Source of the DNA: Patescibacteria group bacterium
Lineage (GTDB): Bacteria > Patescibacteriota > UBA1384 > XYA2-FULL-43-10
Assembly: GCA_041674405.1 (NCBI GenBank)
Contig: JBAYVT010000004.1
Location: 10,599 to 74,598 of the forward strand
Length of the DNA stretch: 64,000 nucleotides
Direction of reading: 5' to 3'
Position 1 is the first letter of the stretch. Each line of letters opens with the position of its first letter. Made by a program: the position numbers and the translations under genes. The notes beneath the pieces were generated by a model. It had not been told where the DNA came from. It saw only the letters and a program-made list of their open reading frames with translations, and searched no databases. Below, piece by piece: positions 1-64,000 of this stretch.

Positions 1-3000
1 CGGCGGGTACTGAATAAAAGGTTGAGGCGGAACTCTGATTATTAAATTCAGTTTGAATCCAGGGCTGAGTACGAATAGTTGAAGAAGCGGTAAAATTTTC
101 AAACTTTGCGCCTGTTTGCGATCCTCCCCAACTATTGTGTGCCCTCTGCCCTATGCCCACGTCTATCGCTCCTGTTGCATTTGGATCTCCATTCACCGTT
201 GGATGGGCAACGTCTGAGCCATCGATATAGAACTTCATCGAATTCCCTGAAGGCGAGAAAGTGAGAGAAACAAAATGCCAACCCGTTGTAAGGACATTCC
301 CAGCACCTACCCATCCGTTAACATTGTCGTAATAAGAAATTTCAGCATTGTTATAGTCCCACTCATACGAAACGGTGGAATCATTCGAATATCGACTAAT
401 AATTTGGTGGATGCCGTCTGAAACACTTGGAAAATAAACCATTCCTTCAAAGGTTTTGTCTTGAGCGTTAAGATTAAGCGAATCACTGCTGCCGACATTA
501 ATTGTTTGACCTGCGGTATATTGCTGCGACTTTCCGTAAAGGCCGTCGGCTTGAACAGGAGTATTTGCGCCCGATTTGCTACCTGTGTTGCCGTTTCCGC
601 TTGAATCAGAAATAGTTGAAGTCGTCACATCGTTCATGTGCCAGACACCGGCATAACCGTTTGACCATACTCCCTGTTTCCAGGAGGCTGGCGGGGCAAC
701 CGCCCCAGTATTACCCCAGTAAAGCTTAAAAACAGTATCGCTATCGCTCGAAAGACCGTCAGCCTTGAACCAGAGTTCCATTTTTTTGTTACCCGTATCA
801 AGAGAAACTAGCTCGTGATTCATTAGTAAGGTATCGTCGTGGTTCATTATCCTGATATCTTTGCCATCGGCCGCGACCTGGCTCCAAAACAAAGCCGGGA
901 TATTGGCCTCGGTGACAAGAACGGGGAAGTCGGCAACTCCGCCTGTACCAACCTTCGTGTGGTCAATCGTAATCGTGGTGTTATAATCCCAACTAGTCGG
1001 AGGAATGGGTATGGCTGTAAAGTCTTTTCCTGTGAGATCAGCTCCGGAAACCGTCGCACTCAAAGTTGCCGGGGTAAATGTGTAAGCTGTCTTGGTTGGG
1101 GTCAAAGTGTAGGTTCCATCGGGTACACCTGTAATCGTATAAGCTCCATTTTCGTCAGTATCATCGGATCTGGTACCATCAGACACAGTAACGCCAGAAA
1201 TGCCAGTGCTAGACCAGTCGAGTATTGTGCCTGAGATGCTGTACGATGGCTCCTCGGCAACTGCAAAATCGGTGTCGGGCACATCTGATCCGCTCAATGC
1301 AACGTCGGTACTGGTGGGCGAGAATGTTAGCCCTTCTATGGTTGGAGTGACAGTCCATGTCATACCGCTAAGCAAAGGCGGACTCGTGTAATTACCGCCG
1401 CCATCGGCAGTAACATGAATTGTGGTTTGGCCAGAAGCGCTGAAAGCCACATCTGCCCCCGCTGCCTGGCTTGACGCTAGATATCTGACAATTACTATAC
1501 CTGAGCCACCGTGCCCGCCAGCATAACTGCCCGAGTCAGCACCTGAACCACCGCCTCCGCCGCCAGTATTTGCCGTTCCGTCGGTTCCGTTTTGAGCCGA
1601 TATGCTCCCGGCTCCGCCACCACCTTTTCCTCCAGCTTTGGCACTTCCACCACGATCTGTCCTCGCTCCTCCTCCGCCACCTCCGGCGATCCATCTTGTT
1701 CCTGAAATATCAACGCCGGCATTAGCTGCTGTGAGCAAGCTTGAATATGTTGACAAGCCATCTCCGCCAGCACCGGCAGTATCTCCAGATGCATTTCCTC
1801 CTACAGCGCCTGCGCCACCTCCTCCTGCTCCTCCCCAACCATATGCCGATGTTTCATCACCTCCATCATTACCTTGGTTTGCAGTACCAGAACCACCACT
1901 ACCATAAGTAGTACCATCACTAGCGCTTCCGCCACCGCCACTACCACCATTACTACCTGCTGTTCCAGAATACGGCCAAGTACTAGTTGTTCTTGATCCA
2001 CCACCGCCACCACCTACAGCCGTCAAGGTGTCGACGACAGAATTTTCGCCACTTTCCCCAGGAAGTCCTCCTCCCGCTTGCGCATTCCCGGCTCCTCCCA
2101 AACCGACAGTAACTGGATATGATCCAGCTGAAAATGAATGGGAGCTTTCATGCAATAATCCTCCAGCACCACCGCCACCAGCGAAATATCCGCCGCCGCC
2201 GCCGCCAGCCACTAAGAGAACCTCTGCTTCTGCGGCTTCGGAGACGACAAGCGTGTCATCGGATTTAAAGGTGCGGATAGTGTATGCACCATCATAGATA
2301 ACTGTTCCGCCACTCATAGGATCGGATCCTGCAGCAACGGTTCCGCTAATAATGTTAGCTGCTACTGCAGTGGAATCTTGCCCTGTTACATTTGCATTGG
2401 TGATAGAAATATCTGATATGGTAGCGGGGGTAAAGCCATAATTAGTCTTGCTGAAAGCGAGATTATAGGTGCCAGGAACTAATGGTGTCGTGGTAAATGT
2501 GCCGTTAGCGGCCGTAGTGGCAGTTGCGCTTGAGGTGCCAGTAACCGAAACCGTAACTCCCGACAATCCGTTGCCACCGTAGGTAACGGTTCCTGATATA
2601 GTCCATCCATCTGGATCCCCATCAGTGACAGTTGGGGCTGGGGCAGCTGCTAGTGCCCATGTGCCCTGATCTGGAGTGGCAGCATTGGCATCTTTATAAA
2701 CATCTGTCATCGTCATTGGATCTTGTATATACCAGTCGCTACCGCTCTGGTAGAGCATGCCCATATAGTCCGTTTTCATATATTGGCCAGGACCGACAGA
2801 ATCATACTGTCCGTTAAAATTTGTATTCCCTGCGCCGGCGACCAAATAGCCAGTACCACTAACTGTTACCGAAGTTGGTGCCGGGCTATCGCTTCCTGCA
2901 ATTACCCAAGTACCAAGTGGCGAAGATGAGTTATTCGTATAAGTTCCCAATGTACCAGGCCCACCCATGTTGTAATAGATCGAATATGTTCCCGTCCAGT

Positions 3001-3748
3001 TAGCATCTCCAAGTTCCCAGTAAGAATTAGAAGCATTATAATAGTACGCTATGCCATTCGAATTCATGCCTGTCATATTAGCATCAAAAACATAATTCCC
3101 ATTTGCCGCGCTAATCCCTGCGCCGCTGACGACATAAAGCGATGATTTTCTGGTAACAGTCGGCGCGCTACCGGGACTGTTGGCAGTCCAGCTACCATCT
3201 TGGGGATTTGCTGAATTTGTATAATACAGCATGTACATCCCATTAGGATCCATAACTTGCCATTGGCCGTAATTTTGAAGCACAAAGTTACTACTATTCA
3301 TGTAGTAGCCGCCTCTGTCTGTGTATGTCCCATTTACCTCCGAGTATCCCGCACCTGAAGCAACATAGTCTGATCCATTAAGAGTAAAGGTCGGTGCTGT
3401 GCCCCAATAAGAACTCCATGATCCGACAGGAGTGTCACCGGTTGTTGTGAACATTTTTAGGCCTGATTGTTCGGAAAGAACCCAGTCACTGCCTGATTTG
3501 GTTATAGTACCCTGGCCCATCATGCCAGACATTGTATAAGGACCATCGTCTGTGCCATAATAAAAACCATCCAAATTCATGGTTCCGGAAATCGAGTAAA
3601 GGTGGTTTGTCGCTGCCTTCACCGGCTTAGGCGCAATAGAATTATAGCCCCACAAGCCAATCCCAAATGAGAAAAATAACAAAAATAAATAATGAGCCCA
3701 CTTTGCCCCGCTCCACAAATGCCATCTGTAATACCATTGAAACTTCAT
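1..3748 (-). CDS. Large secreted Gly/Thr/Ser-rich surface protein, 3'-truncated by the window start (more than 1240 aa visible). The N-terminal part resembles DUF2341 with a LamG/concanavalin-like region, followed by GGxGG-rich repeats.
   Basis: Read by hand as a continuous minus-strand frame (end mod 3 = 1) that starts at ATG 3748; an in-frame ATG at about 3839 is an alternative start. A hydrophobic signal-like N-terminus (MKFQWYYRWHLW...LFLLFFSFGIGLW) is followed by long GGGGxG/AGGxG runs. The ORF track lists only short ORFs in the other two minus frames, and Pro-rich plus-strand ORFs that mirror GGN codons, consistent with one long frame that has no stop inside the window. Domain assignment is from motif memory, not a search. 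Confidence 0.6.
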   Translation of the reverse strand, partial: MKFQWYYRWHLWSGAKWAHYLFLLFFSFGIGLWGYNSIAPKPVKAATNHLYSISGTMNLDGFYYGTDDGPYTMSGMMGQGTITKSGSDWVLSEQSGLKMFTTTGDTPVGSWSSYWGTAPTFTLNGSDYVASGAGYSEVNGTYTDRGGYYMNSSNFVLQNYGQWQVMDPNGMYMLYYTNSANPQDGSWTANSPGSAPTVTRKSSLYVVSGAGISAANGNYVFDANMTGMNSNGIAYYYNASNSYWELGDANWTGTYSIYYNMGGPGTLGTYTNNSSSPLGTWVIAGSDSPAPTSVTVSGTGYLVAGAGNTNFNGQYDSVGPGQYMKTDYMGMLYQSGSDWYIQDPMTMTDVYKDANAATPDQGTWALAAAPAPTVTDGDPDGWTISGTVTYGGNGLSGVTVSVTGTSSATATTAANGTFTTTPLVPGTYNLAFSKTNYGFTPATISDISITNANVTGQDSTAVAANIISGTVAAGSDPMSGGTVIYDGAYTIRTFKSDDTLVVSEAAEAEVLLVAGGGGGGYFAGGGGAGGLLHESSHSFSAGSYPVTVGLGGAGNAQAGGGLPGESGENSVVDTLTAVGGGGGGSRTTSTWPYSGTAGSNGGSGGGGSASDGTTYGSGGSGTANQGNDGGDETSAYGWGGAGGGGAGAVGGNASGDTAGAGGDGLSTYSSLLTAANAGVDISGTRWIAGGGGGGARTDRGGSAKAGGKGGGGAGSISAQNGTDGTANTGGGGGGSGADSGSYAGGHGGSGIVIVRYLASSQAAGADVAFSASGQTTIHVTADGGGNYTSPPLLSGMTWTVTPTIEGLTFSPTSTDVALSGSDVPDTDFAVAEEPSYSISGTILDWSSTGISGVTVSDGTRSDDTDENGAYTITGVPDGTYTLTPTKTAYTFTPATLSATVSGADLTGKDFTAIPIPPTSWDYNTTITIDHTKVGTGGVADFPVLVTEANIPALFWSQVAADGKDIRIMNHDDTLLMNHELVSLDTGNKKMELWFKADGLSSDSDTVFKLYWGNTGAVAPPASWKQGVWSNGYAGVWHMNDVTTSTISDSSGNGNTGSKSGANTPVQADGLYGKSQQYTAGQTINVGSSDSLNLNAQDKTFEGMVYFPSVSDGIHQIISRYSNDSTVSYEWDYNNAEISYYDNVNGWVGAGNVLTTGWHFVSLTFSPSGNSMKFYIDGSDVAHPTVNGDPNATGAIDVGIGQRAHNSWGGSQTGAKFENFTASSTIRTQPWIQTEFNNQSSASTFYSVPA

Positions 3749-4209
3749 CCGGCAAAAATTGTGTGCAGGTTCTAAGTGCGGGATTAATGTTCTCGTACTT
3801 TTTTGAATTTTCATAATTTCATCATCCAATTCCATGATTGTCATTCCGCAACGCTTGCTCCGATATTTTAATATTTTTGATCGCAGCAAAATCTCTCATT
3901 TTATTTTGCACAACAAAATAATGGGCGTGAAATACGCTTTTCCCAAAATAAGTAAATTGTATTCGGATTTACTATCACCGCCCCTCGCAAAATTGCACTC
4001 GATAACACACAAGAAAAGTGAGAAACTCGCTTTAGAACTCGATGGACTCCCTCCATCATGTTTTCATTATATAGTATGCCCAGCTATTGGACAACCAATA
4101 TTATCAAGATTTTATTCAAAAAATTATCTGTAGCGCAACAAAATTGGCAAGAGCAATAAAAACACTTTTAAAAAGCGGAAAACAAGAAATAAGCAAATCT
4201 CTTCGAAAA

Positions 4210-4761
4210 TTATTTCAATGAAATAGACACATCGCCCGTATTGATGTTCCCGGTAGAGTTGTTAAATAAAATCGTATTTGAACCAGTGTTCACATTCACA
4301 CTGACATTCTGGTTTGAATATATTTTTTTGGTGACTTGCGTAAAAATTGCATCGGAAACATAGACAGTCGCTTTGTTTATATTGACTGAATTTGGCCCTG
4401 TTAAATCATTTTTGAATGTAAAAGTATTGCCTGGAGCATCGCGATCAATGACTATAAGTTCACGCGCATAAACCTGCGCCGGTAGGAAATCTTGGAAGTG
4501 GTGATGTTTTCTCATCAACCCCTGGTCCTGGAAAAAAACGGCGTTTGTGTCGATTACAATCAGATTTTCCAAATTTGTTTTCATTTGAATATCACAGCCG
4601 TCTCTGTGGCAATGGCTGTGAATCCGAGTTTTGACATCCGAACTGGCAGCATATGCGTTTGGCATAGCCACCACTATCAATACCAGAGTGACAAAAGTAG
4701 CCAGAACAACTCTCGCTATTTTCTGTAAATAAACCATTCGGTTCACCTCCTTCCGTAGCAA
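4210..4761 (-). CDS. Secreted hypothetical protein (N-terminal signal peptide, Asn/Thr-rich C-terminus)
   Basis: 183-aa ORF with a hydrophobic N-terminal segment ending AYAASS (signal-peptidase-like site). No recognisable catalytic motif. The real start is probably the internal Met (MVYLQKI...). Confidence 0.45.
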   Translation of the reverse strand: MLRKEVNRMVYLQKIARVVLATFVTLVLIVVAMPNAYAASSDVKTRIHSHCHRDGCDIQMKTNLENLIVIDTNAVFFQDQGLMRKHHHFQDFLPAQVYARELIVIDRDAPGNTFTFKNDLTGPNSVNINKATVYVSDAIFTQVTKKIYSNQNVSVNVNTGSNTILFNNSTGNINTGDVSISLK

Positions 4762-4917
4762 AAATAAAAAACGCCATAAGTTTACCCGACGGCGCTCAAT
4801 ATTCCTATGGATTTATTTACTATCTCAACCTTTTAATCTTGAATGCAAGTTCGAGGATTTTAAGATTTTGGGTGTATTTTTGACTTTTGTCCGCCAGCTA
4901 GCGGATTGACTTTTGAG

Positions 4918-5619
4918 CTATCCGCGCGTATACACTTCTGCGTGGTTTGATACCCCAAAAGACTTTCCGAGATATTCGTTTAGGGCAAGCATCGCTTCAT
5001 CGTATTTTTTGACTCTAAGCTGGCTTTTGTGAGAGCGCGCAGCCTCTTTTTTTATTTCGATATACTGGTCTATTGGAAAAATAATATTGGGCTTGCCAAT
5101 TCCCCACACACTGTAATACCACACTTCCGGCTTTTCCTTAAGCTTGGAATAAGCGGTAAAAAAATGTTTATGGATCACCACGTGATCCGGGTGCCAATCT
5201 GATTTATCCGGCACCAAAATTAAATCAATTGGGCGGGTTGCAATTTCCTCAAGTATCCGAACCCAAAGATCAGAATTTGCCGGGGAATCATCTTTAAGCC
5301 GAAGAAAGTTTACTTCGGAGTGCCCGAGCACCCGCACCGCTGAAACGGCTTCTTTTTCGCGGGCATCAATCAATGATTCATCTCGCGAGCCAATCTTGTT
5401 TCCTTTTGCGCCATCAAAAAAATAGAGGGTTTTAATTTTCGCCCCACCCTGTATTAGGTGTGCAAGCAACCCTCCGCAGCTAAAAACATCATCATCGGGA
5501 TGAGGAGAGAGCACAAGAACATGGCCTGCTATCACATGGTCAACTACTTTTGCAGAAAGCCATGACCTCGCAGCAGAATGAACTAGGTCTTCTTCTTTTT
5601 TATGGTGAACATGAAACAT
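4918..5619 (-). CDS. PIG-L/LmbE family N-acetylglucosaminyl deacetylase
   Basis: Carries the LVLSPHPDDDVFSCGG metal-binding motif (the HPDD signature of the LmbE/PIG-L family) and is 233 aa long. Confidence 0.8.
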   Translation of the reverse strand: MFHVHHKKEEDLVHSAARSWLSAKVVDHVIAGHVLVLSPHPDDDVFSCGGLLAHLIQGGAKIKTLYFFDGAKGNKIGSRDESLIDAREKEAVSAVRVLGHSEVNFLRLKDDSPANSDLWVRILEEIATRPIDLILVPDKSDWHPDHVVIHKHFFTAYSKLKEKPEVWYYSVWGIGKPNIIFPIDQYIEIKKEAARSHKSQLRVKKYDEAMLALNEYLGKSFGVSNHAEVYTRG

Positions 5620-5907
5620 GGCAACCCAAGAATTACGAATTAAGAATTACGAATTAAGGTTTTGGATTTTTTTATTAATCCATTTGTCATTTTACTTAAC
5701 TCGACTGTTTTTAACGCCAATCCTTTAAAGCAAATGTCAGTAATAAAATTGACATCTTTAGCAATAATTAATTGGTTTTGTACTTCAGTCAAAGATCCCA
5801 AGGAAATCGAATAAAAGTTTGCTTTATCCTTTGATTCTTAATTCTTGCTTCTTGATTCATCTTGACTGATTTATGATACTTGATTCTTAAAATATGCGGA
5901 GGAAGAT

Positions 5908-7110
5908 TTAAAATTTATCTCTAGCTAACTTTTGGTACACTTCTTCAATTTGTCCAACGACTATCCTCCAGTCATATTTTTTTGCCGTTTCCTTCCCTTC
6001 TCGAGCTAGCTTCGCAGCTAACGCCGGATGTCCGATAATTTCAATTACTGCCTGCGCAATTTGGCTTGGGCTTTCTGCTTTAATCATTATCCCGTTTTTT
6101 CGGTCGGATACGATGTCAGCAATTCCACCCACTTTTGTTGCGATGACTGGCACTCCTGTGCTCATGGCCTCCAAAACAACAATGCCAAATGTTTCTGAGA
6201 TTGACGGCAAAACAAAAACATTCCATCTTTTCATATATTTTGTTGGATTGTCGATCCTACCAAGCAAAGTCACGTGTTTTTGTAATTTGGCATTTGTAAT
6301 TTGTAATTTGAGCGCCTCACGCTCTTCGCCCTCACCAATAATTTCAAGAGTGGCAAGGGGAAATTTTTTTATTATCTCCGGCATGGCAGCAATCAAATAT
6401 TCTTGTCCTTTCTGTAAATTCAGGTTTCCGATATTGCCAATAATCGGAGGTTGATGCCCGTGCCTAGCCTGAATGTTGCAAGCTGAGAGCTGCAAGCTTT
6501 TAGTGTCGATCCCGTTTGGAACAACCATAACTCTTTTGGCTGGAGCCATCTTATTTTTTATAAGAAAATCCGCAACGGCATTTGAAACTGCAATTATGGC
6601 ATCCGTTCGATAATTTAAAATACGCAGGGCTCTTTTCTGCAGCCATTCATTGACCCTGTTTTCAAGATGGTATGATTCATTCCAAATATGTTCGGTATAT
6701 ACTTGATATACGCCTTTTGGTGCTGCTCTGCGTCCGATAAAACCCGCTCTCGGCCCGTGCGTATGAACTATCATCGGGCGAAATGGGTTATCGCGAGTCT
6801 GAATTTCCGAAAGGATTTTTTCCAACCTGGATTTCGCAGAAAAATCAAACTTTGATCTGAATTTTATTTCGAGAACATGAATGCCATCAATTTCGCGAAC
6901 CTTTCCTGAAAGAATTCCGGGCGAACATACCAAAAAAGGCTCGAACTTTTTCTGGTCGATATTTTTAAGAAGGCCAAGAACATGGGCTTCCCCGCCCCCA
7001 AAACCGCTGTCCGCGATAATCTGTACTACTTTCATGCGTTTATCAACTTCTTTCGCTTCTGTATCGGCGGCCATTTTTTTAACGCGTTCTTTCGAAGTTT
7101 CTTTTACCAC
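5908..7110 (-). CDS. Glycosyltransferase family 4 (GT-B fold); the start may be the internal Met at about 7035
   Basis: Has the GT4-type EX7E region (GEGEEREALK...FVLPSISETFGIVVLEAMSTGVPVIAT) and a C-terminal nucleotide-sugar binding domain. It lies next to the LmbE-like deacetylase. Confidence 0.8.
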   Translation of the reverse strand: MVKETSKERVKKMAADTEAKEVDKRMKVVQIIADSGFGGGEAHVLGLLKNIDQKKFEPFLVCSPGILSGKVREIDGIHVLEIKFRSKFDFSAKSRLEKILSEIQTRDNPFRPMIVHTHGPRAGFIGRRAAPKGVYQVYTEHIWNESYHLENRVNEWLQKRALRILNYRTDAIIAVSNAVADFLIKNKMAPAKRVMVVPNGIDTKSLQLSACNIQARHGHQPPIIGNIGNLNLQKGQEYLIAAMPEIIKKFPLATLEIIGEGEEREALKLQITNAKLQKHVTLLGRIDNPTKYMKRWNVFVLPSISETFGIVVLEAMSTGVPVIATKVGGIADIVSDRKNGIMIKAESPSQIAQAVIEIIGHPALAAKLAREGKETAKKYDWRIVVGQIEEVYQKLARDKF

Positions 7111-7150
7111 AATTCTCCAATGCCAAAATAATCTTTGTCTTAGAAAACTT

Positions 7151-7447
7151 TTATATTGAGATATATTTTGTCGTATACAAAATCACAAAAACCAGCACGT
7201 AAATTATTGCCAGAAACACCCCCAGCGAATGATTGAATCTCTTACTGCCAAGCATCAGGTAACCAAGCGATAACCCGAACAAAATTCCAGAAAAACCAAT
7301 CGTTAGAGTCTCTATCGGGTTTCCCCACATCTGGTTCGCCACTACGTCTAGTACCAACAATAGCAAAGCAAGCAATGACAAAGAAACCGGATTGAACAAA
7401 ACTCCTAACTCGCTTTTAGAACTAGCCTTAGCCATGTTCCCCTCCAA
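7151..7447 (-). CDS. Small integral membrane protein (three predicted TM helices), hypothetical
   Basis: 98-aa ORF that is almost entirely hydrophobic helices. It fills the gap between the GT4 gene and gltX. Confidence 0.4.
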   Translation of the reverse strand: MEGNMAKASSKSELGVLFNPVSLSLLALLLLVLDVVANQMWGNPIETLTIGFSGILFGLSLGYLMLGSKRFNHSLGVFLAIIYVLVFVILYTTKYISI

Positions 7448-7459
7448 TTATTCGATTAA

Positions 7460-8872
7460 CTATAGACTTCTAATTAATTCTACCGCTTTAGCGATTCGCT
7501 TTAAAGATTCCTCTCTTCCAAGCGCAAACATTAACTCGACGGGCGAGGGTGATTTTTCTTCTCCCGACAAAGCTACGCGAACCGGCCAGAAAACATCACC
7601 ATTGGTCAAATTATTGTCCGAAACAATTGATTCTAACACTCCCTGCAAGCTCTCTGCATCCCATTTACTTTCCGTTTTCAACTTTTCACTTGCCACTTTA
7701 AGCGCGGTAGCTGTTTTCTCTTTATCTGATTTTCTAAAAATTAGAAGAGCTGCCTTGTACTCTGGTTCCTTTCGCAATTTCAAAATATATTCCGCCGCAT
7801 CTCTCAAGGTAACATATCCCCCGCGCCCGATAAGCTCGACTTCACCCGGAATGAGTTCTGCTACACCGAAATCTGCCAAATATTTCGAAATTTGATCTGA
7901 ATTTTTGAGATTTGAAATTTGAGATTTGAGATATTGAGAATTTATTGAATTTAATTTCTCAATATTGAATATCGCCGGCGCCTTGTTCACATTCTCGATC
8001 TTAAATTCTTTTTCAAGTTCAGAAAGTGTGAATATTTCCCGCTCGTCTTTGGGGTTCCAGCCCAGAAGCACCATGAAGTTTACCAGCGCCTCCGGTAAAT
8101 ACCCTTCACCTTTGTAATCAGCGATACTGGTTGCACCGTGGCGTTTCGATAGTTTCTTTTTATCCGGACCGAGGATCATCGACAGGTGTGCGAATTCCGG
8201 CGCTTTCCAGCCCAACATTTCATACAAAATTAAATGTTTCGGCGTTGATGATAGCCACTCCTCCGCCCTGATCACATGAGAAATTTCCATTTCATGATCG
8301 TCGACAATTGAGGCCAAATGATAAGTCGGGTAGCCATCAGATTTCAAGAGAATCTGATCATCCATAAGCGATAGATCGAATTCAACTTTCCCTCGAATCA
8401 GGTCATTTACAACGACTTTTCCGCTTTGGGGCATCTTCATTCTGATCGTATAGCATCCCTCTTTCATATCTTCGAGCTTGAAATTAGCATCCCTGCAGTA
8501 TCCTTCGTACTTGGGCGGGCGTTTCTCCTTGATCTGTTTTTCATGATCTTCGGCAAGCTTCTCCTTCGAACAAGTACATATGTAGGCTTTTCCGGCCCGA
8601 ACAAGATCAAAAGCATGCTTTTTGTAGGTCTCAAGACGCTCGGATTGAATCATAATATTTTTAAGATTGTCAGGCTTGATTCCTAACCACTTCAGAGAAT
8701 CAATAATGCGCTCGGTTGCTCCTTCAACATATCTTTCTCGATCAGTATCTTCAATGCGTAGAAAAAATTCTCCATCCTGACTCTTGGCGAATAGATACTC
8801 AAAAAGAGCTGTTCTTGCAGCACCGATATGCAATTCTCCTGTCGGACTTGGGGCAAATCGAGTTCTTATCAT
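7460..8872 (-). CDS. gltX: Glutamyl-tRNA synthetase
   Basis: N-terminal RFAPSPTGELHIGAART (class I HIGH) and KLSKRHG (KMSKS) motifs, 470 aa. Confidence 0.92.
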   Translation of the reverse strand: MIRTRFAPSPTGELHIGAARTALFEYLFAKSQDGEFFLRIEDTDRERYVEGATERIIDSLKWLGIKPDNLKNIMIQSERLETYKKHAFDLVRAGKAYICTCSKEKLAEDHEKQIKEKRPPKYEGYCRDANFKLEDMKEGCYTIRMKMPQSGKVVVNDLIRGKVEFDLSLMDDQILLKSDGYPTYHLASIVDDHEMEISHVIRAEEWLSSTPKHLILYEMLGWKAPEFAHLSMILGPDKKKLSKRHGATSIADYKGEGYLPEALVNFMVLLGWNPKDEREIFTLSELEKEFKIENVNKAPAIFNIEKLNSINSQYLKSQISNLKNSDQISKYLADFGVAELIPGEVELIGRGGYVTLRDAAEYILKLRKEPEYKAALLIFRKSDKEKTATALKVASEKLKTESKWDAESLQGVLESIVSDNNLTNGDVFWPVRVALSGEEKSPSPVELMFALGREESLKRIAKAVELIRSL

Positions 8873-8995
8873 GCCTTAAGATTACCACAAATGTCTTGCC
8901 ATTGCGAGCAGTCCGCCAGCTGGCGGATGACGAAGCAGCTTTTTAGTATTCATCCTTGTCAAATTGAAGAATCCAGCAATTTGACGATGTAGAAA

Positions 8996-9364
8996 TCACC
9001 CCTCCACCGCCGAGATCAGATGCTCAATATGGGGCGGCTCAACACTTTTGTCAACTCCGATCACGTCTATCCTGATTGTGCGGCTCGGATACTTCTGCTC
9101 GAGGATTCCGGCCAAATTCCGTAGTTTTTCCTGCTTCGCACGCCTCACCAGGTCTTTAGCCGGACCATATCCTTCCCCCTTCACCGTCTTCACTTCTACA
9201 AGAACAACAACTCCGCCGGCTGGCGGATCGAACGCCAATATATCGATTTCTCCGATCGAAAGTTCAATATTCCTGCCCAATATTTTGTATCCAATAGATT
9301 CCAGATAATCACACGCCGACTGCTCCCCTTCATCCCCGGTTTGTCTTTTCTTCGATTTACTCAT
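8996..9364 (-). CDS. YraN/UPF0102 family endonuclease (start likely the internal Met MSKSKK at 9364)
   Basis: GEIDILAF...VVVLVEVKT core typical of the YraN family. Starting at the internal Met removes a 56-bp overlap with the upstream regulator gene. Confidence 0.7.
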   Translation of the reverse strand: MSKSKKRQTGDEGEQSACDYLESIGYKILGRNIELSIGEIDILAFDPPAGGVVVLVEVKTVKGEGYGPAKDLVRRAKQEKLRNLAGILEQKYPSRTIRIDVIGVDKSVEPPHIEHLISAVEG

Positions 9365-10115
9365 ATTTATCTTTCGCAGCTTCCCACAATAGCTCAAATT
9401 TTTGCCTTTCAATTTGCGCGATTGCCGGATTCTCGATCACCGTCGCGAATGGCTCCTTTTCCGAGTGAGCAATGAATACTACTTTATTCGGATAGATCTG
9501 CGTCTCTACGGCCGGATTAAATTGATCTTTCGGCAAGAATCGAGTTCTTCTCATCTCCGCCCGATCATTTCCCAAAGATTTATAATTTTGCTTATCGTCC
9601 GGAAATATCATGCGCAATGAAATTTTTTTCTTAACCCTTTCGGTTACAAAAGCGTCGTTTTCTTCTGGGTTTTGATACCAAAAACCGGGATTTGCTAACA
9701 CCAACCTTTCCCCGCCCTCAGGCCCTTGAAGTCCCTGATAATATACCTGTCTTACACCCTCTAATCCTTCATACAATGAAATGATCGGTTTAGATGGCGA
9801 TTTGCTAGTTAATGCATCAAAAAGGGGCAGAGAATCTCGAAATTGATTTTTCTTCTGTTCTAAGGCGGTTACCAAATTTTCTGGGCTGACTACCGAATAC
9901 ATGGTGTGTGTTAGTTCTGCTGTTCTTGACCCGATTCCCTTATCGATGAATCTGTCAAAAATTTGATAGCATGTTGTGCGTTTGATACAAGATTTACGAT
10001 ATATATTCCACATCGAAGATGGCCCAATCTCACAAGAGGCAAGATACACTCGTGCCTCATTTTCTTCAAATCCAAGTAGTTTTAGTTTTTTTACTAAATT
10101 CCAGTCTGTCGTCAT
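9357..10115 (-). CDS. TrmB-like HTH transcriptional regulator
   Basis: N-terminal LGFEENEARVYLASCEIGPSS winged-helix pattern like TrmB-family regulators. A paralog sits at 35711..36469. Confidence 0.6.
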   Translation of the reverse strand: MTTDWNLVKKLKLLGFEENEARVYLASCEIGPSSMWNIYRKSCIKRTTCYQIFDRFIDKGIGSRTAELTHTMYSVVSPENLVTALEQKKNQFRDSLPLFDALTSKSPSKPIISLYEGLEGVRQVYYQGLQGPEGGERLVLANPGFWYQNPEENDAFVTERVKKKISLRMIFPDDKQNYKSLGNDRAEMRRTRFLPKDQFNPAVETQIYPNKVVFIAHSEKEPFATVIENPAIAQIERQKFELLWEAAKDKYE

Positions 10116-10280
10116 GTTTTATGACATTGTACCAGCAGAATAAATTTTAATCAAATATGATTCTAAATTCGGGATGTCAAAAAATAATAAATCCCAATAT
10201 ATGTCGTTAATGTTGACAATCAATTATGCTGCTGCTAATTTCTCGACGCGAACCAAGACTGAATCGGGAGGTTGACCAAC

Positions 10281-10766
10281 ATGTCCGACCGTAATCTTCT
10301 ATGTGCCCGAGAGATTCTTGAGAAGATCTATCTTTCACGGTATATCTTTCTCTCTGGTCTTTCAGGGTACGACACCGAAGCACAATCCGCCATTGGCACC
10401 TTCGTGGTGCCTACATCCGAGCAACTTCGCTACACAGCCGAACAACTCGGCTATGTCTCCGCCACCGAGCGCCACTCGTGCGTCAATCAGCTCGCATATT
10501 CACTCACTGCTCTGCTTGTCCGCGATCATGCCGGGCAATTCGCGTGTTACGATCTCGAGTCATTTCGAGACCTCTCCTCTGGCTTCCAGATGTGGAATAC
10601 CAAGGAGCACTTCGAGCACAAGAAAGTGCTTCCCCGAGACACGGAGTTCGAGATTAGCATGCACGTGACGCGATCTCGAATCAGCCCTCACGGGCTGAGC
10701 GTCGTCGAAGTGGAACTCAACAGGGGCGTCGATGGTTATGTCCATTTCGCCGTACAGGTAGATTAG
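10281..10766 (+). CDS. Hypothetical protein encoded in a GC-rich (about 57%) island
   Basis: The ORF is 10272..10766, but GGGAGG lies 6 nt before the ATG at 10281 (MSDRNLL...). A near-consensus promoter, TTGACA-17-TAATTT, sits at about 10208-10236. The coding GC is far above its flanks. No recognised domain. Confidence 0.5.
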   Translation: MSDRNLLCAREILEKIYLSRYIFLSGLSGYDTEAQSAIGTFVVPTSEQLRYTAEQLGYVSATERHSCVNQLAYSLTALLVRDHAGQFACYDLESFRDLSSGFQMWNTKEHFEHKKVLPRDTEFEISMHVTRSRISPHGLSVVEVELNRGVDGYVHFAVQVD

Positions 10767-10780
10767 GAGGTGAGATCAGA

Positions 10781-10812
10781 AAAACGAGCCTTTAGGGGCT
10801 CGTTTTTCATAT
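10781..10812. terminator. Bidirectional rho-independent terminator between convergent genes
   Basis: Near-perfect hairpin AAAAACGAGCC-TTTAGGG-GCTCGTTTTT, with an A-run on one side and a T-run on the other. Confidence 0.8.
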
Positions 10813-10832
10813 TTAGATCACATTATTTCAAT

Positions 10833-11444
10833 TTACTCAGCTTTGGTCTCTTCGTCTTCGGCTTCGTCAGCCTTTTCCTCTGTGGGTTCGGCAGCACGCT
10901 CGTCTGTGTTTGATCCGGCTTCGACTTCCTCGGCTTCACCATCAGCTTTTCCGCTTCTGGCTGCTAGGGCGCTTTCCGCCTTCTTTGCTAGCTCGGCGTC
11001 TTTCTCCGCTTTCTTCGCAGCATCGGCTTCGGCTTGTTTGGCTTTTTCCGCCTCAATTTTGGCTAGCTCTTCCTCGGCTTCTTTCTCTTCCCACATCTTG
11101 TACTCGCGGCTTTGTTCTTTCAGGCGGGCATTCTTGCCGGTAAGCTCGCGCATGAAGTAAAGCTTGGCACGACGAACCTTCGAGTGTTTGATTCGCTCTA
11201 TCTTGATGATTCTTGGCGAATGAAGCGGGAAAACTCGCTCAACACCGATACCAAAAGACTCCTTGCGGACTGTGAAGGTGCCATCAAGGCCTTTTCCGTG
11301 CTTCACTGCAATAACAAGGCCCTCAAAGATCTGGACACGCTCTTTGGCGCCTTCTTTGACCTTGAGGTGTACTCGAATCGTGTCACCAGAGACAATGTCC
11401 GGAACATTTTTTTTCATCAATTTTTTCTCGATTGTGGTTTGCAT
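10833..11444 (-). CDS. rplS: Ribosomal protein L19 with a roughly 100-aa Lys/Glu/Ala-rich C-terminal extension
   Basis: Core [32 protein letters not shown]...[24 protein letters not shown] matches L19. The start was taken at the internal Met (MQTTIEKK). The tail is a [13 protein letters not shown]-type low-complexity region. Confidence 0.85.
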
Positions 11445-11685
11445 TTTACAATTCCGATCTAATTCAGACTTCTGCACTCAAGATTTTGAATTCAGGAGTC
11501 CGCTCTCCTCCCGCCAGTGACGGGAGGAGAGCCGGAGAGGGCGACGAGCCCGGTGGACCTTCGTCCAAACGAGCAAGTCGTGATGCTCCACTCTACCCTG
11601 CAGGAGTCGAGTGGCTTGCTGCACGAGGACAGCGCGCTGACACTAGCCCCTCGTGCAACGAGATGGAGTCTCTCGTGCGAGCGTG

Positions 11686-12030
11686 TTACCTCACCGTCGC
11701 CGAAAACTGGCTCCTCGCTAGGGGCGAGGACTCGAAGTGATAGACGAGGGCCTGCGCCCATCCCGGATCTACGGGAACCCTCGGGCTTAGCAGGATCTCC
11801 GGGGTGCTGATGAGCCGAGGCCCATCTGCCGCGACAATGTGTACTCCTTCGCCAGGCATACGGTAGACAAGCAAGTTCCCGCCCTCGGACCAGGCATAGC
11901 CGCACAGCCCCCTGACGACACTCTGGAGGGTGTGCTGCCCGAGCTTGACCAGCTCACGGACGAGGTCTTCGTACCCCGAACGCATGAGCTGTATCCACTT
12001 TGCCCTACGATTCGAACTTCTCTTAGCCAT
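11686..12030 (-). CDS. Hypothetical protein in a GC-rich (about 60%) island
   Basis: GAGGAGG lies 8 nt upstream of the ATG (ttgaGGAGGaagcacgATG). The 114-aa protein is rich in Arg/Leu/Val and has no recognised motif. A 75-aa ORF at 12023..12250 (-) directly upstream may be a second island gene. Confidence 0.45.
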   Translation of the reverse strand: MAKRSSNRRAKWIQLMRSGYEDLVRELVKLGQHTLQSVVRGLCGYAWSEGGNLLVYRMPGEGVHIVAADGPRLISTPEILLSPRVPVDPGWAQALVYHFESSPLARSQFSATVR

Positions 12031-12316
12031 CGTGCTTCCTCCTCAATGCGGAATTGGCACTAGGCATCCTGCTGTCAGGTTTATTTGGCGCATGAAGTCC
12101 AGCGCCTCCTCTCGTGTGTGATTGACCCTCTAAAGGGCCTTGCTGCGTTTCTGAAACAACCCCACTCGCACAGAAAGTTCTGCAACCACCTCCCTTGAAC
12201 ACTATGAGATTTTCGGCAGGCAGGATTCCCCGATCTATGCCTACCGACAACCATTGCTAAATTGCTGTATTGTTAAATTGCTACCAAAACAATTTAACAG
12301 TTTAACAATGTAACAA

Positions 12317-12601
12317 TTATTTTTTATCTGCCTCTACAGACACAAAAGTTCTTTTGTCTTTATTGCTGTTGAAAGCAACTACTCTTTTCTCTTGAAATTT
12401 GACCATGCCGTCTTTCAGCGCATAAAGCGTATCGTCGCAGCCAATTCCGACATTTGCTCCGGCATGAAATTTGGAACCGCGCTGGCGGACGATTATGCCT
12501 CCGGCAAGGATTTTCTGGTCACCAAAAACTTTGACGCCAAGTCTTTGCGCTCGTGAATCCCGTCCCAGTCTTGTACTACCAGCAGCCTTCTTATGTGCCA
12601 T
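12317..12601 (-). CDS. rpmA: Ribosomal protein L27
   Basis: [29 protein letters not shown]...[17 protein letters not shown] matches L27. The start was taken at MAHKK. Confidence 0.9.
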
Positions 12602-12683
12602 ATCAATTCCTTCGGAATAATGACTAAATCCAAATGTCAAATTTCAAATTTGGGAATTAAACCATTTTGTTTGTCATTTGAAA

Positions 12684-13988
12684 TTAGGATTTAGGTGCTT
12701 GTAAAAAGAGAATTTCTCTTTTTACAACCTGATAATCCCGCCCGTAAACTAAAGGCGGACGAAGTAGAGTATAACCCATTTTTTCGATCTCGTCAACACT
12801 CGCAGCGAAAAGGCTGATCTGTCCGCCATCTGATGATTCGACGAGGGGAAAGACGAGGCAAACAGCTGACAGCTGACAGCTGCTAGCTCGCAGTAAACTA
12901 GCCAAGTTTTTAAGAAAACCCAGATATATTCCTTCTAGCTTCTTAAATTCGCCAAGAACAGCATTTTTCGAGGGCTTAAATTTTTTTGGTTCACCGAGAT
13001 ACGGCTCGGCGACGATGATTACATCGCGAGTCGAAAGTTCCAAGTCCAAAGTCGAAAGCGGGGCAAGAAAATCATGCTTGGTTGCGTCAGCTTGAAAGAT
13101 TGAAAATGTTTTGCCTGTCATTGCGAGCCCGGAGGGCGCGGCAATCTTTTTAATAGATTGCTTCGTCATTTCATTCCTCGCAATGACCCATTCTATGTTT
13201 AGTTTCGTATCCATCACAGCTTTTTCCGAAATATCCGAAGCAATAATATCGTGCCCAAGCATGAGAGCTTCTATGGGAATATTGCCCGATCCGCAGAATG
13301 GATCGACGACAATAGATTTATCATTTGATTCGCCAATACTTAGATTCACCATCATTCGAGCTAGCTTCGGCGGCAACATTCCGGAATATTTATCTCCGGC
13401 TGGCTTGCCATAATCACGCTTCGACCACTCGAACGGATTCGATATTGCAATCAATCGACCCAAATACTCGTCAAAGACACCTACTTCGACTCCCTTGCCA
13501 TCTAGCTTGTTGGTTTGTGAAACAATTGTTGAGAGCTCCTGCCCCTCCTTAATCGCTACGAATCGAGACTTAATTTGAGGCTTAAGGGCAGTCTTAACTT
13601 CAATTCCAAGCTTGTTGATATTCAAAGTTCGTTTTGAAAAATTTGAGATTCCAAAGTCAATTTTCGAACCATTTTCACTTTTTTCAGCGATCACCATATC
13701 AATGATCTCTTTTTTAAGATCAGGACTTGCCTTTTTGTACAGTTCAAATATCTTTGTCGTTCCGCCCAGGCTGCTTATCAAGCTGTCAGCTGTCATCTGC
13801 AAGCTACCAGCTTCTTCAAACTTGATGATAGCGATATTGTCGGATACACTTGAAATGCAAAAACCAAAACCAAAGCGTCCTAAAACCGCCTTTACTTCAA
13901 GGAGGGCTAGCTCGGATTCTCTACCGAGTACGAAGGCGAATGTATTTTTGTTGTGATCTGTGTCCATAAATTCATCTAAATCTATCAC
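12684..13988 (-). CDS. Putative RNA (guanine-N2/adenine-N6) methyltransferase of the UPF0020/RlmL-Trm11 type
   Basis: Motif I VVDPFCGSGNIPIEALMLG (DPxCGSG) and a downstream IIASDIS motif II-like region; 434 aa with a probable THUMP-like N-terminal region. Confidence 0.6.
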   Translation of the reverse strand: MIDLDEFMDTDHNKNTFAFVLGRESELALLEVKAVLGRFGFGFCISSVSDNIAIIKFEEAGSLQMTADSLISSLGGTTKIFELYKKASPDLKKEIIDMVIAEKSENGSKIDFGISNFSKRTLNINKLGIEVKTALKPQIKSRFVAIKEGQELSTIVSQTNKLDGKGVEVGVFDEYLGRLIAISNPFEWSKRDYGKPAGDKYSGMLPPKLARMMVNLSIGESNDKSIVVDPFCGSGNIPIEALMLGHDIIASDISEKAVMDTKLNIEWVIARNEMTKQSIKKIAAPSGLAMTGKTFSIFQADATKHDFLAPLSTLDLELSTRDVIIVAEPYLGEPKKFKPSKNAVLGEFKKLEGIYLGFLKNLASLLRASSCQLSAVCLVFPLVESSDGGQISLFAASVDEIEKMGYTLLRPPLVYGRDYQVVKREILFLQAPKS

Positions 13989-14006
13989 GAATAGGAAAAA
14001 AACTCA

Positions 14007-17000
14007 ATGAGCGAGGACAAACCAAAATTCGTACATCTGCATGTCCATAGCCACTATTCTATGCTCGATGGGATGGGTAAAATCCCCGATCTGGTGGCAA
14101 AAGCAAAAAACGACGGCCAACCTGCTATCGCCCTTACCGACCATGGTGTTATGCACGGCATAATCGAATTCTATGAAGAGTGCTTGAAGCAGGAAATCAA
14201 GCCAATATTGGGCGTTGAGGCCTATATGGCACCGCGTACGATGCATGACAAGCAGCCGCGAGTCGATTCTTCAGCCTATCACCTTATACTCTTGGCAAAA
14301 AATGAAACCGGATATAAAAATCTTTTGAAATTAACATCTATTGCTCATCTTGATGGATATTATTATAAGCCAAGAATTGACAAAAAAACGCTCAAAAAGC
14401 ATGCGGATGGTTTGATCGCTTGTAGCGCCTGTGTCCAAGGTGAAATTCCAAGAAAATCGCTTGAGAGCCTAAACGAAGGCCGCAAAGCCCTAAAAGAATA
14501 TTTGGAAATATTCCCTAAGGAAGATCTGTATCTCGAGGTTCAGAAACACCCGCACACTGTTCCCGAGCAAGACTCAGCAAATAAAAATATGTTCAAGCTT
14601 GCTCAGGAATTCGGGTTGAAAGTTATTGCAACAAATGACCCTCACTATGTAAATTCGGATGACAATATAGCCCATGATGCATTGATCTGCCTTCAAACAG
14701 GAAAAGTTTTGTCTGATGAAAACAGAATGTCCATGGCTGGAGATGATTATTCACTTCTAACCACCGAGCAGATGGCGGCGAATTTTCCCGACCATCCGGA
14801 AGTTCTTCAAAACACGCTTGAGATTGTCGAAAAATGCAATGTCGAGATCGAGCTTGGCAAATTTAAATTCCCCGAATTTCCACTCCCGGAGGGTGAAACC
14901 TATGAGACGTATCTGCGCAAGTTGATCGACGAACGCCTGCCCCGCATGGTAGGCGAAGTTACGAAAGAAATGACGGATCGTATCGACTATGAGTTTGATG
15001 TGATTAAGAAAAAAGGTTACTTAGGATATTTTTTGATTGTGCAGGATTTTTTCCACTTTGCAAAAGAAAACGGCATTCCGACCAATACCAGGGGTTCAGC
15101 CGCAGGTTGTTTCATCTCCTATGCTCTCGGAATCACTGCTAAGCAGCTGAACCCGATGGAATACAATCTGCCATTTGAACGATTTTTAAATCCGTATCGC
15201 CCATCTGCGCCCGATATCGACGCTGATATTGCCGATTCCGGCCGCGATTCGATCATTCAGTATGTGTCCAAAAAATATGGAAAAGATCACGTGGCACAGA
15301 TTATCACCTTCGGAACAATGGCAGCCAGAATGGCAGTCCGTGATGTCGGGCGGGTACTCGGCATGACATATTCAGAAGTCGATATTATTGCAAAATTAAT
15401 TCCTCCCCTCAAAACAACGCTTGAAAAAGCTCTTGATTCAGTCGAGGATTTGAAAGCACTATATAATTCTGATGCTAAGGTCAAGCAGTGTATCGATATT
15501 GCTCGCAAACTCGAGGGCGTCGTCCGCCATGCTTCCGTCCATGCTGCCGGTGTGGTTATCGCACCTGAGGCAATCACAAACTTTACTCCGATCATGATGG
15601 ACGCAAAGGGCGAACGGCTCATCACCCAATACGAAATGCACACTGTAGGAGAAGATGGCGTTGGCTTGATCAAGATGGATTTTCTTGGGCTTGCTAACCT
15701 TTCAATCATTCAAAATGCCCTCCGCATTATTCGAAAAACACGAAATACCGAGATCAATCTTGAGGAAATTCCGCTCGACGACAAAAAAACTTTTCAGCTT
15801 CTATCTCGCGGAGAAACCATTGGCGTTTTTCAGCTTGAATCCGAAGGCATGCGCAAGAATATCAAAGAGCTTCGTCCTTCGACAATCCATGACATCATGG
15901 CAATGGTGGCACTCTACCGCCCCGGGCCGATGGCTTTTATTCCAGAATACATAGCCCGCAAGCACAATCCGGCAAGAATAAGTTATCTTGATCCTAGAAT
16001 GAAACAATTCCTGGATAAATCACTTGGCCTGATCGTTTATCAGGATGATGTTCTTATGATTGCCCTCGAGCTTGCCGGCTACAACTGGGAGGAAGTCGAT
16101 AAATTTCGAAAAGCTATCGGTAAAAAAATTGCCAAAGATATGGCAGCCCAGAAAGATAAGTTCTATAAACAAATCATCGAACGCGGCATGGAGAAAAATA
16201 TCGTTGATGAGCTCTGGGCGCAGATTGAAACGTTTGCCGGTTACGGCTTTAATAAAGCGCATGCTGCAAGCTACGGCCTCGTCGCCTACCAGACAGCATA
16301 TTTGAAATCGAATTATCCGCCAGAATATATGTCAGCCTTAATGACCTCAAACCGAGATGATCTTGACAAATTAGCAATGGAGATCGAGGAATGTAAACGA
16401 ATGGGCATACAGGTTTTGCCTCCATCGGTAAACGAATCCTTCGTTGATTTTGGCGTTGTGAAAGACAGCGGCAATGTCCGTTTCGGCCTTTCCGCCATCA
16501 AGAATGTTGGTGCAGCAGTTGCAGAAGAAATAGTTGAAAATCGCAAGGAAGGTGGAAAATTCAAAGATATTGAGGATTTTTTGACGCGGTTGGGTCCCAA
16601 AGTAATTAATAAAAAATCACTGGAATCGCTTGTGATGGCGGGCGCACTAGACGATCTTGGAGAGCGGGCTCTCTTTCTCTACAACATGGAAAAAATGTTG
16701 GCTTTCGCATCGAATATTCAGAAGAATCAGAATTCTGGCCAAAATTCATTATTTACAAGCGAAGAAGTCAGTATCCCCTCTATTCAATTTGAGGAAACAA
16801 AGCCGGCAGAAAAAAAACAACGGCTGGCATGGGAGCGGGAACTTCTCGGCATGTACGTGTCTGAACATCCGCTTTCTGGCATTTCGCACATGATCGAACC
16901 CCACCGAACACTCAAGATTTCCGAAGTTACATCTGAACACGAAGGTGAATTTGTCCGAATTTCCGGCATTATTACAAACATCCATTCGATCCTCACCCGT

Positions 17001-17588
17001 GCTAATCAAAAAATGGTTTTTGCCAAAATCGAAGATCTCACCAGCAATGCTGAAGTAATCGCATTCCCGAAAATCTTAGCAGAAACAACTGACCTCTGGG
17101 TTGCCGATAAAATCGTGGCGGTAGACGGATATGTAAACTACAAAGACGGATCACCAAAAATCCTGTGTGAGCAGATACAGGAGATCCACGAACAAGCCGA
17201 CATCGATCCTTTCAAACCAAGAGGCAAAAAGAAAAATGGAGATTGGCGGAAAAAAGGAAATGGGAATGGTAATGGAAATAGCTATGCCTCTACCAACGGA
17301 TACTCCAATAACGGTTCAGTGCCCGCCCCCAAAAAACAAGCTGAAGAGTATATTATCAAGCGCAAATCGATAAAAATAACGCTACCCAAAGGCTCCGACC
17401 GCTCGATTTTGAAAGAAATAAAAGAAATATTGGAGTCCGACCCGGGTGAATCTGACGTGATCCTGAATGTACCGAATAATGGCAGCGGATACAAAGAGAT
17501 CAAAACAAAAACCAAGGTAGCGATAAATCCCGTCCTTAACAAAAAATTAAAAGAGATCGTCGGCAAGGAAAATATTGCCATCACCTAA
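14007..17588 (+). CDS. dnaE: DNA polymerase III alpha subunit
   Basis: PHP domain start KFVHLHVHSHYSMLDG, with polymerase core motifs throughout the 1193 aa. The C-terminus contains a GNGNGNGN low-complexity linker. Confidence 0.92.
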   Translation: MSEDKPKFVHLHVHSHYSMLDGMGKIPDLVAKAKNDGQPAIALTDHGVMHGIIEFYEECLKQEIKPILGVEAYMAPRTMHDKQPRVDSSAYHLILLAKNETGYKNLLKLTSIAHLDGYYYKPRIDKKTLKKHADGLIACSACVQGEIPRKSLESLNEGRKALKEYLEIFPKEDLYLEVQKHPHTVPEQDSANKNMFKLAQEFGLKVIATNDPHYVNSDDNIAHDALICLQTGKVLSDENRMSMAGDDYSLLTTEQMAANFPDHPEVLQNTLEIVEKCNVEIELGKFKFPEFPLPEGETYETYLRKLIDERLPRMVGEVTKEMTDRIDYEFDVIKKKGYLGYFLIVQDFFHFAKENGIPTNTRGSAAGCFISYALGITAKQLNPMEYNLPFERFLNPYRPSAPDIDADIADSGRDSIIQYVSKKYGKDHVAQIITFGTMAARMAVRDVGRVLGMTYSEVDIIAKLIPPLKTTLEKALDSVEDLKALYNSDAKVKQCIDIARKLEGVVRHASVHAAGVVIAPEAITNFTPIMMDAKGERLITQYEMHTVGEDGVGLIKMDFLGLANLSIIQNALRIIRKTRNTEINLEEIPLDDKKTFQLLSRGETIGVFQLESEGMRKNIKELRPSTIHDIMAMVALYRPGPMAFIPEYIARKHNPARISYLDPRMKQFLDKSLGLIVYQDDVLMIALELAGYNWEEVDKFRKAIGKKIAKDMAAQKDKFYKQIIERGMEKNIVDELWAQIETFAGYGFNKAHAASYGLVAYQTAYLKSNYPPEYMSALMTSNRDDLDKLAMEIEECKRMGIQVLPPSVNESFVDFGVVKDSGNVRFGLSAIKNVGAAVAEEIVENRKEGGKFKDIEDFLTRLGPKVINKKSLESLVMAGALDDLGERALFLYNMEKMLAFASNIQKNQNSGQNSLFTSEEVSIPSIQFEETKPAEKKQRLAWERELLGMYVSEHPLSGISHMIEPHRTLKISEVTSEHEGEFVRISGIITNIHSILTRANQKMVFAKIEDLTSNAEVIAFPKILAETTDLWVADKIVAVDGYVNYKDGSPKILCEQIQEIHEQADIDPFKPRGKKKNGDWRKKGNGNGNGNSYASTNGYSNNGSVPAPKKQAEEYIIKRKSIKITLPKGSDRSILKEIKEILESDPGESDVILNVPNNGSGYKEIKTKTKVAINPVLNKKLKEIVGKENIAIT

Positions 17589-18096
17589 TAAGTTGTTTTT
17601 CAATCCTTTTTGTCACTTCTTGCTGGATTTCGAATGGATCGGAGATGTTTTTGACAATAATTTCCGTACCAATTCCGGCTCCGGCTGTGCGTATTATCAA
17701 ATCACCAAAACCGAGTGACATGCGGATTGCCCCGGAAGTATCAGATGAAATGTCAACGATATTTCTAAGCTCGGTTTCGATAATTTTGCGGCCAAAAAAT
17801 CCTCTTTGCGCCAAATACATTACTCTTTGGTTTGTGAGAATGAGAACACTCGCGGCATATTCATAATACGGCCTTGCAAATACAGCAAAAGCAGAAAGCA
17901 CAAAAATTAACGTCGCTAGGGTAAAATATGTGCTCGCACCAGTAAAGAAGAAGACACCGACTGGAATAGCAAGCAGTATAACAGCCTTGATACCCGGCCA
18001 GAACAATACAAAAGGATGATTTTTGACCACTTCCTCGACCGTTTCATCTGCGCGCTGGCCTTTGAATGTGAACTCAAGAGACATGGGTCGTTTCAC
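17581..18096 (-). CDS. Membrane protein with a bacterial PH domain (bPH_2/DUF304, YdbS-like)
   Basis: Two TM helices followed by an ILTNQRVMYL...IRTAG pattern typical of bPH_2 proteins. Confidence 0.6.
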   Translation of the reverse strand: MKRPMSLEFTFKGQRADETVEEVVKNHPFVLFWPGIKAVILLAIPVGVFFFTGASTYFTLATLIFVLSAFAVFARPYYEYAASVLILTNQRVMYLAQRGFFGRKIIETELRNIVDISSDTSGAIRMSLGFGDLIIRTAGAGIGTEIIVKNISDPFEIQQEVTKRIEKQLIR

Positions 18097-18145
18097 TCCG
18101 ATTTCTAAATTTAACTTTTAAAATTTGGTTTTTAGTCATTAGATA

Positions 18146-19243
18146 TTAAGATTCTGTCATTTGCTTCGCTCTCATGCGAAGCAAAACGATTATCCCTATT
18201 AACAATAATATCAAAATTATTGAAGCAATGATTTTGTTCATGGTTGTCGAACGCAGAGCGACCCAGGCAAAAGCAATCGCAATAACGTAAAGCGACAGGA
18301 CAGCCTCGCGAACAGAAAAGCCAGCGGCCAAAAATCTATGATGAAGATGCGTTTTATCCGGAGTCGTAAAAGGGTTTTTGCCACGTAAAATTCTTCCGCC
18401 GGCCACAAAGAGGCCATCTACTATCGGAAAACCCAATACAAGGAACGCTGTAGCCAATTTACCGCCAGAAATAAGTGGAAGCACTCCCAGTATATAACCC
18501 AAAAACATACTTCCTGCATCCCCCATAAATATTTTTGCCGGCGGAAAATTCCAAAACAGGAACCCTGCAGTTGACCCTGCCAATATTATTGCAATTAGCG
18601 CAGTCGATGGCTGATTTACAGCCAGCGAGATTGAAAGAAGAAAAATGGTAAAGGCGGCAATAGTTGAAATTCCGGAAGCCAATCCGTCGATTCCGTCCAC
18701 GAAATTGATTACGTTCATCATTCCGACAAGCCAGACCAATGTTAGAAGATCGGACCAGAGAGAAAAATGTACCATCGTTCCAGAAACGGAGAAAAGGGGA
18801 ACATAAATCGAATTCAAATTAATTTCACCACCAAACGGATTGGTTAAAGTATCAATTCCGATTCCGCCAGATATCGCAACAATTGCTGCTAAAATTTGAA
18901 AGATTGATTTCTGCCATGCTTTTAGCCCGAAAAGATCATCAAAAAACATCGATATTACAACAAGCGTACTGCCCAATATAATTCCAATAAATTTCGAGTC
19001 CAAACCAAAAACTGCCGAACCGGCAAAGCCAAAGTTGGTTTTAAATACCAGAAGAAAAATGGTCAATGTGATCAAAAATGACAAGAAAATCGCAATTCCC
19101 CCGATCCTGGGAATTGGTTTTTTGTGCACATCGCGTTCCCTAATTTCGGCAAATATTTTTTTGCGGAAACCTAGGGATCTCACAATTCCAGTCGCAAAAA
19201 TCGATAGAACCAGGCTGATAAAAAATCCAAGAAAATAAGTCAT
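18146..19243 (-). CDS. mraY: Phospho-N-acetylmuramoyl-pentapeptide transferase MraY (or a close WecA-family polyprenyl-phosphate HexNAc-1-P transferase)
   Basis: Has the DDLFGL, NVINFVDGIDGLASG and MGDAGSMFLG motifs and a His-rich loop (THLHHRF), in a 365-aa polytopic membrane protein. Confidence 0.7.
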   Translation of the reverse strand: MTYFLGFFISLVLSIFATGIVRSLGFRKKIFAEIRERDVHKKPIPRIGGIAIFLSFLITLTIFLLVFKTNFGFAGSAVFGLDSKFIGIILGSTLVVISMFFDDLFGLKAWQKSIFQILAAIVAISGGIGIDTLTNPFGGEINLNSIYVPLFSVSGTMVHFSLWSDLLTLVWLVGMMNVINFVDGIDGLASGISTIAAFTIFLLSISLAVNQPSTALIAIILAGSTAGFLFWNFPPAKIFMGDAGSMFLGYILGVLPLISGGKLATAFLVLGFPIVDGLFVAGGRILRGKNPFTTPDKTHLHHRFLAAGFSVREAVLSLYVIAIAFAWVALRSTTMNKIIASIILILLLIGIIVLLRMRAKQMTES

Positions 19244-19290
19244 ATTTTGAAATTACCCCACAGAAATGTTACACAGAATGACACAGAAAC
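19244..19290. repeat. Array of three CACAGAA heptamers, forming the downstream flank of the GxxExxY gene
   Basis: ccCCACAGAAatgttaCACAGAAtgaCACAGAAac. Confidence 0.7.
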
Positions 19291-19683
19291 TTATTTTATT
19301 AAACGCTTAACCTTGGCGCCATTCTTGGTAAAAACTATTAATAATCCGACTTGAATTTTTTCCGACGACAAATAGCTAAGGAGTTGTCTAACGTCAGTTT
19401 CATAAATTTCATTTCTGACTTTAAGCTCAACAGCTATTTTCCCTGCCACAAGGAAATCTAAATAATATTTACCGACTTTTTTACCGTTGAATGTAACAAA
19501 TCCGTATTTCTCACGCTGAAATTCAAGTTGTTTTTTTGCAAGTGACTCTGATAACGCATTCTGATAGGTTTTTTCAGACAGCCCATATCCTAGCGCCTTA
19601 TACACCTCGAAAGCACATCCAATAATATTTCTGGTCAGTTCTATCTCAGGATATTCGTCATTATCAAATCGATTTATATTCAT
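19291..19683 (-). CDS. GxxExxY family protein (PD-(D/E)XK-like)
   Basis: The N-terminal TRNIIGCAFEVYKALGYGLSEKTYQNAL pattern is the defining GxxExxY motif. Confidence 0.8.
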   Translation of the reverse strand: MNINRFDNDEYPEIELTRNIIGCAFEVYKALGYGLSEKTYQNALSESLAKKQLEFQREKYGFVTFNGKKVGKYYLDFLVAGKIAVELKVRNEIYETDVRQLLSYLSSEKIQVGLLIVFTKNGAKVKRLIK

Positions 19684-19767
19684 TTCCCCCTTCTGTGTTT
19701 TTCTGTGGACCGTTTTTCTGTGACCGTCCCTTCCGTGTTCTTCTGTGGGTTGTGCTTCTGTGACCGT
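19684..19767. repeat. Array of five TTCTGTG heptamers plus one TTCCGTG (the reverse complement of CACAGAA), forming the upstream flank of the GxxExxY gene
   Basis: tTTCTGTGtttTTCTGTGgaccgtttTTCTGTGaccgtcccTTCCGTGttcTTCTGTGggttgtgcTTCTGTGaccg. Confidence 0.7.
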
Positions 19768-20379
19768 CTACTCGTTGAACATCACGCTATGATCTGACCG
19801 CTTATATTCATCATGAATATCTTCATCAGAAAACCAATGGGTAATCTCATGCTCGGCCTCTTCTGGCGTTTCCGAAGCATGCATGATGTTCTTAATTGCC
19901 CGACCTTCTAGGTTTGCAGCCGCAGGTGAGTCTACTGAAAAATCTCCCCTCACAGTGCCAATTTCAGCCTTGGACGGAAGGGTATTACCAGCAATTTTGC
20001 GCACCATATCAATAGCGTGCACACCCTCGACAATCATTGCAACAACAGGAGCATCAAGGAGATAATCAACCAACCATTTTCGAACCATTTTTCCGGCTTC
20101 TTTCTTTGAATCGGTGCCCATCATTTCTTTTGGATCGATGCCATATTCCTCAAAGACCGTAAAACCTTTGTGCCCGAGCCTTTCTATCCAGGCTTCGTCC
20201 TTTGGGTAATGATTATCGATGTGTTCAAGTGATGGCTTGACCATTTTAAGAGCAACGATTTTCAGCCCGCGATTCTCAAGCCGTTTAATTACTTCGCCAA
20301 CCAATCCCCTCTGTACCCCGTCCGGCTTGACTAGTACGAGCGATCTTTGAATCGCAATCTTTAATTTCTTTTCCGCCAT
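19768..20379 (-). CDS. ndk: Nucleoside diphosphate kinase with a roughly 60-aa extension or insertion
   Basis: RSLVLVKPDGVQRGLVGEVIKRLENRGLKIVALKMV matches the NDK N-terminus. At 203 aa it is longer than the typical 140 aa. Confidence 0.85.
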   Translation of the reverse strand: MAEKKLKIAIQRSLVLVKPDGVQRGLVGEVIKRLENRGLKIVALKMVKPSLEHIDNHYPKDEAWIERLGHKGFTVFEEYGIDPKEMMGTDSKKEAGKMVRKWLVDYLLDAPVVAMIVEGVHAIDMVRKIAGNTLPSKAEIGTVRGDFSVDSPAAANLEGRAIKNIMHASETPEEAEHEITHWFSDEDIHDEYKRSDHSVMFNE

Positions 20380-20387
20380 AAGTTCTC

Positions 20388-21659
20388 CTATCCATTTAAA
20401 ATTTTCTTAAGCTTCTTGTCGTCAAGAAAAGGCCCGACAACAGACACCAACATTTTATCAAAGTTGATGTATTTTTTCGCCACCCGTATTACGTCTTTGG
20501 CCGTTACTTCTTCAAATTTGGCAATGACTTCCTCGGGCGCCATGAGCTTTTCATGGATTATTTCCATCCGCATCAGCGATTCTGCCAAATTTTCCGAATC
20601 TTCCATTCCGATCGATATCGCACTTTTCATAAGTTCTTTAGCGCGCTTTATTTCCTCGTCTTTTGGGCCATCTTTGACAATTTTCCGGTATTCATTGATT
20701 ATCGCCCTGGATGCTTTCTCGATATTTTCATGCGCAACATTGGCAAGGGTAACCAGCGACCCAGCATCGGAGTATGCGATGTGCTCAGTCTCAGCTGCAT
20801 ATGCCAGACCTAGTTTTTCTCTTACTTCAACAAACATTCTGGAGCTGGATGATCCGCCCAATATTTCCGCCAAGATTTTAAACGCATATCTATCTTCCAA
20901 ATCCCTGAGTCCAGGACCGGCAAAACCGATTATTAAATTCGTTTGCTCTGTTTTTCTTTGCCCGGAAACCTCTCTTGCAACATCAAGTGTACCCGATGTA
21001 ATAATTTCAGATTTTTTGCCACTTTTCGCTGTAAAATACTTTTCAGCCTCACAGACAACTTTTTCTTCTGTAAGATTGCCAAGGTTACCGCATATGACGA
21101 CCACAATATTCTCGGCAATGTAATGATCCTGCTCAAATTCCAATAGCTCTTCGTGTTTGATTTTTCGCACAGATTCAACGGTGCCTGCAATTCTTCGTCC
21201 AAGTGATTTTTCTGTAAAAATATTTTCTTCGAAAAGTTCAATCACTTCTTCCATTGGTCTATCTTTGTGCATCTTGATATCTTCGATCACAACGTTTTTT
21301 TCGCGGTTAAACTCTTCTTTGGAATTTATCGGATTGATCAAATTATCTGAGAGGTAATCAAGGACCTCAACCAAGTGATCGGAAGATATTTTGACATGAT
21401 AAGCCGTAAGCTCCTTATCGGTATAAGCGTTATAAATGCCGCCGATATCGTTGATAAAGTCGTTCACCTTAGAAGGAGTGGGGCGTTTTTTCGATCCCTT
21501 GAAGCTCATGTGCTCAATAAAATGGGAAACTCCCGACAAATTCTCCGGTTCATACCGGCTGCCGACAGCAACGCCAACCATCACCGCCACCGCATTTGTT
21601 TCTTCCCGTGGGGCAATAATCAGCCGAACTCCATTTTTGAGCGTGTATTTCTTGAACAA
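20388..21659 (-). CDS. M16 family zinc peptidase (pitrilysin/insulinase-like)
   Basis: Inverted zinc motif HFIEHMSFKGS (HxxEH) near the N-terminus; 423 aa. Confidence 0.85.
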   Translation of the reverse strand: MFKKYTLKNGVRLIIAPREETNAVAVMVGVAVGSRYEPENLSGVSHFIEHMSFKGSKKRPTPSKVNDFINDIGGIYNAYTDKELTAYHVKISSDHLVEVLDYLSDNLINPINSKEEFNREKNVVIEDIKMHKDRPMEEVIELFEENIFTEKSLGRRIAGTVESVRKIKHEELLEFEQDHYIAENIVVVICGNLGNLTEEKVVCEAEKYFTAKSGKKSEIITSGTLDVAREVSGQRKTEQTNLIIGFAGPGLRDLEDRYAFKILAEILGGSSSSRMFVEVREKLGLAYAAETEHIAYSDAGSLVTLANVAHENIEKASRAIINEYRKIVKDGPKDEEIKRAKELMKSAISIGMEDSENLAESLMRMEIIHEKLMAPEEVIAKFEEVTAKDVIRVAKKYINFDKMLVSVVGPFLDDKKLKKILNG

Positions 21660-21660
21660 T

Positions 21661-22005
21661 TTATTTCTTCGAATTATTTATGCTTGGCAGATCTGATAGA
21701 GCAATAATATCCAATGCAATTTCTTCGTAAGGATGATTTTCCTTAATGACTTCTAGCGCTTTTTCAATGTCAGATTTAGGACAGATGAATTCCAGTTTCA
21801 CCTCTTCGGCTTCCTCAATTTTTCCAACTTCACCAATCGCCGGATCTGCGCCTTTGAGGGGCCGAAAATATCCTTTGCCCTCTGATATGAATGAACAATA
21901 ATCATAATTGCCCATTTTGCCAATACCGGCTTTGCCGAGAGCAAGTCGTAATTGTTCAATGTGATTTTTTGGCACGAAAACATAGATTTTAACAAATTGA
22001 TTCAT
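21661..22005 (-). CDS. CutA/PII-like small protein
   Basis: C-terminal ALEVIKENHPYEEIALDIIAL resembles the CutA HHPYxxPE region, and the 114-aa size fits a PII-like fold. Confidence 0.45.
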   Translation of the reverse strand: MNQFVKIYVFVPKNHIEQLRLALGKAGIGKMGNYDYCSFISEGKGYFRPLKGADPAIGEVGKIEEAEEVKLEFICPKSDIEKALEVIKENHPYEEIALDIIALSDLPSINNSKK

Positions 22006-22027
22006 GACCTATCTCCTCTTACGGAAA

Positions 22028-22129
22028 GCTCCGCCCGAAAAGTCCCTACGGGGCATTTCCCGACTCCTTCCCGTTTGAATCCCATCAAAAAGTCCAACCG
22101 CATAGCCCGACGAATCGGGCGACGTGGAA
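22028..22129 (-). repeat. Conserved roughly 100-nt element directly 3' of tRNA-Ser(TGA); homologous to 33957..34045
   Basis: Starts TTCCACGTCGCCCGATTCGTCGGGCTATGCGG and continues ...AACGGGAAGGAGTCGGGAAATG.... It shares long identical blocks with the sequence that follows tRNA-Ser(CGA). Confidence 0.6.
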
Positions 22130-22220
22130 TGGCGGAGAGAGTGGGATTCGAACCCACGAGAGCCTTGCAGCCCTACCTGTTTTCAAGACAGGCGCACTAG
22201 ACCAACTATGCGATCTCTCC
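22130..22220 (-). tRNA. tRNA-Ser (anticodon TGA), class II with a long variable arm and encoded CCA
   Basis: Folded by hand: acceptor GGAGAGA/TCTCTCC, anticodon stem CCTGT/ACAGG with loop CTTGAAA, T-arm GTGGG-TTCGAAT-CCCAC. Confidence 0.85.
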
Positions 22221-22221
22221 A

Positions 22222-22314
22222 TGGCGGAAGGTGTGGGATTCGAACCCACGTGGCGGCTTTTAGACCACCGACGGTTTAGCAAACCGTTCCCTTAAGCCTC
22301 TCGGGCAACCTTCC
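22222..22314 (-). tRNA. tRNA-Ser (anticodon GCT), class II with a long variable arm and encoded CCA
   Basis: Acceptor GGAAGGT/ACCTTCC, anticodon stem ACGGT/ACCGT with loop TTGCTAA, T-arm GTGGG-TTCGAAT-CCCAC. It lies 1 nt upstream of tRNA-Ser(TGA). Confidence 0.85.
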
Positions 22315-22438
22315 ATTTACTTGACGATTCTAACAGAAAAATACTCTCGGAGCAACCGTTTTGTGCGCAAAATTCATATCTGGAGTATAATGCAATTATT
22401 GTAATTCTCTCGACTACGCTCGAGATAAAGGAGGCTAT

Positions 22439-22669
22439 ATGAGCGAAGTTAAATTAGGCAAATATAGACATTTCAAAGGCATGATTGTCGATGTCATCGG
22501 CATTGCACTCCACAGCGAAACGATCGAGGAGATGGTTGTTTACAACCACCCCGATCCGGTGAAGGGCAAAGACGCCAATACGATGTGGGTCCGCCCGAAA
22601 GCGATGTTTCTAGAAACCGTTGAGAAAGACGGCAAAACTATCCCGCGATTTGAATACATTGGGGGGTAA
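22439..22669 (+). CDS. DUF1653 family protein
   Basis: KLGKYRHFKG...VIGIALHSETIEEMVVY...WVRPKAMFLETVE matches the DUF1653 pattern. Confidence 0.7.
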   Translation: MSEVKLGKYRHFKGMIVDVIGIALHSETIEEMVVYNHPDPVKGKDANTMWVRPKAMFLETVEKDGKTIPRFEYIGG

Positions 22670-23094
22670 TGCAAACAAGATTTTATAAAAATGAAGATTA
22701 TGAATCTGTCAAATCAATTCTTTCGGAAGCAGATATGTTCGACGAGGTTTGGGATAGCAAACAACATCTCGCAAAAAAGATTCAATTAGAAGCCAAGGGC
22801 ATTCTCTTAGCCGTAGAAAATAAGGAAATCATCGGCTGCATTTATGTAAATCGTAATCCTTGGGCTTGTTTTCTGTATCGGTTAGCAGTGAGAAAACAAT
22901 ATCGCAAAAAAGGGGCAGGAACGCTTTTGATTGAGACTGCTACCAACATGCTGCAAGAGGAAGGTGTTGAAGAAGTCGCAATTTATGTTGATTCCTCGAA
23001 TGAAGATCTTCAAAATTTTTATGAAAAACGCGGATTTATCAAGGGCGGTCTTTATAGATGCATGTATAAAAAGCTTGATGGTGAAGACGAATGA
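22669..23094 (+). CDS. GNAT family N-acetyltransferase
   Basis: Motif A region LAVRKQYRKKGAGTLLIETA with a C-terminal FYEKRGF. The start overlaps the stop of the upstream gene. Confidence 0.75.
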   Translation: MQTRFYKNEDYESVKSILSEADMFDEVWDSKQHLAKKIQLEAKGILLAVENKEIIGCIYVNRNPWACFLYRLAVRKQYRKKGAGTLLIETATNMLQEEGVEEVAIYVDSSNEDLQNFYEKRGFIKGGLYRCMYKKLDGEDE

Positions 23095-23666
23095 AAGTCC
23101 TCTTAATCGACAACAATACCAAGCATTTGAAAGAGCTCCGTGATCTTATCGAAGGTTGCGGGCATACTTCGGATACGATCAAATACACCGAGGCCAGCTC
23201 CGCAATCGCAGACCGATACGATCTCTCGATAATCACCGGTGGCCATCTTCTGGCGATTCCGAACCATAAGGAAGATTTGGCCCCGCAAATTGCGATGATC
23301 AAAGACATGCAGAAGCCGCTTCTGGGAATCTGTCACGGATTTCAACTCATAGCCTACACTTTCGGCGCCAAGCTTCACTACCGCACCGAACGGCTCAAAG
23401 GAATCATCGAGGTCAATGTCTCTAAAACCGATCCTATCTTCGGTGAACTTACGAAGTTCGACGCGTTTGTGTCACACAAATATTACATCATGCGTCTGCC
23501 GAAAGAGCTTATCGAATTAGCGAGATCAAAATACAATATCGAGGCATTAAAACACAATAATCGGCCAATTTATGGCTTTCAGTTTCACCCTGAAGTAATA
23601 ACCCCGGGCAACACCAGCGGCCAAATATTGATCAATCTTTTTCGTGAAATTGAAAAACGCTCGTAA
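23091..23666 (+). CDS. Class I glutamine amidotransferase-like protein (Cys-His-Glu triad)
   Basis: GICHGFQL (nucleophile elbow) and FQFHPEV motifs. The gene overlaps the upstream GNAT gene by 4 bp. Confidence 0.75.
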   Translation: MKVLLIDNNTKHLKELRDLIEGCGHTSDTIKYTEASSAIADRYDLSIITGGHLLAIPNHKEDLAPQIAMIKDMQKPLLGICHGFQLIAYTFGAKLHYRTERLKGIIEVNVSKTDPIFGELTKFDAFVSHKYYIMRLPKELIELARSKYNIEALKHNNRPIYGFQFHPEVITPGNTSGQILINLFREIEKRS

Positions 23667-23755
23667 TTTCTATTTTTCATCAAATTTTTATTACTTTTTT
23701 GACAGAATCTTCAAAAGTTTTATAATGGAAGTAGCTATTATTTCTCGGAGGGATT

Positions 23756-24262
23756 TTGGCAAACGACCCAAAAACCACAGCTCCCAAGATTGACTTGTCC
23801 AACGAGAAGCCGCTTTTTCAGTGGAAAGCAAATGAATTTGCGGAATATTCCAAAAATTCTTCTTGGTATCTATTGGTGATCGTGGTTGCGATTGCAATTG
23901 CAGCCGTGTTTTGGTGGCTTAAGAACTGGACTGCCATCGGAGTTGTAGCGGCAGCGGCTATTGCCCTCATTGCACAAGCCAAGACCAAGCCGAAAAGTGT
24001 ATCTGTCCAGCTATTTAGGGAAGGTATTGTTGTAAATAATAAAGTCTATCCTTATGATTCCTTAAAATCTTTTTGGATTATTTCCGGAGACCATCCGGTT
24101 TTTCGGCTCGAGCAAACCGGGTTTCTAAGGCCGCACATCAATGTGCCTATTGCCGAAGAAGATCCAGCACAGATTCAGCTTTTTTTGGCAAAATTTTTAC
24201 CTGAAAACGAGAAAAAAGGCGAGGATATTGCCGATATCATCCAGAGATGGACGCGATTCTAA
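23756..24262 (+). CDS. Hypothetical membrane protein (two TM helices); probable TTG start
   Basis: Consensus promoter TTGACA-17-TATAAT at about 23697-23725 and GGAGGG before the start; a hydrophobic pair of helices. Confidence 0.5.
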   Translation: MANDPKTTAPKIDLSNEKPLFQWKANEFAEYSKNSSWYLLVIVVAIAIAAVFWWLKNWTAIGVVAAAAIALIAQAKTKPKSVSVQLFREGIVVNNKVYPYDSLKSFWIISGDHPVFRLEQTGFLRPHINVPIAEEDPAQIQLFLAKFLPENEKKGEDIADIIQRWTRF

Positions 24263-24322
24263 AGAAGTTAAAAGTGGAAAGTATAAAAAAATGCACAGGA
24301 GAGTGCTTTTTTGTTTGGTTTT

Positions 24323-24952
24323 CTAAAGAGGCTTTAATTCGTCCTTAAATCTTTCAATCATAAATTTAAGATCAGGAGTGAAAGAATCTGGATTTTTATC
24401 GATCTCGTGCAAAAGTTCGTCCATTGAGAAAACTTCTATTCCACACGATTCTCCGTCGACAAATTTCAACACACCATTATAATAGCCGATGTAATAACAA
24501 GTAATATACGGCTGAATGAATTTTTTACCATCAATTGAAGTTCTCTCTGAATCCAAATCTGCCGGCCCGAGCAATTTTTTAACGAGTCCAATAACTTCAA
24601 GATTTGTGGATTTCACAGCTTTTGAAAAATCCTCGTCGCTAATTACTGCGACTGGAATCCCAAGTTCCTCGGCACATTCACGAACGACCGTGATCTCCCA
24701 GTGTCCCCCGGAGCTAAGATGCCCCCCTACTGTCTTGTCGTATAGCCCAGGGTTTTCAGGTTTTATTCGGCTTCTCTTTTGCAAATAAATCCTGCCGTCC
24801 GTGTTCAGAAGAAGTAGTCTGATAGATTTAACCCTACTAGAGACTTTTCCCGTCTTTTCAAACTCTTCTTTGCTTTCAATAAAGTATTTCTTCCGGTCTT
24901 CAACCCTAAGTAGGTTGCCTTCGAGATCATATATATCTAATTTCTCAGCCAT
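24323..24952 (-). CDS. Nudix hydrolase (IDI-like subgroup possible)
   Basis: Nudix box GGHLSSGGHWEITVVRECAEELGI. Confidence 0.75.
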   Translation of the reverse strand: MAEKLDIYDLEGNLLRVEDRKKYFIESKEEFEKTGKVSSRVKSIRLLLLNTDGRIYLQKRSRIKPENPGLYDKTVGGHLSSGGHWEITVVRECAEELGIPVAVISDEDFSKAVKSTNLEVIGLVKKLLGPADLDSERTSIDGKKFIQPYITCYYIGYYNGVLKFVDGESCGIEVFSMDELLHEIDKNPDSFTPDLKFMIERFKDELKPL

Positions 24953-24974
24953 ATTGATTCCATAATATTAACTT

Positions 24975-25050
24975 CGGCCTCTGATTTTGAGTTATGGTAC
25001 GCCCGGCAGGAATTGAACCTGCGACCTTCTGGACCGCAACCAGACGCTCT
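24975..25050 (-). tRNA. tRNA-Arg (anticodon GCG), with encoded CCA
   Basis: Hand fold of GCGCCCGTAGCTCAGTGGATAGAGCGTCTGGTTGCGGTCCAGAAGGTCGCAGGTTCAATTCCTGCCGGGCGTACCA: anticodon loop TTGCGGT, G1-U72 pair, discriminator A. Confidence 0.7.
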
Positions 25051-25145
25051 ATCCACTGAGCTACGGGCGCAAACACGCATTATATTAGCATTATTTTAAG
25101 ATTATTTCTAGACTTTCCACTTTGCACTTTTCACTTGAAACTATT

Positions 25146-25846
25146 TTATCCGTGCGCCACTACAACGCCGTACACTTTCTTCGCCCCGGCGGCCTTTAGA
25201 ACTTTCGCACATTCGTTTAAGGTTGTTCCGGTAGTCGCAACATCATCAATCAATAAAACGTTTTTTCCGTGCACAAATTCATCGTCTTCAACGCGAAAAA
25301 CCCCTGTAAGATTAGAAAGCCTTTCGTTTCGCTTAAGGGTAGCTTGGGGTTTTTGATCTTTTATTCTTGATAGCGCATCACAGCCGGGAATTCCAAGCTT
25401 ATTTGAAACGTATTTTCCGATCAATTCTGACTGGTTGAATCCCCTTTCTGCCTTCCGTTTCAGCGAGAGTGGAACTGATACAATTACACAATTATCGGGT
25501 ATAGCTTCGAGCAATAATCGCTCTACCAACAATTCTCCGAGTATGCCGGCAAGGTCGACAAATCCTGAATATTTTAAGTGATGAATAATTTCCTTTGTCG
25601 GTCCCGCGTCATAAGTCGCAGCCGACATAATGCCATTTATCATAAAACCCAGGTTTTTTTGCAGTTGAGACAATACGAGCCAAATTTGATGATTTTACCG
25701 CATTCCGGACAAGTCGATGTGGCGATTTTTTCGATTTTACTGGCACAACCAAAACACAAATGATTGCCATATTTGCCACAAGAAATACATTTTTTCGGAT
25801 AAAATATGTCAATGATCGTATTTAGATATTGTCTGGTTAAACCCAT
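25146..25846 (-). pseudogene. comFC: ComFC-family phosphoribosyltransferase interrupted by an apparent frameshift (double zinc-ribbon N-terminus in one frame, PRTase body in another)
   Basis: ORF 25640..26074 carries the CISCGKYGNHLCFGC...CPECGKII...CLNC zinc ribbons. ORF 25146..25673 carries the ComFC middle region and the PRT motif VLLIDDVATTGTT. The two overlap by 34 nt in different frames. This could be a sequencing error rather than true decay. Confidence 0.55.
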
Positions 25847-25971
25847 ACATATATAATTAATGTTTTGCTGTTGACTAGTTTTTTTTACTGATTTACAATT
25901 ACATTGTATATTATAATTGAATATCGCAATTATTCTGGATATCCTGAGGATTTGCCGCTCAAAGGAGGGAA

Positions 25972-26340
25972 ATGACAGAGGAGGACAAAAATGACTGGGC
26001 GGATGGCGAAAGTGAAGGACAACTAGCAATAGATGTCTATCATGACGACCAAGCCGTATATATTTTGGCGCCAATAGCCGGTGTCAAGGCTTCTGATGTT
26101 GACATTTCCATCACAGATGAGGTTGTTACCATACGCGGCGAACGAAGCCCCGGTCACGATACCGGAGACGAAAAACATTTTACAAAAGAGTGCTATTGGG
26201 GGCCATTTTCCCGATCTTATGTTATGCCTATTGCGGTCGCTTCCGAAAAAGCAAAGGCAATACTTAAAGACGGCCTTCTTAAAATTGTGATTCCAAAAGA
26301 CGAAAAAGTTAAAACAAAAATAATAAAAGTTGAGGAATAG
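25972..26340 (+). CDS. Hsp20/alpha-crystallin family small heat-shock protein
   Basis: Alpha-crystallin domain ending DGLLKIVIPK; 122 aa; promoter-like TTGACT...TATATTATAAT upstream. Confidence 0.8.
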   Translation: MTEEDKNDWADGESEGQLAIDVYHDDQAVYILAPIAGVKASDVDISITDEVVTIRGERSPGHDTGDEKHFTKECYWGPFSRSYVMPIAVASEKAKAILKDGLLKIVIPKDEKVKTKIIKVEE

Positions 26341-26377
26341 TTCACAATTAGTAGTTTGTAGTCCTTGGTTTGCTAAT

Positions 26378-26416
26378 TAATTACCGCTTGGAGCTTGGCG
26401 GTAATTTGTGTTTTAA
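26378..26416 (+). terminator. Rho-independent terminator downstream of the Hsp20 gene
   Basis: Hairpin AATTACCGC-ttggagcttg-GCGGTAATT followed by TGTGTTTT. Confidence 0.7.
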
Positions 26417-26479
26417 TTAAGGTGTGATGGTTTTCCCTACTGACTACGGACTACCCCCTAATGACTAAAAGGAGTTTTT

Positions 26480-27355
26480 ATGAAAATTCGCAAAGCCGTT
26501 ATTCCGGCAGCAGGTTACGGAACAAGATTTTTGCCGGCAACCAAATCTATCCCAAAAGAAATGCTGCCGATTGTCGACAAACCAACCATTCAGTATGTGA
26601 TCGAAGAGGCTGTTGAGTCAGGAATAGAAGATATCATTATCGTCACCGGTAGTACCAAGAGAGCAATCGAGGACCACTTCGACCACAGCCTGGAACTTGA
26701 AGGACAACTACAAAAAGCGGGAAAGATAGATCAATTAGAACAAATCCAAAAAATTGCCAGGATGGCGAATTTTATTTACGTGCGCCAGAAAGGGGCTTAC
26801 GGTAATGGTACGCCTGTTCTTAACGCAGAGCACATCATAGGAAATGAGCCTTTTGCAGTTCTTTGGGGCGATGAGTTTATTGCTGGTAATCCTCCGCGAT
26901 TGAAACAGTCGATAGAAGTATTTGACGAGTTTAAGAGGCCAGTTATTTCAGCTGTTCGAGTCGAAAAAAAGGAAGATCTGTCCCGTTATGGCATTGGCGA
27001 TGTAACGCTGGTAAGAGACAATATCTTCGAAATTAACGAGATAGTCGAAAAGCCTGATCCGGACAAAGCGCCGTCAAATTTAGCCACGCATGGAGCCTAC
27101 ATCCTAACTCCAGATATTTTTGATGCTTTAAAGAGTCAGAAACCTGGAAAAGGCGGTGAAATTTGGTTAGTAGATGGAATAAATGAACTTAAAAAGAAGG
27201 GTCCGATCTATGCCTGCGAAATTAAGGGCGGCAAATATTATGACTGCGGGAATATTACAGAATATCTAAAGACCAATGTCGAGCTTGCCTTGAAGCGCCC
27301 GGATCTCCAGGAGGAATTTGGGGAATTTATAAAAGAAACTGCCTCGAAATTGTAA
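26480..27355 (+). CDS. galU: UTP--glucose-1-phosphate uridylyltransferase
   Basis: MKIRKAVIPAAGYGTRFLPATKSIPKEMLPIVDKPTIQY is the canonical GalU N-terminus. Confidence 0.9.
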   Translation: MKIRKAVIPAAGYGTRFLPATKSIPKEMLPIVDKPTIQYVIEEAVESGIEDIIIVTGSTKRAIEDHFDHSLELEGQLQKAGKIDQLEQIQKIARMANFIYVRQKGAYGNGTPVLNAEHIIGNEPFAVLWGDEFIAGNPPRLKQSIEVFDEFKRPVISAVRVEKKEDLSRYGIGDVTLVRDNIFEINEIVEKPDPDKAPSNLATHGAYILTPDIFDALKSQKPGKGGEIWLVDGINELKKKGPIYACEIKGGKYYDCGNITEYLKTNVELALKRPDLQEEFGEFIKETASKL

Positions 27356-27436
27356 AAGTGGTTGTTTTGTACAAAATGTTGTATCATGTTATCAGATACA
27401 TTGATAGATGTCCTTGTTTATAAAAGGTGAGGGGAT

Positions 27437-28816
27437 ATGGAAATTAAAGCTGGGTTTTTGAAAAAAATCAGTCTAGTTCTCTCGATTTTGCTTTTAGCCA
27501 TTCTTACATCAGGGTGCTCCATAAGATCTACGGGCACAACAGAATCAAAAGTTATAACCATATGGGGCTTTGAAGATGAGGATACTTGGAAGCCAACAAT
27601 AGACGAACTATCCCAAGGAAGCCTAAACGGATACGAAATAAACTACGTCAAAAAAACTCTCGACGCCAACTATGAGAATGATTCTTTGAATTCAATTATG
27701 TCTGGCCAAGGGCCAGATGTTTGGGCCATGCCAGCAGATTGGGTTTATCGACACAAAGACAAGCTGGCACCCATGCCAGATGATATGTTGAAAGACATTG
27801 ACCTGGATAATAAATTCGTCCCAGCCATCAAACAATCTCTTGATTTTGACGGGAAGCTTTATGGGCTTTCGCCGGTTGTTAACACCTTAATGCTGTATAT
27901 AAACAAATCAGTTACCGCCCAAGTTCTTTCCGAATTTAATCAATCCGATGCCGCGACTAATGCCGAACAAGCCGATAAGGTAAATACTCTCCTAAACTCA
28001 ACTCCGCAGACCTGGACCGAATTTGCCGACTTTGCAAATCTTGTTACCAAGAAAAATGGCGACCAAATTGTAAGAAGCGGTGTTGCCCTGGGTACAAGCC
28101 AGAACGTCACGATCTCCGAAGACCCTCTGTATGCGATGATGCTCCAAAATGGCACAGCCATGACATCTAACGACTTGCAAACCGCTACGTTTAACTTGCC
28201 TTCTTCGGGAGGATCAGACATACCGGGAAAAAGAGCTCTAGACTTCCTTGCAAGTTTTTCCAAACCGGGTTCTGCCAACTATTCCTGGAATGGAAGCATG
28301 CCGAAAGACATCGAGGCATTTGCAACCGGCAAAACTGCGATGGTATTTGCGTATGAATCTTTTGCGAATTACATGGATCAAAATTACCCAAATGTTGAAT
28401 ATTCACAGTCGGCCCTTCCTCAAATTGGCGGGGCAGATGAAAAGATTGTGGATTTTGCGCGATTTAACGCCTTGGTGGTACCAGGATTAACAAAGTTTCC
28501 ACAAGAGGCATGGGAAGTTGTTTCTGCTGTTTCTACCGAACATGCTACCGATTTTTCTAGTGCACTAAAAATTACGACTTCACAAAAAGACAATGCTATG
28601 ATCAAAGTCCTGAAAGACCGGGCGGGAAACTCTGACGTCGGCAGCTTTCAGGCCCAAACCGCTGTTACATGGAACAAGGGGAGGTACCCACTAAATATCG
28701 ATAGCATTTTTACAACAATGATCAACAATGTTTCGTCAAGCGGACAAGATACAAAAGCCGCTCTCGACACAGCAGCATCACAGGTTACGCAAATATTAAG
28801 AAAAACCACATGGTAA
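27437..28816 (+). CDS. Lipoprotein: extracellular solute-binding protein (ABC family 1, sugar type), orphan with no permease nearby
   Basis: Lipobox LTSGCS followed by a MalE-like TIWGFEDEDTWK...GKLYGLSPVVNTLMLYINKS pattern. Confidence 0.6.
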   Translation: MEIKAGFLKKISLVLSILLLAILTSGCSIRSTGTTESKVITIWGFEDEDTWKPTIDELSQGSLNGYEINYVKKTLDANYENDSLNSIMSGQGPDVWAMPADWVYRHKDKLAPMPDDMLKDIDLDNKFVPAIKQSLDFDGKLYGLSPVVNTLMLYINKSVTAQVLSEFNQSDAATNAEQADKVNTLLNSTPQTWTEFADFANLVTKKNGDQIVRSGVALGTSQNVTISEDPLYAMMLQNGTAMTSNDLQTATFNLPSSGGSDIPGKRALDFLASFSKPGSANYSWNGSMPKDIEAFATGKTAMVFAYESFANYMDQNYPNVEYSQSALPQIGGADEKIVDFARFNALVVPGLTKFPQEAWEVVSAVSTEHATDFSSALKITTSQKDNAMIKVLKDRAGNSDVGSFQAQTAVTWNKGRYPLNIDSIFTTMINNVSSSGQDTKAALDTAASQVTQILRKTTW

Positions 28817-29169
28817 AAATCAAAAAAACAAAAAAAACTGCTTTAATTTTCGCCGCCACCACATTGATCTCTGTGCTGCCCGGGTTTGCCAGCGCATTTA
28901 CCACCGGAGTTGCAATAAATGGCAAAACAACTTTCTCCAGTTATATGGACTGGATGAAATCAATTTTTGGCTTTGCCATGAAACTTGGAGCGGTTTTAAC
29001 TACCCTAATGATACTCTATGCCGCAATCAAATATATCACCTCGCAAGGCAATTCTAGTGCTACCAATGAAGCAAAGGACATAATTATCGGCAGCCTGTCC
29101 GGCTTCGCCATGCTGCTTCTCATTTATTTAATTCTTAATGTTTTGGGGCTAAAAAGCTTTGCGTTTTAG
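28810..29169 (+). CDS. VirB2/TrbC-like pilin-module protein 1 (signal peptide plus two hydrophobic helices)
   Basis: 119 aa with a signal-like N-terminus and two helices separated by a short polar loop (ITSQGNSSATNEAKD). The architecture is shared with 31374..31685, 31769..32086 and the C-terminus of 29179..31377. Confidence 0.5.
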   Translation: MVKIKKTKKTALIFAATTLISVLPGFASAFTTGVAINGKTTFSSYMDWMKSIFGFAMKLGAVLTTLMILYAAIKYITSQGNSSATNEAKDIIIGSLSGFAMLLLIYLILNVLGLKSFAF

Positions 29170-29178
29170 TTAGTTAAA

Positions 29179-31377
29179 ATGAAAAGTTATAAATTCATAA
29201 AATCCATTTCTCGATACCTCATAGTTTTTGCTGTTTTTGCAACCGCTACCTCCGCCATGGTTTTTGCTGTGCAAAATAACCAGGTGGGCGCGGACACAAC
29301 AACAGGTGTCAATTCCGCTGCCACTTCTGGAACAAGCAGCACGGGAGTCTCATCCGGAAAGGATTCCTCAGACGCTAAAAAAACTATTTCCGCTACCCCT
29401 AACTACAAAGTTGTTAAGTCATCTTCCGGTACCTCCGCCAAGATGGTCTTGGTTTCGGTCACAAATGAAGAAATTACTGGAGCTGATTATACAAACTCCA
29501 CCACCAGCTATGGCATTACAAAATCCAAAGACAGCGCTACATGCGAAAACATACTTTCCCTTGATGAATATTGTTACATTTTGACCTACAACCAAGAGTG
29601 GATCAAGCCTTCGGTCATTGATCCGATAAGCCCATCCTGGATATTTCTTGAAGAAATAAAGGGCCGCGCGACCACAGCAAGTGACTCATCTTCTCTCACC
29701 ATTATTAACAATGCCGAAGCCAGTTTTGCTTCGACTGCGCTCCAGAAATGGGACGGAGTAGATCTCTCGCAAATATCTCAGGGCGACGGGCAGATTATCA
29801 TTCGATCAGAGGCTTTTTTCGATGCACTTGACGCAGATAAATTGACCTCAACCGGGTCTTATGTCACCTATTCGGCACCACAAGACAAGAAAACCTCCAG
29901 TGGAACAACTTCGAAACAGCTCATTGTGAAACTGGCACCAGCGTATCCGGATGCAAAAGCTGAATCGCTATGGATGGACGCAATTGATTTCACTTTGGGA
30001 TCTGTAATTATCCCCTGGCAAGAAACCTTTCATGTGGATTTGTCGGACAAAAAATTAGCGCTTGAGAATCATCGAAAGGCATATGCAAACTATGCTGATG
30101 TGGCATCGTCAAAAACAGATGTGAACGGAACAGCCTTGAAAATTTCCGGCCCGCAAAAAATCATTATTGGCACCGATGGCTCGGCAAAAACAGACGGCGG
30201 TTTCAGTGTCACCATTGATCCTACCAAATTTACCAAACCCGAGAGAGGATACAAAACCCAGGTGTATATTAAGCCAACTGTCAAAAATGGGGATGCTGTT
30301 TTCACTTATTTACAATCTACCGATCCGGCCGCAACGTCATTTCCCTTTACTTGGTCTGCGATTGCCACAAATCCTTATGCCACCTCTATTCTCGCCGATG
30401 GTTCAGTAAAAACATATGACGATAGTGAGATCAAAGCTAATGGAATAATGTCTTACGAAAAAAATTATCCGCAGTCATACACCGTCACCGCCATCACATA
30501 CAATCAAGATGATTCGGAAAAAGAGAGAGTCGTTATGACTTTCGATACGATCGGCGATTCTTCATTTACCGAAGCACCGAAGGTTGGTTCGGGCAATATC
30601 ACAAATGGGCATATCTCGATTTCTGTCCCACAAAACACATTCACTAAAGCTGACAGGCAGCCAGTTCATTACACGATTCAGCTCGCAGATACAAACAATC
30701 CTAAAAAAATGAAAAAGATTGTTGTCTGGACATGCGGAGGAACAGCATCTGCAACAATAGCAGGGGATTCAAGCAACTGCGTCGGCACAGGAAATATCGA
30801 GCAAACAATCGCTGCATTTATAATGAGCGACATTCGCCCAGCCGACAAGCCAACCTGGAAAGAACTTGCATATGATGAAAACGGAGAGGCTACTCTTCAG
30901 GGCGATTGGGATATTTCGGGTACAAATGTCGGCACATTTTCCTTGATGGCCAAGGCACATAGTGCCAATTCGGATGATTCGGGCGGTATGGCTTCATATG
31001 TTCCCGGCAGCAAAGTTGCCGTCACCGTGAGCATAACCGATTCGAAACTCAATGATGGAGGTGGTTTAGATACTAAGTTTACCGACCTCCTCAAGCTCGG
31101 GAAAAAAGCATCATCAAATGCCAGAGGGTCTTCAATTACAGACTTAACAGGGGCAGCCACCAGGGTTGTAAATATAATTTTGTCTGCCCTCAGTGCGATT
31201 TGCGTGTTGGCAATAATAATCGGCGGAATACAATACATCTCATCAGGGGGAGATCCGGCCAAAGCTGAAAAGGGCAAAAAAACTGTTATCTATGCTGTTT
31301 ATGGAATCGTTTTAGCAATATTAGGATTTTTTATTGAATATGTGGTTATTGACTTAATTCACCAAATACTAAAATGA
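29179..31377 (+). CDS. Large Ser/Thr-rich surface protein with a C-terminal VirB2/TrbC-like pilin module (candidate pilus-tip or adhesin fusion)
   Basis: N-terminal signal anchor and a roughly 640-aa ectodomain. The last roughly 80 aa (VVNIILSALSAICVLAIIIGGIQYISSGGDPAKAEKGKKTVIYAVYGIVLAILGFF) align in pattern with the neighbouring small pilins. Confidence 0.55.
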   Translation: MKSYKFIKSISRYLIVFAVFATATSAMVFAVQNNQVGADTTTGVNSAATSGTSSTGVSSGKDSSDAKKTISATPNYKVVKSSSGTSAKMVLVSVTNEEITGADYTNSTTSYGITKSKDSATCENILSLDEYCYILTYNQEWIKPSVIDPISPSWIFLEEIKGRATTASDSSSLTIINNAEASFASTALQKWDGVDLSQISQGDGQIIIRSEAFFDALDADKLTSTGSYVTYSAPQDKKTSSGTTSKQLIVKLAPAYPDAKAESLWMDAIDFTLGSVIIPWQETFHVDLSDKKLALENHRKAYANYADVASSKTDVNGTALKISGPQKIIIGTDGSAKTDGGFSVTIDPTKFTKPERGYKTQVYIKPTVKNGDAVFTYLQSTDPAATSFPFTWSAIATNPYATSILADGSVKTYDDSEIKANGIMSYEKNYPQSYTVTAITYNQDDSEKERVVMTFDTIGDSSFTEAPKVGSGNITNGHISISVPQNTFTKADRQPVHYTIQLADTNNPKKMKKIVVWTCGGTASATIAGDSSNCVGTGNIEQTIAAFIMSDIRPADKPTWKELAYDENGEATLQGDWDISGTNVGTFSLMAKAHSANSDDSGGMASYVPGSKVAVTVSITDSKLNDGGGLDTKFTDLLKLGKKASSNARGSSITDLTGAATRVVNIILSALSAICVLAIIIGGIQYISSGGDPAKAEKGKKTVIYAVYGIVLAILGFFIEYVVIDLIHQILK

Positions 31378-31685
31378 TGCATAAAATTATTTCTATCGCT
31401 ATGGCTGCGGATGACCTTAAGCTGCCGGAGAAATCTGGTGGCACAGAGGCTGATCTTGGCACTGTTCTTGGCTTTCTTGAAAAAATTATTTCTATTGCCA
31501 TGGATATCGCCATAATCCTCGGTGTTATTATGATTTTTGTTTCCGCCTTTATATATGCAAGCTCTTTCGGCGAAGAATCCAAGGCAGAAACTGCCAAAAA
31601 GACTCTTTTGTGGGCAGTTATCGGAACAGGCGTAGCATTCTTGGCAAAGATTATTGTTGACAACCTTGATCTGCTTTTGGGTTAG
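31374..31685 (+). CDS. VirB2/TrbC-like pilin-module protein 2
   Basis: 103 aa with the two-helix module IILGVIMIFVSAFIYASSFGEESKAETAKKTLLWAVIGTGVAFLA. Its start overlaps the stop of the upstream gene. Confidence 0.5.
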   Translation: MMHKIISIAMAADDLKLPEKSGGTEADLGTVLGFLEKIISIAMDIAIILGVIMIFVSAFIYASSFGEESKAETAKKTLLWAVIGTGVAFLAKIIVDNLDLLLG

Positions 31686-31768
31686 CGCATCAATAATGTT
31701 ATTTGACAAGCAAAAAATATGTGCTTAAAATTGTTCTTAGTGGACTTAAATAATAAGACGGAGGGCGA

Positions 31769-32086
31769 ATGAATTTAGTAGAAAAGGCGTACGCGGTTAG
31801 CAAAAACCAGTGGACTGGTTTGCTAAACCCAACAGCCACCACTTCGGGAAACTGGCAAGATATTGTTAATAACGTTATTAACATTGTCTTGATGGTAGCT
31901 GGTGCATTAGCGGTTATTTATCTAATCTATTCTGGCATTCTCTACATTACTGCGGCAGGTAATCCGGATTCAGCCAAAAAGGGTCAGCAAGGCATTATCA
32001 ATGCTGTGATCGGTATTGTGATCATCGTTGCCGCATTCTTCATCGTCAGAGCAGCAATGGGTCTTGCTGGGCAAGCTACAAAATAA
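31769..32086 (+). CDS. VirB2/TrbC-like pilin-module protein 3
   Basis: 105 aa with VINIVLMVAGALAVIYLIYSGILYITAAGNPDSAKKGQQGIINAVIGIVIIVAAFF. It has its own TTGACA...TTAAAAT promoter and a GGAGGG Shine-Dalgarno. Confidence 0.5.
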   Translation: MNLVEKAYAVSKNQWTGLLNPTATTSGNWQDIVNNVINIVLMVAGALAVIYLIYSGILYITAAGNPDSAKKGQQGIINAVIGIVIIVAAFFIVRAAMGLAGQATK

Positions 32087-32096
32087 GATCAATTGG

Positions 32097-33761
32097 TTAA
32101 TCTTTCGTTACGCGCCAGACTTCTTCTGCAGTCGTAACGCCCGATAAAACTTTTGAAAGTCCGTCCTGTTCCATGGTAATCATGCCTGAAGACAGGGCGG
32201 CTTTTGTAAATTCCGAGAGTCCGGCTTTTTCGAATAATAGTTTATCGATTGACTCGTTTGGAACAAGCACTTCAATAATTACTTGCCGGCCAGAAAACCC
32301 GACATTTCTACATTTTCCACATCCTTTTCCGCGTTTTAGCTTGGGAGCGGCACTTGATAACAAATTTTGGGATGCAGGATCCAATAATTTTTGAATAGGC
32401 AACAAAGAGTCTTGAATTTCTTTCCAGACTTCAGGGCTGGGAGTATATTCCTCGGCACAAGCCGGGCATATTCTGCGCACGAGCCGCTGAGCCATAACCA
32501 AGTTTATTGATCCTGACAAGAGGAATGGTTTTACGCCAATATCAAGCAATCGGACAAAAACTCCGGGTGCAGAGTTGGCGTGAATAGTAGAGAGCAGCAA
32601 ATGGCCCGTCATGGCAGCCTGTATCGCAATTTCCGCCGTTTCGGTGTCTCTTACCTCCCCTACCATTAAAATGTCAGGATCTTGGCGCAGAGAGGCTCTA
32701 AGACCCAAGGCGAAGGTATATCCCTCCTCTTTTTCAACCTGGCTCTGCTCCACACCGGGAATGTGATACTCGACAGGATCCTCAAGAGTGATTATTTTTA
32801 CATTTGACTTATTGAGCTCATGTAAAATTGCATAAAGCGTAGAGGATTTACCTGAACCGGTCGGTCCAGAAGTTAGAATCATCCCATGCGGCTTCGAAAT
32901 TGCTGCCTCGATTACAGATAGCGCATCGGGCCTTATGCCCAAGTTCTTTAGGCTCAAGATTGACCCAGTTTGGCGGAGCAATCGGATTACAACGCTCTCT
33001 CCGTCAGCTGAAGGTAAGGTAGACACTCTTAAATCGATTGGCTCCTCTCCAAACTTGAAAGAAAACCTGCCGTCCTGCGGTTCGATGGCATTATCCATTT
33101 TTAGTTTCGATAAAAATTTTATTCTGGATAAAAGTGACTTATACTGGGACATCGGAAGAGACACGACGTTTTGCAAAACCCCGTCAATTCTGTATCGAAT
33201 AATGAATTCTTTTTCTGTCGGCTCAAGGTGGATATCTGATGCATTTGTTTTTGCTGCTCCGGTCATAATTACCTCGAGGAGATGGGTAGTTGATACGCTT
33301 CTGGCGACACTGGCAGCTGATTCTAAATCTTTAATCTCTTCCGTAAAGTTTTGCCCGGATTCTTTCGTTTCTTCGGCTTTCTTTTTTTCCTCTTTTTCTT
33401 TGTTTTCATAAGCCAGAATGCCGTAAAACAGGCTTGCTTTCGAAATTAATGATTTCACAAATTTCAATTTCGATGTTCTCTCAAGCTCGGCTAGATAAGA
33501 TGCCATGGCATCATCCGAAGGGTTGGCTGTGCCAATTTTTACCGTAGACCCGATCTTTAAGTAAGGAATAATTTGAAACCTCAAGGCGATTTCCTTTGAA
33601 ATCAAATTTAAAATCTCCGGCGCAATCGGATAATTTGAGAGATTTATATATGGCAAATTCAGCTTTTTTGCCAATTCTTGGGTATGTCTCTCCTCCTGCT
33701 CGCGGTTGAGGTAAAAAATTGTCTTATTAAGATCAGGCAAGTTCCCTCCGGTCAAAAACAA
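32097..33761 (-). CDS. pilB: Type IV pilus / type II secretion family assembly ATPase (PilB/GspE)
   Basis: GspE N-terminal domain, Walker A LTSGPTGSGKSS, Asp/His boxes (GEVRDTETAEIAIQAAMTGHLLLSTIHANSA) and a C-terminal tetracysteine CPAC...CGKC. Confidence 0.85.
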   Translation of the reverse strand: MFLTGGNLPDLNKTIFYLNREQEERHTQELAKKLNLPYINLSNYPIAPEILNLISKEIALRFQIIPYLKIGSTVKIGTANPSDDAMASYLAELERTSKLKFVKSLISKASLFYGILAYENKEKEEKKKAEETKESGQNFTEEIKDLESAASVARSVSTTHLLEVIMTGAAKTNASDIHLEPTEKEFIIRYRIDGVLQNVVSLPMSQYKSLLSRIKFLSKLKMDNAIEPQDGRFSFKFGEEPIDLRVSTLPSADGESVVIRLLRQTGSILSLKNLGIRPDALSVIEAAISKPHGMILTSGPTGSGKSSTLYAILHELNKSNVKIITLEDPVEYHIPGVEQSQVEKEEGYTFALGLRASLRQDPDILMVGEVRDTETAEIAIQAAMTGHLLLSTIHANSAPGVFVRLLDIGVKPFLLSGSINLVMAQRLVRRICPACAEEYTPSPEVWKEIQDSLLPIQKLLDPASQNLLSSAAPKLKRGKGCGKCRNVGFSGRQVIIEVLVPNESIDKLLFEKAGLSEFTKAALSSGMITMEQDGLSKVLSGVTTAEEVWRVTKD

Positions 33762-33866
33762 AAGTCAAAAATATGCAAATTTAGTTCAATTATAGAACAC
33801 CCGGACAAATAATACCAATGGACAATTTCGGGCAAAGATGATAATGTTTGAGTCTGAAGACCTTAC

Positions 33867-33956
33867 GGTGAGGTGCTAGAGTGGTTGAATAGGCCGGTCT
33901 CGAAAACCGGTATGCCCGCAAGGGTATCGTGGGTTCAAATCCCACCCTCACCGCCA
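33867..33956 (+). tRNA. tRNA-Ser (anticodon CGA), class II with a long variable arm and encoded CCA
   Basis: Acceptor GGTGAGG/CCTCACC, anticodon stem CCGGT/ACCGG with loop CTCGAAA, T-arm GTGGG-TTCAAAT-CCCAC. Confidence 0.85.
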
Positions 33957-34045
33957 TCCCACGTTGCCCGATTTATCGGGCTATGCGGGATGAAGAACAG
34001 AATTTGAACGGGAAGGGGTCGGGAAACGGGAGTTTCCCGCTTCGG
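33957..34045 (+). repeat. Conserved element directly 3' of tRNA-Ser(CGA); homologous to 22028..22129
   Basis: TCCCACGTTGCCCGATTTATCGGGCTATGCGGG...AACGGGAAGGGGTCGGGAAACGGGAGTTTCCCG. The first 32 nt are nearly identical to the element after tRNA-Ser(TGA). Confidence 0.6.
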
Positions 34046-34108
34046 AAAAAACTAAAAACCGAGGGTTTTTAGAAGCTTGTCTCGAGGAACCGAGAGGCGA
34101 AGCGCTCG

Positions 34109-34129
34109 AAATCCCACCCTCACCGCCAT
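34109..34129 (+). repeat. Perfect 21-nt duplicate of the 3' end of tRNA-Ser(CGA) (T-loop through CCA)
   Basis: AAATCCCACCCTCACCGCCAT occurs at 33937..33957 inside the tRNA and again here, 150 bp downstream, at the edge of a GC-rich island. Confidence 0.7.
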
Positions 34130-34199
34130 TTGACGAGTTTATATCTCCAACTGAAAAAGCCGGCGCAAACTTCACGCCGACTTTTTAGTTCCTCACCTC

Positions 34200-34919
34200 C
34201 TATTTCACCGCGCAGATTATGTCGTAGTTGGGCTCTGCCGCAAGGTTTGGTCTCAAGACTCTCTTCACCCCTAGCCCCCGAACAAGCCCTTCCATTTCGT
34301 TTGGCGCAAGCAAATACGAAAGTGAGCGGTTCTGGAACTGCTGCCCGCGAACGATACCCTTCCCCTCTATCACCCGCGTTCGCCGAAACCAATCGTGGGT
34401 GATGTCAACCGCCATGCTGTAGCCGAGGAAGGAAAGGTTCAGGTGACCACCACCCTGATCAATCTCGTGCTGTGAGATCGTGTCGAGGTAGAGAAGTCCG
34501 CCGCTTTTTAAGGCAGCGAGCATTTCTTTTAGGCTTCTTCCGATCTCCATGCGACACCGACCAGGATCGAAGATATCGCCCTTCCCCCAGCCCCCCACGT
34601 TTGTTAAGCTGTTACCTCTGCATATCACAGCGTCGAAAGTCCTGGCCAGCTCGCGAGCCTTCCGCCAATCCAGTTTGCGAAACTCAATCGCCGGATGGCT
34701 GTGGCGAGCAGTGGCGATGTCGATCATCTCTTCGTCCGCATCGATCCCGACCCCTGTAAAGCCGCGCTCTGCTAAACCGTGCAGCACATGCCCACCGCCG
34801 CATCCACACTCGATGATTGTTCTGACGCCGAGTTCCCGCAGTAAATCCGCTAGTTCTTTGATGAACTCCGAGCCATACATCAGCTCGGACAAGATTACCC
34901 ACTGCTGTGACAGAGTCAC
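34200..34919 (-). CDS. Class I SAM-dependent methyltransferase in a GC-rich (about 57%) island
   Basis: Motif I IIECGCGGGHVLHGLAE and motif II GVGIDADEEM. A terminator hairpin lies downstream, and the gene overlaps the upstream gene by 4 bp. Confidence 0.75.
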   Translation of the reverse strand: MTLSQQWVILSELMYGSEFIKELADLLRELGVRTIIECGCGGGHVLHGLAERGFTGVGIDADEEMIDIATARHSHPAIEFRKLDWRKARELARTFDAVICRGNSLTNVGGWGKGDIFDPGRCRMEIGRSLKEMLAALKSGGLLYLDTISQHEIDQGGGHLNLSFLGYSMAVDITHDWFRRTRVIEGKGIVRGQQFQNRSLSYLLAPNEMEGLVRGLGVKRVLRPNLAAEPNYDIICAVK

Positions 34920-35560
34920 GTGCCTTCAACCTCCTTCATCATGATCACTCGCAGGCCTCCTGTTGCTGCGTCCTCCGGAATAAAATCCGGAGCTATCCAG
35001 AGAAACTTACCCCCAAGCCGGTAGTAGAAGGCCAAGAGCGGGTCGAGGCAAAGTTCGCGATCAGTAGGAAAGGGCCCTCCCGCGAGATGTCGATCTATCG
35101 CCTCCTTGAACGCGGGCCTTTGTCTAATCCCTTCTCTTGGGCTTCCATTGTAGGAGGCCGGCCTCCCGTCAGCTATTCCAAGGATGCAACCATCCGACTT
35201 AATTCGACCAAGCATAGCTTGCGCCAGTAATACTGCTGTGCGGGCATTGCGATACTTATCCTGCACGTTGAGGTTGTAGACGAAGGCACAATCATGGCTG
35301 GTCTCCATCGGCATCGTCGAGAACTCCCCAAAGTTTCTGGAAAATGCTTTGGGATCACTCGGATAAAACCGGGAGTAGGAAAAGCAGATTTTCCCAACCA
35401 GCTCCCCGTCCAGTCTGGCCCCAAGCATGATGTGTCCAAGGCGCAGCCGCTGCTCGATCAGCTCACGGCTGGCGCGCAGATAGGGCGGGAACGACAGGTT
35501 CTCGTCTTCGAGGATTTCGTCCAAATCCTCGAAAGACAACTCGACTATCATCGTGTCCAT
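34916..35560 (-). CDS. Putative GNAT-like acyltransferase in the GC-rich island (start at MDTM, with AGGAGG 7 nt upstream)
   Basis: GC-rich coding begins at the internal Met; upstream of it, the 45 codons of the longer ORF are AT-rich and unlikely to be coding. AFVYNLNVQDKYRNARTAVLLAQAM resembles a GNAT motif A region. Confidence 0.45.
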   Translation of the reverse strand: MDTMIVELSFEDLDEILEDENLSFPPYLRASRELIEQRLRLGHIMLGARLDGELVGKICFSYSRFYPSDPKAFSRNFGEFSTMPMETSHDCAFVYNLNVQDKYRNARTAVLLAQAMLGRIKSDGCILGIADGRPASYNGSPREGIRQRPAFKEAIDRHLAGGPFPTDRELCLDPLLAFYYRLGGKFLWIAPDFIPEDAATGGLRVIMMKEVEGT

Positions 35561-35710
35561 AATGTCTCGCCTCCTTTGGATTCTTCGAAACAAAAAATTA
35601 TCCCTCCGTCTTGGCAGGATGTCAATAATTTGCACAGGGATTTTGTTAGTGATATCCTTTAATCGAGATTGTTTTATTAAAATGTTGTCAAAGTTTTTCA
35701 CAAATAAGTT

Positions 35711-36469
35711 ATGAACTTACAGGCAATTTTAGAGGAATTCGGGCTTTCCAAACGCCAGGCCAGCGTCTATCTGGCAAATTTGGAGTTGGGAGAGGCGAGT
35801 GTTGCTCAAATTGCCGAAAAAGCTCAAATCGAGCGTACTGGCACCTACTACGTTATAGAATCGCTGTGCGGCAAAGGCCTTATCGTCGAGATTGAGCGAG
35901 GCAAAAAAGATTTTTTTGTCGCCATCGAGCCAAAAGAGCTGCTATCAATTGCAAAAAGAAGAGAAAAGTTGATATTAGAACACCTGCAGGAATTTGAGGC
36001 CTTTTCGAATATCTCCTCGGAGAAACCTCATGTCCGCCTTTACACCGGAATCAACGGAATAAAAACGGTTTTTTTAAAAACAATTGAGAAACCAAAAATA
36101 CAGATGCTGGGCTTTTCACCCTACAGAACAGCCGAGAAAACCGCCTGGTACAACGGCAAAGAGTATGTGGAATGGGGTTTGGACTATATCAGGAAACGAG
36201 CCTCCAGAAGGATTTTCGCTCGCACCATCGCTGAAGATACACCGGAATCACAAGCGCGCAAGGGGAGAGACGCTGAAGAACTGCGGGAAACACGTCTGGT
36301 TCCACACGATAAATTCCTGTTCACCAACGAAATAGCCATCCTCGACGATTGGGTCGCGGTAATTTCATACAAAGAGATGGCTGCGCTTGTAATTGAATCA
36401 AAAGAATTTACTAAAACAATGAGATCAATTTTTGAACTAGCATGGGATGGAGCGGAAAAATATTTGTAG
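35711..36469 (+). CDS. TrmB-like HTH transcriptional regulator (paralog of 9357..10115)
   Basis: EEFGLSKRQASVYLANLELGEASVAQIAEKAQIERTGTYYVIESL at the N-terminus, and about 252 aa like its paralog. Confidence 0.6.
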   Translation: MNLQAILEEFGLSKRQASVYLANLELGEASVAQIAEKAQIERTGTYYVIESLCGKGLIVEIERGKKDFFVAIEPKELLSIAKRREKLILEHLQEFEAFSNISSEKPHVRLYTGINGIKTVFLKTIEKPKIQMLGFSPYRTAEKTAWYNGKEYVEWGLDYIRKRASRRIFARTIAEDTPESQARKGRDAEELRETRLVPHDKFLFTNEIAILDDWVAVISYKEMAALVIESKEFTKTMRSIFELAWDGAEKYL

Positions 36470-36521
36470 CCCAACGGATATTTCAGTTAATAATTTTTGA
36501 CTTGCAATTTTGATTTTTGAG

Positions 36522-37001
36522 CTATTTAAGTTGGAGCGCGTCTCCAATTTTTATATTATTTTGAGAAACTATACCCGCCTTAAGTTCCAGAACCTCATTT
36601 ATATCCGAATCCGGAACATAATTCGTAAGCTTATCTTCTGGCTCAACCGGAACATTTTCAACGATGCCTTTTACAATCCAGTCCTTCATCCAGACAATAT
36701 CGATTGGAAATTTCATCCCCTTCATCCAGAATGAGGGTTTGCCATAATTGTCAAAATAAAACAGCATCCCCTCATTGTCTTTTATATGATCGAATGCGGA
36801 CAATCCCATTTCGCGTTCAATTTGAGTCCTTGCCTCATAAACACTAAGCTCATGCCCCGAGATCACGATATCACGTTTGTTTAATTCGGTTTCGGCAATA
36901 TTTTTAGGAGTCCTGATTTTCAAAAGAACAAAAGCAACGATCGATAACATAATTACGATCCATAAAATTCCTGAGGTTTTTGTATGTGTTGGGCGAGACA
37001 A
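36522..37001 (-). CDS. DUF192 domain protein (COG1430)
   Basis: GMLFYFDNYGKPSFWMKGMKFPIDIVWMKD matches the DUF192 core; it has an N-terminal TM anchor. Confidence 0.75.
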   Translation of the reverse strand: MSRPTHTKTSGILWIVIMLSIVAFVLLKIRTPKNIAETELNKRDIVISGHELSVYEARTQIEREMGLSAFDHIKDNEGMLFYFDNYGKPSFWMKGMKFPIDIVWMKDWIVKGIVENVPVEPEDKLTNYVPDSDINEVLELKAGIVSQNNIKIGDALQLK

Positions 37002-37116
37002 AGGTCGCTACGCTCCAAATTACAATGATAAATTACAAACAAATTGTAAATCAAAAAATCACAATGCTCAAATTGTGATTTTCCATGTCTAATTCGTGTG
37101 TTTAATCTTGTAGTTC

Positions 37117-37629
37117 CTACTGCTTGTTTGATTTTTTCGGTTTAATTACAATTCTTCTGTCTTGGCCGGTACCGATTGATTCTGATTCTACATCGGCAAT
37201 ATTGGAAACAACCATGTGCACAATCCTTCTTTCGTATGAAGACATTGGGCTTAGCTCTTCGGATATTCCCGTGGCAAGCACTTGAAATGCTTTTTCCCGT
37301 GCATGTTTTTTGGTGCCTTCAATCCTTTTGTCGCGATATCCGTCTATGTCAATAACCAGAGATTTGTTGTGCTGAGCGATTTCCTTTCCCATTATTGAGC
37401 GCAGAATATGCTGAAAAGACTCCAAGCCCTCCCCCCCTTTGCCAATTAGCAGAGCCGGCGATTCTAGGTTGAAGTTCATAAAAACTATATTGTCTTTAAA
37501 TGTAACAATGGGATCAGCATCAAAGCCCATTAGGTCTAGGAGATTTTTTGAGTTGTCTTTAATTTTTAGGATCAATTCTTCCATTCTTGTCCTTCGATTT
37601 AAGTCTGCTGCAAAAGAATAATACCGCAC
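37117..37629 (-). CDS. khpB: Jag/KhpB RNA-binding protein (KH plus R3H domains)
   Basis: KH-like IGKGGEGLESFQ and R3H ELSPMSSYERRIVHMVV. It sits in the conserved position after yidC. Confidence 0.8.
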   Translation of the reverse strand: MRYYSFAADLNRRTRMEELILKIKDNSKNLLDLMGFDADPIVTFKDNIVFMNFNLESPALLIGKGGEGLESFQHILRSIMGKEIAQHNKSLVIDIDGYRDKRIEGTKKHAREKAFQVLATGISEELSPMSSYERRIVHMVVSNIADVESESIGTGQDRRIVIKPKKSNKQ

Positions 37630-37658
37630 CCACCCAATTGAATCAATGCCCGTGCCGG

Positions 37659-38543
37659 CTATTTCTTTTCGCGTATGGTAATCGACACGCCTTTTTTCTT
37701 GTCCTGTTTATCAAGCCGGCCCTGCATTACCTTTGTCATTAAGTCTTTTTTTGCTGGTTTTTCGGCTTTATTTTCTTTGGGTTCATCAATCTGTACAGGA
37801 CTTAATTCAGCCGAATTTTCGTTTTTAGTTTTTAGTTTTTCGTTCCGGATGTTTGTATTCACGTAATACTGCTGGCCGATGCTAAAAATTGTAGTGATAA
37901 TCCAGTAAATCACCAAAGCCGCGGGAACAGACCGGGCGATGAAAATGGTGATTAGGGGAAAAAGAAATATCATCTGTTTGTTCATCATTGCCATCGGATC
38001 ATTCTTTTGTGTAGGAGAAGCCTTTGGAAGAGTCATCCACGAAAGTAACATCTGCGTGGCACCGGCAATAATCGGCAGAATCCACAAATCGTGCAGTGCC
38101 AGATTAAACCCTAAAAATACCGTGTGCAAGGCTTCTGGGCGCGGCGTAAAGGAGTACAAAAGGTCATACCGAGAAGTATCAAGGCCGATTTGGAATACTT
38201 GATATAGAATAATGATGATTGGAAGCTGAATTAAGAGAGGCAAACACGAGCCCCAAGGGGACGTCCCCTCTTCTTTGTAGAGCCTCATCATTTCCTCATT
38301 CATTTTTTTCGGATCATCTTTGTGTTTCGTCCTGATTTCATTCATCTTTGGCTGAACCGCTTGCAGCTTTACACTCGCTTTTGCCGCCTTAAGGGAGCTT
38401 GGCAACAGAATCAAACGGATAATGATCGTTAAAATGACAATAGACCAACCCACAGAACCGCCCGTTGCCCATGCGAAAAAGATTAGAAGATTATAAAACG
38501 GAATATAGAGCACTGCTCTAAAAATTTCTTTAATAAAACTCAT
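37659..38543 (-). CDS. yidC: Membrane protein insertase YidC (short Gram-positive-like form)
   Basis: ILTIIIRLILLPSSLKAAKASVKLQAVQPKMNEI...GSCLPLLIQLPIIIILYQVF is the YidC/Oxa1 core. Confidence 0.88.
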   Translation of the reverse strand: MSFIKEIFRAVLYIPFYNLLIFFAWATGGSVGWSIVILTIIIRLILLPSSLKAAKASVKLQAVQPKMNEIRTKHKDDPKKMNEEMMRLYKEEGTSPWGSCLPLLIQLPIIIILYQVFQIGLDTSRYDLLYSFTPRPEALHTVFLGFNLALHDLWILPIIAGATQMLLSWMTLPKASPTQKNDPMAMMNKQMIFLFPLITIFIARSVPAALVIYWIITTIFSIGQQYYVNTNIRNEKLKTKNENSAELSPVQIDEPKENKAEKPAKKDLMTKVMQGRLDKQDKKKGVSITIREKK

Positions 38544-38681
38544 TAAGTTCCTTATTGTTACATTGCTAAATGGTTAAATTGTTATTTTTCAAGTTTGTCA
38601 TTTGTATATTTTATCAAGTAATTTATTGATCGCGGAAGCTTTTGTAAGTGCTCCAAAAATAAAACAATTTAACAATGCGGG

Positions 38682-38915
38682 CTATTTGACTTCGTCAATT
38701 CCGCCACCACTCCATGGATTACATCTTAAAACGCGCCAAAACGCAAGTGCAAGGCCCTTTCCGGCCCCGTATTTCATCACCGCTTGGCGGCCATATTCCG
38801 AACAATGCGGAGTATATTTGCAATATCCGCCTGAAAATCTTGCCGAAAACCAACCGGTGTCAGGAGACAATGTCCGCTGATATAATTCAATAATTTTTAT
38901 AACAATCTTTTTCAT
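38682..38915 (-). CDS. yidD: Membrane protein insertion efficiency factor YidD
   Basis: YQRTLSPDTGWFSARFSGGYCKYTPHCSEYGRQAV...RVLRCNPWSGGGID matches the YidD pattern. Confidence 0.88.
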   Translation of the reverse strand: MKKIVIKIIELYQRTLSPDTGWFSARFSGGYCKYTPHCSEYGRQAVMKYGAGKGLALAFWRVLRCNPWSGGGIDEVK

Positions 38916-39253
38916 TTAATTACATTTGCTCTTTTTAAGCCCTCTATTATCTGTAGTTTAATTTTTCCGTAATTATATGGCAGGGGAAAGTCTTGTTTAA
39001 CCATAATCGCTACATCAAAGCCTTGGTTTATCTGTGGCCAAGTTTCTTGCACAATGGCTCTCAGGCGTCTTCGAAGGGCATTGCGGCGGCTTGCCCTTTT
39101 ATCAATCTTGTTTGAAACAACAAATCCAAACCGGGATTTGTCCCGCCCCTTTGCAACACGAAAAACGAGGTTTTCTGTATAAATCGGTTTGGATGATTTA
39201 AAAATCTTCTGAAAATCTTTATTGGTTCGAAGTCTGTTTTGTTTTGGAAGCAT
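38912..39253 (-). CDS. rnpA: RNase P protein component
   Basis: MLPKQNRLRTNKDFQKIFKSSKPIYTENLVFRV...SRRNALRRRLR matches the RnpA pattern. It overlaps yidD by 4 bp. Confidence 0.88.
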   Translation of the reverse strand: MLPKQNRLRTNKDFQKIFKSSKPIYTENLVFRVAKGRDKSRFGFVVSNKIDKRASRRNALRRRLRAIVQETWPQINQGFDVAIMVKQDFPLPYNYGKIKLQIIEGLKRANVIK

Positions 39254-39355
39254 GAGCCGATTTTAGCACAAATATGAGCTTAATACGAATAAACACAGAG
39301 ACAGCCACCTCGATGCGAGATGGCTGCCCTGAAAGTCCCTCCAGGTTGTTGGTCG

Positions 39356-39868
39356 CTAGAAGCGGCCGATGTTGTACTGGGCGCAGACGCTGTCGTCCTG
39401 CCCATCCACGCAGAGCCGGTATAGCCCTGATGCGCGGCCGGACTTCCAACAGAACTGGATGGTCTGGTAGGGCTTGCACCCCGCCTGGTATTTCACATAC
39501 CCCATCGCATCCAGGCCCCTCACGATCTTGACCGGCGGCGTCGTAACGTCCGCCCGCCACGGGTCGTATCCCCACACACGAAGACACGAATTCCAGGGGT
39601 TGACCTCGGCGCCGAGCCTCAGCCGCTCATTGTCCGTCCTGGCAAGCCAGAGGACATCGGCCGGCTTGTACCCTGCCATCAGCAGAGTGTAGGGCCCGTC
39701 CACCTGCTGTTCGGCGTAGAACCACGCCGAACCGCGAGCAACGGTCACGGTTGCAGCCGTGTACTCGCCTTGGACGAACACACCCGGAGACACCGACACC
39801 TCGTCCGCGAAAGCGACCGAGACGGACAAAGCCAACATTGCGATCAGAACAGCGGTAATAGCGCGCAT
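39356..39868 (-). CDS. Secreted Cys-containing hypothetical protein encoded by a GC-rich (about 62%) single-gene insert between rnpA and rpmH
   Basis: Signal peptide MRAITAVLIAMLALSVSVAFA. AGGAGG lies 7 nt before the ATG, with a TTGACA-15-TATATA promoter upstream and a GC hairpin terminator downstream. Confidence 0.55.
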   Translation of the reverse strand: MRAITAVLIAMLALSVSVAFADEVSVSPGVFVQGEYTAATVTVARGSAWFYAEQQVDGPYTLLMAGYKPADVLWLARTDNERLRLGAEVNPWNSCLRVWGYDPWRADVTTPPVKIVRGLDAMGYVKYQAGCKPYQTIQFCWKSGRASGLYRLCVDGQDDSVCAQYNIGRF

Positions 39869-40048
39869 GTTTGCGCCTCCTGTACCCGAAATTGTACGCC
39901 TGATACCGACAATTCAATATATACTATTTCTCATCAATTGTCAATCTTCTCGAGCACAAAAAAAGAACCCGTGGGGCTCCCAAATACATGATTAAATGGT
40001 TATATTATTATTCTCAACAATTTAGCAATACAGCAATTTAGCAATTTA

Positions 40049-40186
40049 TTAGGCTGAAAGTTTCGCTCTGCCTTTCGCTCGGCGGTTTGCAAGAACATTT
40101 CTGCCGGCACGAGAAGCCATGCGCGAGAAAAACCCGTGTTTCTTTGCCCTTCTTCTTTTGTTTGGTTGGTATGTGCCTTTTTTCAT
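40049..40186 (-). CDS. rpmH: Ribosomal protein L34
   Basis: [45 protein letters not shown] matches L34. The listed 97-aa ORF extends far upstream of the true Met. Confidence 0.85.
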
Positions 40187-40342
40187 AAGATCATTCTTCA
40201 AAAATAAAAACACCGAAATCGTGTTTGACTTAAGTAAAGTACCATAATTAATAGTTAAAGTCAACGATTTAGAGATAGTGGCTTTGCCCAGTGAAGAGCC
40301 CGAAACTGAACGAAGTGAATTTTGGAGTGTCTTCACGGACAA

Positions 40343-40695
40343 AGCAATACAATATATGCGTGCAGGAGTAAGGGTCTTAGGGGGCTAGAGGGCTGCCCCG
40401 CAATTAAGCCCTCTGCCCCCTAATATAATGGCTATTTTATTTGTAGGTTTCTCGGCAAGCTCGAAATGACAAGTGTATTTGAGATTGTCTGCCGTACTAC
40501 GTCAGACAAGGCATTAATCCCGAGCTTGTCGAGGGATTGACTCATTCGACTGTGCTCAGAGTCAATCCAAAAACTTTGAGTAATTTATCACCATTATAGC
40601 CACAGCAATTTATCCCGAGCTTGTCGAGGGATTGACACACCCTGTGGATAACTTGATATAGTTTTTACATAAGATTAATTGCCTTAAGGAACTGA
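40343..40695. promoter_or_regulatory. oriC-associated region upstream of dnaA
   Basis: Near-perfect 14-bp inverted repeat GGGGGCTAGAGGGC ... GCCCTCTGCCCCC. Two copies of ATCCCGAGCTTGTCGAGGGATTGAC (each internally palindromic). DnaA box CTGTGGATAA about 40 bp before the dnaA start. Confidence 0.7.
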
Positions 40696-42084
40696 ATGGA
40701 CCTGGTCGAAATTTGGCGAAATTCATTAGGTGAACTCGAAGTGTCCATATCACGGGCCAATTTCACGACGTGGTTTAAAAATACTTTTATTCTCGACTTC
40801 AAAAAGGGCATTTTAACAATCGGGGTGCCAACTTTTTTTGTTGAGGATTGGCTCAAGAAAAAATATTTGTCCGAAATTGAAAAGGCACTAGCTCACCAGA
40901 TCAGCGAGGAAATAAAACAAATAAAGTTTAAGGTTGCCACCCCTTCCACAGAGCAAGTAGTCAGGTTTGAAAAAGACAAAGTTGTCCACACCCCTGTGGA
41001 TAACAAGGAGGCTATTAAACCGACTCACATCGTTCAGACTTTAACAGAAAATTCGACACTAAATGACTATTATAGATTCGACAATTTTGTTGTAGGCTCA
41101 TCCAACCAATTGGCATACGCTGCTGCCGACGCGGTTTCAAAAACCCCTGGAATTGTTTACAATCCTTTATTCATTTATGGCGATTCAGGTCTCGGCAAAA
41201 CTCACCTAATGCAAGCCATCGGGCATCACGTCCTTTCAAAAAATCCAAACAAACGCATCCTTTATGTTAGTTCGGAAACTTTTGTTAATGATTATATTTC
41301 GGCTGTTGAGTCTGGTTCTGGAAAAGCAAAAGATTTCAAAAACCGTTATCGCAACGTCGATGTCCTTTTAATTGACGATATTCAATTTTTATCAGGCAAA
41401 GAGGGGACACAAGAAGAATTTTTTCACACCTTTAATCATTTACACCAAAACAAGAAACAAGTTGTCCTTACCGCTGACCGCACCCCGAAAGCAATTAAAG
41501 GGCTTGAGAGGCGCTTACAAACGCGTTTTGAGGGTGGAATGGTAGCTGACATCGGATTACCGGATTTAGAAACAAGAGCGGCAATTCTGCGACAGAAAGC
41601 CAAAGTTCAAAACTTTGAAGTGCCGGATGATGTCATCAACCATATTGCAGAAAATATTAAATCATCGGTCCGCGAGCTCGAAGGAGCATTGACTAAAATT
41701 TTTGCATTTTGCAATCTAAAACAATGCGAACCAAATATGTCGGTGGCTTCAGAAATATTAGGTAATATTATTGAAGACAGAAGAACCACTATTACTCCAG
41801 ATCTAATCATCCGAGAAATATGCAAATATTTTCATGTCCCTGTTGAGGATTTACTTGGCAGAAAAAGAAATAAAGAGATTGTGCGGCCAAGGCAGGTTGC
41901 AATGTATCTTTTGCGCCACGAGGCATCACTTTCTTTTCCGGAAATTGGGCGGGAAATGGGAGGAAAAGACCACACTACTATTATGCATGGATGCACGAAG
42001 GTAGAGAGTGAAATATCACAAGACTTAAGGTTAAAAGATGAAATATCAAATATTAAAAACAAAGTTCATCTGGTAGTTTCTTAA
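40696..42084 (+). CDS. dnaA: Chromosomal replication initiator DnaA
   Basis: N-terminus WRNSLGELEVSISRANFTTWFKN, Walker A GDSGLGKTHL, Walker B LLIDDIQFL and the C-terminal DNA-binding helix. Confidence 0.95.
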   Translation: MDLVEIWRNSLGELEVSISRANFTTWFKNTFILDFKKGILTIGVPTFFVEDWLKKKYLSEIEKALAHQISEEIKQIKFKVATPSTEQVVRFEKDKVVHTPVDNKEAIKPTHIVQTLTENSTLNDYYRFDNFVVGSSNQLAYAAADAVSKTPGIVYNPLFIYGDSGLGKTHLMQAIGHHVLSKNPNKRILYVSSETFVNDYISAVESGSGKAKDFKNRYRNVDVLLIDDIQFLSGKEGTQEEFFHTFNHLHQNKKQVVLTADRTPKAIKGLERRLQTRFEGGMVADIGLPDLETRAAILRQKAKVQNFEVPDDVINHIAENIKSSVRELEGALTKIFAFCNLKQCEPNMSVASEILGNIIEDRRTTITPDLIIREICKYFHVPVEDLLGRKRNKEIVRPRQVAMYLLRHEASLSFPEIGREMGGKDHTTIMHGCTKVESEISQDLRLKDEISNIKNKVHLVVS

Positions 42085-42520
42085 TTTTCCACATCGGTTT
42101 GGAAATAAAAACAGATATTTATTGTAATAACATTAATAATAAGGCCTGTGGATAGTGTGGAAATCTTTAAAAAATGTTTATCACTTTAACAATTTCAATA
42201 AATATCCTGTGAATTAATTAGTGCACAAGCTGTGTCTTTCCTGTGAAAAAAGCTTTGTAAGTTGTTTATAACTTTTTCAATAAATTTTATCTTTGGAATA
42301 ATTCACATAAATATCCACAATTTTCCACAAGAAAAATCTCAGTTATCCACATATCACAAACAAGAAATAAGAAATAAGAAATGTGGTACTACAAAATTAG
42401 CCATTAACCAAAACCAAAATTATCCACCACCCTGTGGAAAACATCAAAAGTAAATATCAAGCAAAAACCAATACATTATCTAATTAACCAGCCAATCAAT
42501 TAACTAAGAATAGAGGAAAA
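42085..42520. promoter_or_regulatory. oriC: dnaA-dnaN intergenic region with multiple DnaA boxes and an AT-rich unwinding element
   Basis: Boxes TGTGGATAG, TTATCCACA (tcagTTATCCACAtat), ATATCCACA, TTATCCACC/CTGTGGAAA. A 3x AAGAAAT tandem within an AT-rich stretch. Confidence 0.8.
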
Positions 42521-43624
42521 ATGAAAGCGACAATATTACAATCGAATTTTTCAAAAGCAATTAATGTGGTTTCTCGTGTGGTTGGAACCCGCACAACGTT
42601 GCCAGTTTTAAACAATATTCTGCTTTCGATAGATAAAGGAAAAATCAAACTATCGGCAACCGATTTGGAGGTTGCTATCACAACCCAGGTTATCGGAAAA
42701 ATTGATGATTCGGGAAAGGTTACAATTCCAGCGAGACTCTTGTCCGATTTTGTCCACAATAACAGCGATGAGCAGATTTCTATTGAAACAAAAGATCTTT
42801 CCGTAAATTTGAGATCAGACAGATTTGAGGCAACAATCCAAGGTATTGATGCCGATGAATTCCCTACAATCCCCGATATGGACAAAGATGCTTTCTGTGA
42901 ACTTGCCGGGAAAGACTTAATTGATGTACTTAAAAAGGTCACTATATCCGCTGCAAATGATGAAACACGGCCGGTGCTAGCTGGTGTTTATATGAAATTT
43001 GAGGGAAAATCAGCAATTTTTGCTGCCACGGATTCATACAGACTGTCAGAAAAAAAGATTGCCCTTTCCAAGGAAGTAGAAAAAAAAGAAATCATTGTGC
43101 CGGCCCGAACCATGAATGAGCTACTTCGAATTCTTTCCGGTGAAATGGTGGAGAAAGTTAAATTAATCGCAGAAGAAAACCAAATTTCATTTGTGGTTGC
43201 CGATACCCAGATCGTGTCGAGACTGATTGAGGGCAATTTCCCAAATTACGAACAGATTATTCCGAAGAGCTCGAAAATTAATGTTAAAGCCCCGACAAGC
43301 GAAACTCTTTCTGCTATTAAAATGTCGGCTCTTTTTGCCAAAGACATGGCAAACAACATCAAAATCATATGCAACAAAGATGGTATGACCGTAAAATCGG
43401 CAACAACCGGCGCCGGATCGACAACATCACATGTGAAGGCAAATGTTTCCGGAGGTGAAATCGAGGTATCATTCAACGCCAGGTATCTTTTGGATGTGAT
43501 AAATATTCTTCCCGATGAAGACATTGTCCTAAGCTTTAATGATGAGGCGTCAGCCGGGGTTATTAAATCGGAAAAAGACAAAGAATTTGTCTATCTCGTC
43601 ATGCCACTAAGGACAGAACAATAA
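42521..43624 (+). CDS. dnaN: DNA polymerase III beta sliding clamp
   Basis: MKATILQSNFSKAINVVSRVVGTRTTLPVLNNILL matches the DnaN N-terminus; 367 aa. Confidence 0.95.
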   Translation: MKATILQSNFSKAINVVSRVVGTRTTLPVLNNILLSIDKGKIKLSATDLEVAITTQVIGKIDDSGKVTIPARLLSDFVHNNSDEQISIETKDLSVNLRSDRFEATIQGIDADEFPTIPDMDKDAFCELAGKDLIDVLKKVTISAANDETRPVLAGVYMKFEGKSAIFAATDSYRLSEKKIALSKEVEKKEIIVPARTMNELLRILSGEMVEKVKLIAEENQISFVVADTQIVSRLIEGNFPNYEQIIPKSSKINVKAPTSETLSAIKMSALFAKDMANNIKIICNKDGMTVKSATTGAGSTTSHVKANVSGGEIEVSFNARYLLDVINILPDEDIVLSFNDEASAGVIKSEKDKEFVYLVMPLRTEQ

Positions 43625-43760
43625 TAGGAAATTTCATCCACAGAAACTTCACGCAGAAAAGCACAGAAAAACATTCCCGGTAGCCTGTTTCTCCGGAGAG
43701 ATTGGGGTTAAAGGTTCCGTGTGATTCTGTGTAATAATTCTGTGAGGTAAATACATTGCA
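43625..43760. repeat. dnaN-recF spacer carrying inverted CACAGAA / TTCTGTG heptamer arrays
   Basis: catCCACAGAAacttcacGCAGAAaagCACAGAAaaac ... ccgtgtgaTTCTGTGtaataaTTCTGTGagg. Confidence 0.65.
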
Positions 43761-44822
43761 ATGATATCTCGCTTGAAACTTGAAAACTATCGAAACTACG
43801 GCAAATTTGAGCTTGTCCTCGATAAATCCACTGTTCTTGTCGGCTTGAATGGCGTGGGGAAGACCAACATCCTCGAGGCTGTTGGTCTTTTATCATTTGG
43901 CAGGTCGTTTCGCGAAGAAGACAAGAAAAACTTAGTCAAATTCGATGCAGATTACGCTCGCATTACAGGTGACGAACTTACGCTGTATTTGCAGAAAAAT
44001 CCACGACTTTTAGCCGCGGCCAAGGAGCGCGGAGTCAAAAAAAAGATGTCCGAATTTATCGGCACACTCTTAACAGTCGTGTTTTCGCCCGAAACTATAG
44101 AGATAATTACCGGCTCGCCGGCCGAGAGGCGCCGCTTTCTTGATGTCATGATCTCTCAGGTTGAGCGGGAATATCTTCTGGCGCTTTCCGTCTACAACAA
44201 AGTCCGTAAACAGCGGAACCACTTATTGCAGCGGATCGGGGCGGGTGAGGCGTCCGAAACCGAGCTAAAATTCTGGGACGGAGAGCTTGTCAAGAGCGCC
44301 GAAATTATCAACGCGAGTAGGCGGGAGGCGGTAGTGTTTATCAATAAAATTTTGCCCGATTTTTACGCCAATATTTCCGGAGAGAAAGGGGAGCAGCCTA
44401 AGGTTGTTTATCACTGCAAATCGGGTGACGATTTGGCTGCGAAACTCGCTGAAAATTGGCGCCGCGAGGTGGCGTATGGAGCGACAATTTACGGCCCACA
44501 CAGGGATGATCTCGAGTTCTATCTAGACACGCGCAATATGGCAAATTTTGCCTCGAGAGGCGAGATAAGATCGGCGATTCTGGCGCTCAAAGTCGCCGAA
44601 CTCGAATTTTTAGAAAAGCATGTGAACGATCGGGCTGATCGGGAAGAGAAATATGCCTCCCCGATCCTCCTCCTAGACGATATTTTTTCCGAATTTGACC
44701 CGATTCGCCGCGAGCATTTAGGAGCCCTTATTTTGAAGTATCAATCGCTGATAACAACGACAGAAAAAGCGCACCTATCAGCCGAGCTTCTAAAAAATTC
44801 TAAAATAATTGAGTTAAAATAA
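43761..44822 (+). CDS. recF: DNA replication and repair protein RecF
   Basis: MISRLKLENYRNYGKFELVL...GLNGVGKTNILEA Walker A and a C-terminal signature region. Confidence 0.9.
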   Translation: MISRLKLENYRNYGKFELVLDKSTVLVGLNGVGKTNILEAVGLLSFGRSFREEDKKNLVKFDADYARITGDELTLYLQKNPRLLAAAKERGVKKKMSEFIGTLLTVVFSPETIEIITGSPAERRRFLDVMISQVEREYLLALSVYNKVRKQRNHLLQRIGAGEASETELKFWDGELVKSAEIINASRREAVVFINKILPDFYANISGEKGEQPKVVYHCKSGDDLAAKLAENWRREVAYGATIYGPHRDDLEFYLDTRNMANFASRGEIRSAILALKVAELEFLEKHVNDRADREEKYASPILLLDDIFSEFDPIRREHLGALILKYQSLITTTEKAHLSAELLKNSKIIELK

Positions 44823-44826
44823 TATT

Positions 44827-45099
44827 ATGGACAAGATTGAGAAGTTATTGATGGGTGCTCTCAACAAGAAGGGGCTTGCTGGAGCGGCTACAAGCTCGCA
44901 TGCCTGTTTTTTGGCCGAAAAATGGGGAAAGGGGCGGCTCAAAGCCATATCCTGCTCTCGGGGGATTCTGAAGGTCTCTGTGAGCTCATCCGCTGCTGCC
45001 CAGGAACTCTCTATGGACGAAGAAGAATTGCTCTCTCATATCAATGTTAAGATGGGTCGAGAATGCGTTAAGCGTTTACGTATAATCAACTCTGATTAA
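44827..45099 (+). CDS. DUF721 domain protein (DciA/YaaB-like)
   Basis: 90 aa directly after recF with GILKVSVSSSAAAQELSMDEEELL, typical of DUF721. Confidence 0.7.
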   Translation: MDKIEKLLMGALNKKGLAGAATSSHACFLAEKWGKGRLKAISCSRGILKVSVSSSAAAQELSMDEEELLSHINVKMGRECVKRLRIINSD

Positions 45100-45263
45100 A
45101 CGCGAAAGAGCCGCGTTGATCTTGAAGCCCCGCGATTTCCAATCGCGAGGCGTATTCAGCCAAAAAAGATTGGCTGATTTTTGGTACCGCAGGGCGAGTG
45201 GGAGAGTGATTTAAGGATATCAAAATTCTAATTGTAAATGTCAAATAATTATCCACAGAACCT

Positions 45264-45291
45264 TGACTTTGGGGCAGTATTGTGGTATATT
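45264..45291 (+). promoter_or_regulatory. Near-consensus sigma70 promoter (TTGACT, 16-17 nt spacer, TATATT) for the GC-rich gene; a perfect DnaA box TTATCCACA lies just upstream at about 45249-45257
   Basis: ccTTGACTttggggcagtattgtggTATATTgg, then a roughly 80-nt leader and AGGAGG 7 nt before the ATG. Confidence 0.6.
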
Positions 45292-45374
45292 GGAGCGTTC
45301 GATAATAATCCTTAGGGCGCACAGCTGCGATTAGCGCAGGCGTCCAAGGTACTGATTGTCAGGAGGTGGCAGAC

Positions 45375-46295
45375 ATGCGTCTGTCCACGATAATTGGGTT
45401 AGCTATGATGTTGGTGTCGGGGGCGTTCGCGGGAGAGATCGCAGTCTGCCCGCAGCCTACCCCTCAGAGACTGGCGATCGCGCCGGTCTCTGCCTCGTCC
45501 CTTGGCCAGTTCGAGTGGTGGGTGGACGAAGAGGAGGCGGCCGGCCTGGTCGAGGAGCGAGCCTATGAGGTCGCTCCCTGCATTCTGGCCGCCTACAACA
45601 TGGAGCTGGTAGAGCGGAAGATGCTCGGGATCGCAGAGGCCGAGCAGGCCTTGGCAGAGGATCCGTACATGGACCCCACTACCTTCGAGCAGCCTGGCCA
45701 GGGCGTCGGCGCCAACTGGCTCCTGGTGGTTACGGTCACCAGGATGAGCGTGGAGGATAAGTCCGTGGACGTTGAGATCCGCGGCAACTCCTATCACGCT
45801 GAGAAGTCCATGATAACGGTCTGGCTGCAGGCGCGGATCGTCAATGTGGGGACGAAAGTCGTGTCACCCGCGCTATCGATTCGCAAGAACTGCACGATCA
45901 CGACTGACCAGCAGCTCAGCCTGCAGAGCGGCGAGTGGGATCTGGGCGGTGATCAGCGGACGGACATCGTGACCGATGCCGTCTATAAGATCACCGACTC
46001 TGGTCTTGCCGAGCTCTTGGGGCAGCTGCTGCCCAAGCTTGGCATCAGGACTGGGGCGCAAGCCGGATTCCGGTACGACCCGCAGACGGGCGAACGCATT
46101 TCGGTGATTGAGCAGACATACATCTGCCCGAACCCGAGATGCAACCGGATCTCGCCGAAAGGAGCGAACTTTTGCCCCTACTGCGGCGCCAGGTTGGACC
46201 GGCCCTGCGAACCCGCACCGGCAATCGAAAGGGCGCGGCCCTGTGAGCCGCCACCAGCCGCTAACCGCGACAAGGTGAACCACGCCGGCGGATAG
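45375..46295 (+). CDS. Secreted protein with a C-terminal zinc ribbon, encoded in a GC-rich (about 60%) island
   Basis: Signal peptide MRLSTIIGLAMMLVSGAFAG. C-terminal CPNPRCNRISPKGANFCPYCGARL Cys4 ribbon. A GC-rich hairpin terminator at 46321-46357. Confidence 0.55.
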   Translation: MRLSTIIGLAMMLVSGAFAGEIAVCPQPTPQRLAIAPVSASSLGQFEWWVDEEEAAGLVEERAYEVAPCILAAYNMELVERKMLGIAEAEQALAEDPYMDPTTFEQPGQGVGANWLLVVTVTRMSVEDKSVDVEIRGNSYHAEKSMITVWLQARIVNVGTKVVSPALSIRKNCTITTDQQLSLQSGEWDLGGDQRTDIVTDAVYKITDSGLAELLGQLLPKLGIRTGAQAGFRYDPQTGERISVIEQTYICPNPRCNRISPKGANFCPYCGARLDRPCEPAPAIERARPCEPPPAANRDKVNHAGG

Positions 46296-46377
46296 CCGGC
46301 ACCAAGGAGGAGAAGTACCAAAGGAGCGCCCTTAACCGGGCGCTTCCTTTGTGTTTAAATAGGTTATTAGTTTTTAG

Positions 46378-49300
46378 TTAAAATCCGACATGTGTATACG
46401 CGGTAGTCTGTGGATTTGCCCACATGCCAGCCTTGGTGCCGTTACACAAGCCGTTTGTTTGCCCGCCGCCAGTGACATTTTTACATATGGTATCTGATGT
46501 AAGTGCTGACCAAGCATTTACATCTTCCCAACGGCCGGTCATGACCTGGGTTGGGACGAGCTTTTGATCATCTGTACTTGATGGCATGTCGTATAAGTTT
46601 TGGATGAATTTATTGGCCTTGTATTGTGCAGCCTCAATTATCTTTCTCTCTCTGGTTTTACTGTCTATACCATTCCATACCCCGAGATTTCCGTTGTCCA
46701 CTATATCGGGTGATGGTGGTGATTCGATGCTAGGATAATAACCATCAGCTGTACACAAGTATTCAACTTTGTAAACACCAAAGAGGTTATTGTAAAGGAT
46801 AATTGCCACATCAATTGCTGCTTGTATCCAGTTGCCATACAGAAAGCTGATAGTGGCATCCAGAAGAAGCGATAAGGTGCCAGGAGCAAGTCCGAGCTGC
46901 TCGTCCCATTTTGCCAATGTGTCGCCCAGAACAAGCCTTGCCGCATAAGAGATTGCCGCAGCCTTGGCATTTGCAAGATTGGCACCAGAAGCCCCGCTTC
47001 CGCCGGACGCAGCAAATGCCTGCTCTGCCTGTTTAAAGTTCTGGTACAAATTATAAAGATTTTGGCTTGTGCCTGGCGGCAGACCAAATGTCTTGTCAAC
47101 AAATCCGCCAACAAAGTTTAGGGCAAACGATGGGCCCCCATAAATGTCTGCTAGAGATTGAAGCTTATTTCCAGCTATTGATAGTGCCCCTTCTAAGCTT
47201 CCAGTCTGAAGAAATCCAAGAATACCACCGAATGTGCCTTGGCCGAAATCGACCCCAAAAATCGAGGCTGCCTTACCTGTAATGTAATTATCTATTGTGT
47301 TAACGAGAGTTCCGTCGGCAGTGGCTGATCCCAAAAGGCCATTCAAAGCGCTCTTAAAGTCAAAGCTGTTCGGATCAGAAATAAAATTTTGTAGTGTTCC
47401 CAAGAATCCGCCCGGAAGAAAATCTATTCCGAGGTCATTCCGGATTAAGCCCTCGGCATATTCAAGTAGGGTAGTTGTCCGCGTCCAATCATTCCCCTGA
47501 AACATGCTGCGGGCAAAATCGGCAGGAATATTCGGATCCAGCCTGTGCAAGGCTAAATCAATTGATTTATACTCCACTCCCTGGCTCCAAATATTTGTAG
47601 CAAAGTCGATTGCTGCTTGCCCAGCGTTTAAGACATCAAGCGCTCGAGTATTGCCAATTCGAACATTTAGAAGGCTGTCAATTGCCGCCCCTGTATCAAT
47701 CCCAGCAGTAATGCGCAATCCATTGTCAACTTGAAGATTTAGAATCGGCGCACTTGAAGTATCCGATGCACCCGGGAAATTAAGGCCAATGTTAATAATC
47801 CCGTTTGGAGGCCCAAGGTTAGATGATGTAGTAGAATCGGACAATATCCCGGTTGAAACGTTGAAGGTGGCGTTACCGGCGGCGATCGTCCAGTTGTAAC
47901 TAGAATTAGTCAGCTGGTTCCATCTTTGTTGCTCTGCTGCCAGGCGAACGGCAATTTCCTGTGTTAAATCTCCATATACCAATCGCGTTAGATCGCTAAA
48001 ATTAAACTTGAATGAATTTAGGGCATTTATTGCGTTGTCGTATGTTTCAAATATTCCCAAATTGAAGGGCAATCCGTCTTTGCCGGAATACATTTGGGGG
48101 ATATTCATGACTGCACCTAGGAGCTGAATCGGCCTAAAATCCCCATAGAGAATTTGCTGGAAAGTTGAAGAGTCAAACCCGTCCATGTTTAGGAGATTTT
48201 TGAGAGAATATTCCAGGTTGCCGGCAATATCTTTGATCGTGAAATTAACTTGCAAATCTTTAAAAGCGTCCCCGACAAGTGTGTTTAACTGTCCCCCGAT
48301 CGTGGACTTGAGGCAAGATTCCGTATCTCCACTGCCGCCAAATATCGAGAGCCCGCATCTTATGTCCGGATTGCCCAAGATCAATGTCTTGAATACTGAA
48401 GTCAATCCTAAACTGCTGTCAAATGCCTCGGCACCAAAGGATATTAATCTGTTAAAAGTTGTCTGAGGGTCTTGCAGAATTGTGGCCATGGTGCCTTCCG
48501 GCAAACCGGCTTTTTTATCCAGATTCCAAGAGAAAATATTGTTTAATGTACCATAAAGATCACCCATGTTATCGCCGGGATCTTTGATCCAGGTGATGAG
48601 ATTGTTTATGTCGCCATCTGTTATTTGCCTGTCGCTGCCGTCTTGTAGCCCGAGTCCTTTTATCAAACCCGAAATCAAATTGTTCTGAGTTGCGGCATCA
48701 GTAACCTGGCGTACGTATTGGTTTATCGGGAAAATCTCACCCAGGCTTCCCGCGGTTGGCGAGGCAAGAAGCTTGACTGTTGTGCCATCCGGCAGCCCGA
48801 GATTGCGATCCAGAAAAGATAATCTGCCAACGAAGTTGTTCCACGAAGGTTCGTTCTGGCTAAATAAGGTGGCAATTGTATCCGAATTAAATCCACCGGT
48901 GCTTCCTTTTGAGACCAGGGAATCAATTGTCTTTTGTAATGCATCATTCACTCCGGTCCAGTTAGTGCCTAAGGCCTGGTAATAAGTTACAACGGAGTTT
49001 AGTTTTTGATAAAAGCTGTTTCCTGCATTCACATTAAAGAAATTTTCACCCATAGACTTTAATTCTGCATTTACAACACTGATCTCTTCTTGGCTTACCG
49101 GAATTTGGAACGCTTCGGCAAATTTAACAACCCCGACATTCTTTGCAACACCCAAAATATTTCCGCTTTTTAGCGACCCAGCCGGTAATCCGAGCAGTGA
49201 CTCTGCTTTATTTGACCCAACACTGCTACCGGTGAACAAAGAAGCCAAGTCAAGGTTGCCTGTGCCAATAGAGTTACCGATAAGATTAGTTGATATTTGA

Positions 49301-52300
49301 GTGGCTGCGCACTTTCTTGCGCTTGCATTATCATTGTTTAGGAGCCCCGAAGCGGTACCTTTTTGCAGATTGAGGCTAGAATCTAGAATTGAGCTGCCGA
49401 TTTTTGCGAATACGCTCTTTGAATTGCCGTTAAATATATTGAAGATATCGTCAGCGGTCAATCTTCCGGATCCTATTTGTGTTCCGATAGATTGGTTTAC
49501 AGAAGATGCGGCAAGCTTGTCGACTATGTTGTAGCCAGAAACCTTTAGGTAGTCGAGCGGGACTTGCCCACCGGAGCTATTTTTATTCTGCCTTGAAAAT
49601 ACCGCTTCGCTTTCTTCAGTCGAGATATTTAGCCCGAAGTCCAAAATCTTTTCAAATTGGATAAGATTAGCATCGCTAAATGGCTTGGACGATGTATTAT
49701 CAGAAACAAATGTGTCTAGGGCAGCTTTTATTTTATCAGCACTTCCATAATCCTTTAGGAAGTCTTTTGCCGCGGCAATTCCTTCGGCAGAAAATTGTGG
49801 CGGGAATGACCTAAAATAATTTTCGAGGTAAGAAGGAACTCCGCTGCCTGTTTGTGAAGCTCCTTTAGATATGTCCAAAGATAACAAATAAACTGCGTTT
49901 GCAATTTCGTCAGTATAATTTATTTTTTTATCATCGTTTGCGCTCTTGTATTCACTAGCAGCAGAATATGTGCTAAATATATGTTCGCCGGCTTTGTCGA
50001 AATACACGTAGCTATTGTCTGGTATGGTCGTGCCTGCGATATCGACATTTTGTATGGGCTGGCAGGGATTGTCAGGCGTTGCTGCTGCCATTAAGTAATT
50101 GTTGTGGTCGACGAAGTAAATTTGGTTAACCCCAGGATTGTCATTTCCTCCCTTGTGTGTCATAAACGCCTTAATCGCTGCTTCGGAAACATGCATTTTT
50201 GTTGCCAAAAGCCTGATAGTATCGCTGTCAGCTTCCGATTGGTCATATCCACCGATTTGTTGTCCGGTGATAAATTTCTCGGTCGTCCCGGCCGGCAGCT
50301 TGCTTTTCACGTCATTCGCAATCGCCTTGGAGCGAGCCGAAGACCACGCGCTGAAGCTGTTGTTCATAAGGTCATCAAGATCAAATCCCTTTAGTCCCAT
50401 GCCCGATGCAAGAATATTGTTTGCTTTGCTCCGGCTTATTTTCAATTTGTTTACCATGCCGTCACGAAGGTCTGCCAAAGATTTTGGTGACGACAGATCA
50501 GATCCTGTTAAAATTGAGCTTCCGGCAACTCCAGCTTGCTCCTCAAGAGCTGCTGAACCGATGGCACGGAAAAAAATGTCTTTGAAACTTTGGCTGTTCT
50601 TTGCTTGGTCATTGTTTTTTGCCAGAGCCAGTGCGTCCGAAGCATATTTTAGGGCCTTTGAAGAGATCCCCAAGCTGCCGCTTAGTTTAGCTGAGGCAGC
50701 GCCAGATACTAAATCTTGCAAAGTAGTTTTTCCGGACAGGAACGAAACCAGGTCTCCCAATCCAAGCTTGGAGCCACCCAGATCGATGGAGGAAAACTTA
50801 ATATCACTCAAGTGCAAATCTTCAATCTTAAAATCCGCCTGCTCGTTTCCAGTGGTGATCTCATATGCAGATTTTGTGATATCTTGTACATTCTGCATTA
50901 CGCCATTGAGCTGGTGCAGATAATCGGAAAATGTTCCGTCATTGCTTGAAAGGCCTTCGGAGAGATCTGTAGATCCGGAAAATACCGGGGAGCTTGCTTC
51001 GTTAATGATACTGCCAATCGCGATTGCGGCTGTTGTTGTGTCTCCGCCTCCCGGGTTTGCATCAGCCTTTTCGGCAGCGGTCGCGAACACAGACAAAGCC
51101 TGTTTTAGAGCGTCATCCTTTGCTTTTATTGTGCTATTTAATTTGTCTGATACTGCGCTTGAAGCAGACGTATAACTTTGTATTCGTTGATTTAGAGTGT
51201 TCAGTGTGGACTTAATGCCGTTGATTCGGTCGGTATAATATGCCTGATCGCGAACATTTTTATTTTCTAATACATTTGAATTGTTTGCTTCTTGTGTTTT
51301 TTTATCGTCATAGCCCGAAGTCTCAAGTGCTTGCCTTAAGTTTTTTTGCCCTATTTTTTTGAAAGTACCGGCCGGGTCTGATCCTATGCCAAATAAATTT
51401 GCGAAATCGATCTGGTTTATGCCAAGCCTTGAGGCATAGGTTTGCACCTGGATTTGTGCGGTCTGCAAAGACGGCTCCTCTGCTGTATTGGTGGGAACAT
51501 CTGTTGTAAATGTTGCATTTGGATTTTTAAACCAGTTGCTCAAATTTGTTCTTGATTGCTCGCCGTTTTCAAGAGCGCTCGATAGAGCAAAGATGCCAGC
51601 GTTCAATAACTGGTCCTGAGAAATTGTCCCCCCAAGAAAACTGGCCAGAGTGCCGGCAGGCAGATTAAAAATACTATCATTTTGGCCATATGAACCATTA
51701 AAGTTTTTGTATACATCCGCTCTTTTTGTGATGTAGCTTTCTGCAATTTGCTGTAGATAATTTGGAAGAGAAAGAACCCCGGCCTTAAGAGACGCTGTTG
51801 TTCCCGATCCCAAGCCGAAATCGGTATCGAGGGCACTTGGAAATGCGATTATGGTTGAAAGCTGGTTTTTTCCAATTGTAGAAAGCACATCATTAAGTCC
51901 GGATTTATTGAATGATCCCGAGGCAAGGCCAAATTGATTTTCAATTAATCTTGCTCCGATTTGGCTATATAGGCTTGGCTGATTCATTGACTGAACGTCG
52001 AAAACTCCCTCTGGCAGTGAAAGTTCTTGAATTATTCTCTCTCTTCCGATTTGGGCGAGAATATCGGCCCTGTTCTCGCCGGTGAGTGAGCCGTAGGGGA
52101 GGCCAAGGGCTTGTTCTATCCCGGCCCTACCCAGAGATTCTTCGAGGCCATCAATATTTAAGACCGAACCATCCATAAATGGGCCAGAAGGCAACGATAA
52201 GGCTTCTGCAATTATCGAGCCGCCGATTTGTTGTAACGTACCGGAAAGGTCAAGGTTCCAAAAATCTGAATCAGTTCCAGAGTTGATGGTATTGGCAAGA

Positions 52301-53667
52301 AATTGTTGGCCAACCAAGGTTAATACATCACTGAAACTATCTATGTTCATATTCTGTATATCAGAGAAATTCAGCCCGAGGCCAGATAGCATTTCAGTTA
52401 TCGAGTCCTGGGACATTCTCTGTATTGCCGTATTGAAACTGGAATCAATCGCTGCCTTGTCTTTATTGTATCCTTCGGATGTTTGCCACAAGAGCTTAAT
52501 GTTCATTGGAGGCTGGGGGATCTTGGTATCGCTGCCAATGCGGCGTTTTTTGATCAAGGTGCAGCGTATATCATCGATTTGCGAAATATCAAAAGCCTGC
52601 CCTGCATTATGCGCTGAAACTATCCGCGGGCTTTCATTGGTAATAATAAAATCTGAGATCGATTTCCCGTTATCATCAACGAGTTGCCCGCTTAAGAGGC
52701 TATCCTTTTGCTGAATTCCTGCTTCCGCTGCTAGTTCCCCAACGCCAGAATTGTCTTCCTGTGCCTTGTATTCCTCAATTGTTTGTTCTGATTCGGCTTT
52801 TTTCTCACTGTCTTTTTGTTCGGCCACCTCAGATTCCCTGGAGAATTTGGTTACATCGTTTGTATAACTATTTCTAATCTTATCAACCTGAATTCGCCAG
52901 TGCCCGGCACCTCCAATGGGGCTATTTTTTGGACGGACCAGATAATTGAGGGTATCAATAATCCGTTTATCAATTTTGGTATTTATAATACCTTCGACAG
53001 CGGAAACCACATATTGTTTTCCTGAATCATCCTGCATTTGTTGAATCATTGATTCTTGGTCAGTTTCAAATATCTGTGCAAGAATATTTGGGCTTGCGAG
53101 AAGACGCTGTGTTAGATATCCCTGCGTGAAATATTTTGCGGATGCGTTGTCAGCAAATTTTGAAAAGCCTTCCCAGTCACTTTCGCGCATTTGGTTTAGG
53201 CTGCTTATGTCTTTGCCGGTTAAGCGTGAAAGCTCAGACGCATCGCTTTTAAGGTCTGGGAGAACAGAATTGACCAAAGCAATATTTTCCAGATCTTTCT
53301 TGTCGCTTGGGTTTAGAATTATTTTGTCCGACAAAATCAAACCGGTTGAGCTCGCATTTTTATTAAGTGGTGCAGGCGCAACGTATTGGGTGACTGGGGC
53401 TGCATCAGTGTCTGGGGTGGCAATCAACTCATCGGCAGGGAGCGAATCATCAAAATTATCTGTTGCCGGTCCGCTTGCGGGAACTGTATCTTTAGCAGAT
53501 TCTCCGGAGTAATCAGCATCTGACCCAACCTGGTCATTTCCTGAATTAGCATATTGATCCTCTTCGAGTGCCTGCACAATCATGGGTTGGTATGGCAACA
53601 TTACCGAAGTTATGATTACAATCGGTATTACTAGAAAAGAAAACAATTTTATAAATTTATTTGTCAT
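46378..53667 (-). CDS. Giant secreted or surface protein (2429 aa) with no recognised catalytic domain and a recurrent G-[LF]-P-x-G-[TS] motif
   Basis: N-terminal signal/TM MTNKFIKLFSFLVIPIVIITSV. A single uninterrupted frame. Motifs LGLPYGSLTG, LSLPEGVF, LSLPSGPF, LGLPAGSLKSG, LGLPDGTTV, AGLPEGTMA, GLAPGTLS and FGLPPGTSQ recur along the length. Confidence 0.7.
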   Translation of the reverse strand: MTNKFIKLFSFLVIPIVIITSVMLPYQPMIVQALEEDQYANSGNDQVGSDADYSGESAKDTVPASGPATDNFDDSLPADELIATPDTDAAPVTQYVAPAPLNKNASSTGLILSDKIILNPSDKKDLENIALVNSVLPDLKSDASELSRLTGKDISSLNQMRESDWEGFSKFADNASAKYFTQGYLTQRLLASPNILAQIFETDQESMIQQMQDDSGKQYVVSAVEGIINTKIDKRIIDTLNYLVRPKNSPIGGAGHWRIQVDKIRNSYTNDVTKFSRESEVAEQKDSEKKAESEQTIEEYKAQEDNSGVGELAAEAGIQQKDSLLSGQLVDDNGKSISDFIITNESPRIVSAHNAGQAFDISQIDDIRCTLIKKRRIGSDTKIPQPPMNIKLLWQTSEGYNKDKAAIDSSFNTAIQRMSQDSITEMLSGLGLNFSDIQNMNIDSFSDVLTLVGQQFLANTINSGTDSDFWNLDLSGTLQQIGGSIIAEALSLPSGPFMDGSVLNIDGLEESLGRAGIEQALGLPYGSLTGENRADILAQIGRERIIQELSLPEGVFDVQSMNQPSLYSQIGARLIENQFGLASGSFNKSGLNDVLSTIGKNQLSTIIAFPSALDTDFGLGSGTTASLKAGVLSLPNYLQQIAESYITKRADVYKNFNGSYGQNDSIFNLPAGTLASFLGGTISQDQLLNAGIFALSSALENGEQSRTNLSNWFKNPNATFTTDVPTNTAEEPSLQTAQIQVQTYASRLGINQIDFANLFGIGSDPAGTFKKIGQKNLRQALETSGYDDKKTQEANNSNVLENKNVRDQAYYTDRINGIKSTLNTLNQRIQSYTSASSAVSDKLNSTIKAKDDALKQALSVFATAAEKADANPGGGDTTTAAIAIGSIINEASSPVFSGSTDLSEGLSSNDGTFSDYLHQLNGVMQNVQDITKSAYEITTGNEQADFKIEDLHLSDIKFSSIDLGGSKLGLGDLVSFLSGKTTLQDLVSGAASAKLSGSLGISSKALKYASDALALAKNNDQAKNSQSFKDIFFRAIGSAALEEQAGVAGSSILTGSDLSSPKSLADLRDGMVNKLKISRSKANNILASGMGLKGFDLDDLMNNSFSAWSSARSKAIANDVKSKLPAGTTEKFITGQQIGGYDQSEADSDTIRLLATKMHVSEAAIKAFMTHKGGNDNPGVNQIYFVDHNNYLMAAATPDNPCQPIQNVDIAGTTIPDNSYVYFDKAGEHIFSTYSAASEYKSANDDKKINYTDEIANAVYLLSLDISKGASQTGSGVPSYLENYFRSFPPQFSAEGIAAAKDFLKDYGSADKIKAALDTFVSDNTSSKPFSDANLIQFEKILDFGLNISTEESEAVFSRQNKNSSGGQVPLDYLKVSGYNIVDKLAASSVNQSIGTQIGSGRLTADDIFNIFNGNSKSVFAKIGSSILDSSLNLQKGTASGLLNNDNASARKCAATQISTNLIGNSIGTGNLDLASLFTGSSVGSNKAESLLGLPAGSLKSGNILGVAKNVGVVKFAEAFQIPVSQEEISVVNAELKSMGENFFNVNAGNSFYQKLNSVVTYYQALGTNWTGVNDALQKTIDSLVSKGSTGGFNSDTIATLFSQNEPSWNNFVGRLSFLDRNLGLPDGTTVKLLASPTAGSLGEIFPINQYVRQVTDAATQNNLISGLIKGLGLQDGSDRQITDGDINNLITWIKDPGDNMGDLYGTLNNIFSWNLDKKAGLPEGTMATILQDPQTTFNRLISFGAEAFDSSLGLTSVFKTLILGNPDIRCGLSIFGGSGDTESCLKSTIGGQLNTLVGDAFKDLQVNFTIKDIAGNLEYSLKNLLNMDGFDSSTFQQILYGDFRPIQLLGAVMNIPQMYSGKDGLPFNLGIFETYDNAINALNSFKFNFSDLTRLVYGDLTQEIAVRLAAEQQRWNQLTNSSYNWTIAAGNATFNVSTGILSDSTTSSNLGPPNGIINIGLNFPGASDTSSAPILNLQVDNGLRITAGIDTGAAIDSLLNVRIGNTRALDVLNAGQAAIDFATNIWSQGVEYKSIDLALHRLDPNIPADFARSMFQGNDWTRTTTLLEYAEGLIRNDLGIDFLPGGFLGTLQNFISDPNSFDFKSALNGLLGSATADGTLVNTIDNYITGKAASIFGVDFGQGTFGGILGFLQTGSLEGALSIAGNKLQSLADIYGGPSFALNFVGGFVDKTFGLPPGTSQNLYNLYQNFKQAEQAFAASGGSGASGANLANAKAAAISYAARLVLGDTLAKWDEQLGLAPGTLSLLLDATISFLYGNWIQAAIDVAIILYNNLFGVYKVEYLCTADGYYPSIESPPSPDIVDNGNLGVWNGIDSKTRERKIIEAAQYKANKFIQNLYDMPSSTDDQKLVPTQVMTGRWEDVNAWSALTSDTICKNVTGGGQTNGLCNGTKAGMWANPQTTAYTHVGF

Positions 53668-54670
53668 GAAGGGCCCATAGTCCTTTTATAAGTCCGCTAT
53701 TTAATTCGCTGGCAGGCGAATATCTGGCCGGCCGGCCGCGCGACGCTTCGGCTGAAGGATCGTTCAGTACTAAGAATTTGTCGTCTTTGCTCACTCCGAT
53801 AATTACAACCCAGTGTTGGCCGGTAGCCCGAAAGGCTGTAATACCTTGTGCTAAAATTGGATTTCCAGCGGCAATCTCTTTTTTGACCGAGTCTAAATTT
53901 CGAGGGACCTGTGCGAGCTCTTTGTTTAACCCTTTACTGTTTATGTAGCTGACCCAAGTAGCCTTGTCGAGCGCCATGCTGTGGTTTGTGTCAGCCAAAT
54001 ACTGGCCTAAAATATAGGGGGTTATTCCGGAAACTCCATAATAATTTGCAATCATTGCGGATGATGTAATTGCACACGCAGCACCTGCATACGAATTACG
54101 TTTACTGCTCCATCCTGCTGCTTGGCCAGGTTTGTCTCCCCATCTGGGATCGCCTTGATTGAAATACCATTTTGTCGGATCTCCAGGAACCGTTATTGAG
54201 TTGCCAAGAACTTGTTTTATATCGGCGGCATCAGCCTCGCTATAAACCGAAGCATCGATTGGCTGAGATTTTCCATCCATTCCACGATTTGATCCTGACA
54301 TTCTGCCAAAGGCAGGGACGGTTATGAAAAATATTAGGAGAATGACAATGGCAATTGTGGTTAATGTCGGCCAGTTTGCGATCAAAAATGTTTTCAAAAA
54401 ATTTTTGGTCGCGAATTTTAGTGCTTTGTTCGATAAATTATCCAGCGCTTTGCCAATAACCGGTAGTCTCTTTGCTGCCTCCCACGCTCCGCCAGTTGCT
54501 GCATCAAGCGCCTTGTCTTTGCCTGCATCGATTGCTTTATTAAGGACCTTGTTGCCGGTAACGCCGGAACCAGAACCGGATTTTGCCGCCGTTATGGCCG
54601 AGCCTCTCTCGTTTGGGCGCGGAGCCTCTGATTGTCCATCTAAATTTTCGTTATTAAATTCTTCTGGCAT
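53657..54670 (-). CDS. Membrane-anchored papain-like cysteine peptidase (Peptidase_C39_2-like), candidate cell-wall hydrolase
   Basis: Cytoplasmic N-terminus, one TM (WPTLTTIAIVILLIFFITVPAF), then YFNQGDPRWGDKPG...YAGAACAITSSAMIANYYG with a candidate catalytic Cys. Start taken at MPEEF. Confidence 0.55.
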   Translation of the reverse strand: MPEEFNNENLDGQSEAPRPNERGSAITAAKSGSGSGVTGNKVLNKAIDAGKDKALDAATGGAWEAAKRLPVIGKALDNLSNKALKFATKNFLKTFLIANWPTLTTIAIVILLIFFITVPAFGRMSGSNRGMDGKSQPIDASVYSEADAADIKQVLGNSITVPGDPTKWYFNQGDPRWGDKPGQAAGWSSKRNSYAGAACAITSSAMIANYYGVSGITPYILGQYLADTNHSMALDKATWVSYINSKGLNKELAQVPRNLDSVKKEIAAGNPILAQGITAFRATGQHWVVIIGVSKDDKFLVLNDPSAEASRGRPARYSPASELNSGLIKGLWALHDK

Positions 54671-54672
54671 AT

Positions 54673-55821
54673 TTAGCTCCAATTTCCTCCATATTGAAAA
54701 TGCATTGCGTCGCATACTCCCTTAAATTTTGCTCCCCAAAAAAACCCGTTTTTTTCAAAAGCATCTGAAACAGCTTTGGGAATATCATGGGGGCACCCTG
54801 CTGGGTCACGAGGCCTTCCGGATCGTCTTCCATTGGGATTTTGGCCTGGATTAATATCACATGCTGCGCCAGTTGAGTGTGGGCTAAGAAGGCTGGGGCT
54901 ATTCACATTGTGCCTCCAGTTATAACATCCAATATCTTTGATCTTGTATGTTGATCCACTACTTTTGATATCATTTACAACATTTTGGAGGGCAGGAACT
55001 ATATACTTATTTACTCGAATTGAGTGGCCGAGAAAATTGAAATTAACTAGCTGCTTTTCTACTTCATTTTGTGTTTTTGAATGAAGAGCAGACTGAGCCT
55101 GTGATAATGACTTCCAGATTCCCACCTGTCCACTGCTTCCCGGACCATAACCACGAAAGTCTAAAGATCCGGAGACAAAATTATTAACTGGATTGGGGCT
55201 GGAACATTGTATTTGCCCAGGAACCAATTGTTTTAGAAAAGTGAAAAATATTTCCCTGTCTTCCGAGACATTATTTCTTGAATCAGATTCCGGCGTATAT
55301 GCATCGATCCACCAAGTTTGAATCGCGGTTCCGGCAGGGCGATTTCCATAAGGCGCAACATTATCTCGTGCTTTTGTCAGGGTTTTTACATGTTTTGTGA
55401 GCTGGTCCTCGAAGGATGTGCTACCAGGAGCGACGCCAAACGCATAGCTTGGTTTGCCAAAGTTTTGCTCCTTGCCCCATGTGGCGATTGCTACAGCCGG
55501 ATTTACACCAGCGGCCCTTGTGGCCTGAAGGATCTGATCAATACGCTCCTTGGAAGGCATGATACTTCTTCCGCCGAGTTTGGAGATTACAGAAGCAGAA
55601 TCTGGAATTTCAGATGTGGAAGGACTTGTCCAGTTCTGATCTGGCATAACACATTCACCACCACCCCCCATAGCCAAGGGGGTTTCACCGGTGTTTTTGC
55701 GCATTGTTGCAAATGTCATGCCAGCAGCTGTGCCGGCGACGAGGAATGTCAAAACTGCGCTGATTCCAATTGCAATCACCACATTTCCTCCGGATCGTGA
55801 ATTTAATTTGGCTCCCTCCAT
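54673..55821 (-). CDS. Membrane-anchored peptidoglycan hydrolase with a C-terminal M15 (VanY-like) zinc peptidase domain
   Basis: N-terminal TM. SPHSTGAACDI (SxHxxGxAxD) and FFWGAKFKGVCDAMHFQY at the C-terminus are typical of M15 D,D-peptidases. Confidence 0.6.
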   Translation of the reverse strand: MEGAKLNSRSGGNVVIAIGISAVLTFLVAGTAAGMTFATMRKNTGETPLAMGGGGECVMPDQNWTSPSTSEIPDSASVISKLGGRSIMPSKERIDQILQATRAAGVNPAVAIATWGKEQNFGKPSYAFGVAPGSTSFEDQLTKHVKTLTKARDNVAPYGNRPAGTAIQTWWIDAYTPESDSRNNVSEDREIFFTFLKQLVPGQIQCSSPNPVNNFVSGSLDFRGYGPGSSGQVGIWKSLSQAQSALHSKTQNEVEKQLVNFNFLGHSIRVNKYIVPALQNVVNDIKSSGSTYKIKDIGCYNWRHNVNSPSLLSPHSTGAACDINPGQNPNGRRSGRPRDPAGCPHDIPKAVSDAFEKNGFFWGAKFKGVCDAMHFQYGGNWS

Positions 55822-55832
55822 TTATCCCTCGC

Positions 55833-57104
55833 CTACAAACCTGTTTGATACAAATGGTTATTCGAAACAAAGTATAGAGTTTTGTTGTCCTTCGAAATCG
55901 AAAGTTCTGTAATATATACGCCCGAAAGTGGAATCGAGAAACCGATTTTTTGTTTAGAATCTACATTAAATTTAAACAAACTTTCTTGCTGTGTCTCCGG
56001 GTCATAGGTAGCGACGGCGATATTGGAATTATCAATCCAAACAATTTTGGAGATTATCGCTTTTATTCCAAGATCTCTGGCGTTTGATCCGTCGCTATTC
56101 ATAACGGATACCTCTGATTTAACTGGATTTGAAGGGTCATCCGAGGTGGTTGTGTAGATAATTTTATTACCATCTGGCGAATATAAGGCTTCTTGGTTGT
56201 TGCCAGTGTCGGTAATATTTTTTACAGCCATCGTGTAAGCATTCAAAAGATAAATTTTGTTGCCGCTTGCATCGGTATTGCGTGGGATAATAAGCAGCCA
56301 TTCTGACGAAGGCGACCATCTAAGATATGGGTTTGTAATGCCGTAATCTTTTAGGTTGAGGGCACGTTTGATGTTTGTGTTTGCCTTGTCCGCGAAAATG
56401 ATTGATTGTTCGCCCGAAGATGGGGCATATGAATAAGCAATCTTGGAATCGTCTGGTGCCCAGGCGACATTACCGATATCGTCCCCAAATTTAACTTCCT
56501 GTTGGCTGACAAAATTATATTTTTGAAAATCAAAAAAGTATGCGGCGCTTCCTTTCTGAAAGAGGGCAGCATCTTTCTTGGGTCCCCAGACAATATTCGT
56601 AATTCCGGAAAAACCAGGATTTGATATCTGTCTTACATAGTCTACACTGCGGTCAGATTTGAACTGGATTTTGTAAAGTGCTGATTTGCCGCTTCCTAGA
56701 AACATAAGCGAGTCATCTTCATCACCGGTTGTGATATTATCTACCGGCAAATCTTTAATGTTACCAAGTGGCAGGACAATCGGTTTTGGTACCTCGACAA
56801 GATCAACTTGCACAGATTTACTGCGCCCGCCACTCAGAGTCAAATTCATAATTTGCGTTACGTATCCGTTTTTCTTGACAGTCAGAACATGATCGCCGGG
56901 TTTTGTGGTAATCTTGGCCGTGCCGTCAGGCAGGGTGCTTACAGGGGCGCTGTCAAGCAAAATGTTGGCGTCTTGCGGGGTAAATTTGACCGACAGAGTA
57001 GATCGGTTCAGGAGAATTATTAGGACCACCGCTGCAACCACTAAAATTCCCAAAAGCAGATACGCTTTTGATCTTAAAAAATTCATTTCGTCTGTGATTT
57101 TCAT
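55833..57104 (-). CDS. Membrane-anchored TolB-like beta-propeller protein with a PEGA-like domain
   Basis: A TM helix, then LTVKKNGYVTQIMNLTLSGG (PEGA-like) and repeated ...SPDG/KIAY... propeller blades. The start, taken at MKITDE, abuts the VirB4 stop. Confidence 0.5.
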   Translation of the reverse strand: MKITDEMNFLRSKAYLLLGILVVAAVVLIILLNRSTLSVKFTPQDANILLDSAPVSTLPDGTAKITTKPGDHVLTVKKNGYVTQIMNLTLSGGRSKSVQVDLVEVPKPIVLPLGNIKDLPVDNITTGDEDDSLMFLGSGKSALYKIQFKSDRSVDYVRQISNPGFSGITNIVWGPKKDAALFQKGSAAYFFDFQKYNFVSQQEVKFGDDIGNVAWAPDDSKIAYSYAPSSGEQSIIFADKANTNIKRALNLKDYGITNPYLRWSPSSEWLLIIPRNTDASGNKIYLLNAYTMAVKNITDTGNNQEALYSPDGNKIIYTTTSDDPSNPVKSEVSVMNSDGSNARDLGIKAIISKIVWIDNSNIAVATYDPETQQESLFKFNVDSKQKIGFSIPLSGVYITELSISKDNKTLYFVSNNHLYQTGL

Positions 57105-57105
57105 A

Positions 57106-58965
57106 TTATTCTCCCAATAATTGTTTCGGATCCGTGGTGATGATTTGATCTTCGGCATATGATGCAACAATTTTTATGGCGACATGGTTTAAACCGGCGA
57201 AAAACAATCCTTCGCCTACATCCGATTGCAATAGAATATATTTTTCCCCCTCCGTAAGGCCGAAAGTCTCTGCGATTACATCGATTGACGAAGTGGATTG
57301 CTTCATGAGCATCTGCATAGAAGAGTTGGCAACCACTGCTTTTCCATATCTTGAACCTAAGAAATCTTCCACATCTTGGCTGATCACGGTAACTCCAAGG
57401 TAGTATTTGCGCGCCCGTTTTACTAAGCCGTGTAAGAATTTGGCAGAATCTTCGTATTGCATCATCCACCAAGCTTCATCAATAACCATCAAGCGGCGGC
57501 GCATATCCATGCGGATTTTGGTCCAGATATAATTTAATATCAGATACATCGCGATCGGCCGAAGTTGCTCTTCGAGATCGCGGACCGAAAACACCACAAA
57601 ACCAGGCTTGAGTTCAAAGTTGGTAGTCTGGTTGAACATGCCAGCAAACGTGCCTTCGGTATATTTAGACAACCGCGCCCTCAAAGACTCGCTGCTGCCC
57701 ATATTGGACAGAACATTGTAGAAATCTTGCATCACTGGCGGCTCATTTTTTTGGCTCTCTGGGTCGGTAGTAATGTCTTTGATCGCATATGTCTCATACA
57801 AACCCTTATCTACCAGAGCGTCTTCTTCTGGGGAAAGTCCACCAACCATAAGATTGATGAGTCCGTGCAACGAAGAGATGGTTGACCTTAGAACATCATC
57901 TCCCGATTCTTCTCCTGATTCGGAATGGGGAAGATCAAAAGGGTTAATGCGATGCTCGGCATTTAAAGAAATGCTTAGATAACTGCCCCCGACGGCCTCA
58001 CAGAGCGACTTATATTCATTTTCTGGGTCAACTACGACCACATCTGTTCCCGACATCAAATAGCGCAAAATTTCAAGCTTAACTGCGTAAGATTTACCAG
58101 AGCCGGACTTTGCAAAAACCACTGAATTGGCATTTTCCAGATCAAATCTGTCAAAAATTATCAAAGAATTATTGTGGCGATTGATCCCGTACAATATTCC
58201 GTCATCCTGGGTAAGCTCAGTAGATGTAAACGGGAAGGTTGATGAGAGTGATCCAGTATCAAGGTTGCGAAGAACACCGATTTCATCAGTCATCAGAGGA
58301 AGGGTGGTGTTGAAACCCTGTTCCATCTGCAGGAGTGTTTGTTTGGAGTAAACTAGCATGCCGCCGAGAGTAGATTCAAGCTGTTCTGTCAGGGTGTTGA
58401 GATCGTCTGGGGTTTTTCCATAAATTGTGAAATATAATCCGAACTGGAACAACCTCATCTCACCTCGTTGTAACACGTCACGCAAGGACTCAACATCTCC
58501 TAGTGCTGTTTCCATTTCCGGATCTCTTGGGGCACCCTTCTCTTGCTCGATCATCATCGTTGACTCAAGTTTTCCGACTTGTTTTTTAAGGTCATACATG
58601 ACATCTTTTGACTCGAGCGGGTGAATATACATCCCAATATCCATCGTAAGATCATAATCAATGATTGGGGAAAGCCAATTTGTATCTAGGTAACGCGGAT
58701 AGGTAAATACGAATAAAGTTTTGATAAAATACTCACCCAGTTGCAGATAATTCGGTGTCACAACAAAAGCTGCCGGAGCGATGAGGTCACGCACCGAAGA
58801 TAATCCCTGCGATACGGCATCGATTGTTTGGTCGGTTGCCTTATCGGCCCAGAATTTAGGATCCGAAGCTTGTTTTTCTCGCTTTGCAATGTTTTTTTGG
58901 GCAAGAGCTCTTGGGTCCTGGGTTGCTATTTGTTTTTGATCGTTATCAGCCATTTTACCAGCCAA
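57106..58965 (-). CDS. VirB4/TraE/PrgJ-family type IV secretion ATPase (body and ATPase domain)
   Basis: VVFAKSGSGKSYAV Walker A, LMVIDEAWWMM Walker B, and the upstream VTPNYLQLGEYFIKTLFVFTYPRYLDTNWLSPII region typical of Gram-positive VirB4 homologs. Confidence 0.8.
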   Translation of the reverse strand: MAGKMADNDQKQIATQDPRALAQKNIAKREKQASDPKFWADKATDQTIDAVSQGLSSVRDLIAPAAFVVTPNYLQLGEYFIKTLFVFTYPRYLDTNWLSPIIDYDLTMDIGMYIHPLESKDVMYDLKKQVGKLESTMMIEQEKGAPRDPEMETALGDVESLRDVLQRGEMRLFQFGLYFTIYGKTPDDLNTLTEQLESTLGGMLVYSKQTLLQMEQGFNTTLPLMTDEIGVLRNLDTGSLSSTFPFTSTELTQDDGILYGINRHNNSLIIFDRFDLENANSVVFAKSGSGKSYAVKLEILRYLMSGTDVVVVDPENEYKSLCEAVGGSYLSISLNAEHRINPFDLPHSESGEESGDDVLRSTISSLHGLINLMVGGLSPEEDALVDKGLYETYAIKDITTDPESQKNEPPVMQDFYNVLSNMGSSESLRARLSKYTEGTFAGMFNQTTNFELKPGFVVFSVRDLEEQLRPIAMYLILNYIWTKIRMDMRRRLMVIDEAWWMMQYEDSAKFLHGLVKRARKYYLGVTVISQDVEDFLGSRYGKAVVANSSMQMLMKQSTSSIDVIAETFGLTEGEKYILLQSDVGEGLFFAGLNHVAIKIVASYAEDQIITTDPKQLLGE

Positions 58966-60064
58966 AATCTTTATTTAATGCAGGATCGCTATCTGGATCA
59001 TTTGTGGCTTTCGGGTTCACTGGTGGATTGTTAGGTTGGGGAGGTGTTTGCCTGTTCTGTGGCGGTTCATTAATACTTGTGCCGGATTCTTGTGATTGCG
59101 CTTTAGTTTGGGTTTCCGCAGTCTGGCTTTGTGGTGTGGCCGGCTTCTCTTGCGCCTCTGCTGCCGGTGGAGCCGGTGCGGTGCTCGGTGCGTTGGAAGA
59201 ATTTGTGTTTGCGGATACCGTATTGTTTGAAGTCGTCGGCGCTTTCATGTCTCTTTCTGCGTTTTTTTCTATCGCCTGTTGTCTTTCTTCCTGTTCCTTT
59301 TTCTGCTGGGCATTAACTATTTCTGTGTTATCGATTGTAGATTCATCTTCAATCTGGCTGGGCTCGAGAGCCTCGTCTTCTTTGTCTTTTGTGTGTGTAA
59401 CAAAAGCTGAGGCGAAAGTATTTGCTTCTTCTGCAAGCCTTTCCTTGCCGGCAACCTCGGGATTGTACGTGCTGTAAAGAAGCTCAATCACTTCTTGTGT
59501 ATTTAGTTGCTTGCAATGTAATCCGATCGAGCCGAGGCCCTGGGCGACGGTAGTAGCGCGCTGCTTTAATTCGGTTGTGTATCGGGCATAGTCTTCTTCG
59601 GAAACCCTGAGCTGGGCAGTTTCATTATTCTTTTTGAAAAGCTTATCCAATATTCCGCCGTTATTTGTGACCAATGGCTGATAACCGACGGTTACGTAAA
59701 AAGTTTTTTTCATAATATTGGCTAGGTTGATAAGCTGAGAGACGAAGTCGACATAATCTTCTGTTTGCAACTTCAAAAGCTCGTTTTTCTGTTTTTCCGC
59801 CAATTTCTTAATCTTGTTTAAATATGGGGTCAAATCCAGTTTTTTTGATGAAATCAAAATCTCAATCGGAAAATGAAGCGAATTTAAGAAGCTTTGGTAA
59901 TTAAAAATAATGCTATTTTGCTCTTGCTCGCTCTTTAAGTCGAAATTTATAGCAGCAACAGACATGACAATGCGGTATTGCCCGTTTCTCAGAATAACTA
60001 TCCCGTCGCGAATGCCTGCGACCAAAACGTTTTCTTGGGTTGTGGGAGCTTTGACGGTAGCCAT
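58955..60064 (-). CDS. T4SS-associated protein resembling the N-terminal domain of VirB4 (about 230 aa) followed by a Pro/Gln/Thr-rich disordered tail; possibly the 5' part of a split or frameshifted virB4
   Basis: GIRDGIVILRNGQYRIVMSVAAINFDLKSEQEQNSIIFNYQSFLNSLHFPIEILISSKKLDLTPYL fits the VirB4 N-terminal pattern. It overlaps the ATPase ORF by 11 nt in another frame. Confidence 0.45.
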   Translation of the reverse strand: MATVKAPTTQENVLVAGIRDGIVILRNGQYRIVMSVAAINFDLKSEQEQNSIIFNYQSFLNSLHFPIEILISSKKLDLTPYLNKIKKLAEKQKNELLKLQTEDYVDFVSQLINLANIMKKTFYVTVGYQPLVTNNGGILDKLFKKNNETAQLRVSEEDYARYTTELKQRATTVAQGLGSIGLHCKQLNTQEVIELLYSTYNPEVAGKERLAEEANTFASAFVTHTKDKEDEALEPSQIEDESTIDNTEIVNAQQKKEQEERQQAIEKNAERDMKAPTTSNNTVSANTNSSNAPSTAPAPPAAEAQEKPATPQSQTAETQTKAQSQESGTSINEPPQNRQTPPQPNNPPVNPKATNDPDSDPALNKDFGW

Positions 60065-60066
60065 GC

Positions 60067-60516
60067 TTACCTCGTTGCAATATTATTATTTGAAGAATCC
60101 AGCGATTTTGCCATTCTTTCCATCTGCTCGCGGGTTATGTGTTTGGATTCGACATGCGTAGCCGATTCCTTTTCTGGATTTTTGTAAACTTCCACGTCAA
60201 ACCCTGATTCTTCTCTTTGCCAAACGCGCATCCTTGGTTTGCCCATAAAAACAAACAAAGAAGCAAGAAAATGCAAAAAAGGCCGTTCGTTAATTTTAAG
60301 AAATATCAGAGCCAATGTAAAAAGTGCAACCATTATAGCTAAAAACAAGCCAAACATGTTTGGTATCGACATATAGCAGACATACGCCAATCCGCCGCCA
60401 ACGACAGCATAGACAAACTGAAGCATTGTCAGCGGTCCCAAAATGCGATCCTGCATATCTATATTTTGCGGAACCTTGTAACGCAATTTCCCTCGCTCCC
60501 TCCTTTTGGAGTTCAA
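60067..60516 (-). CDS. PrgI-family (VirB3-like) small membrane protein
   Basis: YKVPQNIDMQDRILGPLTMLQFVYAVVGGGLAYVCY followed by a second TM helix, the defining PrgI pattern. It sits directly upstream of virB4, as in Gram-positive conjugation loci. Confidence 0.65.
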   Translation of the reverse strand: MNSKRRERGKLRYKVPQNIDMQDRILGPLTMLQFVYAVVGGGLAYVCYMSIPNMFGLFLAIMVALFTLALIFLKINERPFLHFLASLFVFMGKPRMRVWQREESGFDVEVYKNPEKESATHVESKHITREQMERMAKSLDSSNNNIATR

Positions 60517-60586
60517 AGGATCGCTAAAAATCTCAAATCAATTGTAACACAATTGATTTGGAAAAAATAGGAAAAATTTTGACCAG

Positions 60587-62077
60587 TTATTCTATCGGTG
60601 AAAGAATGTTCGTTTCATTGGCAAGAGCGCCGAGAAATGCACCGCCAACTGCTAGCAGGCCCGTGCTAGATGCCTGGGATTCCGGAGTTGGATTTTGTTT
60701 GTCGAAACCGCCCCAGCCATCATAATATCCCATTGAATCCAAATCCAGCCCATCAAAATCTTCGCCTAAATGGCCTTTTTCTGATTGGACGATTCTCTTT
60801 ATGGTGTTATAAAAAACTAAGTACGATTCGATTGCGCGGGAGATCCCGGGATGTTCCGTCCTTAACTTTTCTATTGAAAAATTTCCGCCGGCGATACCTT
60901 CGGCAATTTCGGCATATTTTGTACTAATTTCTCCTGATTGATCTGTATCCGATTCACTAATGCCGAGTTCTGAACTGGAGAAACGGCTGAAACTGCCGGG
61001 ATCGAGCTTTTTAAGGCATACCTCTAAAAAGCTCAAGAAGCTTCCATCGCTCTGGAGATAAATGGCAGTGTAATCGGTTACAATTTCTTCTGCTGCCATG
61101 ATTTCGCGCGACTTTGTGAACTTTTCTTCCGACCCCCATTTTGCTTTTTCTGTCGGTGAGAGTGAATTATATTCCGATTTTTCCAAGCTCTTAATCACGT
61201 TTCTGACGTGTTGCGGCTGAAAATCAATATAATCTTTTGCATTTCGAATGATTTCTTTTGCCTCTCTAAGCGAAATCTCGATCGGAGAATTGGCATTTTC
61301 TTCATCTGCTTCGGATTCTTTGTGTTTTGCGACAGCGACTATTCCGTGGGATATCTCGTGGTCGATCATTTGAACAAAATCCAAGCTCAGGATTTTTCCT
61401 TCGGAAGTTGCAAAATTATCTTTCAGGGCAGATCTCGAGAGTTTGATAACCCCTCCCCCAAAAGACATAATCCCTTCATAACCAGCCGAGGCTCGAGATT
61501 CGTCCTCTAAACTATCGGATATTTCAACATTTTGAACGAGTGTACAGACATCATTAGCGGTAAGGTGCCCATTGATTATCGGGAGAGATAGGGCATAAAG
61601 GATCTCTGTTTTTTTACTCAATACTCCCGAATACTCAGGGTTTTTTGATAACTCGGAAATAGCGGCATCTGAATCTTGAAACAGCGCTTCTGAACGTGCG
61701 ATAAAAATCGCCGTCTCAGTGAGAGCGCTACTAGATGGCGCAGACTCTCCGTATCGCTCTTTTAATATCGCATAAATTTTTTCAATCAGGTAAGAATTCA
61801 GATTTTCGTCCGATATATGATTGAGGAGAATTGCAAAAACTTCTCTCTTGTCCAGGGAGTGGCTTTTATTTTCGTGAGTCATTCTTTTCGTTGCTTCGAG
61901 AATAGAGGGACGATTCTGCTCGGTAATTTCAACTTCACCGGAATGATCTATCTCCGGTTCTGCCCCTTCCTGGCCTTCGTTGCCCCCTTCTGGTTGTTCT
62001 CTTGTTTGATCCGCTTCCGAAATTTCTGGCGATTGTCCAGGTGGGCCAGCAGAAGGGTTTGGGGCGTCAGTGGCCAT
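60587..62077 (-). CDS. Hypothetical protein with an HExxH motif (candidate zinc metallopeptidase), an acidic low-complexity N-terminus and a hydrophobic C-terminal segment
   Basis: MIDHEISHGIV contains HEISH; no signal peptide; the C-terminus TGLLAVGGAFLGALA is hydrophobic. Confidence 0.45.
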   Translation of the reverse strand: MATDAPNPSAGPPGQSPEISEADQTREQPEGGNEGQEGAEPEIDHSGEVEITEQNRPSILEATKRMTHENKSHSLDKREVFAILLNHISDENLNSYLIEKIYAILKERYGESAPSSSALTETAIFIARSEALFQDSDAAISELSKNPEYSGVLSKKTEILYALSLPIINGHLTANDVCTLVQNVEISDSLEDESRASAGYEGIMSFGGGVIKLSRSALKDNFATSEGKILSLDFVQMIDHEISHGIVAVAKHKESEADEENANSPIEISLREAKEIIRNAKDYIDFQPQHVRNVIKSLEKSEYNSLSPTEKAKWGSEEKFTKSREIMAAEEIVTDYTAIYLQSDGSFLSFLEVCLKKLDPGSFSRFSSSELGISESDTDQSGEISTKYAEIAEGIAGGNFSIEKLRTEHPGISRAIESYLVFYNTIKRIVQSEKGHLGEDFDGLDLDSMGYYDGWGGFDKQNPTPESQASSTGLLAVGGAFLGALANETNILSPIE

Positions 62078-62108
62078 GACAGCCTTTCTTTTTTATCGTC
62101 AAATTATC

Positions 62109-63992
62109 TTATTCGGGATTTGCGCTTGGTGGTTCTGCGGGGGGAGTCGGAGGGGGAGTCGGTGTTGAATGGGTCTCAGGGCGTGGGGTAGACGGCGCCT
62201 CTACGGTAGTATTGTTGTTGATCACAGTTGTGTTCTGAACTGGGTTTGGCCGAACCGCATCAACGGCCCTTGCAGGTGATACGCGTGAAGATGCTTTTGC
62301 TGTGGCGCTGCCGATTTCGCGAGCAAGAGATTTTTGGAATCTTTCACTCATTAGTGTTGATGCGAGCGAATCCCCGCCGGAAACCCCCGAAGCAGCGGCA
62401 ACGCTTCCCAGGATGGAACTTGCCTGCATCGGTGAGTACGAAACAGCTGCTCCTCCTCGAGCTGCAGCGGTGGCTTGTGCAACCTGGTTCACATGTTGGG
62501 TCAACGCTTCGATATGATCGGAACCTTCGGCAAAGCCATCGCCAACCGAAATATTCTCAAATTGAGAAGCTAATTGCTTGGTTTGGTCGGCCATGCTCTG
62601 CATCGATAATCTGGCGGAGGCAGTAGCTTCGGCAGCAGTTCTTAGTTCGGTCTGTTTGGAAGTCTGAAATTGTTTAAGAGAGTCTGACCAGGCTCGCCCT
62701 TCTGTTGAAGTCAGTTGTCCGGAAGCAGCCATTGATCTTGCGTTTACGGCTGCCTGCTGAACCTGTTGAAACGTTGAAGCTAACTTTTGTTTGGCGGCGG
62801 GATCGCTCGTGCTAATTTTGGGTACTCCCATCTTACTAGCAATTTTGGCCGCCTCTTCAATATCACCAGCCTGAAGCTTGCTTGCGCCTGCGGCAGCATC
62901 CTGAGAAATCAATGCCAGCTTAGACCCTAGACCTTGTGGGGAAACACCGCTCATTTGGCCACGGATTAGCCTCAAACCTGCAATTTGGTCTTCGATTTGT
63001 TGGGCTCCTGCTTCAACCTCTTCGTTAACCATGGAATCACGAGCCTTCCTAACATCTTCAAAGTGTTTTCGGAGTTCTTGTTGCGCTCCAGGACTCATTG
63101 CAGCAACATCACCACCCAATCTTTGAGCCAGTTGGTCAAAATTTTCATTGCTGTGCATTGCGGCACGAGAGACCTGATCAGCCTGTGCACCAGCAAGAGC
63201 CCTAATTCCCTGGCTTGCACCGCTGATAGATGCAGCTTCTGTAGTAGCTTGGGCAGCTGCCTCAATTTCTTCACCAACAGGAGAAGAAAATCCGGAAGCA
63301 TCCATGTTTCTGTTTCTTTTTCGCAAAGCTCCGGTTGTAGGATCTCTGGACTCGTCGGTTCGGAATCTCCCTTTTTCTTTACTTACAGCATCAATACTTT
63401 CCCCATTAAAAAATTTCAAGGCTTCATCATGTCCGTCGGCACTGGAATTTCCAGCCCTTCTGGTAAGTTCCTTATACTTCGCCATATATTCCCTTGATTG
63501 CGCCCAACTCATCTTTTTGTCTCTAAATAATTTTCCGTTTTTTCCTGGAGTTGCAACTTCGCCTGTTTCAGGATCGATCTCCATCGCTCCGGCCAACTTA
63601 GAAACTTCTTCATATTGCCAGGTTTTTTGTTCATCGAGAGAATCAGCCCTTAATGCGGCCCTTACTCGACCCTGGGCTCCCTTTGGCAATTTTCCGCTCA
63701 TCATAAGATCAAAGTACCTCTGGTTGAGTGCCTCTTTCTCGTACTTAGCTCTCACGTCCTGCGGAATTTGCTTAGCGGCTTTTCTATTCATCATCATCTT
63801 ACCCAAACGAGTCAGCTGAAAATCTCCTTTTTTATCATGATATCCGATCATCCTGTTCTGGGCTCTGGTTTTGACATTGTCATATTTTTCCTTCGCAAAA
63901 TCACCGGCGTATTTGGCAGCCCGACCGCCTGTCTTATTCCATCCCCATTTGCCAAGGTTGTTCCATGCTGTCATCACGCCTTTACCCATCAT
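62109..63992 (-). CDS. Ala/Gln-rich predicted coiled-coil protein with a Pro/Thr-rich C-terminal tail; the N-terminus may extend beyond the window
   Basis: 627 aa of AQ-rich heptad-like sequence, with no TM and no catalytic motifs. The first Met lies 8 nt from the window end. Confidence 0.45.
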   Translation of the reverse strand: MMGKGVMTAWNNLGKWGWNKTGGRAAKYAGDFAKEKYDNVKTRAQNRMIGYHDKKGDFQLTRLGKMMMNRKAAKQIPQDVRAKYEKEALNQRYFDLMMSGKLPKGAQGRVRAALRADSLDEQKTWQYEEVSKLAGAMEIDPETGEVATPGKNGKLFRDKKMSWAQSREYMAKYKELTRRAGNSSADGHDEALKFFNGESIDAVSKEKGRFRTDESRDPTTGALRKRNRNMDASGFSSPVGEEIEAAAQATTEAASISGASQGIRALAGAQADQVSRAAMHSNENFDQLAQRLGGDVAAMSPGAQQELRKHFEDVRKARDSMVNEEVEAGAQQIEDQIAGLRLIRGQMSGVSPQGLGSKLALISQDAAAGASKLQAGDIEEAAKIASKMGVPKISTSDPAAKQKLASTFQQVQQAAVNARSMAASGQLTSTEGRAWSDSLKQFQTSKQTELRTAAEATASARLSMQSMADQTKQLASQFENISVGDGFAEGSDHIEALTQHVNQVAQATAAARGGAAVSYSPMQASSILGSVAAASGVSGGDSLASTLMSERFQKSLAREIGSATAKASSRVSPARAVDAVRPNPVQNTTVINNNTTVEAPSTPRPETHSTPTPPPTPPAEPPSANPE

Positions 63993-64000
63993 TTGTGGAG

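Follow-up and report, generated by a model that had tools for sequence, protein, structure and literature searches.

The window, as we call the whole 64,000-nucleotide stretch of Patescibacteria DNA that was analysed, carries a tightly packed row of minus-strand genes (all coordinates below refer to that strand) in the order VirB6-like gene, gene for a 496-aa protein, PrgI/VirB3 gene, gene A, gene B, beta-propeller gene and peptidase genes. The VirB6/TrbL-like channel protein is represented by its C-terminal part (62109..64000; in-window ORF 62109..63992), its start lying beyond the window edge. When this part was scanned locally against Pfam, no family was returned; the full gene, of 904 aa in the source record (L089 5242-7956, mapping to window position 62109 to beyond 64000), matches PF19590 (TrbL_3). 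It is followed by a 496-aa protein of no known family (60587..62077, source-record call), which had no match in a Pfam scan; by position, its counterpart in locus L003 is a gene of comparable length (465 aa). Next come a PrgI/VirB3-like small membrane protein of 139 aa (60067..60486, source-record call; Pfam PF12666 PrgI, E 1.3e-9, 38.9 bits against a cut-off of 27), the 369-aa TrsD-like or 'TraC-like' protein of gene A (58955..60064), in which the first half of the VirB4 N-terminal domain (NTD) stands detached and is followed by a long tail, and the short VirB4 ATPase of gene B (57106..58953; 615 aa plus stop). Downstream are a PEGA/PD40 beta-propeller protein of 423 aa (55833..57104), which keeps its position in relatives and has an N-terminal hydrophobic stretch that resembles, by eye, a membrane anchor; a Peptidase M15_4 (D-Ala-D-Ala carboxypeptidase-like; 54673..55821; Pfam E 6.7e-15, and synteny), likely a cell-wall-remodelling partner of the T4SS; and a papain-like C39/C70 peptidase of 337 aa (53657..54670, source-record call) found at the same position in L003.

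Spacings within this row are minimal. Two nucleotides separate the PrgI stop from the ATG of gene A (GAGG TAA GC ATG), the beta-propeller ATG lies 1 nt past the gene B stop, and all three stop-to-start distances from PrgI to the propeller are 1–2 nt. The synteny of PrgI, A, B, propeller and peptidase recurs in relatives, with PrgI directly upstream of A and the TrbL_3 gene two genes further upstream. The gene set (VirB4, TrsD, PrgI/VirB3, VirB6-like protein and cell-wall hydrolases) fits the MPF-FATA-like T4SS described for Patescibacteria, in which essential peptidase and lysozyme homologues lie downstream of virB4 (PMC12102498).

The gene A product is 100% identical to the NCBI Patescibacteria MAG protein WC080_03275. 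AF2 predicts a folded domain at residues 1–215 (59420..60064; confident core 10–205), with pLDDT values of 85–97 in most 10-residue blocks and lower ones at 111–120 and 131–150. When the model was compared with the PDB using Foldseek, the top 14 matches were all TrwK/VirB4 chains and there was no other significant match. A PDB search by sequence returned HicB alone, at E 0.97, which we dismiss as a chance match. Judged from the NCBIfam, Foldseek and BLASTP matches, the folded domain and the first ~200 residues of VirB4 are homologous, which bears out the initial annotation of a VirB4-NTD-like start for the N-terminal ~215 aa; the protein aligned to VirB4 N-termini, and a match to an unrelated family was looked for and not found. 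The protein also covers positions 13–200 of the 201 in the NCBIfam TrsD/TraD model (NF041427). Because it scores 34.3 bits (E 2.1e-8) on a model with a curated cut-off of 200 bits, it is by profile only distantly related to the plasmid prototype, homologous to that plasmid subfamily and not a member of it. Precomputed annotation places PF26593.2 ('TraC-like') on the identical protein (P0001) and on all 120 close homologues; our local Pfam-A scan found no family even at E 10, the local copy apparently being without the PF26593 model.

Beyond the folded domain the protein continues for ~155 aa. The initial annotation described a disordered, Pro/Gln/Thr-rich tail of ~140 aa; the disordered low-complexity part is there, in a tail that is somewhat longer and not uniform. 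Its order is a brief linker of low confidence, a charged alpha-helix predicted at residues 247–274 (59243..59326; pLDDT ~90), a disordered stretch of ~95 aa and, at its end, a C-terminal tip. Residues 216–274 are charged (19% Glu), and just before the helix stands D245 of an 'IDN' motif, a residue invariant in alignment A1; the motif is present in 17 of 25 long-tailed relatives. Low complexity is confined to residues 275–369 (95 aa; P 18%, A 14%, T 13%, N 13%, S 11%, Q 9%), within which the Pro/Ala/Thr/Asn/Ser/Gln-rich segment 275–359 (58988..59242) is predicted to be disordered (pLDDT 45–56). This low-complexity tail varies in length and sequence, from 57 to 168 aa among the 120 closest clusters, and the tail is only ~25 aa long in most Saccharibacteria loci sampled. 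The tip itself, DPALNKDFGW (residues 360–369, 58958..58987), is conserved as [YF]-G-x-COOH: of 120 homologue clusters, 56 show the pattern [YF]G.$, where the composition of the tails would predict ~0.08, and the aromatic residues of the tails cluster at positions -3 and -1. A conserved tip directly before the stop implies a free C-terminus for the gene A product. Both tail and tip appear to be undescribed in the TrsD/VirB4 literature consulted.

Gene B encodes the motor. Its residues 247–606 (57136..58215) form a RecA-like C-terminal ATPase domain that matches the C-terminal domain of Thermoanaerobacter pseudethanolicus VirB4 (PDB 4ag5; phmmer E 1.5e-46), with a Walker A/P-loop AKSGSGKS located from alignments (residues 281–288, 58090..58113) and a Walker B LMVIDEAW read from the sequence (488–495, 57469..57492). 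The protein passes the cut-offs of both Pfam P-loop_TraG (E 6e-32; 111 bits versus 25.8) and the CD1110 VirB4-like model NF045971 (358.5 bits versus 325). Upstream of the ATPase domain, residues 50–246 (58216..58806) correspond to the second half of the VirB4 NTD as placed by alignment to fused VirB4s, matching residues 239 to ~435 of the fused Bacillus mycoides protein and aligning from residue 315 of a fused CPR protein; the TIGR00929 match likewise starts at profile position 238 of 792. A complete N-terminal sub-domain is absent from gene B at the sequence level, and the protein differs in this from a standard VirB4, in which a complete NTD of ~400 aa sits on the ATPase polypeptide (~800 aa in total). 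The initial annotation, which assigned the rest of VirB4 and its Walker motifs to the larger ORF, is thus confirmed, and that ORF alone is not a complete VirB4. Its division into an NTD ORF and an ATPase ORF needs adjusting: the two are indeed pieces of VirB4, and the break falls inside the NTD, the larger ORF keeping the second half. The N-terminal leader of the ATPase (residues 1–49, 58807..58953) has a short low-complexity start followed by the conserved motif DPRALAQKNIAKRE...FW. We considered a zipper in which the tail helix of A pairs with this leader motif (DPRAxAQxNIxxRE), and rejected it as unsupported by co-occurrence, because a related leader motif (DPxDIAAQQ..RE) is present in short-tailed Saccharibacteria, in which the TrsD tail is ~25 aa long and has no helix.

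Aligned to VirB4 profiles and to full-length fused VirB4s, the two products tile one protein. On the CD1110 profile, A covers positions 11–121 and B 176–733 of 752, and on the VirB4_plasma profile A covers 126–304 and B 292–893 (NCBIfam). On a fused 831-aa Bacillus VirB4, A residues 33–201 match 51–198 and B residues 50–611 match 239–818 (BLASTP); on a fused 898-aa CPR VirB4, A residues 9–212 match 14–219 and B residues 39–613 match 315–890. At the level of these alignments A and B are one VirB4, with A giving the first ~200 NTD residues and B the second NTD half and the RecA-like ATPase.

Both ORFs lie where the initial annotation had placed them, at 58955..60064 (369 aa, ATG) and 57106..58965 (619 aa, TTG). 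The 11-nt overlap then reported holds for the TTG start at 58965, which gives the longest ORF, and not for the ATG at 58953, which leaves a 1-nt spacer. The junction (58951..58965) reads TTG GCT GGT AAA ATG in the ATPase frame, within ...GGC TGG TAA A ATG GCT GAT AAC; the TAA stop of gene A occupies 58957-58955 and the ATG follows one nucleotide later (TAA-A-ATG). Neither candidate start is preceded by an obvious Shine-Dalgarno sequence. The ATG is favoured by homologue N-termini and by the source-record gene call: homologous ATPases start M-[A/P/N]-D-Q..., matched by the MADNDQ start of the product from 58953, and the source record calls an ATPase of 615 aa starting 1 nt after gene A. ATG 58953 is therefore the likely start of gene B, with TTG 58965 as the alternative, and A and B probably do not overlap, the 11 nt being an artefact of start-codon choice.

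The split is conserved. Among 80 loci kept from different species' genomes, both halves are present in 76, and 75 of these are split and one is fused, in agreement with the initial suggestion that VirB4 is genuinely divided between two genes, with disorder at the break. The homologues of A fall into 404 clusters, of which the best 120 are all stand-alone proteins of 272–383 aa; the wider set of 2,343 representatives at 50% identity gives the same picture, with 149 of its best 150 members below 480 aa and therefore not fused. At least 503 matched stretches from a one-genome-per-species collection encode a relative of A. Hundreds of genomes repeat this two-gene layout, in which A immediately precedes a short VirB4 gene, so chance does not account for it. 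The initial annotation called such a split unusual; it is instead the rule in Patescibacteria, already published as TrsD plus VirB4 (PMC12102498), and thus real and ordinary for the phylum. Three N-terminally extended TrsD homologues (P0313, P0330 and P0340) were examined as candidate PrgI–TrsD fusions and discarded, their extensions being Gln/Pro/Ala-rich low-complexity sequence with no Pfam match.

A naturally fused VirB4 of ~870–910 aa occurs in a clade of Berkelbacteria that includes a closed genome. In these proteins the halves are joined, at the position of the break in the window, by a disordered linker of ~100 aa (pLDDT ~30, residues 214–313), a position taken up in the split form by the long A tail together with the B leader. 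An unbootstrapped NJ tree suggests that the clade arose by secondary fusion. The AF2 model of one natural fusion (P0378; mean pLDDT 64, pTM 0.43) was aligned by Foldseek to TrwK over ~950 columns, approximately the whole length of both proteins, at 30 Å rmsd; the model is too poor for domain packing to be inferred from it. Two 'short' VirB4s (P0451 and P0455) that we considered as recent fissions proved to have mis-called starts, their ORFs being continuous over 906 aa (L088) and ~870 aa (L077). The fused gene is annotated with too late a start in at least two Berkelbacteria records.

The homology of the two halves to VirB4, their tiling, the conservation of the split and the fused forms are established, and we consider it very probable that A and B are two real, separately translated genes that jointly make up a single VirB4, which is the core ATPase in a monoderm-type T4SS of Patescibacteria (CPR). 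The initial annotation also allowed for a frameshift or a sequencing error near 58955-58965. That A and B abut in different frames, and that related bacteria have fused VirB4 genes of ~900 aa, could indeed be taken to mean that an error or a recent frameshift broke a single gene, leaving a pseudogene or an artefactual locus. The split is, however, conserved with variable frame and spacing, which excludes both a frameshift and a sequencing error: in the species loci all three frame relations (0, 1 and 2) occur and the gaps range from about -35 to +464 nt. The conserved C-terminal motif of A directly before its stop, the shared M-x-D-Q start of B homologues (582–722 aa) and their 73–91% identity to the window protein, which is not pseudogene-like, all speak against such damage, as does a second assembly, possibly built from the same reads, in which the junction has the identical sequence. 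This explanation is effectively refuted, and we leave it next to no probability. Slightly more credit, although still very little, goes to programmed ribosomal frameshifting or stop-codon read-through that would join A and B in a fraction of translation events. In its favour, the frame of gene B is open, if for only ~20 nt, upstream of the A stop, inside the A/T-rich stretch AAAGATTTTGGCTGGTAAAATG, and four Saccharibacteria loci have both halves in one frame with a single stop between them. The variable offsets and gaps leave neither a conserved slippery site nor a fixed frame, an unrelated gene separates the halves in five loci (a 119-aa gene in L001/L002), and the conserved tip implies that A ends where its gene does.

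A third explanation, which we regard as decidedly unlikely, sees A as an accessory factor in its own right: a paralogue of the VirB4 N-terminus that has diverged and taken on a separate role, such as that of a hub or adaptor working via the tail. Consistent with this, A diverges much faster than B (45–62% versus 73–91% identity to relatives), and stand-alone relatives bear lineage-specific additions: in Clostridium perfringens an N-terminal hydrophobic, transmembrane-helix-like segment, in Haloplanus what seem to be membrane segments, and in CPR low-complexity sequence, either as a tail or as an N-terminal extension; the tail here has a conserved helix and tip. Against it, B is truncated complementarily, lacking exactly the region that A supplies, and fused forms place the A domain collinearly ahead of B; moreover, an accessory role and that of a missing piece are not mutually exclusive. 

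Under the favoured two-gene reading, the TrsD-like gene A encodes the first ~200 residues of the NTD and gene B the second NTD half with a predicted RecA-like hexameric motor; the two would be co-translated from the packed operon and reassemble non-covalently at the membrane with PrgI, A would dock VirB3, and the tail may have a function as well.

Disordered linkers that end in a conserved tip are familiar from SSB (C-terminal tip), FtsZ (C-terminal peptide) and the F-plasmid TraD tail, which binds TraM. Like these, A consists of a folded domain, a variable low-complexity linker and a short conserved C-terminal peptide ending in aromatics; it has no homology to them, and the likeness is one of analogy. 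By this analogy it is possible, if rather doubtful, that in the clade of the window the detached N-terminal piece of VirB4 acquired a tethered docking module (helix, entropic spacer of ~95 aa and tip) whose tip recruits a cytoplasmic partner, in which case the split would free a C-terminus and would not be a neutral fission. If so, the partner brought to the T4SS could be the coupling protein, a substrate or the ATPase ring itself.

Among known systems, fused VirB4 (TrwK of R388, PDB 7o41/8rtb; CD1110-family, Bacillus and Berkelbacteria proteins) has the same domains in the same order as A plus B, whereas the window encodes two polypeptides with the break inside the NTD. In R388 the whole NTD (residues 15–400) is wrapped by VirB3 and makes the VirB4–VirB4 dimer contacts (PMC9259494). 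TrsD/TraD plus TrsE/TraE of Gram-positive conjugative plasmids (the pGO1 subclass of MPF-FATA, NF041427) likewise include a stand-alone VirB4-N-terminus homologue of ~200 aa; the NF041427 model has 201 positions only, whereas the window protein has a further tail of ~155 aa, and the window T4SS lies among chromosomal-type genes and not on a plasmid. The genera listed from a tblastn search of plasmids did not include Staphylococcus, so pGO1/pSK41 TrsD was not among the leading matches; the link to that TrsD is supported by the NCBIfam profile and by published work. Of the plasmids searched, those that matched A best were C. perfringens pJFP838A (32% identity) and haloarchaeal plasmids (24%). 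The former has the same split and the same PrgI-first order (PrgI, a 312-aa protein and a 641-aa DUF87 ATPase), and the latter the same split (a 552-aa protein plus a 768-aa DUF87 protein); by eye, their small proteins have transmembrane-like segments in place of the low-complexity tail.

The nearest system is the TrsD and VirB4 pair of Patescibacteria (Quinonero-Coronel et al. 2025, Microb Genom, PMC12102498), the same gene pair in the same phylum. TrsD is there remotely homologous to the N-terminus of VirB4, outnumbers every other T4SS component and neighbours virB4 in 1,664 cases. T4SS genes including a TrsD homologue are reported there as essential for epibiotic growth in the one cultivated model, the TrsD homologue in Ca. 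Southlakia epibionticum ML1 being credited to Wang et al. (2023). The main text of that study makes no mention of the complementary VirB4 truncation, the fused clade or the long tail. A two-polypeptide motor matters for annotation, where the small gene is usually labelled 'hypothetical', and for structural work on Patescibacteria T4SSs. In both the published pair and the window, PrgI/VirB3, VirB6-like and peptidase genes adjoin, with no essential difference; the window re-identifies a published phylum-wide layout, to which the tail and its conserved tip add one possibly new lead.

Together, the 369-aa TrsD-like ORF (hereafter A; 58955..60064, minus strand) and the neighbouring short ATPase ORF (B; 57106..58953/58965, minus strand) tile one VirB4, which answers the check proposed in the initial annotation. 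On NCBIfam profiles, A and B cover positions 11–121 and 176–733 of CD1110 VirB4 (752 positions) and positions 126–304 and 292–893 of VirB4_plasma (894 positions), respectively. Both also align in order to fused proteins: residues 33–201 of A and 50–611 of B match residues 51–198 (E = 4e-13) and 239–818 (E = 3e-83) of an 831-aa Bacillus mycoides VirB4, and residues 9–212 and 39–613 match residues 14–219 (36% identity) and 315–890 (58% identity) of a naturally fused 898-aa Patescibacteria VirB4 (P0378). The ATPase portion of B (residues 247–606), with its Walker A motif AKSGSGKS and Walker B motif LMVIDEAW, matches the T. pseudethanolicus VirB4 C-terminal domain as solved by crystallography (4ag5; E = 1.5e-46). 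Precomputed annotation lists A under a Pfam family for the small protein, PF26593 ('TraC-like'), and its AlphaFold2 model has a confident core (residues 10–205); the only significant PDB matches of the model were 14 chains of TrwK, the VirB4 of the R388 type IV secretion system (T4SS). Given that the N-terminal domain of R388 VirB4 spans residues 15–400 (PMC9259494), the break falls within this domain rather than at its boundary with the ATPase domain, and B retains the second half of the domain (residues 50–246).

The A–B junction reads GGC TGG TAA A ATG GCT GAT AAC. A second assembly (Logan SRR6484325), possibly built from non-independent reads, shows exactly the same bases. Two ORFs do meet here, as initially annotated, but the reported 11-nt overlap arises from a TTG start (58965) in a mechanical ORF list. 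An ATG at 58953, separated from the TAA of A by 1 nt, is favoured by three lines of evidence: around 120 homologous ATPases start with M-[A/P/N]-D-Q, matching MADNDQ of B; the source-record gene call (ENA ERZ27247358, 158-kb contig) gives B as 615 aa starting 1 nt after A; and the downstream junction between B and a beta-propeller gene has the same form (TAA-T-ATG).

The ORF list, a Pfam scan and the source-record gene calls place A and B in a tightly packed T4SS operon on the minus strand. A VirB6/TrbL-like gene (62109 to beyond 64000, crossing the window edge), a 496-aa gene of unknown family and a PrgI/VirB3-like gene (60067..60486) precede A, and B is followed by a PEGA/PD40 beta-propeller gene (55833–57104), whose product has a hydrophobic N-terminal segment, and by M15 and C39/C70 peptidase genes, with stop-to-start spacings of 1–2 nt at the three junctions read (PrgI–A, A–B and B–propeller). 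The beta-propeller gene follows VirB4 in every relative examined (product of 429–430 aa in L001–L004), and may encode a conserved, unnamed T4SS component. Beyond the peptidases lies a 2,429-aa ORF (46378–53667, minus strand) that had no Pfam match and may encode a surface protein or effector of the T4SS; a relative (L003) carries a comparably giant gene (2,444 aa) at the same position. Opposite the low-complexity tail of A, the plus strand contains a 197-aa ORF (58884–59477), most likely a shadow of the biased sequence and not a gene. Outside the window, the source-record contig (L089) has a tyrosine-integrase gene (181–1251) approximately 4 kb upstream of the VirB6-like gene, adjoined by PAP2 and BacA genes.

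The initial annotation had weighed a genuine two-gene split against a frameshift or a sequencing error near the junction. Among 404 homologue clusters of A, the best 120 consist entirely of stand-alone proteins (272–383 aa). When 1.8 billion representatives were searched exhaustively, 2,343 relatives emerged; 149 of the best 150 are shorter than 480 aa and thus not fused. The closest 120 relatives of B are likewise short (582–722 aa). Relatives of A are encoded on at least 503 matched stretches in a collection with one genome per species; both halves were present in 76 of the 80 loci fetched, split in 75 and fused in one. The split loci show all three frame relations and spacings of −35 to +464 nt (first-ATG heuristic), and 5 of the 80 loci leave enough space between the two halves to accommodate another gene. 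On one contig (L001/L002, shared with one of these five loci), a called 119-aa gene of the bAvd/23S-rRNA-IVP family (four-helix bundle; PF05635, PF22296) lies between them (L001 7115–7474; L002 4536–4895). For L010, L024, L034 and L037, spacing alone was seen, with gaps of 414–464 nt and no called gene. In four Saccharibacteria loci (L038, L041, L042 and L074), the two genes share one frame, separated by a single stop with an ATG immediately after it—one codon away from a fused gene. Neither a sequencing error nor a recent pseudogene nor a programmed frameshift can account for a split that is conserved across species while frame, spacing and the room for inserted genes vary, leaving the genuine two-gene split as the correct reading.

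Fused forms also exist: at least 65 clusters of 850–910-aa proteins from Berkelbacteria and unclassified Patescibacteria carry both the TraC-like and the P-loop domain, joined by a Pro/Ala/Gly-rich linker (modelled pLDDT of ~30, residues 214–313). Two seemingly short entries in this clade (P0451 and P0455) are annotation errors. In the closed Berkelbacteria genome CP066695.1 (L088 2029–4749), the ORF is 906 aa and the called product 582 aa; here and in L077 (3953–6577), fused ORFs of ~870–906 aa are recorded publicly as 578–582-aa proteins, with ~950 nt for the TraC-like domain and linker unannotated. A rapid neighbour-joining analysis of the ATPase portion, made without bootstrap, groups the fused forms in a single clade within the split forms of Patescibacteria; C. 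perfringens pJFP838A, which is the nearest outgroup, is likewise split. This suggests that the split is ancestral and fusion secondary.

The tail of A, initially described as a Pro/Gln/Thr-rich segment of ~140 aa, does contain a low-complexity stretch but is not uniformly of that composition. It begins with a short linker modelled at low confidence, followed by a charged helix (predicted at residues 247–274; pLDDT of ~90) that an invariant Asp (D245) precedes, a 95-aa Pro/Ala/Thr/Asn/Ser/Gln-rich stretch (pLDDT of ~50) and a C-terminal tip, DPALNKDFGW (58958–58987, minus strand). Tail length varies by lineage, from 57–168 aa in the 120 closest clusters to ~25 aa in most sampled Saccharibacteria loci. 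In some distant relatives the low-complexity region is N-terminal instead (140–225 aa, Gln/Pro/Ala-rich, in P0313, P0330 and P0340; of these, P0340 alone adds a short C-terminal tail rich in Asn, Thr and Pro), indicating that a disordered appendage has been gained at either end. In the tails of A and of P0002–P0120, the extreme C terminus is conserved and the remainder divergent: 56 of 120 clusters (related, and hence not 56 independent events) end in [YF]-G-x-COOH, against ~0.08 expected from composition, with tips such as NKDYGW, NQNYGQ, NNNFGS and GNGFGS. The tip resembles a short linear motif carried by a flexible tether. One candidate interaction, pairing between the tail and the conserved leader of B, found no support.

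A and B are therefore two halves of VirB4. Each has its own gene, and the two genes are translationally adjacent within a T4SS operon that is conserved. By analogy with the R388 structure, the two would reassemble non-covalently, A supplying the first half of the N-terminal domain, which would dock VirB3/PrgI and make VirB4–VirB4 contacts, and B forming the ATPase ring; more speculatively, the tail of A might recruit a partner.

The arrangement, initially called unusual, is ordinary for the phylum and has already been described. Quinonero-Coronel et al. 2025 (PMC12102498) describe TrsD (prototype, pGO1) as remotely homologous to the VirB4 N terminus. No other T4SS component is as abundant in Patescibacteria: TrsD has 2,272 homologues, 1,664 of them associated with virB4. 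The homologue in Ca. Southlakia epibionticum ML1 is essential, and TrsD was given no function. A term search of the main text of that study found no mention that the partner VirB4 is truncated in a complementary way, nor of the fused clade or the tail. On plasmids of Firmicutes and haloarchaea, too, stand-alone A-like proteins are encoded beside short VirB4 genes, although these plasmid proteins carry membrane segments (identified by eye) where A has its low-complexity tail.
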